Below, piece by piece: positions 1 through 64,000 of a stretch of 64,000 bases of DNA (its first letter is position 1; each line of letters starts with the position of its first letter). The position numbers and the translations under genes were made by a program. Under the pieces are notes generated by a model. The model had not been told where the DNA came from. It saw nothing but the letters and a program-made list of their open reading frames with translations, and ran no database searches. The DNA is taken from assembly GCA_964016885.1 (NCBI GenBank), contig OZ024753.1, positions 15,562,001 to 15,626,000 of the forward strand. Reading direction: 5' to 3'. This DNA is from Eledone cirrhosa (taxonomy: Eukaryota).

Positions 1-3000
1 CATATATGTATACTGAAATACTAGTATGTATATGAATACACACACGTATACATATGTAGATGTACCAAGTTTTTTTCACTGGTCACTTTACTGTGAGTGG
101 CCAGCTATTCCGTATGTAAACACACAGACAAACCGGTTTTTAGAGTCATACTGGTTTTTGAGGAAACACCTTTCCTCTATTCTCCAGAAAGCCAGACAAG
201 GAATATTGAACTAGTTTCGTTGTTGTTACAACTCATCAGCAATATTTACCTATCTTCCGGCCTCTCTAGAGAATCGTAAAAGCACATAGCGTTATATGCT
301 TTTTCTATGAAAATTAGTAGTGGGCAGACTAATTTGCATAGAGTGTGAGTAAGTACCGGTTCAACGGAGACGATAAAAACAAATAACGAAACGAAATTAA
401 ATTTCGTTTCGTTTGTAACTCACTTTTGTATGACTGACGCTTAAACAATTAAGTTAAAGATGTACATCCATATATGTATACTGAAATACTAGTATGTATA
501 TGAATACACACACGTATACATATGTAGATGTACCAAGTTTTTTTCACTGGTCACTTTACTGTGAGTGGCCAGCTATTCCGTATGTAAACACACAGACAAA
601 CCGGTTTTTAGAGTCATACTGGTTTTTGAGGAAACACCTTTCCTCTATTCTCCAGAAAGCCAGACAAGGAATATTGAACTAGTTTCGTTGTTGTTACAAC
701 TCATCAGCAATATTTACCTATCTTCCGGCCTCTCTAGAGAATCGTAAAAGCACATAGCGTTATATGCTTTTTCTATGAAAATTAGTAGTGGGCAGACTAA
801 TTTGCATAGAGTGTGAGTAAGTACCGGTTCAACGGAGACGATAAAAACAAATAACGAAACGAAATTAAATTTCGTTTCGTTTGTAACTCACTTTTGTATG
901 ACTGACGCTTAAACAATTAAGTTAAAGATGTACATCCATATATGTATACTGAAATACTAGTATGTATATGAATACACACACGTATACATATGTAGATGTA
1001 CCAAGTTTTTTTCACTGGTCACTTTACTGTGAGTGGCCAGCTATTCCGTATGTAAACACACAGACAAACCGGTTTTTAGAGTCATACTGGTTTTTGAGGA
1101 AACACCTTTCCTCTATTCTCCAGAAAGCCAGACAAGGAATATTGAACTAGTTTCGTTGTTGTTACAACTCATCAGCAATATTTACCTATCTTCCGGCCTC
1201 TCTAGAGAATCGTAAAAGCACATAGCGTTATATGCTTTTTCTATGAAAATTAGTAGTGGGCAGACTAATTTGCATAGAGTGTGAGTAAGTACCGGTTCAA
1301 CGGAGACGATAAAAACAAATAACGAAACGAAATTAAATTTCGTTTCGTTTGTAACTCACTTTTGTATGACTGACGCTTAAACAATTAAGTTAAAGATGTA
1401 CATCCATATATGTATACTGAAATACTAGTATGTATATGAATACACACACGTATACATATGTAGATGTACCAAGTTTTTTTCACTGGTCACTTTACTGTGA
1501 GTGGCCAGCTATTCCGTATGTAAACACACAGACAAACCGGTTTTTAGAGTCATACTGGTTTTTGAGGAAACACCTTTCCTCTATTCTCCAGAAAGCCAGA
1601 CAAGGAATATTGAACTAGTTTCGTTGTTGTTACAACTCATCAGCAATATTTACCTATCTTCCGGCCTCTCTAGAGAATCGTAAAAGCACATAGCGTTATA
1701 TGCTTTTTCTATGAAAATTAGTAGTGGGCAGACTAATTTGCATAGAGTGTGAGTAAGTACCGGTTCAACGGAGACGATAAAAACAAATAACGAAACGAAA
1801 TTAAATTTCGTTTCGTTTGTAACTCACTTTTGTATGACTGACGCTTAAACAATTAAGTTAAAGATGTACATCCATATATGTATACTGAAATACTAGTATG
1901 TATATGAATACACACACGTATACATATGTAGATGTACCAAGTTTTTTTCACTGGTCACTTTACTGTGAGTGGCCAGCTATTCCGTATGTAAACACACAGA
2001 CAAACCGGTTTTTAGAGTCATACTGGTTTTTGAGGAAACACCTTTCCTCTATTCTCCAGAAAGCCAGACAAGGAATATTGAACTAGTTTCGTTGTTGTTA
2101 CAACTCATCAGCAATATTTACCTATCTTCCGGCCTCTCTAGAGAATCGTAAAAGCACATAGCGTTATATGCTTTTTCTATGAAAATTAGTAGTGGGCAGA
2201 CTAATTTGCATAGAGTGTGAGTAAGTACCGGTTCAACGGAGACGATAAAAACAAATAACGAAACGAAATTAAATTTCGTTTCGTTTGTAACTCACTTTTG
2301 TATGACTGACGCTTAAACAATTAAGTTAAAGATGTACATCCATATATGTATACTGAAATACTAGTATGTATATGAATACACACACGTATACATATGTAGA
2401 TGTACCAAGTTTTTTTCACTGGTCACTTTACTGTGAGTGGCCAGCTATTCCGTATGTAAACACACAGACAAACCGGTTTTTAGAGTCATACTGGTTTTTG
2501 AGGAAACACCTTTCCTCTATTCTCCAGAAAGCCAGACAAGGAATATTGAACTAGTTTCGTTGTTGTTACAACTCATCAGCAATATTTACCTATCTTCCGG
2601 CCTCTCTAGAGAATCGTAAAAGCACATAGCGTTATATGCTTTTTCTATGAAAATTAGTAGTGGGCAGACTAATTTGCATAGAGTGTGAGTAAGTACCGGT
2701 TCAACGGAGACGATAAAAACAAATAACGAAACGAAATTAAATTTCGTTTCGTTTGTAACTCACTTTTGTATGACTGACGCTTAAACAATTAAGTTAAGGA
2801 TGTACATCCATATATGTATACTGAAATACTAGTATGTATATGAATACACACACGTATACATATGTAGATGTACCAAGTTTTTTTCACTGGTCACTTTACT
2901 GTGAGTGGCCAGCTATTCCGTATGTAAACACACAGACAAACCGGTTTTTAGAGTCATACTGGTTTTTGAGGAAACACCTTTCCTCTATTCTCCAGAAAGC

Positions 3001-5122
3001 CAGACAAGGAATATTGAACTAGTTTCGTTGTTGTTACAACTCATCAGCAATATTTACCTATCTTCCGGCCTCTCTAGAGAATCGTAAAAGCACATAGCGT
3101 TATATGCTTTTTCTATGAAAATTAGTAGTGGGCAGACTAATTTGCATAGAGTGTGAGTAAGTACCGGTTCAACGGAGACGATAAAAACAAATAACGAAAC
3201 GAAATTAAATTTCGTTTCGTTTGTAACTCACTTTTGTATGACTGACGCTTAAACAATTAAGTTAAAGATGTACATCCATATATGTATACTGAAATACTAG
3301 TATGTATATGAATACACACACGTATACATATGTAGATGTACCAAGTTTTTTTCACTGGTCACTTTACTGTGAGTGGCCAGCTATTCCGTATGTAAACACA
3401 CAGACAAACCGGTTTTTAGAGTCATACTGGTTTTTGAGGAAACACCTTTCCTCTATTCTCCAGAAAGCCAGACAAGGAATATTGAACTAGTTTCGTTGTT
3501 GTTACAACTCATCAGCAATATTTACCTATCTTCCGGCCTCTCTAGAGAATCGTAAAAGCACATAGCGTTATATGCTTTTTCTATGAAAATTAGTAGTGGG
3601 CAGACTAATTTGCATAGAGTGTGAGTAAGTACCGGTTCAACGGAGACGATAAAAACAAATAACGAAACGAAATTAAATTTCGTTTCGTTTGTAACTCACT
3701 TTTGTATGACTGACGCTTAAACAATTAAGTTAAAGATGTACATCCATATATGTATACTGAAATACTAGTATGTATATGAATACACACACGTATACATATG
3801 TAGATGTACCAAGTTTTTTTCACTGGTCACTTTACTGTGAGTGGCCAGCTATTCCGTATGTAAACACACAGACAAACCGGTTTTTAGAGTCATACTGGTT
3901 TTTGAGGAAACACCTTTCCTCTATTCTCCAGAAAGCCAGACAAGGAATATTGAACTAGTTTCGTTGTTGTTACAACTCATCAGCAATATTTACCTATCTT
4001 CCGGCCTCTCTAGAGAATCGTAAAAGCACATAGCGTTATATGCTTTTTCTATGAAAATTAGTAGTGGGCAGACTAATTTGCATAGAGTGTGAGTAAGTAC
4101 CGGTTCAACGGAGACGATAAAAACAAATAACGAAACGAAATTAAATTTCGTTTCGTTTGTAACTCACTTTTGTATGACTGACGCTTAAACAATTAAGTTA
4201 AAGATGTACATCCATATATGTATACTGAAATACTAGTATGTATATGAATACACACACGTATACATATGTAGATGTACCAAGTTTTTTTCACTGGTCACTT
4301 TACTGTGAGTGGCCAGCTATTCCGTATGTAAACACACAGACAAACCGGTTTTTAGAGTCATACTGGTTTTTGAGGAAACACCTTTCCTCTATTCTCCAGA
4401 AAGCCAGACAAGGAATATTGAACTAGTTTCGTTGTTGTTACAACTCATCAGCAATATTTACCTATCTTCCGGCCTCTCTAGAGAATCGTAAAAGCACATA
4501 GCGTTATATGCTTTTTCTATGAAAATTAGTAGTGGGCAGACTAATTTGCATAGAGTGTGAGTAAGTACCGGTTCAACGGAGACGATAAAAACAAATAACG
4601 AAACGAAATTAAATTTCGTTTCGTTTGTAACTCACTTTTGTATGACTGACGCTTAAACAATTAAGTTAAAGATGTACATCCATATATGTATACTGAAATA
4701 CTAGTATGTATATGAATACACACACGTATACATATGTAGATGTACCAAGTTTTTTTCACTGGTCACTTTACTGTGAGTGGCCAGCTATTCCGTATGTAAA
4801 CACACAGACAAACCGGTTTTTAGAGTCATACTGGTTTTTGAGGAAACACCTTTCCTCTATTCTCCAGAAAGCCAGACAAGGAATATTGAACTAGTTTCGT
4901 TGTTGTTACAACTCATCAGCAATATTTACCTATCTTCCGGCCTCTCTAGAGAATCGTAAAAGCACATAGCGTTATATGCTTTTTCTATGAAAATTAGTAG
5001 TGGGCAGACTAATTTGCATAGAGTGTGAGTAAGTACCGGTTCAACGGAGACGATAAAAACAAATAACGAAACGAAATTAAATTTCGTTTCGTTTGTAACT
5101 CACTTTTGTATGACTGACGCTT
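1..5122 (-). repeat. 468-bp tandem array, left arm (~11 monomers); candidate retrozyme, hammerhead on minus strand
   Basis: Exact 468-bp periodicity (ORF track repeats at 26, 494, 962...). One substitution noticed (2798 A>G). Runs off the window start. Confidence 0.97.
202..246 (-). ncRNA. Minimal type I hammerhead ribozyme (representative; repeats every 468 bp to 4882-4926, 11 copies)
   Basis: Exact reverse complement of the 5310-5354 motif. Confidence 0.88.
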
Positions 5123-5137
5123 TTGTATGACTGACGC

Positions 5138-8100
5138 TTACAAACGAAACGAAATTTAATTTCGTTTCGTTATTTGTTTTTATCGTCTCCGTTGAACCGG
5201 TACTTACTCACACTCTATGCAAATTAGTCTGCCCACTACTAATTTTCATAGAAAAAGCATATAACGCTATGTGCTTTTACGATTCTCTAGAGAGGCCGGA
5301 AGATAGGTAAATATTGCTGATGAGTTGTAACAACAACGAAACTAGTTCAATATTCCTTGTCTGGCTTTCTGGAGAATAGAGGAAAGGTGTTTCCTCAAAA
5401 ACCAGTATGACTCTAAAAACCGGTTTGTCTGTGTGTTTACATACGGAATAGCTGGCCACTCACAGTAAAGTGACCAGTGAAAAAAACTTGGTACATCTAC
5501 ATATGTATACGTGTGTGTATTCATATACATACTAGTATTTCAGTATACATATATGGATGTACATCTTTAACTTAATTGTTTAAGCGTCAGTCATACAAAA
5601 GTGAGTTACAAACGAAACGAAATTTAATTTCGTTTCGTTATTTGTTTTTATCGTCTCCGTTGAACCGGTACTTACTCACACTCTATGCAAATTAGTCTGC
5701 CCACTACTAATTTTCATAGAAAAAGCATATAACGCTATGTGCTTTTACGATTCTCTAGAGAGGCCGGAAGATAGGTAAATATTGCTGATGAGTTGTAACA
5801 ACAACGAAACTAGTTCAATATTCCTTGTCTGGCTTTCTGGAGAATAGAGGAAAGGTGTTTCCTCAAAAACCAGTATGACTCTAAAAACCGGTTTGTCTGT
5901 GTGTTTACATACGGAATAGCTGGCCACTCACAGTAAAGTGACCAGTGAAAAAAACTTGGTACATCTACATATGTATACGTGTGTGTATTCATATACATAC
6001 TAGTATTTCAGTATACATATATGGATGTACATCTTTAACTTAATTGTTTAAGCGTCAGTCATACAAAAGTGAGTTACAAACGAAACGAAATTTAATTTCG
6101 TTTCGTTATTTGTTTTTATCGTCTCCGTTGAACCGGTACTTACTCACACTCTATGCAAATTAGTCTGCCCACTACTAATTTTCATAGAAAAAGCATATAA
6201 CGCTATGTGCTTTTACGATTCTCTAGAGAGGCCGGAAGATAGGTAAATATTGCTGATGAGTTGTAACAACAACGAAACTAGTTCAATATTCCTTGTCTGG
6301 CTTTCTGGAGAATAGAGGAAAGGTGTTTCCTCAAAAACCAGTATGACTCTAAAAACCGGTTTGTCTGTGTGTTTACATACGGAATAGCTGGCCACTCACA
6401 GTAAAGTGACCAGTGAAAAAAACTTGGTACATCTACATATGTATACGTGTGTGTATTCATATACATACTAGTATTTCAGTATACATATATGGATGTACAT
6501 CTTTAACTTAATTGTTTAAGCGTCAGTCATACAAAAGTGAGTTACAAACGAAACGAAATTTAATTTCGTTTCGTTATTTGTTTTTATCGTCTCCGTTGAA
6601 CCGGTACTTACTCACACTCTATGCAAATTAGTCTGCCCACTACTAATTTTCATAGAAAAAGCATATAACGCTATGTGCTTTTACGATTCTCTAGAGAGGC
6701 CGGAAGATAGGTAAATATTGCTGATGAGTTGTAACAACAACGAAACTAGTTCAATATTCCTTGTCTGGCTTTCTGGAGAATAGAGGAAAGGTGTTTCCTC
6801 AAAAACCAGTATGACTCTAAAAACCGGTTTGTCTGTGTGTTTACATACGGAATAGCTGGCCACTCACAGTAAAGTGACCAGTGAAAAAAACTTGGTACAT
6901 CTACATATGTATACGTGTGTGTATTCATATACATACTAGTATTTCAGTATACATATATGGATGTACATCTTTAACTTAATTGTTTAAGCGTCAGTCATAC
7001 AAAAGTGAGTTACAAACGAAACGAAATTTAATTTCGTTTCGTTATTTGTTTTTATCGTCTCCGTTGAACCGGTACTTACTCACACTCTATGCAAATTAGT
7101 CTGCCCACTACTAATTTTCATAGAAAAAGCATATAACGCTATGTGCTTTTACGATTCTCTAGAGAGGCCGGAAGATAGGTAAATATTGCTGATGAGTTGT
7201 AACAACAACGAAACTAGTTCAATATTCCTTGTCTGGCTTTCTGGAGAATAGAGGAAAGGTGTTTCCTCAAAAACCAGTATGACTCTAAAAACCGGTTTGT
7301 CTGTGTGTTTACATACGGAATAGCTGGCCACTCACAGTAAAGTGACCAGTGAAAAAAACTTGGTACATCTACATATGTATACGTGTGTGTATTCATATAC
7401 ATACTAGTATTTCAGTATACATATATGGATGTACATCTTTAACTTAATTGTTTAAGCGTCAGTCATACAAAAGTGAGTTACAAACGAAACGAAATTTAAT
7501 TTCGTTTCGTTATTTGTTTTTATCGTCTCCGTTGAACCGGTACTTACTCACACTCTATGCAAATTAGTCTGCCCACTACTAATTTTCATAGAAAAAGCAT
7601 ATAACGCTATGTGCTTTTACGATTCTCTAGAGAGGCCGGAAGATAGGTAAATATTGCTGATGAGTTGTAACAACAACGAAACTAGTTCAATATTCCTTGT
7701 CTGGCTTTCTGGAGAATAGAGGAAAGGTGTTTCCTCAAAAACCAGTATGACTCTAAAAACCGGTTTGTCTGTGTGTTTACATACGGAATAGCTGGCCACT
7801 CACAGTAAAGTGACCAGTGAAAAAAACTTGGTACATCTACATATGTATACGTGTGTGTATTCATATACATACTAGTATTTCAGTATACATATATGGATGT
7901 ACATCTTTAACTTAATTGTTTAAGCGTCAGTCATACAAAAGTGAGTTACAAACGAAACGAAATTTAATTTCGTTTCGTTATTTGTTTTTATCGTCTCCGT
8001 TGAACCGGTACTTACTCACACTCTATGCAAATTAGTCTGCCCACTACTAATTTTCATAGAAAAAGCATATAACGCTATGTGCTTTTACGATTCTCTAGAG

Positions 8101-11100
8101 AGGCCGGAAGATAGGTAAATATTGCTGATGAGTTGTAACAACAACGAAACTAGTTCAATATTCCTTGTCTGGCTTTCTGGAGAATAGAGGAAAGGTGTTT
8201 CCTCAAAAACCAGTATGACTCTAAAAACCGGTTTGTCTGTGTGTTTACATACGGAATAGCTGGCCACTCACAGTAAAGTGACCAGTGAAAAAAACTTGGT
8301 ACATCTACATATGTATACGTGTGTGTATTCATATACATACTAGTATTTCAGTATACATATATGGATGTACATCTTTAACTTAATTGTTTAAGCGTCAGTC
8401 ATACAAAAGTGAGTTACAAACGAAACGAAATTTAATTTCGTTTCGTTATTTGTTTTTATCGTCTCCGTTGAACCGGTACTTACTCACACTCTATGCAAAT
8501 TAGTCTGCCCACTACTAATTTTCATAGAAAAAGCATATAACGCTATGTGCTTTTACGATTCTCTAGAGAGGCCGGAAGATAGGTAAATATTGCTGATGAG
8601 TTGTAACAACAACGAAACTAGTTCAATATTCCTTGTCTGGCTTTCTGGAGAATAGAGGAAAGGTGTTTCCTCAAAAACCAGTATGACTCTAAAAACCGGT
8701 TTGTCTGTGTGTTTACATACGGAATAGCTGGCCACTCACAGTAAAGTGACCAGTGAAAAAAACTTGGTACATCTACATATGTATACGTGTGTGTATTCAT
8801 ATACATACTAGTATTTCAGTATACATATATGGATGTACATCTTTAACTTAATTGTTTAAGCGTCAGTCATACAAAAGTGAGTTACAAACGAAACGAAATT
8901 TAATTTCGTTTCGTTATTTGTTTTTATCGTCTCCGTTGAACCGGTACTTACTCACACTCTATGCAAATTAGTCTGCCCACTACTAATTTTCATAGAAAAA
9001 GCATATAACGCTATGTGCTTTTACGATTCTCTAGAGAGGCCGGAAGATAGGTAAATATTGCTGATGAGTTGTAACAACAACGAAACTAGTTCAATATTCC
9101 TTGTCTGGCTTTCTGGAGAATAGAGGAAAGGTGTTTCCTCAAAAACCAGTATGACTCTAAAAACCGGTTTGTCTGTGTGTTTACATACGGAATAGCTGGC
9201 CACTCACAGTAAAGTGACCAGTGAAAAAAACTTGGTACATCTACATATGTATACGTGTGTGTATTCATATACATACTAGTATTTCAGTATACATATATGG
9301 ATGTACATCTTTAACTTAATTGTTTAAGCGTCAGTCATACAAAAGTGAGTTACAAACGAAACGAAATTTAATTTCGTTTCGTTATTTGTTTTTATCGTCT
9401 CCGTTGAACCGGTACTTACTCACACTCTATGCAAATTAGTCTGCCCACTACTAATTTTCATAGAAAAAGCATATAACGCTATGTGCTTTTACGATTCTCT
9501 AGAGAGGCCGGAAGATAGGTAAATATTGCTGATGAGTTGTAACAACAACGAAACTAGTTCAATATTCCTTGTCTGGCTTTCTGGAGAATAGAGGAAAGGT
9601 GTTTCCTCAAAAACCAGTATGACTCTAAAAACCGGTTTGTCTGTGTGTTTACATACGGAATAGCTGGCCACTCACAGTAAAGTGACCAGTGAAAAAAACT
9701 TGGTACATCTACATATGTATACGTGTGTGTATTCATATACATACTAGTATTTCAGTATACATATATGGATGTACATCTTTAACTTAATTGTTTAAGCGTC
9801 AGTCATACAAAAGTGAGTTACAAACGAAACGAAATTTAATTTCGTTTCGTTATTTGTTTTTATCGTCTCCGTTGAACCGGTACTTACTCACACTCTATGC
9901 AAATTAGTCTGCCCACTACTAATTTTCATAGAAAAAGCATATAACGCTATGTGCTTTTACGATTCTCTAGAGAGGCCGGAAGATAGGTAAATATTGCTGA
10001 TGAGTTGTAACAACAACGAAACTAGTTCAATATTCCTTGTCTGGCTTTCTGGAGAATAGAGGAAAGGTGTTTCCTCAAAAACCAGTATGACTCTAAAAAC
10101 CGGTTTGTCTGTGTGTTTACATACGGAATAGCTGGCCACTCACAGTAAAGTGACCAGTGAAAAAAACTTGGTACATCTACATATGTATACGTGTGTGTAT
10201 TCATATACATACTAGTATTTCAGTATACATATATGGATGTACATCTTTAACTTAATTGTTTAAGCGTCAGTCATACAAAAGTGAGTTACAAACGAAACGA
10301 AATTTAATTTCGTTTCGTTATTTGTTTTTATCGTCTCCGTTGAACCGGTACTTACTCACACTCTATGCAAATTAGTCTGCCCACTACTAATTTTCATAGA
10401 AAAAGCATATAACGCTATGTGCTTTTACGATTCTCTAGAGAGGCCGGAAGATAGGTAAATATTGCTGATGAGTTGTAACAACAACGAAACTAGTTCAATA
10501 TTCCTTGTCTGGCTTTCTGGAGAATAGAGGAAAGGTGTTTCCTCAAAAACCAGTATGACTCTAAAAACCGGTTTGTCTGTGTGTTTACATACGGAATAGC
10601 TGGCCACTCACAGTAAAGTGACCAGTGAAAAAAACTTGGTACATCTACATATGTATACGTGTGTGTATTCATATACATACTAGTATTTCAGTATACATAT
10701 ATGGATGTACATCTTTAACTTAATTGTTTAAGCGTCAGTCATACAAAAGTGAGTTACAAACGAAACGAAATTTAATTTCGTTTCGTTATTTGTTTTTATC
10801 GTCTCCGTTGAACCGGTACTTACTCACACTCTATGCAAATTAGTCTGCCCACTACTAATTTTCATAGAAAAAGCATATAACGCTATGTGCTTTTACGATT
10901 CTCTAGAGAGGCCGGAAGATAGGTAAATATTGCTGATGAGTTGTAACAACAACGAAACTAGTTCAATATTCCTTGTCTGGCTTTCTGGAGAATAGAGGAA
11001 AGGTGTTTCCTCAAAAACCAGTATGACTCTAAAAACCGGTTTGTCTGTGTGTTTACATACGGAATAGCTGGCCACTCACAGTAAAGTGACCAGTGAAAAA

Positions 11101-14100
11101 AACTTGGTACATCTACATATGTATACGTGTGTGTATTCATATACATACTAGTATTTCAGTATACATATATGGATGTACATCTTTAACTTAATTGTTTAAG
11201 CGTCAGTCATACAAAAGTGAGTTACAAACGAAACGAAATTTAATTTCGTTTCGTTATTTGTTTTTATCGTCTCCGTTGAACCGGTACTTACTCACACTCT
11301 ATGCAAATTAGTCTGCCCACTACTAATTTTCATAGAAAAAGCATATAACGCTATGTGCTTTTACGATTCTCTAGAGAGGCCGGAAGATAGGTAAATATTG
11401 CTGATGAGTTGTAACAACAACGAAACTAGTTCAATATTCCTTGTCTGGCTTTCTGGAGAATAGAGGAAAGGTGTTTCCTCAAAAACCAGTATGACTCTAA
11501 AAACCGGTTTGTCTGTGTGTTTACATACGGAATAGCTGGCCACTCACAGTAAAGTGACCAGTGAAAAAAACTTGGTACATCTACATATGTATACGTGTGT
11601 GTATTCATATACATACTAGTATTTCAGTATACATATATGGATGTACATCTTTAACTTAATTGTTTAAGCGTCAGTCATACAAAAGTGAGTTACAAACGAA
11701 ACGAAATTTAATTTCGTTTCGTTATTTGTTTTTATCGTCTCCGTTGAACCGGTACTTACTCACACTCTATGCAAATTAGTCTGCCCACTACTAATTTTCA
11801 TAGAAAAAGCATATAACGCTATGTGCTTTTACGATTCTCTAGAGAGGCCGGAAGATAGGTAAATATTGCTGATGAGTTGTAACAACAACGAAACTAGTTC
11901 AATATTCCTTGTCTGGCTTTCTGGAGAATAGAGGAAAGGTGTTTCCTCAAAAACCAGTATGACTCTAAAAACCGGTTTGTCTGTGTGTTTACATACGGAA
12001 TAGCTGGCCACTCACAGTAAAGTGACCAGTGAAAAAAACTTGGTACATCTACATATGTATACGTGTGTGTATTCATATACATACTAGTATTTCAGTATAC
12101 ATATATGGATGTACATCTTTAACTTAATTGTTTAAGCGTCAGTCATACAAAAGTGAGTTACAAACGAAACGAAATTTAATTTCGTTTCGTTATTTGTTTT
12201 TATCGTCTCCGTTGAACCGGTACTTACTCACACTCTATGCAAATTAGTCTGCCCACTACTAATTTTCATAGAAAAAGCATATAACGCTATGTGCTTTTAC
12301 GATTCTCTAGAGAGGCCGGAAGATAGGTAAATATTGCTGATGAGTTGTAACAACAACGAAACTAGTTCAATATTCCTTGTCTGGCTTTCTGGAGAATAGA
12401 GGAAAGGTGTTTCCTCAAAAACCAGTATGACTCTAAAAACCGGTTTGTCTGTGTGTTTACATACGGAATAGCTGGCCACTCACAGTAAAGTGACCAGTGA
12501 AAAAAACTTGGTACATCTACATATGTATACGTGTGTGTATTCATATACATACTAGTATTTCAGTATACATATATGGATGTACATCTTTAACTTAATTGTT
12601 TAAGCGTCAGTCATACAAAAGTGAGTTACAAACGAAACGAAATTTAATTTCGTTTCGTTATTTGTTTTTATCGTCTCCGTTGAACCGGTACTTACTCACA
12701 CTCTATGCAAATTAGTCTGCCCACTACTAATTTTCATAGAAAAAGCATATAACGCTATGTGCTTTTACGATTCTCTAGAGAGGCCGGAAGATAGGTAAAT
12801 ATTGCTGATGAGTTGTAACAACAACGAAACTAGTTCAATATTCCTTGTCTGGCTTTCTGGAGAATAGAGGAAAGGTGTTTCCTCAAAAACCAGTATGACT
12901 CTAAAAACCGGTTTGTCTGTGTGTTTACATACGGAATAGCTGGCCACTCACAGTAAAGTGACCAGTGAAAAAAACTTGGTACATCTACATATGTATACGT
13001 GTGTGTATTCATATACATACTAGTATTTCAGTATACATATATGGATGTACATCTTTAACTTAATTGTTTAAGCGTCAGTCATACAAAAGTGAGTTACAAA
13101 CGAAACGAAATTTAATTTCGTTTCGTTATTTGTTTTTATCGTCTCCGTTGAACCGGTACTTACTCACACTCTATGCAAATTAGTCTGCCCACTACTAATT
13201 TTCATAGAAAAAGCATATAACGCTATGTGCTTTTACGATTCTCTAGAGAGGCCGGAAGATAGGTAAATATTGCTGATGAGTTGTAACAACAACGAAACTA
13301 GTTCAATATTCCTTGTCTGGCTTTCTGGAGAATAGAGGAAAGGTGTTTCCTCAAAAACCAGTATGACTCTAAAAACCGGTTTGTCTGTGTGTTTACATAC
13401 GGAATAGCTGGCCACTCACAGTAAAGTGACCAGTGAAAAAAACTTGGTACATCTACATATGTATACGTGTGTGTATTCATATACATACTAGTATTTCAGT
13501 ATACATATATGGATGTACATCTTTAACTTAATTGTTTAAGCGTCAGTCATACAAAAGTGAGTTACAAACGAAACGAAATTTAATTTCGTTTCGTTATTTG
13601 TTTTTATCGTCTCCGTTGAACCGGTACTTACTCACACTCTATGCAAATTAGTCTGCCCACTACTAATTTTCATAGAAAAAGCATATAACGCTATGTGCTT
13701 TTACGATTCTCTAGAGAGGCCGGAAGATAGGTAAATATTGCTGATGAGTTGTAACAACAACGAAACTAGTTCAATATTCCTTGTCTGGCTTTCTGGAGAA
13801 TAGAGGAAAGGTGTTTCCTCAAAAACCAGTATGACTCTAAAAACCGGTTTGTCTGTGTGTTTACATACGGAATAGCTGGCCACTCACAGTAAAGTGACCA
13901 GTGAAAAAAACTTGGTACATCTACATATGTATACGTGTGTGTATTCATATACATACTAGTATTTCAGTATACATATATGGATGTACATCTTTAACTTAAT
14001 TGTTTAAGCGTCAGTCATACAAAAGTGAGTTACAAACGAAACGAAATTTAATTTCGTTTCGTTATTTGTTTTTATCGTCTCCGTTGAACCGGTACTTACT

Positions 14101-15873
14101 CACACTCTATGCAAATTAGCCTGCCCACTACTAATTTTCATAGAAAAAGCATATAACGCTATGTGCTTTTACGATTCTCTAGAGAGGCCGGAAGATAGGT
14201 AAATATTGCTGATGAGTTGTAACAACAACGAAACTAGTTCAATATTCCTTGTCTGGCTTTCTGGAGAATAGAGGAAAGGTGTTTCCTCAAAAACCAGTAT
14301 GACTCTAAAAACCGGTTTGTCTGTGTGTTTACATACGGAATAGCTGGCCACTCACAGTAAAGTGACCAGTGAAAAAAACTTGGTACATCTACATATGTAT
14401 ACGTGTGTGTATTCATATACATACTAGTATTTCAGTATACATATATGGATGTACATCTTTAACTTAATTGTTTAAGCGTCAGTCATACAAAAGTGAGTTA
14501 CAAACGAAACGAAATTTAATTTCGTTTCGTTATTTGTTTTTATCGTCTCCGTTGAACCGGTACTTACTCACACTCTATGCAAATTAGTCTGCCCACTACT
14601 AATTTTCATAGAAAAAGCATATAACGCTATGTGCTTTTACGATTCTCTAGAGAGGCCGGAAGATAGGTAAATATTGCTGATGAGTTGTAACAACAACGAA
14701 ACTAGTTCAATATTCCTTGTCTGGCTTTCTGGAGAATAGAGGAAAGGTGTTTCCTCAAAAACCAGTATGACTCTAAAAACCGGTTTGTCTGTGTGTTTAC
14801 ATACGGAATAGCTGGCCACTCACAGTAAAGTGACCAGTGAAAAAAACTTGGTACATCTACATATGTATACGTGTGTGTATTCATATACATACTAGTATTT
14901 CAGTATACATATATGGATGTACATCTTTAACTTAATTGTTTAAGCGTCAGTCATACAAAAGTGAGTTACAAACGAAACGAAATTTAATTTCGTTTCGTTA
15001 TTTGTTTTTATCGTCTCCGTTGAACCGGTACTTACTCACACTCTATGCAAATTAGTCTGCCCACTACTAATTTTCATAGAAAAAGCATATAACGCTATGT
15101 GCTTTTACGATTCTCTAGAGAGGCCGGAAGATAGGTAAATATTGCTGATGAGTTGTAACAACAACGAAACTAGTTCAATATTCCTTGTCTGGCTTTCTGG
15201 AGAATAGAGGAAAGGTGTTTCCTCAAAAACCAGTATGACTCTAAAAACCGGTTTGTCTGTGTGTTTACATACGGAATAGCTGGCCACTCACAGTAAAGTG
15301 ACCAGTGAAAAAAACTTGGTACATCTACATATGTATACGTGTGTGTATTCATATACATACTAGTATTTCAGTATACATATATGGATGTACATCTTTAACT
15401 TAATTGTTTAAGCGTCAGTCATACAAAAGTGAGTTACAAACGAAACGAAATTTAATTTCGTTTCGTTATTTGTTTTTATCGTCTCCGTTGAACCGGTACT
15501 TACTCACACTCTATGCAAATTAGTCTGCCCACTACTAATTTTCATAGAAAAAGCATATAACGCTATGTGCTTTTACGATTCTCTAGAGAGGCCGGAAGAT
15601 AGGTAAATATTGCTGATGAGTTGTAACAACAACGAAACTAGTTCAATATTCCTTGTCTGGCTTTCTGGAGAATAGAGGAAAGGTGTTTCCTCAAAAACCA
15701 GTATGACTCTAAAAACCGGTTTGTCTGTGTGTTTACATACGGAATAGCTGGCCACTCACAGTAAAGTGACCAGTGAAAAAAACTTGGTACATCTACATAT
15801 GTATACGTGTGTGTATTCATATACATACTAGTATTTCAGTATACATATATGGATGTACATCTTTAACTTAATT

Positions 15874-15878
<5 letters not shown>
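5138..15878 (+). repeat. 468-bp tandem array, inverted right arm (~23 monomers); candidate retrozyme, hammerhead on plus strand
   Basis: Reverse complement of the left-arm unit, same period. One substitution noticed (14120 T>C). Ends at ...ATTGTTTA running directly into (TA)n. Confidence 0.97.
5310..5354 (+). ncRNA. Minimal type I hammerhead ribozyme (representative; repeats every 468 bp to 15606-15650, 23 copies)
   Basis: AATATTG-CTGATGA-GTTGT(AACA)ACAAC-GAAA-CTAG-TT-CAATATT: 7-bp stem I, canonical core, 5-bp stem II, palindromic A-CTAG-T stem III, predicted cleavage after GUU. Confidence 0.88.
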
Positions 15879-17597
<1,719 letters not shown>

Positions 17598-18711
17598 GTG
17601 TGTGTGTGTGCGTGTGCGTGTGTGTGTGTAGGGAGAAACGGGTGCAGTTTATTTTCGGCAACAGCCATGAACTGAAAGACACTAAAGGGGAGAAAATTAG
17701 TAGGCGGCTTATTAGTGTAGTGCTGATTAGTAATGGATTATCGGCATTTGATAAAGAGGTGAAGTGCGTAGCACTTTTTGTTGGCACGAGAAATAGAGAT
17801 ATTGTTGCAATCAATTAGGTATTGAACATGAAAAAATACAATATATAACTGAGAGATGTTGGCAGCTACAGCTGAGATAAATATTAGTTGGTGGCAGACA
17901 ACGAGTGTCTGTGTTGAATGAGGGTGGAAGAATGATATAATCACTTTAAACTTAAGCGAACATCGTTTAAATTTGCAAATGGTAGATTTGTGAAACGATA
18001 TTTTGCGTTGAAAAAACAAATATAGATAAAGGGCTGATGTACGAAATAACCCATGTAAATTTTCTCAATTAATTGAAATTGGTATCTCAGTTTGGGAAAG
18101 AAAGTATTGTAAAAAAAAAAAAAATCTAGCGGCAATTTTTAGCAACTCTCAATTGGAAAAGGGGGAAATAATTTCATGAAATTAAAAATTGATTTCATAA
18201 TATTTAATTGACATGGGGGGAAATGTCTGATCTTTTGTAGCAGGCAACGTTACAGCTATTTCTGTATATTAGAGTGTGATCAGTGGAAAAATAGACCGAA
18301 ATATCCCGTTACAAGTGCTAGAAGATAAAGATTTGCTGTTGGGAAATTATGATTGAACTCTACTAGCAGCTAATGGCCTTTACGAATTATGGCTTTTCGA
18401 CGTGGGAGAACTCTCTCTCTCCTACCCCACCTACCTCCTGATTCCCTTGTCATCTTCTTATCGATATTAAAGATGAGAAGTAAACATCTATAAAAATAAT
18501 AGTAATGGTTTCTGATTTAGGCACAAGGCTAGCAATTATGGGGAAGGGGGGGAAGTCAATTAAATCGACCCCGTAAGGATGAAAGGCCAAGTAACCTCGG
18601 CGGGTTTTGAACACAGAACGTAAAGGGACATAACTCTATGCCGTTAAGCATGTTGTCCGACGCTCTACCAATACTTCCACTCCCCCAACCTCGACAACAA
18701 CAACAATATTG

Positions 18712-18757
<46 letters not shown>

Positions 18758-18760
<3 letters not shown>

Positions 18761-19352
18761 ACCTAGCCCAGACTCACTATAAGGGCTGGAGACATGATGT
18801 GATGGGCAGGGTGATCCACTGGCACCTATGCAAAGTAAACAATTTACCACATTCTGAGAAGTGGTATGAGCATAAGCCAGAGTCGGTGATAGTAAACGAT
18901 CAGGTGAAGGTGCTGTGGGATTTTAGGATACAGACGGACAAGAAACTGGAACACAATAGACCTGACCTGGTGGTTTTGGACAAGGAAAAAAGATCGTGCC
19001 TGATTGTGGATGTGGCCTGCCCATTCGACACGAGAGTGCAAGAGAAGGAGAGGGAGGAAATTAACCGATACCAGGACTTAAAGTGGGAGGTAAAAAGGAT
19101 TTGGAACTGCCATGAAGTCAAAGTGGTCCCGATTGTCATAGACGCACTAGGTACTATCTCAAAATGTTTCCAGGGATGGTTAAAGAAGATTGGCCCCGCC
19201 ACGCTTTTTGGAACGCTTCAAAGGGCATGCTTGCTGGGAACAGCAAGAACCCTCCGATACGTCCTGAATATCTGAGGCTGCAGGTAGCGGCTTGATATTC
19301 ATTTCAACAAACTTTCCAGTTAATTAACATCAGTGACTGAGACTCCAAGAAC
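18758..19352 (+). mobile_element. 5'-truncated R4/Dong-like non-LTR retrotransposon (restriction-like endonuclease domain plus 3' UTR)
   Basis: ORF 18709-19275 has RHD..., LWDFRIQTD, NRPDLVV...IVDVACP, EK...Y.DL and VVPIVIDALG motifs of RLE elements. Flanked on both sides by (TAA)n. Confidence 0.85.
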
Positions 19353-19364
19353 AATAATAATAAT

Positions 19365-19535
19365 AATTGTTTCTACTTTTGGCACAATGCCAGCAATTAT
19401 CCCAGTGTATTACTGGTACTTTATTTTATCGACCCCGTAAGGATGAAAGGCAAAGTCAACCTCGGCGGTATTTGAACTCGGATCGTAAAGGGACGTAACT
19501 ATGCTGGAAAGCATGGCGTCCGACCCTCTACCGAT
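19365..19535 (-). mobile_element. tRNA-derived SINE copy
   Basis: Same family as 20185-20375. Confidence 0.8.
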
Positions 19536-20184
19536 AATAATAATAATAATAATTCCGTTACAATAACTGCAGAAACCGAGTAAGCCAATACAGCTATACA
19601 ACAACAGCGACAACAACAACAACAACAACAACAACATGAACAACAGTAACAACAACAATGACAGTAACAACAACATCAACGACAACAACATCAACAACAT
19701 GAGCGACATTAATGATTCTTATCTTTGGCATAATGCCACAGATTTATAGTCGAAAGATATATATAAATCGATTTAATCTAGTTCAGTTCATGATTATTAC
19801 ATATAATATTGATCTTGGAGTGTATAAAAAGATATCACTAAATACAGTAAGACTATATTGAAAAAAGAATTTACATTTAGCCGTCCAGATAAAAAACAAT
19901 AAAACAGACTATTTACTTTTCATGCACCACATCGGGGCAGGGTTAGGACAGCTGTACCTTTTATTAATGTAATTTCATTTATTTTCTTCCTATTAGTTTA
20001 GTCTCCATCATGGTGACCATAGAGCGATATCTTCCATCATTGTCGTTCCTTAATGTTTTACGCCCGAGGAAATGTTTCTATATACAGATATAAGCCATTA
20101 TTTTTCTCTCAGAAAGTACCAGTAATGCACTGGGTAATTGCTGGCCTTGTGCCTAACGTAGAAACAATTATTTTTCTCTCGGAA

Positions 20185-20375
20185 TGGCGGTGGATTGGCA
20201 GTATCGGTAGAGGGTCGGACGCCATGCTTTGACGCATAGAGTTACGGCCCTTTCTATTCTGTGTTCAAATCCCGCCGAGGTAAACTTTGCCTTTCATCCT
20301 TACGGGGTCGATAAAATAAAGTACCAGTAATGTACTGGGTAATTGCTGGCCTTGTGCCAAAACTCGAAACAATTA
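20185..20375 (+). mobile_element. tRNA-derived SINE (representative of a dozen or more copies: ~18505, 34490, 35255, 36785, 44805, 45600, 46076, 48286, 48798 and a cluster at 61150-62060)
   Basis: A-box-like TGGCAGTATCGG, B-box GTTCAAATCC, shared core GCCTTTCATCCTTACGGGGTCGATAAAATAAAGTACCAG. Confidence 0.85.
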
Positions 20376-20716
20376 TTTTTCTCTCAGAAAATGTGAAAAT
20401 TAAGCGGAATCTGATGAGGTTGAACGTCACTGAAACCCCTCTTCCTTTTACTTATTTCCGGTTTGCTGAAATATTAGAGTATACATAACATAATTCACTT
20501 TACTTCACAAACACTCTATATATTCTACACAAACAAATATACATTGTTCTATATAAGGCGGTTGACACAAGAAGCATCGAGGGAAATTTGAAAAGTGTCT
20601 GCCGCAAAACAAATGACCATAATACTAATGTATCCTTATAAATATTTGTGAATATCCGGAAACGTTCCCATGGAGAGAGAGATGCATAGAGACGCCTCTG
20701 TATATATGTATGTTTA

Positions 20717-20757
<41 letters not shown>

Positions 20758-20895
20758 CTATACGTATGCATCATTAGATATGTATGTATGTCATTCACTA
20801 TCAAACAGCGGACAGCAGAGTCCACGTACCGTTCCTCTCCGACGGATAACTCCCCCACCCCACCCGAAAAACCCCCCTGTTGATGGATACGAATC

Positions 20896-20938
<43 letters not shown>

Positions 20939-20975
20939 AGGGTGTTAAAGTTTGCTTGAAGCATTGTGAAATGTG

Positions 20976-21479
20976 TAAAATACGTAGTTAAGAAAGCTAC
21001 AACAATGCAGAGGGAAATCTCGAGGTAGGAAGTTAGGAAGTGAAAGATAGATAGGAAAAACAGGTGAAAGTGAAAATTGAGAGAGACAAAGATGAAAACA
21101 AAACAAAGGTAGAAGGGTTACCGTAGTGGAGATTTAATCCCAATATTTCGGGCTCACGCCCATCAACGGGGGAAAGTTCCAAAAGGGGGGGAACAGGCCA
21201 AGCGGAGAAAGTTGTGATGTCGTTAAGACAGGAATGCCTGTCTTAACGACATCACAACTTTCTCCGCTTGGCCTGTTCCCCCCCTTTTGGAACTTTTCCC
21301 CCGTTGATGGGCGTGAGCCCGAAATATTGGGATTAAATCTCTACTACGGTAACCCTTCTACCTTTGTTTTGTTTTCATCTTTGTCTCTCTCAATTTTCAC
21401 TTTCACCTGTTTTTCCTATCTATCTTTCACTTCCTACCTCGAGATTTCCCTCTGCATTGTTGTGGCTTTCTTAACTACG

Positions 21480-21486
<7 letters not shown>
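20976..21486. repeat. Fold-back (palindromic) insertion, ~250-bp arms, 4-nt loop, between (TA)n tracts
   Basis: Centre GACAGG-AATG-CCTGTC at 21227-21242. Arms near-identical apart from a ~7-bp indel. Carries a degenerate hammerhead-like motif (TTGAT-GGGCGTGAGCCC-GAAA). Confidence 0.93.
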
Positions 21487-21534
<48 letters not shown>

Positions 21535-21562
21535 ATCATAAGATGGTTAAAAGAGTTCCATG

Positions 21563-21633
21563 TATTTTATTATGCGCATTTCAAAAACAAATATCATCAT
21601 GCAATAACATTTGCGTTTTCGTCAGATAAAATA
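21563..21633 (-). ncRNA. Type I hammerhead ribozyme motif
   Basis: TATTTTAT-CTGACGA-[stem II]-GAAA-TGCGCA-TA-ATAAAATA; 8-bp stem I, palindromic stem III. Confidence 0.8.
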
Positions 21634-21812
21634 GGGAGACATGATATGAAGGTTAAAACACACTTGTGAATAGTGTATTGCTTTATTGTACTACAATAAA
21701 ACTCACCTCCTACATATATATATATGAATATAATATAGATTTATATATACATATGCATATAATATACATATGTATATGAATAAATAAATAAATATTTATA
21801 TATATATATATA

Positions 21813-22003
21813 ACAAAGGAAATGTGGTAAGGAACCAGGTGGACCATAACGCACCAAAGTACTCAATACTTAGGATAGTAGAGTGGGTAATAGGAACGAG
21901 TAGGACCTCGACGGCTAAGCTCAAGCCGTTTCGACGGCTAATTCAGTCCAGAATTAGCCGTCGAAACGGCTTGAGCTCAGCCGTCGGGGTCCTACTCGTT
22001 CCT
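21813..22003. mobile_element. Short TA-flanked repeat family with terminal palindrome (near-identical copy at 41547-41741; relatives at ~28626, 36455, 39710, 56600)
   Basis: Inverted arms GACGGCTRAGCTCAAGCCGTTTCGACGGCTAATT...AATTAGCCGTCGAAACGGCTTGAGCTCAGCCGTC. Confidence 0.75.
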
Positions 22004-22055
22004 ATATATATATATATATGCATATAATATACATATGTATATATATATACGCAGG

Positions 22056-22095
<40 letters not shown>

Positions 22096-22269
22096 TATAT
22101 ATATACACATTAGTAAAAGTCATTTATCCAACAGGCGACAGAAACTATCCAAACAATAAGACAGCCTGTTTACTTGCTTTCATTGATCCTATAATAAATA
22201 TACTTCCATGTTATATCTACCAATCTACCTCTCTCTTTCTCTCTCTCTCTCCCTCTCTCTCCCTATCCA

Positions 22270-22300
<31 letters not shown>

Positions 22301-22420
22301 ACCTACCTATCCATCTATCTCTCTCTCTCTCTCTCTACCTACATATCCAGCTCTCTCTCTCTCTCTCTCTCTACCTACATATCCAGCTCTCTCTCTCTCT
22401 CTCTCTACCTACATATCCAG

Positions 22421-22520
<100 letters not shown>

Positions 22521-22709
22521 GTTATTCCGCGTTGAGTCGGAGGTAACCACAGTAAGTAAGGTACTCAATAGATTGCAGAGTATAAAAGTTTTAATGTTAA
22601 AACTATATATATATATATATATATAAGGTAAACAGAAATAAGAATACAATCTGTACACTATATGGAAGGAATATATTAGGTTAATAATATTGATAGAGCA
22701 GGAAGAATG

Positions 22710-22745
22710 TCTTAACGTTTCGGACGCTCGTCCTTCATCAAAAGA
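22710..22745 (-). ncRNA. Minimal hammerhead motif (C3U variant) in a dispersed repeat
   Basis: TCTT-TTGATGA-A-GGAC(GAGC)GTCC-GAAA-CG-TT-AAGA; same family as 38019, 49135 and 56444. Confidence 0.6.
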
Positions 22746-22846
22746 AAGAATGAGAAATAAGATAGAGAGGAGTCGGGCGGGGTTGGAATTGGAAAAAATG
22801 TCTTTAGATAAATTGAAGGTACTAGGGTGGGAGTGAAAAATAGACG

Positions 22847-22910
<64 letters not shown>

Positions 22911-22960
22911 GTGAAAGAGTAAAGAATAACATGGTTAGCTGTATAAAAAGGGTTTATTTA

Positions 22961-23053
22961 CAGTATTAACAATTGTTTCATTAATCAGGTGAAAAATTAC
23001 GTCGCTCGACCTTAATGACAGTGTGCGTCTCTGATCAGATCATCGGAATACTG
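22961..23053 (-). ncRNA. Type I hammerhead motif with long stem II (U4C variant)
   Basis: CAGTATT-CCGATGA-[TCTGATCAG...CTGATTAAT]-GAAA-CAATTG-TT-AATACTG. Confidence 0.7.
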
Positions 23054-24112
23054 AATTCACAGTGTACTCAGAACTTGTAATTGGATTACCTTAAACGATA
23101 CCTTGATATTCTCTATATAGAGAGAGTAATATATATATAGCTATATATATTTAACAATGTCTGTATGTCTGTATATCTATCCATCTGTCTAAGTGTGACA
23201 AAAGCACCAATTTTTGTCACAAAGCCACACCTTCTACATCCCCAATTAGAGAAACGTTAGGAATGGAACTAAATATTATACAATTAATATCGGTTTCACA
23301 ATCGAAAGGAATCATTAGACACTCTTTAGTAAAAATAATAGAAATATTCACTTATAAACTTGGCAGATAATCACCAATCTTTTAGATGTGGGCGTATATT
23401 CTATTAAATCGACCCAGACTGGGTACTTTTAATACTTTAATTTATTGACCTCAGAAGGACAGAATACAGACCTAGCAATTTAATTCATTGACCAGAGGAG
23501 GACAGAAAAGTAAATTAAATTATATTTTACCATGTTCTAATGTTGGCGTTAATCTCTGTCTAACCTTAGACACCTGAGTCGGATTCCACTCTTTGTTGTT
23601 GTTGTTTTGGTGGGAGAGGGGGGTACCAGAGGAGGTTGATAAGATCGATGCAGGGCAGGCTATGTTTATAGTGAAGAGTTGCTGATTACAGGAAAAATAT
23701 GAGCAAGAAAGAAGTTCTAGACGAATGTTAATCAGAAGGAAAAGGAATTTGAGGAAATGTGATTAGAGTGAGGCTTGAAATGTGGGGGTTTAAGTATCTG
23801 GATGACGAAATGACGAACGAAGAGTGTGTTAGATGTGATTGAATGGAAGCTGGCTCCAGTGTGTAAAGGTGATTATAGTAAAGGTAAAAGAGTGTGTTAG
23901 ATGTGCTTGAGTGGAAGCTCACTCCAATCAGTAAAGGTGATTATATTAACGGTAAAAGAAGCAGAATAAGTTGATAGAGGATCTTTGGTGGAAGGCTGAA
24001 GCCTGTTTCGTGATTCAATGTCAATTTTCTTTTCTGGTTGGAGGTTAGAGTCTTTATACTTGGGATTTAATCCTCCTGAGTTGACAAAATACTCATCCAA
24101 GCAACCCAAGCC

Positions 24113-26800
24113 AACCACCCAAGCCAAGGTAACTCAGCCCTGCCAAGTCGGCCACCCAAGCCAAGGTAACTCAGCCCAGCCAGACCCGCCACCCAAGCCA
24201 GAGTAACTCAGCCCAGCCAGACCCGCCACCCAAGCCAGAGTAACTCAGCCCAGCCAGACCCAAGCCAGAGTAACTCAGCCCAGCCAGGTCAGCCACCCAA
24301 GCCAGAGTAACTCAGCCCAGCCAAGTCAGCCACCCAAGCCAGAGTAACTCAGCCCTGCCAGGTCAGCCACCCAAGCCAGAGTAACTCAGCCCAGCCAGGT
24401 CAGCCACCCAAGCCAGAGTAACTCAGCCCTGCCAGGTCAGCCACCCAAGCCAGAGTAACTCAGCCCAGCCAGGTCAGCCACCCAAGCCAGAGTAACTCAG
24501 CCCTGCCAGGTCAGCCACCCAAGCCAGAGTAACTCAGCCCAGCCAAGTCAGCCACCCAAGCCAGAGTAACTCAGCCCAGCCAGACCCGCCACCCAAGCCA
24601 GAGTAACTCAGCCCAGCCAGACCCAAGCCAGAGTAACTCAGCCCTGCCAGGTCAGCCACCCAAGCCAGAGTAACTCAGCCCAGCCAGGTCAGCCACCCAA
24701 GCCAGAGTAACTCAGCCCAGCCAGGTCAGCCACCCAAGCCAGAGTAACTCAGCCCAGCCTGACCCGCCACCCAAGCCAAGGTAGCTCAGCCCAGCCAGAC
24801 CCGGCACCCAAACCAGAGTAACTCAGCCCAGCCAGACCCGCCACTCAAGCCAGAGTAACTCAGCCCTGCCAGACCCGCCACCCAAGCCAAGGTAGCTCAG
24901 CCCAGCCAGACCCGCCACCCAAGCCAGAGTAACTCAGCCCTGCCAGGTCAGCCACCCAAGCCAGAGTAACTCAGCCCAGCCAGACCCGCCACCCAAGCCA
25001 GAGTAACTCAGCCCTGCCAGGTCAGCCACCCAAGCCAGAGTAACTCAGCCCTGCCAGACCCGCCACCCAAGCCAGAGTAACTCAGCCCAGCCAGGTCAGC
25101 CACCCAAGCCAGAGTAACTCAGCCCTGCCAGACCCGCCACCCAAGCCAGAGTAACTCAGCCCAGCCAGGTCAGCCACCCAAGCCAGAGTAACTCAGCCCT
25201 GCCAGACCCGCCACCCAAGCCAGAGTAACTCAGCCCTGCCAGACTCGCCACCCAAGCCAGAGTAACTCAGCCCAGCCAGACCCGCCACCCAAGCCAGAGT
25301 AACTCAGCCCTGCCAGACCCGCCACCCAAGCCAGAGTAACTCAGCCCAGCCAGGTCAGCCACCCAAGCCAGAGTAACTCAGCCCTGCCAGACCCGCCACC
25401 CAAGCCAGAGTAACTCAGCCCAGCCAGACCCGCCACCCAAGCCAGAGTAACTCAGCCCTGCCAGACCCGCCACCCAAGCCAGAGTAACTCAGCCCAGCCA
25501 GGTCAGCCACCCAAGCCAGAGTAACTCAGCCCTGCCATACCCGCCACCCAAGCCAGAGTAACTCAGCCCAGCCAGGTCAGCCACCCAAGCCAGAGTAACT
25601 CAGCCCTGCCATACCCGCCACCCAAGCCAGAGTAACTCAGCCCAGCCCTGCCAGACCCGCCACCCAAGCCAGAGTAACTCAGCCCAGCCAGACCCAAGCC
25701 AGAGTAACTCAGCCCTGCCAGGTCAGCCACCCAAGCCAGAGTAACTCAGCCCAGCCAGGTCAGCCACCCAAGCCAGAGTAACTCAGCCCAGCCAGGTCAG
25801 CCACCCAAGCCAGAGTAACTCAGCCCAGCCTGACCCGCCACCCAAGCCAAGGTAGCTCAGCCCAGCCAGACCCGGCACCCAAACCAGAGTAACTCAGCCC
25901 AGCCAGACCCGCCACTCAAGCCAGAGTAACTCAGCCCTGCCAGACCCGCCACCCAAGCCAAGGTAGCTCAGCCCAGCCAGACCCGCCACCCAAGCCAGAG
26001 TAACTCAGCCCAGCCAATCCCGCCACCCAAGCCAGAGTAACTCAGCCCTGCCAGGTCAGCCACCCAAGCCAGAGTAACTCAGCCCAGCCAGACCCGCCAC
26101 CCAAGCCAGAGTAACTCAGCCCTGCCAGGTCAGCCACCCAAGCCAGAGTAACTCAGCCCTGCCAGACCCGCCACCCAAGCCAGAGTAACTCAGCCCAGCC
26201 AGGTCAGCCACCCAAGCCAGAGTAACTCAGCCCTGCCAGACCCGCCACCCAAGCCAGAGTAACTCAGCCCTGCCAGACTCGCCACCCAAGCCAGAGTAAC
26301 TCAGCCCAGCCAGACCCGCCACCCAAGCCAGAGTAACTCAGCCCTGCCAGACCCGCCACCCAAGCCAGAGTAACTCAGCCCAGCCAGGTCAGCCACCCAA
26401 GCCAGAGTAACTCAGCCCTGCCAGACCCGCCACCCAAGCCAGAGTAACTCAGCCCAGCCAGACCCGCCACCCAAGCCAGAGTAACTCAGCCCTGCCAGAC
26501 CCGCCACCCAAGCCAGAGTAACTCAGCCCTGCCAGACCCGCCACCCAAGCCAGAGTAACTCAGCCCAGCCAGGTCAGCCACCCAAGCCAGAGTAACTCAG
26601 CCCTGCCATACCCGCCACCCAAGCCAGAGTAACTCAGCCCAGCCAGGTCAGCCACCCAAGCCAGAGTAACTCAGCCCTGCCATACCCGCCACCCAAGCCA
26701 GAGTAACTCAGCCCAGCCCTGCCAGACCCGCCACCCAAGCCAGAGTAACTCAGCCCTGCCAGACCCGCCACCCAAGCCAGAGTAACTCAGCCCAGCCAGA
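24113..26800. repeat. GC-rich 37-bp minisatellite (~70 units)
   Basis: Unit AGCCAGAGTAACTCAGCCC(A/T)GCCA(GGTCA/GACCC)GCCACCCA with interspersed variant types. Confidence 0.96.
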
Positions 26801-27571
26801 CGAACCTAGCAAGCCAAAGTAGATCAGTACTTATTCAGCCAGGTCAGAAACGCCAGCGTTTGTTTTCATTCAAAAGACAGAAAACAGCACCAGAATACCA
26901 ATAGCCTTCACTCGATACAACTCTCTTTTTCTTACAATCCTCGCTGGTTGTCATCTCGCTATATTTCCTCGATTTAAAATTACTTTCGCCGGTCCAACTC
27001 TGTTATATTCACCTCGCTATATTCCCTCTCTTCATTTATTCCTTATATCAAACTGAAGGCCTTTAGTATACCCGTTTTGAAGGGTCTCATCATATTGCCA
27101 ATTATATTCGTCTCCCTTTATTTACGTTCGAACAAATCTCTCAGTGTGTCCTTTGTGTTTCTTCTTTCAGAGAACTTTAGTTTGTTATCAATGATATCTG
27201 TAAGTACCTTGTGTTTACTTTATAGAGTAGTGTGGCAGTTTGCTGAAAGACGCCTGCATTGTGTATAGGAGCCTCGCATGTTTATCTGCTAATAGCTTTA
27301 GCTTTATAAGCTACTAATGCTCTAGAGGTGACTAGTTCACAGTTTTGCATAAAAGACAGATTATATAACCTGTCGTGGTAGCTGAAGAATCGCCATATTT
27401 TCTTGTGAGTGTGTCTTATAGCTTTATCTTTTCGTTGTGCTAGCTTTGCTAGCTTTTGAAGGAAAATGCACGCTGAGGTTGGTGTATATATATATATATA
27501 TATAAGTTGAAAAAAAAAATGAAAACGAAATTTCATTTCTCACTCTTAGTATGGCACTTACTTAAATGTAA

Positions 27572-27631
<60 letters not shown>

Positions 27632-27716
27632 GGAAAGTTATATTTAAATTGTTGGGTTACAACTAGTAAATATTTATAACTGATATAAAAGCACTCAACA
27701 AGTATTTGGAGTATAT

Positions 27717-28081
27717 TTACGATATTAAATAAATGGAAACTATATTTATAAAACCATATCTATTTCATTATATATATTTCAGGGATATCATATTAACAAT
27801 ATATTATGCCTTCCTCAGACAAAATACAATATAGACAGTTTTATAAATAAATAGATTTGACATACCGTTCAACATCGACTTGTATTTGAAATCAACTTTT
27901 CAAATCAACTTTTCAAATACAAGTCGATGTTGAACGGTATGTCAAATCTATTTATTTATAAAACTGTCTATATTGTATTTTGTCTGAAGAAGGCATAACA
28001 TATTGTTAATATGATATCCCTGAAATATATATAATGAAATAGATATGGTTTTATAAATATAGTTTCCATTTATTTAATATC

Positions 28082-28084
<3 letters not shown>
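27717..28084. repeat. Fold-back insertion (~175-bp arms) containing hammerhead motifs, between (TA)n tracts
   Basis: Inverted arms; right arm has CTGAAGA (27984)...GAAA-TATA-TA (28022). 13-nt tandem duplication AAATCAACTTTTC at the centre. Confidence 0.9.
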
Positions 28085-28128
<44 letters not shown>

Positions 28129-28389
28129 GAAGTTCTATTTAAATTGTTGGGATACAACAAGCAAATATTTTTATAACTGATATAAAGCATTTCTTTTTTC
28201 TCTTTTTTCTATCTCTCTTTTTCCATAACCCAACGGCTTATTTAAATCTACTCTGATTAAAAATATCCGAAACTAATTTACATAATAGTATAAATAAAGT
28301 TATAACCCCACTATCCGGGGGCTTCCAACAGTAATGGTTGCATTCTTTAAGGGTATGTCAATATTTGTTTATAAAACTGATCTATATTA

Positions 28390-28452
28390 TATTTTATCTG
28401 ATGAAAGCACACCATAATTTAACTTGGTGTCCTTGAAATATGTATAATGAAA
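28390..28452 (+). ncRNA. Hammerhead motif, same family as 27984 and 59781
   Basis: ATTTTAT-CTGATGA-AAG CACACCA...TGGTGT CCTT-GAAA-TATG-TA. Confidence 0.6.
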
Positions 28453-28506
28453 TAAATATGGTTTTATAAATATAGTTTCCATTTGTTAATATATCGTATA
28501 TATATA

Positions 28507-28602
<96 letters not shown>

Positions 28603-28755
28603 ATATATAGTTATATATTTATTATAAAGAGTCGGGACACAACGGCTGAGCTCTTGCCGTTTCAACAGCTAGTTCCAGGGGGTCTGCAACTAGCTGTTGA
28701 TACGGCAAGAGCTCAGCCATCGGGTCCCGATTCTTTATATATATATATATATATT

Positions 28756-28801
<46 letters not shown>

Positions 28802-29797
28802 TAAAATAACAGATTAAAGTTTAAGCAAAGAATCGCTGCTTTCACCCTTAACGGAATCTTCTGAAACTAACAAAGTCAATCTGTAAACGCATAACTGGAT
28901 ATTTAAAAAACGTTGCAACCGGAGGAAGACAGGAAGACGATACTTTGGTTCGTGGAAACGTTCGCTGGCAAAGAACGGGAAAAAACGAATAAGATACGTC
29001 ATTAATAGGAGCGGTGAAAAACAATTACGCGCAAAGACAGAACCACGTTTATGGTATAAAAGAGGTCGTAGACTAATGTTCTCTTAGGTGGTGCATAGAG
29101 ACGTACTCTGGCAATGAACGAAAAAACGAAGATAATACGTCATATGTGCAGCGTGGAGAACAATAGCACGCAAAGACATAACCACGTAAATGGTATAGCA
29201 GAAGTCGTAGACTAAAATTCTAACAAGGAGACCAAATGAATCACCGCTACAGAGTTAAGAACAAAGTAAATAAATACAATACAGAAGTAATAGAAATAAA
29301 TAAATACATACACGCAAACAAATACGTACATACACAAGCATACGCAAAAACTTTCCATGGGTATAGAAAACCCCGCACATATAAATATGTGTGTGTGTGT
29401 ATGCGTGTATACAAATAAATAAATAATTATATAAACGTATATAAATAAATAAATACGTATATAACAAGCGCACACACATACCTTCATATAAACACACGAA
29501 TGTTCGGAGACGTAAGTCAACCAAAACATGAAGTACACATATACACACACCCGCCATACGTACGAACCTGCATACTCACACAGACGCAAAACTCCCGTAT
29601 ACACATAGCCAAACCATATGTACCAGAATATATAAAAATTATACGCCATACCAATCAAATATGCGTACGAGAAGGTATACGTACCTTCACAAAACATACG
29701 GGTAATATATACTTACCTATGCAAATAAGTAAAGGTATAAACAAAACATATACTAGGCTCCCACATCAAGACGTAAAATATCCACGTATAGATCGTA

Positions 29798-30395
29798 CTA
29801 TCCGTTAGGGTATAACGTGGGGCTGTAATACAGGAAAGTTTTGTGCAATTTATGTTTACAAGCCGAAATTGCCTCAGATTTTTTGTTTAAGATGTGGTCT
29901 GTGGCGTAGAGTATTTCCAGGGCCTCAGCGGCGCAGAGGTCACATGGTCTTTTATTTCCGTTATACGATCTAGCCCTAGCTAGGATCTCCCAGTGTAACT
30001 TATATTGGGTGTGGTTGTCTTTTAGACTCCAGATATAAGCTGAAAGTGACGTCATATTCCTTCTAAGAGGGTAACGAAAAGAATGGGTATGCATGTAAAG
30101 ACGCTGCTTGAAACTATTGGCGGTTAACCCTATGTAGGCCCTACGGGACGTGGGTGTTACAACCTTACATTTGTAGACAATGTTACTAGAGAGGCATTTC
30201 CCGGATAGGGGGCAATCAGCCCGATTCCTGCAATTACAGTTAGTACTAACTACAGGGTTGCACGTGTTTCTACGGCTAGGTAGTTTAGCTAAATTTGAAG
30301 CTGTGATGTTATGTGCAAGGTTAGGAGTCGTAGAGTAAGAAATTTTAATAGTATTTCTATTAAAAATTTTACTATGTTTATGTGTAGGGGGTTAA
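29798..30395 (-). pseudogene. Penelope-like retroelement fragment: linker plus GIY-YIG endonuclease
   Basis: Manual translation KIFNRNTIKISYS...CNCRNRADCPLSGKC...NIVYKC...AYIGLTANSFKQRLYMHTHSF...CDLCAAE...ILNKKSE...CKH. 5'-truncated at (TA)n. Confidence 0.88.
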
Positions 30396-30513
30396 ATTAA
30401 ACTTTAATCTGTTATTTTAATAAATATTTGCTCTACGGTTCTTATATATTTGATATATATTTATCCTTATCGAGGCCTCTTTGGATTTTAGTCTTCAAAT
30501 TTATTATTATTAC

Positions 30514-30570
30514 TATATATATATATATATATATTCTTTGTATATATATCTATATATATATATATATATT

Positions 30571-30639
<69 letters not shown>

Positions 30640-30731
30640 TTTATATATATATATATATATATATATATTCTTTATATATATATATATATATATATATATT
30701 CTTTATATATATATATATATATATATATATT

Positions 30732-30810
<79 letters not shown>

Positions 30811-30840
30811 TTTATATATATATATATATATATATATATT

Positions 30841-30888
<48 letters not shown>

Positions 30889-31028
30889 TCTTTATATATA
30901 TATATATATATTCTTTATATATATATATATATTCTTTATATATATATATTTATTCTTTATATATATATATATATTCTTTATATATATATAATATTCTTTA
31001 TATATATATATATATTTATTCTTTATAT

Positions 31029-31075
<47 letters not shown>

Positions 31076-31168
31076 TCTTTATATATATATATATATATTA
31101 ATTCTTTATATATATATTCTTTATATATATATATATATTAATTCTTTATATATTTATTCTTTATATAT

Positions 31169-31210
<42 letters not shown>
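30514..31210. repeat. (TA)n punctuated by TTCTT (compound microsatellite)
   Basis: About 30 TTCTTTA interruptions separated by variable TA runs. Confidence 0.93.
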
Positions 31211-31212
<2 letters not shown>

Positions 31213-31462
31213 CACACAGTGTGTATGCATATCTATATTATCACAAAGGTTCAATACAATATTTAATTACATATGTTTCATTCAAACTACAAAGGATGTT
31301 GCATTTAACTCTGAACTGTCACCTATCTGGATGTGGACAAAACTACTTTAAAGCTTCAAATAACTGAATGCCTTATATAGATGCAACATCAACTCATATA
31401 ATTTACCTTATATATATATATACACACACACACACATACACACACACATATATATATATATA

Positions 31463-31873
31463 TGGTGGCTGCCAACTCGTTTTCGAGTACGGCCACTACT
31501 TTATATCCATGTAGGAGAACCTCTACCGATGCGCTGAACGAGTGTGACTTTTTAGTCCAGCCAGCGACTTGAAAACTCTGGTACAAACACTACACTTGTG
31601 ACAATTATTGACACATAGTGCTGGGCCCATGGTACCATGTGACGACAAGTGCAGAGAGATCTCCAGATATAAAGCAATGCCTGTGCCGTGAAGCTTTTAT
31701 AGTGAGCAAAGGCACTGCACAAAGCCAGTCCCACTCTCTTAACCAAGATGATATTTACCAAAAGAAGAACAAGTCAACATCATTGGATACCATCAGGGTT
31801 GCAGGTGTTATATCAGAGTTTTCCTTCTCCTAGAATTCTGCCTTGACAAAGGCTAAGGGGTCATCTCTCCCGG
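31463..31873 (-). mobile_element. Non-coding retroposon family, copy 1 (others 38180-38645 +, 57854-58462 -)
   Basis: Three highly similar copies share one end (GGCAGCCACC then TA repeats) and differ in length at the other. Contain CTAGGAGAAGGAAAACTCTGA, reminiscent of RTE 5' UTRs. Confidence 0.7.
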
Positions 31874-33073
31874 ATATATATATATATATACATATATATA
31901 TACATACATATACATATACATATAAGGGTGGTGCCCCAGCATAGCCTCAACCGAATGGCTGGAACAGGTAAAAGAGTAAAAGAGTATATACATATATATA
32001 TACATATATATATACACAAATTTCGTTTTGTGTATGTCCATTCTCCCTCCACCCTCTCTTATATCTCCCCTTCTTTCCCACTCTCTTCTGTAATGTTCTG
32101 CTATATTTTTCCATTTCTATCTTTCTATTTCTCCCCCTCTTTCACAAAACTTTGCAATATATTTTACTCCATAGTCGTTAATTTATTATAAACCAGAATT
32201 AATTGCATTAATGAAAAGATACAAAAGACAATATGTATATATCTTAAGATGACTAAAACTTACAAATGCTGGTCTAAATGTAACCCTTTTGTTTCCAATC
32301 CAACATCAATAACCTGATTTTGAGTAAAAGTAGAATTTTCTTTTCAAGTCTTGTTATTTTAAAGAATATTTTGCATGTATTGCCATCTCAATTATTATAT
32401 TTCCCGTCAAAAGAAGCGACAGTTAACACAATATATTATCGCTTCTTGAATCTTTTTTTCTTTTGTCTATTTTCATTCAACGTTAAATATTTTCACAGTC
32501 TGTAATTTTAAAATTGTGTAAATGGCAGATATAAAATAAAAAAAAACGTACTCAATGCGACAGTAATTTCATTTTTGAATGAATATTAGTGTAATCACTT
32601 CAAGTTAGTTTCTGAAATTACTGAAACGAATAATTTCAATTTAGTGTAGTTTCTCATTAAATCATGTCGGTCAATAAGCATATGACTTGAACCATTTCCA
32701 GTAAACGTTATTGCAGTCTCTAGGCCGAACGATTAGAGTAAATATATAAGTATAACCAATTATAGAATATTTAAGAGAAGTCTGTGCTGAAATCCAACCA
32801 ACTCTCCGTTAAACTTCTATCGGTCAATCATCCTATGTGTAAATAGTTTAGAGACCAATCTTCTCAACACTACTAAAGTGGTATGAGCACAACTCAATTT
32901 TCTCACCACTAAACTTTAGTAGGTCGTAATTCTTTCACACCATCTCTTTGAAAAGACAAACTCTTTTATATCATTTTTTTATTTTTTCACCATTCAGTCA
33001 TTTCCGTATGTAGTTTATATTCTCGTATAAATAACGTTGTATTGCTGAATGCAATAAAAGGATTGCTTGAATA

Positions 33074-33325
33074 TTCTTCTTCTTCTTAGCGCACTTATTC
33101 CTGAGAAGGTCGTGGGGACAGTGTCCCGAAACACACTTTCCAGTGGGGCCTGTCAGAAGCAACTGTCTCCAACTGATCCAACTGGATCTCCAAGCGAGAC
33201 CAGCCAAGCTCCTGGATGTTATCCAACCATCTTGCTCACAGTCTACCTCTGGGTCTCTTGCCGGTTGGTTTTGTCCGTAAAATCTGTCCAACGATTCTTT
33301 CCTGAGACCTTCTAACCACATGCCT
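33074..33325 (-). mobile_element. 3' end of RTE-clade LINE with (AAG)n tail
   Basis: Translates to KPTGKRPRGR..RWLDNIQELGWSRLEI...ASDRPHW, a typical RTE ORF C-terminus. Confidence 0.7.
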
Positions 33326-33330
33326 GAATA

Positions 33331-33558
33331 TTAACCCTTTATCATTTACATTACTCCATATATACTATTGTATTTTCACGGTAAAGGCTTTATTTCACAT
33401 AATTATCTCCCATAATATCAAATCAACGAGATTTTGATATTATTAATTTGAGAATAATACCTTAACATAAGTGTGAGCAGCTGGTTACACCCAGTTTAAA
33501 CAGAAAGAGGCGAGAAAATTCTGGCCGGATACGGCCCGTTTAAATGCTAAGGTGTTAA
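33331..33558. mobile_element. piggyBac-like MITE
   Basis: TTAA-CCCTTTATCATTTA ... TAAATGCTAAGGTG-TTAA: imperfect TIRs with TTAA on both sides. Confidence 0.5.
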
Positions 33559-34670
33559 TAAACATAATTATGCTTTGTATTATCTTGATCAAATCTATAT
33601 ACTAATTTCAACGGTTCTGTCACAACACGTAAAGAGAGAGGTGTAGTTTGAATACCTCATACTACTCCCCTCTCTTTACATCTGCTGACTGCTTGAATGT
33701 CTGTGTGTAAAAGGAAGGAAGGGGGTGGTGAGAAAACTATAACAAAATAGTGGCTGGCGTTCCATTTGTTATGTGTGTATGTGTGTATATGTTTGTGTGA
33801 ATGTATGTGTGTCTATGTGAATCTATGTCCGAGTGTGTATTTTTGTAAGTGTGTCTGTGTTTACACGTTTATACTTATATACTCATACATATAAATGTAT
33901 GCATACGTACACACACACATACGCGTGCGCGTGTTAAAAAAAATCCTAGTAAAGAAAACAGAGAGGATGCCATTGGCGGTCCCACCTCTTTCTCTACCTT
34001 TATTTCCGTTTTCTTCGTTTCATTTTCTCTTTTTTGTTGTTGTTTTGTTCCCCTTAATAGTTTGTTTTATGTTGATATAACTAGAAACTATTTCGTCGAT
34101 CTGTGATCACAGTTATGGTTGAGTGATTAACAAAATATTAGAAAACGAATACAACAAACCGAAACCAACCAACAACCAGCAGACAATTAGCCAGCTACAA
34201 AAGTACAGCATTTAACACAGAGGTTCTCAAACTTTGGGGTTTACCCCACCCCCACGGCCATGTACTACCCTCAACGCCCCAACCCTATTTCCAGAGAGAC
34301 TTGTATACACACAAATTGTAAATAATATATAAATAAAATCGTTAATTAAAAAAGAAAATGTTCGCTCTACATGGCTGAATACAATAAATGTAATCTGAGT
34401 TTTACGAAAGTAGAAATGAACCCTTCATTCTACTGACATGGCTATAAAATTGAGGCTTGTTTGCATAATTGCAAACTAATCGAATGTTCATAGTTATGTC
34501 TCTTTACGGTCTGAGTTCAAATCCCGCCGAGGTTAAATTTGCCTTTCATCCTTACGGGGTCGATAAAATAAAGTACCAGTAATGTACTGGGTAATTGCTG
34601 GCCTTGTGCCAAAAGTAGAAACAATTATTAATATTCGAAAAATTCAGATTACAAATCGTTGATTGATATA

Positions 34671-35181
34671 TCTTCTATATATATAAAAGCGAGGATGTGT
34701 GTGTGTGTCTGTGGACAACTTTGGACAGCTAAGGCTTTTACAATTCCCAACCGAATTTGACAAAATTTTCTGTGCCCGTTGCACCTGTCGCACAGATGGT
34801 TACATCACAAAAATATTTCAAATCGACCCACGTTGGGCAATAAAAAAATCGATAGCAAAATTATTTTTTCTAAAGTGCATGATTTAAGGTAGAAATCAAT
34901 CAAAACAAAATCCTTATGGGACTTTCCATTCAAACTGTTGGGACCTACAACTTTTCAGCTGTAGCTTGCACATTTTTTTGTCACTCGCGACAAAATTGTA
35001 GGTGTTTATTCTCTGCACTACAACGCTCTTAAGCGTGCATCGATTTTCTTCTAAGTCACATGCCTATGTCAGCAAACCCATAAAAACTAAATCCTTATGG
35101 GATTTTCCATTCAATTTACTTCCTAGCTGTATATTCTTAGCATAATTTCAAACCCCGGGCAACGCCGGGTAAATCTGCTAG
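34671..35181 (+). mobile_element. Non-autonomous Helitron
   Basis: A|TCTTCTATATATATAAAA 5' end; 3' hairpin CCCGGGCAACGCCGGG followed by CTAG|T. Confidence 0.85.
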
Positions 35182-35484
35182 TAATAAACAGATCTAATTA
35201 TATACCCGACACTCTACCGATATCGCCGATCCATCTCCCTTAGAACTAAATAATTGTTTATACTTTAGGCACAAGACCAGCAATTTTAAGGGGAGGGGAA
35301 AGTCGATGAAATCGACACCAGTGCATTACTGGTACTTTATTTTATCGAGCTCGTAAGGATGAGCGGAAAAGCTAACCTCGGCAAAGCTAACCACGGTGGG
35401 ATTTGAACTCAGAACGTAAAGAGACATAACTATATGCCCGACACTCTACCGATAGCACCAATCCGTCTCCTTAGAATTAAATTA

Positions 35485-35657
35485 CCGTATTTCCCGGCGC
35501 CGAAGATGCTTCGTGTTCGAGGACGCACCCTAATTTTCACAACTAAAAATTTGAAAAAAGAAATAATAAACAACCTTCGACCTCCAGGACGCATGGTAGA
35601 TTTTTGAGACTTATTTTCGGGGAAAAAAAGTAGCGTCTTCTACGCCGAGAAATACGG
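35485..35657. mobile_element. Tc1/mariner (pogo/Tigger-like) MITE; second copy 43467-43635
   Basis: TIRs CCGTATTTCCCGGCG / CGCCGAGAAATACGG flanked by TA. Confidence 0.8.
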
Positions 35658-36161
35658 TAATAATAAAATATATACCTGTACCCGTGTAAGATCGAACCAC
35701 CAAGATGCATCAAGTCACACGTCATACCTACTTCACACAAAGGCAGCGAACTCGCACAACTTCCGCCATTTCGAAAAATCTACTTCCCTTACATCCTCCT
35801 CCTCCCGTCACACGTACAGGAACATATCCCTGGTCATGCTGTTACAATAAGTTCAGTCATGGCAAAAAGATATTAACGGATCCATTTAACACATCGTTTA
35901 GCGTCAATAGAGGTACACAATTCAAAGCAAGTAATGTAATATTTAATTCATACAGGATTTTCCACATCAAGTTCATATTTTATTGATCAAAGATAAATTA
36001 TTGTATCATTGTGTCAAATGACTGAATTTATTTCTCAACTTATTCTAACAACATCACTGAAACAGGAAATACATTGGATGTATATGTATGTATGAGAGTG
36101 TGTGTGTGTGAGTGTATGCGTGTATGTGTACATTTTAAATAAGAGTTACAAACGAGCATGC

Positions 36162-36192
<31 letters not shown>

Positions 36193-36281
36193 ATTTCTGT
36201 CGGAAAGATACAGGAACAAAAAGTGCTCTATGTAGGCTACAGAGCTTATTAGTTATGTAATAAACAACATAAGATAATAAT

Positions 36282-36342
36282 TTCATTTACCAGTGGTTTC
36301 TTGAAGGCAGATGTTATGTCTGTCTTCAGTCGTCAGAATGAA
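36282..36342 (-). ncRNA. Type I hammerhead ribozyme motif in a fold-back insertion (36245-36430)
   Basis: TTCATT-CTGACGA-C TGAAGACAGA...TCTGCCTTCA A-GAAA-CCACTGG-TA-AATGAA; GUA cleavage site. The inverted copy lacks stem II. Confidence 0.8.
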
Positions 36343-36499
36343 TAAATAACGTGTAGATGTTTTTTATTCATTCTGACGACTAAACCACTGGTAAATGAAA
36401 TAATGATCTTATGTTGTTTATTACATAACTATATATATATATATATGAGAAAATGTATGACCCCGACGGCAGAGCTCAAGCCGTCTCGACGGCCATTTC

Positions 36500-36545
<46 letters not shown>

Positions 36546-36701
36546 CTTGAGCGACCAGTTTGTCGGGTGCGATTCGGCACCGCTGGTGACAGCACGTGCT
36601 GTTTTAGCCATACGATGACGCCATCCCACTGACTGGGCGGGCAGGCCGATATATGTATATATATATACATATATATATATGTATGTATTTGTGTGTGTGT
36701 G

Positions 36702-36780
<79 letters not shown>

Positions 36781-37009
36781 CATTTTTTACTATAGGCACA
36801 AAGCCAGCAATTTGGGGAGGCGAAAGGCGATCCAATCGACCCCAGTGCGTTACTGGTACTTTATTTTACGACCCCTTAAGGATGACAGGCAAAGCTACCC
36901 TCGGCGGTATTTGAACTCAGAACATAAAGGGGTGTAACTATATACCATGAAGCATGGCGTCCGACGCTCTACCGATTCTGCCAATCCACTTAGGGCACTA
37001 TGTTTTGAC

Positions 37010-37560
37010 AAATGGCTTGGAAGGACCTTACAAACCCTGTATGGAGCTGCATGCAGCCAGCAAGGTGAGAGCTAGCGATGAGTTGGGCAACGAATTTGTA
37101 ATAAAAATGGGACTCCACCAAGGAACTGTCTTTATTCCTCTTCTGTTTATCGCTGTTTTTCAAGTTACAATAGAGACATTTCTAACTGGCTGACGAAAGG
37201 ACCGCTAGTATTACTGGTAAACTAGTCTTTGAAGCTGAGCTGTATAAGAATTAAGTGCGAAGCTACAGACACGGAAGAAAAACTTAGAATCTAAGGCCCT
37301 AAAATTAAACTTAACAAAGACTAAAGTCTTGATAATCAGTAAAGAAGGTTGGACTCTGGTCGGGGAAATATCCTTGTTCGATATGTCAATAAAAGGTGGG
37401 ATGAAATAAAGTGACTATAGTGCAATCTATGGGTGCAGATGTAGTGGAATGCCAGATAGCTTTGTGGAGAATGGAGAATGTGACAGCTGTAAAGGAGAAA
37501 TAAGTACTAAGAGGACACGTGAAATAAATTCTCTCAGTTGACTGGGAGCCTTGCTATAAG
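37010..37560 (+). pseudogene. Degenerate RTE-clade reverse transcriptase fragment
   Basis: SKVR...EFVIKMGLHQGTVFIPLLF resembles the RT motif GVHQGSVLSPLLF; stops and frameshifts downstream. Confidence 0.7.
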
Positions 37561-38018
37561 ACGATGACACGAAAATATAATCAGTACACTCTGAAAATTG
37601 GTGGAACTTATGTAAGCGAGATCCGGGCTATCCGATTATATACTGACGACCCATTCAACACGTGTCGGTATGTAAGTTAATGATGATGATCATGAAATAT
37701 ATGCTCACATATAGCCAGACAGCCAACAATGGCGACCACATCAAAATAATATTACACCTAAATATATGTCTGAAAACAACACACCCAATGATTATTACGC
37801 AATCACTTTGATGTCTTTGAAATGTGCATAACGTGATGTAATGAATAAATTGTGGATGTATACGTGATACCGTTTTCTTTTCTAAAAAATAAATCATACA
37901 CAAAACGCCAGCACCAACAGTTTTGCAAGAGATGTCAACATGAATGTTATTTTTATCTAAAGACATATTTTCCAATCCATCCCGCCCGTCCCCTCAATAT
38001 ATCTTATTTCTCATTCTC

Positions 38019-38054
38019 TCTTCCGATGAAGGACTAGCGTCCGAAACCTTAAGA
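38019..38054 (+). ncRNA. Minimal hammerhead motif (mutated copy)
   Basis: TCTT-CCGATGA-A-GGAC(TAGC)GTCC-GAAA-CC-TT-AAGA. Confidence 0.55.
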
Positions 38055-38179
38055 CCCTCTTCCTGCTATATCAAGCGTTAACATTGATATAGCATATACT
38101 GTAACGATTGTGTTGTTATTTCTGTTTACCCTTTACATACATATATATATATATATACTGTATATATACAGTATATATA

Positions 38180-38645
38180 CAAAACCTGTCAAAGGGCAAA
38201 GGAGCTCTTAAGAGTCAATGGCCATCCAAAATCACCGGGAGAGATGACCCCTTAGCTTTGTCAAGGCAGAATTCTAGGAGAAGGAAAACTCTGATATAAC
38301 ACCTGCAACCCTGATGGTATCCAATGATGTTGACTTGTTCTTCTTTTTGGTAAATATCATCTTGGTTAAGAGAGTGGGACTGGCTTTGTGCAGTGCCTTT
38401 GCTCACTATAAAAGCTTCACGGCACAGGCATTGCTTTATATCTGGAGATCTCTCTGCACTTGTCGTCACATGGTACCATGGGCCCAGCACTATGTGTCGA
38501 TAATTGTCACACGTGTAGTGTTTGTACCAGAGTTTTCAAGTCGCTGGCTGGACTAAAAAATCACACTCGTTCAGCGCATCGGTAGAGGTTCTCCTACATG
38601 GATATAAAGTAGTGGCCGTACTCGAAAACGAGTTGGCAGCCACCA
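38180..38645 (+). mobile_element. Non-coding retroposon family, copy 2
   Basis: Reverse complement of 31463-31873, extended at the 5' side. Confidence 0.7.
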
Positions 38646-38736
38646 TATATACAATATATATATACTGTATATATATATACTGTATATATACTGTATATGT
38701 ATATATGTTTATATATATACATATACTGTATATATA

Positions 38737-38795
<59 letters not shown>

Positions 38796-39038
38796 AATAA
38801 AGTTTCACCGAGAATCGCATTTCGGTGGGCAGGAAAGGAGAAGTGAAACGCAAAACTCAGAAATGATACTGGCAAAGTGCTGAATAGTTAAAAACCAGAG
38901 CTAAACAAAGTGTTAAGAAGCCATACAAAACTGAAAAGGTGGTCAAGAAGGCTTTAACCACCCAAGCCAAAAACCAAATCAAGCTAAACAGGTCAAAACA
39001 AAATAAATGATAACCAGACCTGGTTACATATATATATA

Positions 39039-39079
<41 letters not shown>

Positions 39080-39840
39080 AAATAACATGTTTATGCTTAT
39101 ACAGAATGACGGCTGTTAGAAATATGCCATTCTTCTAAAACAACAGTTGTGTTGTAAGCAATCTAAATATGTTCTTGTGTCTCCATTTTTAGAATACATC
39201 CAGACGTTTTGTGTCACTTGAAAACAATTTCATGTTAAGTCATGAACGATAACGCCAAACTATTAATTTGCTATGTCGTTTATCATTCATACAGTCGAAA
39301 CCTTATATTACAGAACGTATTTTTTTCAATAATGGAAAAAGAAATGCTTTTGATCTTAGAATAATAGAAGCTATGATGTACTTGCTTTCGTCAACTAATT
39401 GACATTTAAAAGTGTTAATTACGCTACATTTGAGGTTACTAACGAAATTATACCCCCTATGATCTTTTATACTAAGAGAGGGTTTACGTAAGTTTAAACA
39501 TTCAAATCTATCTATTCACCACATCTTTGTCGAGTTCTTTCGTAATTGTAAGTGGTACTGATATTGTTATACAATAATTTACACTATGTATTACTATTAG
39601 TTAGGTAAAGCTTCTTAGATTTGCCCGTCGATAAATATATATCATATAGATATATGCATATACGCATAGTTAATGTCATATGTGCATAGTTACATATATA
39701 TATGAAAAGATTCAGGACCCCGACTGCTGAGCTCCGGCCGTTTCGACCAGCTAAATCCGAGTACCCTGGTGGGTAATGGTGCACTCGGTATTTTACCACA
39801 CCCTGTCTGATTATATATATATATTGAAAGGATAACAAGG

Positions 39841-40104
39841 ACGATTGGTTACTCCTTCATTACATTTATTCGTAGGTGACGCGCGTTTCGCCACTGATCA
39901 GCTCAAGGTTCGATCTGTATCGATCTTACCCGACTCAATAATCGGCAGCTCGATGGACGCTTTAAAATGGCGAACCATTTCAAAGGGTCTGTCGAGCTGC
40001 CGATTATTGAGTCGGGTAAGATCGATACAGATCGAACCTTGAGCTGATCAGTGGCGAAAAGCGCGTCACCAACCAATAAATGTAATGAAGGAGTAACCAA
40101 TCGT
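39841..40104. repeat. Fold-back insertion, ~115-bp arms
   Basis: ORFs 39845+ and 39903- encode nearly the same peptide because the DNA is palindromic. Confidence 0.92.
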
Positions 40105-40212
40105 TTCAATATATTACACTCTGTATAGCTCTACACCTCAACACAGAAGGGAACCTAAACATCGAGTGCTCTCCCGGGTGAACCTGCAGTAACTCCAAGT
40201 TACACTCCCTAA

Positions 40213-40252
<40 letters not shown>

Positions 40253-40266
40253 GTAGAGAGAGAGAG

Positions 40267-40335
<69 letters not shown>

Positions 40336-40477
40336 ATGTTCGTTGTTTACCGACACCTCAATATGCAGATTGGAGCACTCGACGAAGTATGCAGGTTGGT
40401 TGTTTACTCGGGAGTAATGTAAAATAATTAAGTCAAATATGTAAAATTTGGCTTCGTTTATTATAAATTATAGATAT

Positions 40478-40534
40478 ACTGCTATATATGTGTTTCGGTG
40501 ACAGCCATCATTGTCTGCGAGCTCTTCAGGCAGT
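40478..40534 (-). ncRNA. Type I hammerhead motif
   Basis: ACTGC-CTGAAGA-[..GACAATGATGGCTGTC..]-GAAA-CACATATA-TA-GCAGT. Confidence 0.65.
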
Positions 40535-40649
40535 CCGAATTGGTGTGGAAAAGACAGGTACACATGTTGTTGAAGTGTGTTTTACTCCGTCAATACATCG
40601 ATATGTCAAGCTCCTGGTTGTGTTGTTATTCTTCTGAGGAACTGGAATC

Positions 40650-40750
<101 letters not shown>

Positions 40751-41327
40751 TTTCAGAAAATGTTGCTTATAAGTAGTTGTTACGTCGTAACTTCTTATGT
40801 TTATTATGAGTGTCGGAGTATTATAAACGAACTCCAACCAAAATTAAACAGAAAACATGAGTGGAATAGCAACATCACAACTAGTAAATAAGACACACAG
40901 ACACACACAAAAACCAAACTAATAAAACAAATCAGACACACAGAGATAGAACACACAACCAACTAGTGACAAGTAAATGAACACATAAATAACTAAATAA
41001 ACACACACACCGGGGTGTAACGCTTGCGCAAACCAAGCACAGAACACACAAAAATAACGTTGTGTAAGACAGACCAAAGGAGAGATACAAAATAAAAATC
41101 CAGTCACTGGGGAGGTCACAGAATGTGTGACGAAAATTCTTGGATAATATTTAAATAAACAACCATCCGGTTATCGAACAACGAAATTTCTATACATATT
41201 TGTATAAAGCTATCCTATTTTTTTTCTATTATAAGTTGATCCAACTTATGCAGCTTCATATGCAAATGAGATTAATCACCTCATTAACACAGACGAGAAA
41301 ACTATATATTCGCAAGCGGTGGGAGGG

Positions 41328-41371
41328 ACCGTCCTGAGTAAGGCCAGTCAAGCCTGAAATGCATAAACGGT
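41328..41371 (+). ncRNA. Degenerate hammerhead motif (G8U)
   Basis: ACCGTC-CTGAGTA-AGGC(CAGTCAA)GCCT-GAAA-TGCA-TA-AACGGT; palindromic stem III. Confidence 0.5.
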
Positions 41372-41514
41372 TGTCCCCCTTGCTTCTGTTGGACACCACC
41401 AGAGGGCGTTAGTCCCGGTGTTTGCATAGCAACGGCTTCCTAAAACCGTGTTTCTTTAGAAATACGAAATTTCTATACATATTTGAATAAAGCTATGCTG
41501 AAAGCGAAAACATT

Positions 41515-41547
<33 letters not shown>

Positions 41548-41736
41548 ACGAAGGACATGTTGTAAGGAACCAGGTGGACCATAACGCACCAAAGTACTCA
41601 ATACTTGGGGTAGTAGAGTGGGTAATAGGAACCAGTAAGACCCCGACGGCTGAGCTCAAGCCGTTTCGACGGCTAATTCTGGACTCCAGAATAAGCCGTC
41701 GAAACGGCTTGAGCTCAGCCGTCGGGGTCTTACTGG

Positions 41737-41792
<56 letters not shown>

Positions 41793-41999
41793 AAAACAAT
41801 ATATATAGTGTATAACAATATATATAATATTAAACATCACAGTTGTCAGGGAATATTTTAAAACATCATACACTCCGTGTGTAGTCGACAAAAAGGATGT
41901 ACAATTATTATAATATGGATTTGACGTCAATATATCATACATCTGCTGTGGACAGATATTCATAAATATTTTAATATAATGGAAAATTATTTGTCAATC

Positions 42000-42094
<95 letters not shown>

Positions 42095-42201
42095 GTGTTT
42101 ATTACGCATTTACAACACTCTGGACTATAGAACATTACATAAGGAAACGACCTGTATTCTAAGATCACTGCGTCATCAGATGTGCAAATATATAATCACA
42201 T

Positions 42202-42232
<31 letters not shown>

Positions 42233-42233
42233 C

Positions 42234-42300
<67 letters not shown>

Positions 42301-42735
42301 CATATCTGTATGTGTGTGTGGGTATGTAAATATATGTGTCTGTGTGTATATATATAATGTGTGTGTTTATATATATATATGTGTGTGTGTGTATATAAAT
42401 ATATGTGTGTGTATATATGTCTGTGGGGGGGGGGGTATAGTTTAGTAGTACCTAACACAAACAGACAAGGCTAGGATGGTAAAGGATTAGAGAAATACAT
42501 ACTTTGATCTCCAAAAACAGTCGTAATATTTCTAAACCCATTAACAAATGAAATAAAATCGATAAATTGAATTTGAAGACAACGAAATCTTAAAATACAC
42601 ACCTATATATCAGTGAAGTTAATGGATTGACAAACATAATTACCACACACACACATACATACACATACATATATAGGCATATGCTACCAATGTATAACTA
42701 TATATATGTGTGTGTGTGTGTGTGCTGCCAATGCA

Positions 42736-43128
42736 CGAGGGTAATCCCAAAAGTAAGGTCTCCAAAGCGATGGGGACGCAGAGAAACTGTTCGTATGGCT
42801 GTTGGCAACACTGTTGTGATTGGTGCTCCCTTCACTCCCAAACAAGCATGCGCGGGCTTCGCTGGGATGCTCAATCTTGGCTTGACAGCCGTTGAGAATG
42901 GAGCTCCCGTTTAACGCTACCACCAAGTGCGAATTTCGTGTAGTTATTATATACGAGGGCAATCCCAAAATTAAGGTCTCCTTCCGAGGAAAACATGTGT
43001 AAAGATCGGCGGATCACTCTGGATGCTCTCTCATTTTGGTTCCTGGGGTGTCCCGAAGCACCATCCACAGGATTTTAACGGAAAAGTTGCAATATCGGAA
43101 GGAGACCTTACTTTTGGGATTGCCCTCG
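42736..43128 (+). mobile_element. Internally deleted mariner element with an extra left TIR at 42954
   Basis: TIR CGAGGG(T/C)AATCCCAAAA(G/T)TAAGGTCTCC, inverted copy at 43101-43128 followed by TA. Transposase-like remnants (NATTKCEFR; KDRRITLDALS). Confidence 0.75.
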
Positions 43129-46100
43129 TATATATATATATGTGTAAAACGTAAGCAGAAATAACGAAGCAAACGACACAACACAATGAATGTATTCGTT
43201 TAACGAAAAAAATGTATTAGTAGGAAAAGTAGTTTAATGTTTCGGACACTAGTCCTTTATCAAAAGATCGAATAAAAAATAAAAGATGAAATACAAAGAG
43301 AAAGAGAGTGAGAAGAGCTAGGAACATAAAAAAATCTTTTGAGAAAAAACAAGTATATTCAATCAGCTATTTTGAAGAAAAGAATATACTACACACACAC
43401 GTGTGCGTGTGTGTGTGTGTGTGTGTGTACGTAAATTTTACACATACACACGGAAATATATATATACCGTATTTCCCGGCGCCGTAGACGCTTCGTCCTC
43501 GAGGGCGCACCCTAATTTTGACAACCAGAAATTTGAAAAAAAATAATAAACAACCTTCGGCCTCCAGGACGCATGGTAGATTGTTTAGACATATTTTAGG
43601 AAAAGAAGTAGCGCCTTCGACGCCGGGAAATACGGTATATATAGATAGATAGATAGATATGTTTCTTTATTAGCCACAGGGGCACAAAAGAAGGGGACAA
43701 ATATAAAGGGGGAAGTTTACATGCAATAAAAACGTGTAAAATACTATCACAAATGCAATTTAAAAATTAATCGATAGATAGATAGATAGATACATAGATA
43801 TAGATAGATAGATAGATATACAAAATGTGACGTATAAGGTGGAACCTGTACTACAACTGTACCAGTAGCTGATAAAACTACAAGAGAATAAACAAATGAT
43901 GCATAGGATGGGACCTGTACTACATCTACATCAGTAGCTGATAAAACTACTGGATAATAGACAAATGGTGGGAGATTATATAAGAGTCTTTCGACTAAAG
44001 GAGACAATACACTGTCAAAAATAAAACGAGGTACTTACCGAGATTCTCTGTAACAAGCAGACGTCTGCAAAAAGAAAAAAAAGCAATATGAACAAGGAAA
44101 TAGATTCTTTCAGATGTAAATATGATGCAGACATTTTTGCTCGTGAGGAAACCTTAAAAAGGGGATAATTGTTAGCGTGTTTAGCTACAAAGGGATGAGA
44201 ATACTTCCAAGGATGTCAACACTAGAACAGTAGAAAGGAAGTTTCTAAGAAAAGAGGAAGAAACTATGCTTAATTTTGTCAGGGGTTGCGACCGGCGAAT
44301 ATCAGCAATTGAAAGACCAATGAAAACCGTTTCCTTGATAATAAGCAGCTCCTTTCTTTTTTAGATTTGATTTTGTTGATGTACTCTCCAGGTCTGTCGA
44401 AAGCCTTAAACCTTTTGATACCAAATGGCCCCAGGTTCTACTATTTATTCTCAAGTGTTAATATTCTTCCCCAAACCTTCCATTATAATTTTATGTAAGA
44501 AAAGTGGAGTGGCTATTCCAACATGTCTCCCTCGCTGTCCTCCGGGGCAATGCATTCTCCATCCTATCAACCGGGACCCACCCAGAGGCAGAGTGTAAGT
44601 TAGTGGAAGATACTCGTTCGGACGTCACTTTCACGCATATATTAAGTACCTTTTTTTAACTGTTGTATTTACTTAACTCTCCTCTCACTAACTGACCAAC
44701 ATATAAGAAACACGAAGCAGTAAACTGTAAAAGGAAACAACACATCTTTAATGCCAGAGGTACGATGACCTCTAGTTTATATAGTACAGCCATATAAAGA
44801 GATTAATTGTTTCTACTTTAGGCACAAGGCCAGCAATTACCCAGTGCATTACTGGTACTTTATTTTATCGACCCCGTAAGGATGAAAGGCAAAGTCAACC
44901 TCGGCGGGATTTGAACTCAGATCGTAAAGGGACGTAACTATGCTGGAAAGCATGGCGTCCGACTCTCTACTGATACTGCCAATCCAAAAGAGATTAATGA
45001 ATGTAAGAAAGGTTATGTTCTAGAAACTAAATAAATATTGAGAAAGTTATATTACTAAATGTTGCTTGAAGCATTGTGGAATAGGAAATACAAATTTAAA
45101 TAAGATTAAAAGCCTTACAATGAATAGAAGGTGAAAGGTGCCAAGATAACGAGAGAATTTTACCTTAGCAAATTTAATTATTTTAAATATTTTCGGGTTT
45201 AAAAACCCATTATCAAGTGAGAAACTGTGTGAAGGTTTTCAAAGATCAGTCAGAGATGAGTTGTTGTTTGGCTGACAGATTCAATTTAAATATTACTATT
45301 CACCTAAAAATTCTGGATGCTTTTCGAAATTATTTGAATTCCAAGGTGATCCCTATTTCGAAATAAAGCTACATGTTCTGAAATTAAGTGTGCTCAGGGG
45401 TTATATTCCATTTTATTAATCATCAATAAATTATTGGTATTTTGTTGCTTTTTTTATCGATCTTGATAAATATAAATGTCAAAGTTGAAAACCGTAGAAT
45501 TTGAACTCACTACCAATTTATATAAATCTATTTTCCCACAGGCCCCTTCTAGAATTATATTCCCTTCCTAGATGGTTATATGACAATAATAATTATTCTT
45601 TCTAATTTTGATGCAAGGCCAGCAATTTGGGGGAAGGGGAAAGTCGATTATATCGACCCAGTACATAACTGGTACTTTATTTTATCGACCAATGAAGGTA
45701 AGGAATGATATGGCATGGTCTGTAACTCCTGATGGAATCGTAGGGACACCGTAATGGCATATGGCGTTTCTTGGGCATTTTAATCCCAGCGGTGCCTATC
45801 CCTCTCCGGAGAAGGATAGAAGCTGTAAAAAGGTTAATGAGAGACAACTAGTTTGTTCCAGAGAGAGAGGGGGGGTTGAGAAAGGAGAAGTGAGAAAGAA
45901 TTATACAGAAAATCTTGACCCCTGGTACTTTTTTATCAACTTCGAAAGAATGAAAGGGAAATTTGATCTGGACGGGATTTGAACTGAGAATGTCTAAAGT
46001 CGTAACTATATACCACAAAGCATTTTGTCAGACGCTCTACCGATACTCCCAATGCACTACCTTTACAGCGATAATAATTGTTTCTACTTTTGGCACAAGG

Positions 46101-46541
46101 CCAGCAATTATCCGAGTGCATTACTGGTACTTTATTTTATCGACCTCCAAAGGATGAAATACAAAGTTAACCTCCGTGGGATTTGAATTGCGACCGTAAA
46201 GGACCGTAACTCTATGCTGCTAAGCAAGGCGTCTGACCCTCTACCGATGCTGCCAGCCCACCGCCCTTTACGGCGATAATAATATTACATAGCGAGGATT
46301 GTTTATTTCTGGAGAAGATCGTGTATATCATTATTTGAAATTGTGAACAAAGTTCCTAAACCGAGAGACCTCCTTTTGCAGACGACCATATGTCGACGGA
46401 CCCTAATTGAGGAACTGCTGACATAAAGGGTATTACTGACTAACACAAACTTCATAGTTTTACACGGTTCTACCGTTTCAACCAGCCTCAAATCCACACC
46501 TCCCCCACAATATCATATGAACTGACATCACTTTTATTGTA

Positions 46542-47455
46542 AACTAAACCACCCGTCACCCGTTGGGTCACGTTCACCTCTTGAACTAAACCACCCGTCA
46601 TCCGTTGGGTCACGTTCACTTAATGAACTAAATCACCCGTCACCCGTTGGGTCACGTTCACTTAATGAATGAAAGCACCCGCCACCCGTTGGGTCAGGTT
46701 CACTTCTTGAACTAAACCACCCATCACCCGTTGGGTCACGGTCACTTCTTGAACTAAACCACCCGCCACCCGTTGGGTCAGGTTCACTTCTTGAACTAAA
46801 CCACCCGCCACCCGTTGGGTCACGTTCACCTCTTGAACTAAACCACCCGTCACCTGTTGAGTCACGATCACTTCTTGAACTAAAGCCCCCGTCACCTCTT
46901 GAACTAAACCACCCGTCACCCGTTGAGTCACGATCACTTCTTGAACTAAAGCCCCCGTCACCTCTTGAACTAAACCACTCGCCACCCGTTGGGTCACGGT
47001 CACTTCTTGAACTAAACCACCCGTCACCCGTTGGGTCACGTTCACTTAATGAACTAAACCACCCGTCACCCACTGGGTCACGGTCACTTCTTGAACTAAA
47101 CCACCCGTCACCCGTTGGGTCACGTTCACTTAATGAACTAAACCACCCGTCACCCACTGGGTCACGGTCACTTCTTGAACTAGAGCACCCGTCACCCGTT
47201 GGGTCACATTCACTTCATGAACTAAACCACCCGTCACCCGTTGGGTCACAGTCACTTCTTGAACTAAACCACACGTCACCCGTTGGGTCACGTTCACCTC
47301 TTGAACTAAACCACCCGTCACCTGTTGGGTCACGTTCACTTTATTGAACTAAACCACCCGTCACCCGTTGGGTCACGAACTAGACGACCCATCACCCGCT
47401 GGGTCACGTTCACTTCATGAACTAAACCACCCGTCACCCGTTGGGTCACGTTCAC
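46542..47455 (-). repeat. 42-bp minisatellite (~22 units) built from the Helitron 3' terminus
   Basis: Minus-strand unit CAAGAAGTGAA-CGTGACCC AAC GGGTGACG-GGTGG-TTTAG-TT; some units contain CTAG. Confidence 0.85.
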
Positions 47456-47638
47456 TTTAAAATAATTTTTAAATAATTAAAATATACAGACATGTATAAA
47501 ATGTAAATTGAAACGGGAAGGCCCATATATATATGTGTGTGTATATATATAAATGTGTGTGTTTGTATACACATATATATATATGTATGTGTGTGTATAT
47601 ATTTGTGGGTGTATGTGATCTGTATACACTGGTCATAG

Positions 47639-47675
<37 letters not shown>

Positions 47676-47955
47676 GACACTCACTCTATGTCCCTCTCTC
47701 TATGTCGCTCTTTCAATCTACTCTGTCACAACCACTATCTTTCTCTCTCTATCTCTCTCTGTTTATTAAGGTACCCGGAAAACCCCATATCTCGGGAACC
47801 CGTGCTCCGATTTACGCGAAACTTATTTTATTCCATTTGTATTCCCATTTCAGGGTCAACTTCCTTTCAAAGTATTTTCCCATTATGCGCCCTTTTGGCT
47901 GTATTACATTACAGACAGGCAAGTAAGCAATCACAAAGTTTTAGTAATATATAGA
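46544..47955 (-). mobile_element. Non-autonomous Helitron related to the 49446-56267 element
   Basis: 47770-47955 matches 56070-56267 (5' TCTATAT...CTAAAACT end); 47430-47680 matches 49450-49680 (3' region). Confidence 0.8.
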
Positions 47956-48445
47956 TGATATATAAAGGAAGTTAGCTACTGAGACTTAATTAAACTCATT
48001 ATTGAAACTCTCTTTAATAACGCATGAAATATTCCGATATTAATTAAATATCCCTTGCTATTCTGTCTTATTACTATTCTCTCTATATAATTCACATTAA
48101 TTCTTATGTTATGAACCGTAATCTAAATAAAAGGATTCACTTAGGAGATGATATTTGTTTGAAGAATATATTTGCATATATTAACTGCCAAAAACAATTG
48201 GATTTATAGGAACGGGAAATAAATAAAAAGAGACAGCTCAGAATTTTACAAATATTCTATATTTTGAGATTTTGCGGTTTATATAATTGTTTCTACTTTT
48301 GGTACAAGGCCAGCAATTACCCCAGTGTATTACTGGCACTTTATTTTATCGACCGCGTTAGGATGAAAGGCAAAGTTAACCTCGGCGGGATTTGAACTCA
48401 AACCGATACTGCCAATCCACCGCCTGAGGTTTATATAATCGAGGT

Positions 48446-48688
48446 AAAACAGCATTTAACACACCACTGCTGGTGAGAGATAGTAACAGTGACAATACAA
48501 TACGTGGAAGAAGAGATAGAGTTTCAGAGTATTTAGTCAGTATACTCTACATGTGATAGCAACACAAAACAGCATTTAATACACCACTGCTGGTGAGAGA
48601 TAGTTAAAGTGATAATACAATACGTGGAAGAAGAGATAGAGTTTGAGAGTATTTAGTCAGTATACTCTACATGTGATAGCAACACAAA
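48446..48688. repeat. 120-bp direct tandem duplication
   Basis: Two copies AAAACAGCATTTAA...GATAGCAACAC with a few substitutions. Confidence 0.9.
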
Positions 48689-49134
48689 CCACCTGGACAT
48701 AAGAACATTCACGTAACAAATGGGGAGAAATGAAATGATAAAGCAAGCTTTGACATACTCACACACACACGAGCATGCACACATACACACACATACTTAA
48801 TTGTTTCTACTTTTGGCACCAGGCCAGCAATTATCCCAGTGCATTACTGGTACTTTATTTTATCGACCCCGTAAGGATGAAAGGCAAAGTTAACCTCGGC
48901 GGGATTTGAACTCAGATCATAAAGGGAGGTAACTCTATGCTTCAAAGCATGGCGCCCGACCCTCTACCGATACTGCCAATCCATCTCTATTTCGATAATT
49001 GCCATCATTTGACCCTTTTCTCGTGCATATATGTGGCATGAAAATAACATTTTAGCCCTCCCAGTGTGTGTGTGTGTGCAACACAATCGGTACAGGAATA
49101 TATTAGGTTAACGCTTGAAATAGCAGGAAGAGGG

Positions 49135-49170
49135 TCTTAACGTTTCGGACGCTAGTCCTTCATCAGAAGA
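49135..49170 (-). ncRNA. Minimal type I hammerhead motif
   Basis: TCTT-CTGATGA-A-GGAC(TAGC)GTCC-GAAA-CG-TT-AAGA; AACGTT palindromic stem III. Confidence 0.75.
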
Positions 49171-49337
49171 AAGAATGAGAAATTAGAAAGATTGAAGGGA
49201 CGGGCGGGGTTCAGTTGAAGAAATCCGTGAAGCACTCCACGGTTTTTGTTCCTTCGCGTTTTCTCCGGAGTTTAAGTATAATAGATACAAGAGACGGTTT
49301 TATTTGTAGAAATGTACGAATACAACCATCTCTCTTG

Positions 49338-49396
<59 letters not shown>

Positions 49397-49445
49397 CGTG
49401 CGTGCGTGTGTGTGTGTGTGCGTGTGTGTGATTTCCTTCTATATA

Positions 49446-49640
49446 CTTAGACCACCCGTGACCCGTTGGCTCATGTTCACTTAAAACTCCTTTTTAAATA
49501 ATTAAAATATACACAAAATGTATATAATGTAAAATGACATTGGAAAGCCAATATATATATGCGTGTATATGTGTGTGTGTGTATGTACGTGTATATATAT
49601 ATATGTATGTGTGTGGGTGTCTGTGGCCTATATACACTGG

Positions 49641-49682
<42 letters not shown>

Positions 49683-52600
49683 GTTATAAGATACATATAA
49701 CTTAATATTCAGTCACCAAATTCAAGCTAGATACAATAATGCTGTATTCAATTCTTTGAAGTCACCTGTCATAATTTCATTCAACAACACCACCAGCTCT
49801 CTCAATCTCTCTCTCTCTCACAACCATTATCTGCGTTTGTATTCACATTTCAATGGTACCTTACTTTCAAAGTATTTTTCCATTATGCGCTGATTTGGCT
49901 ATTTATAAAGGTACCCGAAAAAACCCCGCGTATCTCGGGAACCCGTGGTCCGATTTACACGGTACTTGTCTTTTCACTGTATTATCACAATGAAAATATT
50001 ATCACAAAGAAAATATCAAATCATTTTTCATTCAAAGCTATCCAATCACTCTGTTTCAAAATTCTTTTTTATATATATCTATGGATGCTTGACTGTTTGT
50101 TCTGAAAGATTTTTCTACTTAAAAAGTTGCAATGTTAATGAAAAGCTGGTTTTATTTACAAAACTTTGAAAGAAATTATTCTTAATTGTCTTAGTTTTTC
50201 CTTTTCCTTTCTGGCGTCGGAATCAACATTTTCTCATATTTACGCTGTTATAGTTTGTTCACAAGAATGCTTTTGATGACAACATTCTTAGTTGACTGGG
50301 TATCCTTCAGAAACACTGACATTTTCTTTTCGTTTACCGCGGCTAAGGGCTACATACAGTTGACCGTGTTGGAATTACAGGTCGTTCCAGATAAACCAAG
50401 ACGTTTTCCATAGTTTGTCCTTGTGCTTTATGAATAGTCATAGCAAAGCACGATTGAACTTGGAATTGGCTTCGCTGCAAAGGGATATCCTCACTTTCGG
50501 ATAGATTAATTCTTATTCTAGGTATCATAACGATCTCATTTCTGAAAGCAGCAGTGTTGATTCTTGCTACTATGAGATTGTGGTGCAGTTCTTCCACGAT
50601 CATGCGCGTTCCATTACAAAGCCTTGGAGGATTCAAGTTTCTCATAAGAATTATTGGCGATCCTTTTTTCAATTCCAGGTTATGTGGTGGCAGTCATGAT
50701 AGTTCAACCGAATCAAGGAATTCAGTCGGGAAATGAGTGACATTGGCACCATCATCACAGAATTATAGGATCGGTACTCTTTTATGGTTCCAGGGAAGCG
50801 TCTGATACAGGTGGAATTGATGCTTCTCATCATTTCATTGAGAGGTACTAAGATGCAATTGTTCTAAAACACTTCCGCTCGATTGTCGAATGAGGGGTAG
50901 ATGAAATCAATACATTCTTCCATAGTTGTTGCTTGGAGAACCATTTCTTTTGGCAAAATAATTTCCTCATTTTCATTTTTTTTTATCTTATCTTCTCCAA
51001 TATCCAATAGGAACTGTGAATAGTCTCCTGCTCCCCCACCCAATCGCATGTTTGTCTTCAACTGAAATCTTTTGACGCTTCGCCATAAGCAGGATTTTTT
51101 AATGCAGGCGTTTTCCACGTCCGCTTCATTTCTCCTTTTCACTATCGGAAGAAGCTGACGGAATCGCCAGAGCAAATTGTCAAAATTCCACCGAATGCCT
51201 CATTGTTGTCGCATATGTCACGCAGAGTGAGGTCAACAGCTTCGAAGCTTTCCCTCTGAATCGTAGGACACTCATCCCAAACAATCAGCCTTGTATGCTG
51301 GAAGAGGTTTGCCGTCTTTGAGTTTTTATCAATGTTGCACAGACCATTTTATTTCACTACTATCGGTATTTTGAACCTAGAATGCGCTGTTCTTCCACCA
51401 GGCATCAGTGTTGCGGCAATGCCAGATGACGCAACAGCAATAGCCACGTCACCGTTTTCCCTGACTTTTGAAAGAATTAAGTTAATCAGGAATGTCTTTC
51501 CTGTTCCACCTGGAGCGTCAATGAAAATCAATACAGATGTGTTCGTCTCTAAACTGTTACAAATGAAGTCATACACGTGTTTTTGTTCACTATTCAATAG
51601 AGGCTCCGTCTCTTCTACAAATCGTCGTTGCTCTTCTCTGCTGTAATGCAATTCATGCAATAACTCCAAATTGCCAATATCCTGATTAGCAACAATATTA
51701 TTTGGCCTTGGCAAATTAAAGTCACTAAGACTTTTGCCCAGGTCGTTAAGTTTGTCTTCAAAATACCGAAGACATTGATCGTAATGTCTCTCGCTAATCA
51801 AATGGTTAGGGTTTCTGGTAGCCCTTTTTTCTATTTGAATGCTTAAATCGAGCCCATAAAGCACTGGAATTGTCAATTTCCGTATTTGTGAGGAGCACGA
51901 TGAATAGATCTCTCATGGCTTTGGGAAGCCTTGTTCGCTCAGCATCTTCCAGAGTCTGTTGCCAATGATCATCCGATTGAAGAAAACCTTTCTCTCTGCA
52001 GACATCTTTGAATAATGGCAGGAGTTCTCCATCACACATTTTCAAAGAGTTGAAGGATACTGGCCCTTTGACGTGATGCAGAAGGAGTCTTAAATAATAC
52101 AGGTCACCACTTCGTGGAGAAACAGTGTATACTCGTCCCAAAACGTCGCCTTAAAAATCCCTGGATAATACTCAACTGTTTTCCCCACCTTTCTCCTTTC
52201 CCATCTCTTATTACTCCAAGTGTAAAACTTTGGCACATCGGCATAATACAATGTTTTTGCAAACGGATCGTGATCGCAAAGATCTATGAACTCAGTCAGA
52301 GTCGTCTTAGCCATGTTATTGTTTACTTTAACAGCAGCATTGACCCGAAAGAAGATTTGATTTTCCTCAGGTGGATGAACTTGAAGGCGAACTACGGCCG
52401 GTTCTCTCTCATGAATTGGAAATCCAAGTACCAAGGCAACAGCTTCTGAAGGACCGATATATCTTCCTGTTAAATACTGTATTATCTCAACTTCCCTGTT
52501 CACTCCAAACATTGCCTGATCACTGCCCTTCATGGTATATTTGATAACGTATTTGATCGATTTCACGGAAGAGCACATCTCTACGTTTAGGTGGCAGTTG

Positions 52601-55600
52601 AACAGTTTCAATAGTTTCATATTGTAGGGAACCACCCATTCCGAAGTTATATTTCGGCTTCCCCTTCCTTCTTGGTGCCCCTCAAATCCTCCCATTTCTG
52701 GAGACCGTCTTCTGTACACAGGCTGTATATTCACAATGTATATTCATTGAAAGGCTTAGGGTACCGCGTACTGCACGTTCCATCTTTCCAACACAGCGAA
52801 GTGTTAGAGCAATTCGGACGGTGGATCATGTGCTTCAGCACCGATTCATGACCCTCTGGATCTTTGTTTGGATCTAGTATTTCGGCTTGAACAAATTTAT
52901 CATATTCCTGCGGTCTGGGCTTGGAGGCTTCATTGAGCCATAGCAAACAGTGCACATGAGGAAGACCTCGCTTTTGATATTCGACTGTCAGCACGTAAGC
53001 AATGCACTTGCCAAATAGGCCATCTACTCCAGTAAGATACTTTCTTAGCAGTTTCCGCTTCAGGTCAAATACTCTGGCAATTAAATCTGGCCAGTCATGT
53101 GGCTTCTGATTCGGGAATAGGTTTTGCTGGATTTCAGGCCAGTTTGGATTGCATGTCATTGTGATGAAGAACGAAGGATTGCCGTACTTCCGTATGTACA
53201 TCATGGCGTCCTGGCATCGTTCCATCATATATCTCGGTCCACCGACAAATGTGGAAGAGAGTATGATTCGCCTGCCAATATTGCGAAAATCGTCATCATC
53301 ATTCAATGCGTCAGTAAGGCCCTTGTATGTTGTAGATCGCAATGATGTTTGATTCATTCGGATGTATTGCAGTCTATCTCCTTCAATCTTCGCAGCCATG
53401 TCAACCAAATATTGCTGAAATAAACGACCGCCTCTGAGAAGTTGGTTGAATTCATTCTCATGGTTCATTATTCGATAGGCATAGTAGCGCATCGGCGTCA
53501 ACTTCTTGTTGTTGCTCATTAACAGTTCATGATGCCATCCGTCATCGCCAAAAGGAAAAAAATAGAACATACTGCAAACTGTCATAGGACCGATGGGACT
53601 CTGAGATTATTTTCAATTGTCCGCCTTTTTCTTTCAACACAATGTGCCGTGCTTTTGCTTGAAGTTCGGTGCTGTTTTGTATAATAACGGCAACTTCGTT
53701 TGCAGTTTGTGCATTGAATCTTCTCTCATATTCCATTGCTTGTCTCCTATCAGGATCAATAATAATGGAAGCTTCGGGAATATTTTTAATTTGTTCTTTT
53801 TCCATTCGAAATGAAGCAACGTAAGGGTTATATTGTCTGAGTATTATTTCCAATAATTCAACTATGTCGCGCTGAATGCCATCGTTATGGAGTATCCTGA
53901 TCCTCAAATCAACACTATCCTGAGGATCCAAGAAGTAAATTTGAAGAAATTGGGGTTGTTCGTTGGGATTAGGGGTTAAGGAACCGATGTAATGGTGAAT
54001 TTGACCATGAATAACGATAGAAGGATTCCATCCACTCCTTGAGGAACGAACTTCTTCGGCCCCAAAAGATGTCATTTGGAACAGGCAGTTGTATTGTCTG
54101 ACGTTCTTCCTGAACTCGTTTGCCCTAGGTTGATCAGTACTAAATAAACTGTGAAGTTCCTGGGGTAAAGGCTGCAGATTCCCCAACCTGACTTTTCCAT
54201 TCATACAGCAAAAGTTAGCAGTTTCACCATGAAAAAGCATTGCATGACAACAGACACAGATCTTATTCATCTGTCCAACATCAGCAGAGAGGTCACGTCG
54301 TTCAACTGTCTTGCTCTATCCCTAATGGTTTGTTGGCAAATATGTTCAGTTCTCCGAGCGTCCGATTCCTTATCTCTCCTGCTTCTGTCTCTTTCCTTCT
54401 GTTCCGCCAGACGTTCAGCTCTCCGACCATCCGATACATGATCTCTCCTGCTTCTGTCTCTTTCCCTCTGTTCCGCCAGACGCTCAGCTCTCCGACCATC
54501 CGATACATGATCTCTCCTGCTTCTGTCTCTTTCCCTCTGTTCCGCCAGACGCTCAGCTCTCCGACCATCCGATTCATGATCTCTCCTGCTTCTGTCTCTT
54601 TCCCTCTGTTCCGCCAGACGCGAAGCCCTTGCTTTATCAGTCTCATCGATCCTTCTATTCGCATGCCTGTCCCGATCATGTTGGCGTTGACCACTATCTT
54701 GCTCACCTTCGTCTCTCCTTAGCCGTACTTTCTTTCCACTATCGATAGACCAACCAGATGTTTTCTTTCTTCCTTGTAGAGGCATTATTTAAGAATAGAA
54801 AATCGTATTTACCTTAGAAAAAATTCCTATTACCTCAACAAATATTTTTTTTAAATTATCATTTAGAAATATTTCTAAATAATGAAAATATTGTCTGTTT
54901 AAACAATTTGTATTTTTCAAATCATATTCACTTAAAAAATACTTATTAATAATTAAAATATTCTGTTTAAAGAAAACTGAAATATATATACTCAGTGTAT
55001 AAATAATTTGTATTTTTTAATTCATTTTCACCTAAGAATATTTTTTAAATATGCCAAGAAATATTTTTTCCATCGTATTCACTCGAAAATAATGTTTGTC
55101 TATGTAAATAAAGCTATTTGTGAAATCAAATTCACTTATTTTTCTAAATAATTGAAATATTCTTTTTAACAAAAACAAAAATATAAACACCTACTGTTTA
55201 ACACCAACTGGTATTTTTCAGTCATATTCACTTAATGCTTTTCTGATAATTAAAATATCGTCTGTTTAAAGAAAGCTCAAATAAAGATACTTGAAGTACA
55301 AACAACCTGTAGTTTTGAAATCATATTCACTGAGAAATCACTGAAAAATCTTTTTAAAAAATTATTAAAAATATTTCTCGAATAATGAAAATAGTTTATG
55401 TCGATTTATGTCAAACTTGTTTTATCCCCATTTCAGGGTTATATCACTTACAGGGCTATTTTTCCATTATGCACCGTTTTGGCTATTTACGAAGGTATCC
55501 TACACACACACAAATATATATATGTCTCTAACTTAAGTACTGTTACACACACACATGTCTCTAAGTACGTAAACACATGCACTGGCACACATACAGATAC

Positions 55601-56262
55601 AGATACACACGGTGGCAGTAGAACTGTGAAAGAGAGAGAAAGAAATAACGTTATGGATAGGGGGGAGAGTTAAAATGAAAAAAGTTAAGGACGCTGTCTC
55701 TTTCCCTATCTGTCATCCCCCCTCTCTCTCTCTCATCTCTTTATTCTCTCTCTCATCCCCTCACTCTCTCTCTCGCCCTCATTCTCTCTCTTACCCCCTC
55801 TCTGTCTCTCTTACCTACAGAATGGACAACCAAAAAACAAATGGATTATTTCTTTCGATATTCATTATAAAATAAGATAAATTGAATTTAAATGAATTTC
55901 TTGCTATTTTTGGAAAATTGAAAATATTGTCCATGTGCGATTTACGCCAACCTTGTTTTATTCAGAGTATTTTCTCATTATGCAATGTTTTGGCTATTTA
56001 CGAAGTTTTGCAGGGTTCTGTTAATTTCGAGGTATTTTCCCAGTATGCACCGTTAGGGCTATTTACAATGGTACCCCCAAAACCGCGAATCTCGGGAACG
56101 AGGGATCAGATTTTCGCGAAATTTGTTTTATTCAATTTGTATTCCCATTTCAGAGGCAACTTGCTTTCAAAGTATTTACCCATTATGCGCCCTTTGGGCT
56201 CTATTACATAACAGACAAGCAAGCAAGCAAACACGCAAGATCAGAGTTTTAGTAGTATATAT

Positions 56263-56267
<5 letters not shown>
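49446..56267 (-). mobile_element. Full-length but decayed autonomous Helitron
   Basis: 5' TCTATATATATACTACTAAAA; 3' hairpin CATGAGCCAACGGGTCACG then CTAAG|T; internal Rep-helicase. Confidence 0.85.
50230..54785 (-). pseudogene. Helitron Rep/PIF1 helicase, multiply frameshifted
   Basis: FITMTCNPNWPEI, VEYQKRGLPHVH (HUH), [19 protein letters not shown] (Walker A), [32 protein letters not shown] and FAMTIHKAQGQT, split over at least 8 ORFs. Confidence 0.95.
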
Positions 56268-56345
<78 letters not shown>

Positions 56346-56443
56346 TATGTATGTATGTAAAAGGTAAACAAAAATAACAACACAATCGGGATAGTATATG
56401 GAAGGTATATATTAGGTCAACGCTTGATATAGCAGGAAGAGGG

Positions 56444-56479
56444 TCTTAACGTTTCGGACGCTAGTCCTTCATCAGAAGA
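56444..56479 (-). ncRNA. Minimal type I hammerhead motif
   Basis: Identical to 49135-49170. Confidence 0.75.
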
Positions 56480-56537
56480 AAGAATGAGAAATAAAATAGA
56501 TTAAGGGGACGAGCGGGATGGAATTGGAAAAAATAGG

Positions 56538-56591
<54 letters not shown>

Positions 56592-57805
56592 AAAATGTAT
56601 GACGCACTCTACTACCCTAAGTATTGAGTACTCTGGTGCGTTATGGTCCATCTGGTTCCATACCACAACTCTCATTATATATATATATATATACCCATAT
56701 TCGTTTGATGGCTGAGAGAAAAGGATACTCTATACCAAAGTAGAGTTTAAATATTCATTTTAATAGGGCCTAATAATGAGCTTTGTTACTCTGTAGTTTC
56801 ACTTGTTTATCACAGGATCATCATCATCATCATAAAGAGGAGAAACTCCAGAGTAACAAGACTCACTATTTAGCCTCAATAATATATAAATATATAAATA
56901 TATATATATAGATAATTTAATATATCTACTAACATAAGCGCACAGATGTACGCTAATGCCAGCAAATACACAGGTTATGTCATAGTACCTAGGTGGTTCA
57001 ATGCAGGAGAACGCAGAACAATAATATAAAAGACGTAAAATAAGAAAATTAAAAAAAAAAAAATTTTTTTTTAAATTAACTTTCTTACTTAAATTAAGTA
57101 AGTAAGTTAATTTTTTTTTTTTAAATTTTCTTATTTTACGTCTTTTATAAATATATATATATATATATATAATTATCACCCCTTTCCTCGGTCGACATCA
57201 TCACCCCTCCTTCCTCAGTCATCTCTACTGCGTTACAGACAAATACACAATGCTATTATATTAGTGATTCTTCAACGATTCTTTCCTGAGACATTCTAAC
57301 CACATGCCCATAATATAGGAGCTGTGATCTCTCAATTTGGAGAAGTAGTGGCTCTACCTAGAGTGACTTTCCAGTGATTCTTTCCTGAGACATTCTAATC
57401 CAATACCCGTTATATAGGAGCTGTATGGTAACTATAATGGAGGAATTATATCGGGTATATTTCCATTTCTTTTTCTTTCTTTCATTTTTTCAACTAATTA
57501 GCGACGTAGTAATAAATGATAAATTGAAAAAATGTTGCAGGAAGAACGAAAAATAAGAAAATAGTTTTATTTGTGGAGATTTTTTTATAAAGCCTGACAT
57601 AATGAGAATTCATTGGTGCCATTTAAAGATTACATAGAGAGAAAAAGAGAGAATATTTGTGCAGGATTTTATATTCTTGGGAAATAAAAGAGAAATGCTT
57701 AATAGTTGTGAGTTAATGCCTGAGAGCAAAATTTTTATATTTCATTACAAAATATTGATTATAATTTATGCATGTGGGTGTGAGTGTGTGTGTATACACA
57801 CACAC

Positions 57806-57842
<37 letters not shown>

Positions 57843-57853
57843 CATTATATATA

Positions 57854-58462
57854 TGGTGGCTGCCAACTCGTTTTCGAGTACGGCCACTACTTTATATCCA
57901 CGTAGGAGAACCCTTACCGATGCGCTCAACGAGTGTGACTTTTTAGTCCAGCCAGCGACTTAAAAACTTTGGTACAAACACTACACTTGTGACAATTACT
58001 GACACATAGTGCAGGGCCCATGGTACCATGTGACAACAAGTGCAGAGAGATCTCCAGATATAAAGCAATGCCTGTGCCGTGAAGCTTTTATAGTGAGCAA
58101 AGGCACTGCACAAAGCCAGTCCCACTCTCTTAACCAAGATGATATTTACCAAAAAGTAGAACAAGTCAACATCATTGGATACCATCAGGGTTGCAGGTGT
58201 TAGATCAGAGTTTTCCTTCTCCTAGAATTCTGCCTTGACAAAGGCTTAGGGGTCATCTCTCCCGGTGATTTTGGATGGCCATTGACTCTTAAGAGCTCCT
58301 ATGCCCTTTGACAGGTTTTGTTTTTAGTCCTGCAGGATGTCCAAAGTCACCCTCCTCACCAAGAAACCTTGGTGGGGTTGCCAGTTTAGTCGCCAACGAC
58401 CCGACCATGAGACAGGTTATACTGGGATACATGTTACCAGTAGCACCAACTGGTGACCTGAC
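57854..58462 (-). mobile_element. Non-coding retroposon family, copy 3 (longest)
   Basis: Homologous to the 31463 and 38180 copies, extends ~150 bp further 5'. Confidence 0.7.
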
Positions 58463-58504
58463 ATTATATATATATACACACACACACTCATATATATCTA
58501 TATT

Positions 58505-58577
<73 letters not shown>

Positions 58578-58621
58578 AGAAGAAGTTTATGAAATGGAAA
58601 TGCGGGTATAAAGAATTTATT

Positions 58622-58735
58622 AGGTAACAATTGTTTCTATAGTGTATGAGTTACCTATACCTCGCTATTTGAATAATATAAAAATATCATAAACCGAAGG
58701 TACACTGTAAGAAAACACACCATGTCGTCAGACCT
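58622..58735 (-). ncRNA. Type I hammerhead motif downstream of a Penelope-like ORF
   Basis: AGGT-CTGACGA-C ATGGTGTG...TACACTAT A-GAAA-CAATTG-TT-ACCT. Confidence 0.7.
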
Positions 58736-59149
58736 TTGTATTGGAATGATATGAAAATACTTTATACACTAGATAAAAGAGAAAGAAGGAGGTAGGAAGA
58801 GAAGGGGAAGAGGGAAGTGAGTAAGGTGGAGGGAGTCCTAGGATTTAAGACTGTCAGACTAGTAGAAATTGTAAGGAGAGAATGTTTTGGCAGCAGTTAG
58901 CTGAATGAGGCGTGTTAGGGTTGGCGGGGGAAGTAAATTCTTCTAGTGGTGTTGTTCGGACAAAATTTAGTTAAAGGGGTCAAAGTGGTACAGAGTTACA
59001 GACAAGTTATTGGGGCTATTATAGTAGCAGGTTATTTCTAAAGGGGTCAGAAAACAGTGTTTAGTACTATTATTATAGAAAGCCATATCTTGTGTATAAA
59101 CATATAAAACAGAAATTTGCAAACGGTGGTGTAAAAAGGTAACATTATA

Positions 59150-59488
59150 TGCATTTAAAAAAAGAAAAAGTCGTTTTCAAACGATGCTTACAGTATAGTG
59201 AACGTTCAATTTTGCTGTTCAAAAGTTTGTTTACCGACGTTAAAATGCAGTATATCTCCAAATTGCATAACTTGCAGAATCGATGATTTTGTTAATATGC
59301 AGGCGCAGCTGCAATAATTTGCCAATCAAGGAAGAATGCTTGATTGTTCCTCCGGAGCTGCCAGGCTTTATCGGCGAGGGTTGTTACGGAGCGCATTTTC
59401 TCGTGCCTGATCGAAGATCGATGTTGGTATAGGCGAGCTTTGAAAGAAGTTGCGGTACATCCGACGTAATACCATTTGTTGGTTCCGG
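59150..59488 (-). pseudogene. Second Penelope-like GIY-YIG endonuclease fragment (absent from the ORF track)
   Basis: Manual translation YYVGCTATSFKARLYQHRSSIR...LDWQII...Y*..RFCKLCNLE...LLNSKIE...CKHR; one in-frame stop. Confidence 0.82.
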
Positions 59489-59589
59489 ATATATATATAA
59501 GCAGAAGGGATATTCAATTTGCTGGTAATTCAAACAAATATAAATGTTTATAACTGATTTAGAGCACTCAACAAGTTTCCTGGAGTATA

Positions 59590-59875
59590 ATATACAATTA
59601 TAAATAAATGGAAACTATATTTATAAAACCATATTCATTCTATTATATATATTTAGAGGGTACCAAAATTTTGGTACACTATCATCAGATAAAATACAAA
59701 ATGTTTTATAAATATTTGACATAACCAAGGATAATATAGCTTAACCGTTCAAAATATTTATAAAACATTTTGTATTTTATCTGATGAAAGCATACCAAAA
59801 TTTTGGTACCCTTGAAATATATATAACAGAATAAATATGGTTTTATAAATATAGTTCCCATTTATTTAGTATCAT
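59590..59875. repeat. Fold-back insertion with hammerhead motif (CTGATGA at 59781, GAAA at 59814), same family as 27717-28084
   Basis: Diverged inverted arms of ~130 bp ending in (TA)n. Confidence 0.82.
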
Positions 59876-59930
<55 letters not shown>

Positions 59931-59968
59931 AGTTGAAAATTGCAAACTTGACTGTCACCACATATTAT

Positions 59969-60005
59969 GAACCTGAAGATTGCGAAAGCATGAAAGTACT
60001 TGTTC
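59969..60005 (+). ncRNA. Minimal type I hammerhead motif
   Basis: GAAC-CTGAAGA-T TGC(GAAA)GCA T-GAAA-GTAC-TT-GTTC; palindromic AGTACT stem III. Confidence 0.78.
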
Positions 60006-60166
60006 AATTAACACTTAGAATTTAATATTCTATCATACTATTTCATTATAATACCATTATTAATTTTAAAGGATTGTAAATAAAACAAGTAAATCAGACA
60101 AAGTTGGAATTCCTCTTATTAATATAATCTTCTATACACAATCATACACACCCGTGTATATTTATC

Positions 60167-60284
<118 letters not shown>

Positions 60285-60538
60285 TCATATATATATATTT
60301 ATACATATATTTATACATACACACATATTTATATATATATTTATACATATATACACACACACACACATTTATATATATTTATATATATATATAGATATAT
60401 AGATATATAAATATAATGTATATATATATGTGTGTGTGTATATATATATATGTGTGTGTATATATATGTATAAATATATATATATGTGTATATATATATA
60501 TACATTATATATATATATGTGTGTGTGTATATATACAT

Positions 60539-60569
<31 letters not shown>

Positions 60570-60654
60570 TATATATATATATGTGTGTGTATATATACAT
60601 TATATATATATATATATATATACATTATATATATATATGTGTGTGTATATATAC

Positions 60655-60712
<58 letters not shown>

Positions 60713-60744
60713 AGGGGAGAGAAAGGAGAGATAGAATAGGTAAG

Positions 60745-61095
60745 TCATGGTCACAGTGGAAGATAAGGTCATGGTCACAAGGTCATCGTCACAGAGTGGT
60801 AAATAAGGTCATGGTCACAGTGGTAGATAAGTCCAAGGTCACATAGTGTGGTATATAAGGTCATGGTAACAGAGTTGTAGATAGGGTCATGATCACATAG
60901 AGTGGTATATAAGTTGTAGATAGGGTCATGATCAGAGTGGTAGGTGAGGTCATGGTCACAGAGTAGTAGATAAGGTCATGGTTACAAAGTGGTAGATAAG
61001 GTCAAGGTAACTGTGTTGTAGATAAGGTCATGGTCACATAGAGTGGTGGGTAAGGTCAAGGTCATGGAGTGTTAGATAAGGTCAAGGTCACACAC
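60745..61095. repeat. Degenerate ~26-bp minisatellite
   Basis: Repeats of GATAAGGTCATGGTCACAGAGTGGTA. Confidence 0.85.
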
Positions 61096-62954
61096 TGTGA
61101 CAAAAAGACTAGCTAAGTGAAATAGATTGAGAAATTAATTAGCTGATCAATAATGATTTCTCATTTAGGTGCAAGATCAGCAATTTTAGGGGTGAAGAGG
61201 AAAAGTCAATTATATCGACCCCACGTGTATGAGTGGTACTTTATTTTAATGACTTCAGAGTCAAAATTCAGAGCGATGAAAGACCTGGGTGGAATTTGAA
61301 ATCAGAACATAAAGGGAAATAACTATATAAGCCTCTTTGCTGATGTTCTGCTGCTATTGTTAATCCCCCACCCTTACCTAATTAATAATTGTTTCTACTA
61401 TTGGCACAGGGCCAGAAATTACCCAGTACATTACTGGTACTTTATTTGATAGACCCTGTAAGGATGAATGGCAAAGTTAACCTTGGTGGGATTTGAACTC
61501 AGCCCTCACCCCAGAATTACAGCTAAGTCAATAATATCAACCCCAGTACATTACTGGTACTTTATTTTATCGACCCCGTAAGGATGAATGGCAAAGTTAA
61601 CCTTGGTGGGATTTGAACTCAGAACTCAGCCCTCACCCCAGAATTACAGCTAAGTCAATAATATCAACCCCAGTACATTACTGGTACTTTATTTTATCGA
61701 CCCCGTAAGGATGAAAGGCAAAGTTAACCTCGGCGGGATTTGAACTCAGAATGGCAAGGGCCGTAACTCTATGCGTTAAAGCATGGCGTCCGACCCTCTA
61801 CCGATACTGCCAATGCACCTTACCTAATTAATAATGATTTCTACTTTAGATACAGGATGAGTAAATTTTCGGAGGAGCAGGAAAGGAAAGTTAACACTAT
61901 CAACCTCTGTACATTACTGGTACTTTATTTTATCAACCTCGGAAGAATGAAAGACAAAGTTGACACCTCGGTGGGATTTGAAATCGGAATGTAAAATATT
62001 AGAAGAAATTCCTGCAAAGCATTTGTTAGATGTTATAAGAACTATGCCAGCCCAGCGCCCTTACCTGATTAGTAATAAAACTAATGTTTCTGAAACACCC
62101 AAAATACAAACTATATATTTAGAAATGAATAAAACAGAAGAATAGTTATGAAAACAGATTTAGAAAATTGGGTAAAATTACACCCAGAAACGAAAAACGT
62201 GGTAAGCATACAGAACAGAAAATAATGAAAATTATTGTGTACAGAGCTCAGGTGCACTACAATCGAGAGTTTGATTTCTCTGTAGTGGTTATTGGCCACT
62301 TTTTCCGTCTCCAAGGCTGGACTAAAATGAACATAGGCTGACTGTCAAGGAGTGATGCTAGAGTTGTGAAATCTTGCATGCATTAATTTCAACTCTTCTT
62401 ATTAGTAACTGCATTGTTTCCGTCCAGGGACTATGTAGAAAAATAAACCTTATTTGGTCATTCCAACAAAGTATCTTGGTCAGCCTATCAGCTTTTCAGC
62501 CAACCCTCATGTCCGGGCATTTTTACTTGATTTCCTAAAGTTGTTTTCATCGCTATTCTCCTGCCTTTGATATTTTCATCATTTCTAAATATATTTTAAC
62601 AGAATTGATCCTTCAATATTTATTTACAAAAATTGTTCTCACAACAATATGTTTCAACACACGATTCCACATCAACAATTTCAGAAAACCAATACAAAAA
62701 ATGCACAAAAAAATAAATAAAATAAAATAAAATATAACAAAATTGTAATCTATTTATGACAGTCGATTGTCGGATTTTTTTTTTTTTTCTTTACATGGTG
62801 AAATAGCATTATTTGTGAGAGTTGCTGCAGTCTGCAGTCACCTACAAAATATATGCCAACTCAAGTTTGGCTCTTCCATTCTACTTAACTTACTGTTTAT
62901 TTGTTTGAAAGAGAATAGAATTAGGCAAATCCTCTCAGAGTCTGTCTGCAAGTC

Positions 62955-63145
62955 CTATGTAGGTAGTGTGGTAGCGGCAGTAAGTTTGGTAAGTTGGCTG
63001 TTGATGTTGATGCCATTAACATGAGTATTGTTATGAGAGGGGTGGGGATGGGAGGTGTGGGCTGTGGCTTCACTTTGTATTAAGTAGATTTCAGGGCATT
63101 GCTTTTGTAAGAACAACACAATAGACGTTCTCACTGATTCCACAC
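62955..63145 (-). CDS. Possible terminal coding exon of an unidentified host gene
   Basis: Pyrimidine-rich tract then CAG acceptor, open frame VESVRTSIVLFLQKQCPEIYLIQSE...TTLPT*, non-repetitive downstream sequence. Confidence 0.3.
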
Positions 63146-63659
63146 TGAGAGATGTGGAGAAAGGTGAGAGAGAAAGAAAGAGAGAAAGAAAGAAGAGAAA
63201 GGAAGAAGAGAAAGAGAGAAAGAAAAAAAGACAGAAATAATAAATGCAAAAGAAAGAGACATGGAAAGGGAAAATAGGAAAGAAATAAAAATTAGCGAAA
63301 TAAAGAAGAAAAGAGAGAGAAAAGAAGGATGAAAGTGAAGGGGAAAAAAGAAGGAAGGAAATAGATAAAAGAAGGATAGAAATGAAGGAAATAAGGATGG
63401 ACAGAAAAAAAGAAAAGAAAGAAATATATAAAGAAAAGAAGGACAAAGAAAATGAAAGAAAGATAAAATGAAACAAAGAAAAAACATTCAGACAAAAACA
63501 AGTAAAAAAGAGCCAAAATAAGTGACGGCCACCATTTTCTCCTTAATTCTGGTATCTTTTCTAGAACAAATATATTATTTCATTCCTTTACTGACTTCAC
63601 TCATACGACTCTGGTCATACTGGGGCACTGCCTATCACAGATTCTTAGCAATTATATTG

Positions 63660-64000
63660 TTCTGCTCCCACCTTCTCCACTCTGTCCAACCTCCCACCTT
63701 CTCTGACTGTCACCCTCTTCGACCTCCCACTTTCTCCGACCTCCACCCTCTCCAACCTCCACAACCCCCCACCCTCTCCGACTGTCACCCTCTCCGACTG
63801 TCACCCTCTCCGACCTCCACCCTCTCCAACCTCCAACCCCCTCCAACATCTACAACCCCCCACCCTCTCCGACTGTCACCCTCTCCGACCTCCTACCTTC
63901 TCCAACCTCCCACCCTTTCCAACCTCTACAACCTCCACCCCGTCCAACCTCCCACCCTCTCCACCTTCTCCGACCTCCCACCCTCTCCAACCTCCCACCC
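63660..64000. repeat. C-rich degenerate ~16-bp repeat
   Basis: CACCCTCTCC(G/A)ACCTCC-like units. Confidence 0.8.

What the first reader, a model, noticed from the sequence alone, without database searches (positions are those of the whole stretch)
1..15878. Giant retrozyme-like array: 34 copies of a 468-nt monomer, each with a type I hammerhead ribozyme
Seen: every monomer contains AATATTG-CTGATGA-GTTGTAACAACAAC-GAAA-CTAG-TT-CAATATT. Stem I extends through AGATAGG/CCTTGTCT and TTCTCTAGAGAGGCC/GGCTTTCTGGAGAA. Known: tandem short repeats with minimal type I hammerheads whose palindromic stem III works in dimers (newt satellite 2, schistosome SMalpha, metazoan non-LTR retrozymes) yield self-cleaved monomers and circular RNAs. 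Inference: this apparent satellite encodes a 468-nt self-cleaving, circularisable RNA, at the large end for such units and possibly undescribed in this lineage.
Basis: partly seen in the sequence, partly recalled or inferred. Interest (0 to 1): 0.92.

Follow-up and report, generated by a model that had tools for sequence, protein, structure and literature searches.

The report
Octopod retrozyme with Penelope-type insertion ends
This repeat is one very recent insertion of a small, probably self-cutting RNA element, and its two back-to-back arms end at two fixed sites in a TA repeat, which points to Penelope-type jumping genes as the machinery that copies such RNAs into the genome.

Summary
In detail: 34 type I hammerhead cores at 468-nt spacing, nearly identical units, compensatory changes in the stems. 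The array is two head-to-head arms (14.1 and 23.0 units, 17.4 kb, starting 1.5 kb left of the window) inside one (TA)n tract. It is one insertion of a dispersed family (9,643 core matches; about 44,000 with two other families) in a genome with octopod markers. In 31 of 34 two-armed loci, one arm ends at unit position ~235 and the other at ~304. This matches the inverted copy plus 'tail' of Penelope-like elements (PLEs) and their two internal reverse-transcription start sites. A co-resident intact PLE builds the same architecture. Inner ends do not pile up at the cleavage site, so the template was a circle or an uncleaved multimer. Verdict: a non-LTR retrozyme, a known class, with genomic evidence for PLE mobilisation that I did not find in print. 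Unit size and copy number are within published ranges. Cleavage, expression and circles were not shown, and the partner PLE was not found.

The parts
1..5122 (-). Inverted arm, 10.9 units in the window, 14.1 units (6,622 bp) in all. Its outer end lies 1,500 bases left of the window, at unit position 304 (site E2), against a 4.1-kb (TA)n tract.
5123..5137 (.). Inner junction: 15-nt insert that repeats the last bases of the inverted arm (17-bp tandem duplication 5103-5139); joins the 5' ends of both arms (unit positions 235 and 259).
5138..15878 (+). Forward arm, 23.0 units (10,741 bp), ending at unit position 235 (site E1).
5310..5354 (+). Type I hammerhead, first + copy: stem I 7 bp, CUGAUGA, stem II with loop UAACAA, GAAA, one-pair helix III with palindromic tetraloop, GUU triplet; predicted cleavage 5347|5348.
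5341..5346 (+). Palindrome ACUAGU, the predicted intermolecular helix III of a double hammerhead (ACGCGU in family C).
5282..5377 (+). Extended stem I and basal stem that hold the two ends of the cleaved monomer together.
5348..5815 (+). One cleavage-to-cleavage unit, 468 nt, the predicted linear or circular RNA; no stop-free frame over 65 codons.
5583..5651 (+). 69-nt 'tail' between the two fixed end sites E1 (unit 235 = 5582) and E2 (unit 304 = 5651), shown in its first + copy; contains a 12-13-bp hairpin.
15879..17597 (.). (TA)n target tract, 1.7 kb; carries the same degenerate unit in the same orientation as the tract left of the insertion.

Best explanation
The array is one very recent insertion of a non-autonomous non-LTR retrozyme mobilised in trans by a Penelope-like element. 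Steps: (1) tandem copies are transcribed in hammerhead polarity [inferred]; (2) two hammerheads pair through the ACUAGU palindrome and cut after GUU to give 468-nt monomers whose ends are held together by stem I and are ligated into circles [inferred from structure and from other retrozymes]; (3) a PLE RT/GIY-YIG protein nicks both strands of a (TA)n tract, and each 3' end primes reverse transcription inside the RNA, one at E1 (~235) and the other at E2 (~304) [end pattern shown; enzyme inferred]; (4) each cDNA runs through the cleavage site for one to tens of units, most simply by going round a circle [read-through shown; circle inferred, about 60%]; (5) the two cDNAs are joined at variable points by microhomology or short templated inserts, giving head-to-head arms [junctions shown]; (6) long arms can grow further by local DNA duplication [suggested by arm-specific recurring variants].
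For: Ends: 76 of 84 arm 3' ends in 47 loci fall at E1 (35) or E2 (41); 6 elsewhere, 2 at the edge of a fetched stretch. 29 of 34 two-armed loci have one E1 and one E2 (one counted through a short jump piece), two more are completed, and none of the 34 has the same site twice. Coordinate sample on contig C1, not chosen by score: 46 of 76 E1 junctions have an E2 junction within 20 kb (about 2.4 expected), 45 facing outward, 1 inward. Genome-wide there are 2,014 exact E2-(TA)n junctions, control 0. A public run of unrecorded kind shows loose TA ends at 5582 and 5651 (it may be the source sample). Family B, about 70% identical, ends at the homologous sites. PLE hallmarks in print: inverted 5'-truncated copy plus tail (PMC8557442); both strands cut and extended, RT starting at two internal sites that bound the tail (PMC11167929). 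A PLE with many 821-codon open frames in this genome (RT, linker CxC, GIY-YIG motifs; Atlas neighbours with RVT_1 and GIY-YIG) forms full-length 3.9-kb tandems, inverted arms and two fixed ends in (TA)n. Ribozyme under selection: 12 of 18 pairs show two-sided changes, 92% of cells pair, 0 of 500 shuffles reach it, slid controls 34-50%. Inner 5' ends: 2 of 50 within 5 nt of the cleavage site, 1.07 expected. Both arms share variants seen at no other listed locus in L027, L039, L043 and L097.
Against: No cleavage, transcript or circle was shown. In Xenopus only 1 of 9 predicted dimers cleaved in vitro. The purified Anolis PLE used uncleaved RNA and did not need its hammerhead. The partner PLE was not found: a profile of five retrozyme units matched only TA/TG-rich stretches in the 9 PLE 3' or pLTR regions held. 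L027 has one variant at units 3 and 6 but not at unit 0 of one arm and at unit 2 of the other, which does not fit a strict monomer or trimer circle. Variants recur within one arm only at C3:113.97 Mb (136A>C in 7 of 26 units, 0 of 8 in the other arm), at C1:5.74 Mb and in L091. Two outward E1-E1 pairs occur in the C1 sample, and 30 of 76 E1 junctions had no exact E2 match nearby. The 69-nt tail is longer than the 30-40 bp reported. In the predicted circle the CUG of the core pairs with UAG of helix III (probability about 0.9), so the monomer is not in the active fold. The rows of the covariation test are related, which inflates the shuffle control.
Confidence: 0.7

Rival explanations
1. Same PLE machinery and same two priming sites, but the template is an uncleaved linear read-through transcript of an existing array (or repeated template jumps), not a circle. 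The hammerhead then serves RNA end processing or is kept from the parent pLTR.
For: Uncleaved RNA was the main substrate of the Anolis PLE. The L027 variant pattern fits a linear multimer better than a circle. Recurring variants in long arrays. Read-through of the cleavage site fits this equally well.
Against: Many arrays carry one haplotype in every unit of both arms (13 of 13 units with three private changes in L097; 33 of 35 identical here), which is simplest with a monomer bottleneck. A 23-unit arm needs an uncut transcript of over 10.7 kb with 23 intact cores. Stems and palindrome covary across three families.
Confidence: 0.3
2. Insertions start short (1-3 units) by PLE retrotransposition, and the long arrays, this one included, arise afterwards by DNA-level tandem duplication.
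For: Heavy tail of lengths: median 2.2 units, 5 of 45 pairs at 18-31 units by end-to-end distance (one of these reuses an E2 already paired). Higher-order variant patterns restricted to one arm.
Against: Both arms of this insertion are long (14 and 23 units) with only 2 differences in 17,363 bp, neither repeated, which leaves little time. The autonomous PLE also forms full-length tandems. Not exclusive of the best explanation.
Confidence: 0.3
3. An ordinary satellite DNA with a dead or chance hammerhead, spread and inverted by DNA recombination or fold-back.
For: Below the Rfam gathering score; GUU triplet; no RNA evidence.
Against: 9,643 core matches against 3 in the control; compensatory changes; fold-back would give mirror-image ends and inverted flanks, but the ends differ (235 vs 304) and the flanking tract keeps one orientation (30 and 23 forward units, 0 reversed).
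Confidence: 0.04
4. Assembly artefact (collapsed or mirrored long reads).
For: Near-perfect identity; palindromic layout; long TA tracts.
Against: The same two ends recur at dozens of loci on many contigs with locus-specific haplotypes and junctions and in diverged families. The exact unit count at this locus was not checked against reads.
Confidence: 0.02

Closest known systems
Metazoan non-LTR retrozymes (coral, mussel, axolotl; Cervera and de la Pena 2020, PMC7229834; vertebrate survey, bioRxiv 10.64898/2026.07.22.740005)
   Same: Non-coding tandem units of a few hundred nt, GC under 45%, one type I hammerhead per unit, highly self-paired, thousands of dispersed copies, co-existing with PLEs.
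   Different: Here insertions are head-to-head pairs of arms with two fixed outer ends in (TA)n. The main texts I read describe head-to-tail tandems and larger target duplications and do not report this layout. No cephalopod is treated there. Circles are shown for those species, not here.
Axolotl HHR_Amex1 / newt satellite 2 hammerhead
   Same: Helix III of one pair capped by a palindromic tetraloop, retained loop 1-loop 2 elements, dimer cleavage expected.
   Different: Different sequence and phylum; GUU triplet in this subfamily (GUC and GUA in others); activity untested.
EN+ Penelope-like elements (Poseidon of Anolis, PMC11167929; Neptune/Nematis/Naiad, PMC8557442)
   Same: Inverted 5'-truncated copy, tail between two internal RT start sites, AT-rich or (TA)n targets, tandem copies, hammerhead.
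   Different: No ORF; 69-nt tail; no sequence homology to the PLE ends examined; each arm takes one site, which was not resolved in vitro (no strand difference reported).
Non-autonomous Chlamys elements such as MRC1 (passage) and L1 twin priming (recalled, not read)
   Same: Non-autonomous PLE passengers with multicopy head-to-tail insertions; two target strands priming on one RNA to give an inversion.
   Different: Chlamys/Naiad-type PLEs lack canonical hammerheads; L1 second priming is at variable sites, here both sites are fixed.

Membership tests
Type I hammerhead ribozyme | Core CUGANGA, GAAA and NUH around a three-way junction with open stem I | tested here: met
   core columns invariant; H17 is U, C or A in all 23 recurring variants
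Type I hammerhead ribozyme | Stems I and II supported by covariation | tested here: met
   7 of 10 and 4 of 5 pairs with two-sided changes; pairs 7-51 and 21-34 are U.U in 15 of 26 rows
Type I hammerhead ribozyme | Stable helix III in the monomer | tested here: not met
   one A-U pair plus CUAG tetraloop; palindrome kept (CGCG in family C), and cofolding two copies pairs it between molecules
Type I hammerhead ribozyme | Rfam gathering score | tested here: not met
   HH9 37.7 bits against 52, E 1.1e-7
Type I hammerhead ribozyme | Self-cleavage | not testable with these tools
   needs in vitro assay
Non-LTR retrozyme | Tandem units of a few hundred nt, each with a type I hammerhead, GC under 45% | tested here: met
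   (GC 0.35)
Non-LTR retrozyme | Non-coding | tested here: met
   longest stop-to-stop frame 65 codons; no frame open round the unit
Non-LTR retrozyme | Dispersed multicopy mobile family | tested here: met
Non-LTR retrozyme | Highly self-paired unit RNA | tested here: met
   z -9.2; 66% paired as a circle
Non-LTR retrozyme | Expressed as linear and circular monomers | tested here: inconclusive
   no RNA holder listed; laid runs are of unrecorded kind
Non-LTR retrozyme | Target-site duplication | tested here: inconclusive
   not definable inside (TA)n
PLE-mobilised non-autonomous element | Inverted 5'-truncated copy next to the forward copy | tested here: met
   34 two-armed junctions among 47 loci
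PLE-mobilised non-autonomous element | Tail at one end only (two fixed termini) | tested here: met
   69 nt rather than 30-40
PLE-mobilised non-autonomous element | Co-resident intact EN+ PLE with the same target and architecture | tested here: met
   Pfam and PDB sequence searches of the protein gave nothing significant
PLE-mobilised non-autonomous element | Sequence homology to the pLTR of an autonomous partner | tested here: inconclusive
   none in the 9 PLE regions held; most PLE families of the genome were not examined
Plant LTR retrozyme | Type III hammerhead in LTRs, PBS, PPT, 4-bp TSD | tested here: not met
   type I geometry, tandem units, no LTR pair

The most novel reading that the evidence does not exclude
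Each insertion is the direct record of twin-primed rolling-circle reverse transcription: a PLE dimer grips one ribozyme-made 468-nt RNA circle, each nicked target strand primes at its own fixed site 69 nt apart, and both run round the circle, writing up to 17 kb of palindromic array in one event. This would explain the PLE inverted repeat and tail, show a circular RNA as a chromosomal retrotransposition template in an animal, and suggest that the 3.9-kb autonomous PLE tandems arise the same way.
Probability: 0.4. Interest if true: 0.82.

Novelty: new variant of a known kind. Interest (0 to 1): 0.6.

Why it matters
That PLEs mobilise animal retrozymes has so far rested on shared ribozymes, co-occurrence and pLTR phylogeny, and how PLEs make their inverted repeats and tail is stated as open. 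Here thousands of young insertions carry the PLE footprint on a retrozyme, with a one-site-per-arm rule that ties the two in vitro start sites to the two target strands. A 468-nt substrate, a (TA)n target and intact PLE ORFs in one genome make the mechanism, and the role of the circle, directly testable. About 44,000 hammerhead motifs in three families also make this a sizeable class of cephalopod repeats and a possible source of abundant circular RNA and long double-stranded RNA.

Tried and rejected
Rfam at gathering scores: no hit. Sequencing runs: no RNA holder listed. Four of the six listed runs were laid; all are contigs of unrecorded kind. In two (X4, X6) one haplotype closes on itself after 468 nt, which tandem DNA gives as well, so this is not used. 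Partner PLE: looked at PLE fragments beside retrozymes; these are independent insertions nested in the same TA tracts, and a profile search of 9 PLE end regions gave only low-complexity hits. A second PLE family was listed without flanks, so its full ends were seen only in two held loci. Pfam and PDB sequence searches did not classify the PLE protein; no structure model was obtained. Homologue searches returned unnamed proteins. A strict trimer circle for L027 was considered and rejected. Coding or rolling-circle translation rejected. No hammerhead core in the opposite polarity. Fold-back duplication rejected. Junction analysis resolved 25 of 34 junctions; 9 failed on seeds and were left out. 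One paper search on a misremembered name gave unrelated papers. Three look-ups in earlier scan findings were blank.
Full report
OBSERVATION. The window begins inside a 468-bp repeat. Tandem Repeats Finder splits it into 1-5122 and 5138-15878, and the two parts face opposite ways: 11 hammerhead cores on the minus strand and 23 on the plus strand, all 468 nt apart; 30 of 32 complete units are identical. Rfam gives HH9 at 37.7 bits, E 1.1e-7, under the gathering score, so a standard scan misses it. The cleavage-to-cleavage unit folds at -154.9 kcal/mol, z -9.2, with its ends paired in stem I. It is non-coding and has no core in the other polarity.

THE WHOLE LOCUS. With the neighbouring DNA, the minus arm starts 1,500 bases left of the window. 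The insertion is 14.1 + 23.0 units, 17.4 kb, 37 cores, with two base differences in 17,363 bp. It sits in TA tracts of 4.1 and 1.7 kb that carry the same degenerate unit in one orientation on both sides. It is therefore one young insertion into one microsatellite. Numbering the unit from the base after the cut (window 5348 = 1), the outer ends are 304 (left) and 235 (right); the inner ends, 235 and 259, are joined by a 15-nt insert copied from the adjacent arm.

THE FAMILY. The unit has at least 250 matches, those listed at 99-100% identity on many contigs. A core pattern gives 9,643 matches against 3 for the control. A second family (B, 420-516 nt, about 70% identical over aligned columns) gives 30,747 against 34 (the 100 listed matches are all of this type), and a third (C, 310 nt) 3,517 against 0. 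The host has molluscan haemocyanin, in three genes with seven units each on C1, and at least 121 protocadherin-type domains in clusters. From recalled knowledge this means a coleoid cephalopod, probably an octopod.

THE RIBOZYME IS UNDER SELECTION. Across 26 variants of the three families (18 seen at least twice plus 8 single ones; 18 other single rows left out), 92.1% of cells pair and 12 of 18 pairs change on both sides; no shuffle of 500 reaches this and slid controls pair at 34-50%. The rows are related, so the shuffle test overstates the case. Loop 2 is UAACAA or UAAUAA in all 23 recurring variants and the stem I bulge is GGUA in 22 of 23. Helix III is one pair with a palindromic tetraloop, CUAG or CGCG, and cofolding two copies pairs it between molecules. 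This is the layout given for axolotl HHR_Amex1, which cleaves well only as a dimer. It is not the 'minimal' PLE type defined as lacking helix III or the tertiary loops. In the predicted circle stems I and II form, but the core is partly mispaired.

TWO FIXED ENDS. In 47 loci (27 from the best-scoring list or the window, 20 from the first pattern hits on C1), 76 of 84 arm 3' ends lie at 228-237 (E1) or 299-306 (E2), nearly all against (TA)n. Of 34 minus-then-plus junctions, 29 have one E1 and one E2, two more are completed, three are irregular, and none has one site twice. In a coordinate sample on C1, 46 of 76 E1 junctions have an E2 junction within 20 kb (2.4 expected); 45 face outward; the median span is 1.0 kb. 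Two outward E1-E1 pairs also occur, so the rule is strong, not absolute. There are 2,014 exact E2-(TA)n junctions in the genome; the E1 pattern gives 740 on one strand, its other-strand count being inflated by overlaps. Family B ends at the homologous sites. Inner ends are scattered: 2 of 50 within 5 nt of the cut, 1.07 expected; of 25 resolved junctions 8 show 1-6 nt of microhomology, 3 are blunt and 14 have 8-20-nt inserts (some inserts may be nearby mismatches).

WHAT MAKES SUCH ENDS. PLE insertions typically have an inverted 5'-truncated copy and a 30-40-bp tail at one end (PMC8557442, passages). The purified Anolis PLE cuts and extends both strands of AT-rich DNA and starts at two internal RNA sites that bound the tail; hammerhead mutants still inserted (PMC11167929, main text read). 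This genome holds a PLE with many 821-codon open frames. Its protein shows RT, linker CxC, GIY-YIG and CCHH-like motifs (motif names and recall) and has Atlas neighbours with RVT_1 and GIY-YIG. It has its own hammerhead and forms full-length 3.9-kb tandems, inverted arms and two fixed ends about 85 nt apart in (TA)n. Its pLTR is not homologous to the retrozyme, nor are eight other PLE end regions held, so the actual partner is unidentified.

CIRCLE OR MULTIMER. cDNA synthesis ran through the cleavage site, so the template was a circle or an uncut multimer. For a circle: one haplotype fills every unit of both arms at many loci, with variants seen at no other listed locus in L027, L039, L043 and L097. 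Against a simple circle: the L027 pattern is not periodic from the outer end, and long older arms show recurring variants in one arm only, which points to later DNA duplication or multimeric templates. I put the circle at about 60%. Expression is untested: no RNA run was listed and the laid runs are of unrecorded kind.

COMPARISON AND NOVELTY. Non-LTR retrozymes are known from coral, mussel and axolotl, with circles shown and PLE mobilisation proposed (PMC7229834, parts 2-4 of 6 read; the words octopus, cephalopod and inverted do not occur; its supplement could not be read, and may list further species). A 2026 preprint derives them from PLE pLTRs by co-occurrence and phylogeny, gives units of 51-972 bp and arrays up to 300, and found cleavage in 1 of 9 dimers (10.64898/2026.07.22.740005, parts 1-3 of 5 read; supplements not seen). 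A review was seen in passages (PMC7761336). The giant squid paper counts 235 Rfam hammerhead matches without analysis (PMC6962438, passage). Searches showed no paper on cephalopod retrozymes or on head-to-head, two-site ends in retrozymes; subscription journals and Repbase were not searched, where the family may be listed as a non-autonomous Penelope. Newt dimer cleavage and the PLE dimer hammerheads were seen only as references; L1 twin priming is recalled.

VERDICT. A real non-LTR retrozyme, probably with an active dimer hammerhead, in a lineage where I found none described. Size and copy number are ordinary for the class. The value lies in the insertion architecture, which ties retrozymes to PLE chemistry and makes the two-site, two-strand model testable. 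Interest 0.6.

Noticed in passing
window 21625 (-), 27818 (-), 27984 (+), 28398 (+), 36336 (-), 40529 (-), 59781 (+), 59973 (+): Further hammerhead-like motifs of PLE type with palindromic helix III; 27818/27984 form an inverted pair. 21625 belongs to the PLE family of L085/L161 and ends at its first fixed site.
   Followed up: partly
window about 28750-30391 (-); L080:3150-5440: 3' part of another PLE (GIY-YIG, 3' UTR) ending in (TA)n. Near its end is a hammerhead-like fold whose core reads CAGAAGA rather than CUGANGA, seen the same in L041, L080 and L129: a possible variant or dead core.
   Followed up: no
L160, L161, L162, L163, L169: Autonomous PLE in full-length head-to-tail tandems of about 3.9 kb with 821-codon open frames, some with inverted arms; looks recently active.
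   Followed up: partly
L172:4640-6500; G000:C1:36482097-36490618: Third retrozyme family, 310 nt, core CUGAAGA, palindrome ACGCGU, 3,517 exact motifs, also with inverted arms.
   Followed up: partly
L042, L090, L146, L170-L175: Family B retrozymes (about 30,000 motifs) with a U.U pair at the base of stem II in most copies and an internal (TA)n that varies unit to unit.
   Followed up: partly
L091: Array in which a palindrome-breaking helix III variant recurs in alternate units over part of the arm; could reflect uncleaved dimers or later duplication.
   Followed up: partly
L081:7711-8273: One insertion lies in a (CAT)n tract rather than (TA)n.
   Followed up: no
window 51349-54788 (-): Broken Helitron-like ORFs (Rep and PIF1-type helicase motifs, recognised from recall).
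   Followed up: no
window 24115-26801, 46542-47457, 60779-61099, 61422-61751, 63677-64000: Other minisatellites (37, 42, 26-54 and 16-33 bp periods) and 2.7 tandem copies of a 127-bp SINE-like repeat common in the fetched loci.
   Followed up: no
window 18634-19275 (+): C-terminal fragment of a restriction-endonuclease-like non-LTR retrotransposon ORF (recalled motif).
   Followed up: no
G000:C26:21933048-22016816: Two haemocyanin genes in inverted orientation, each with an extra broken unit match.
   Followed up: no
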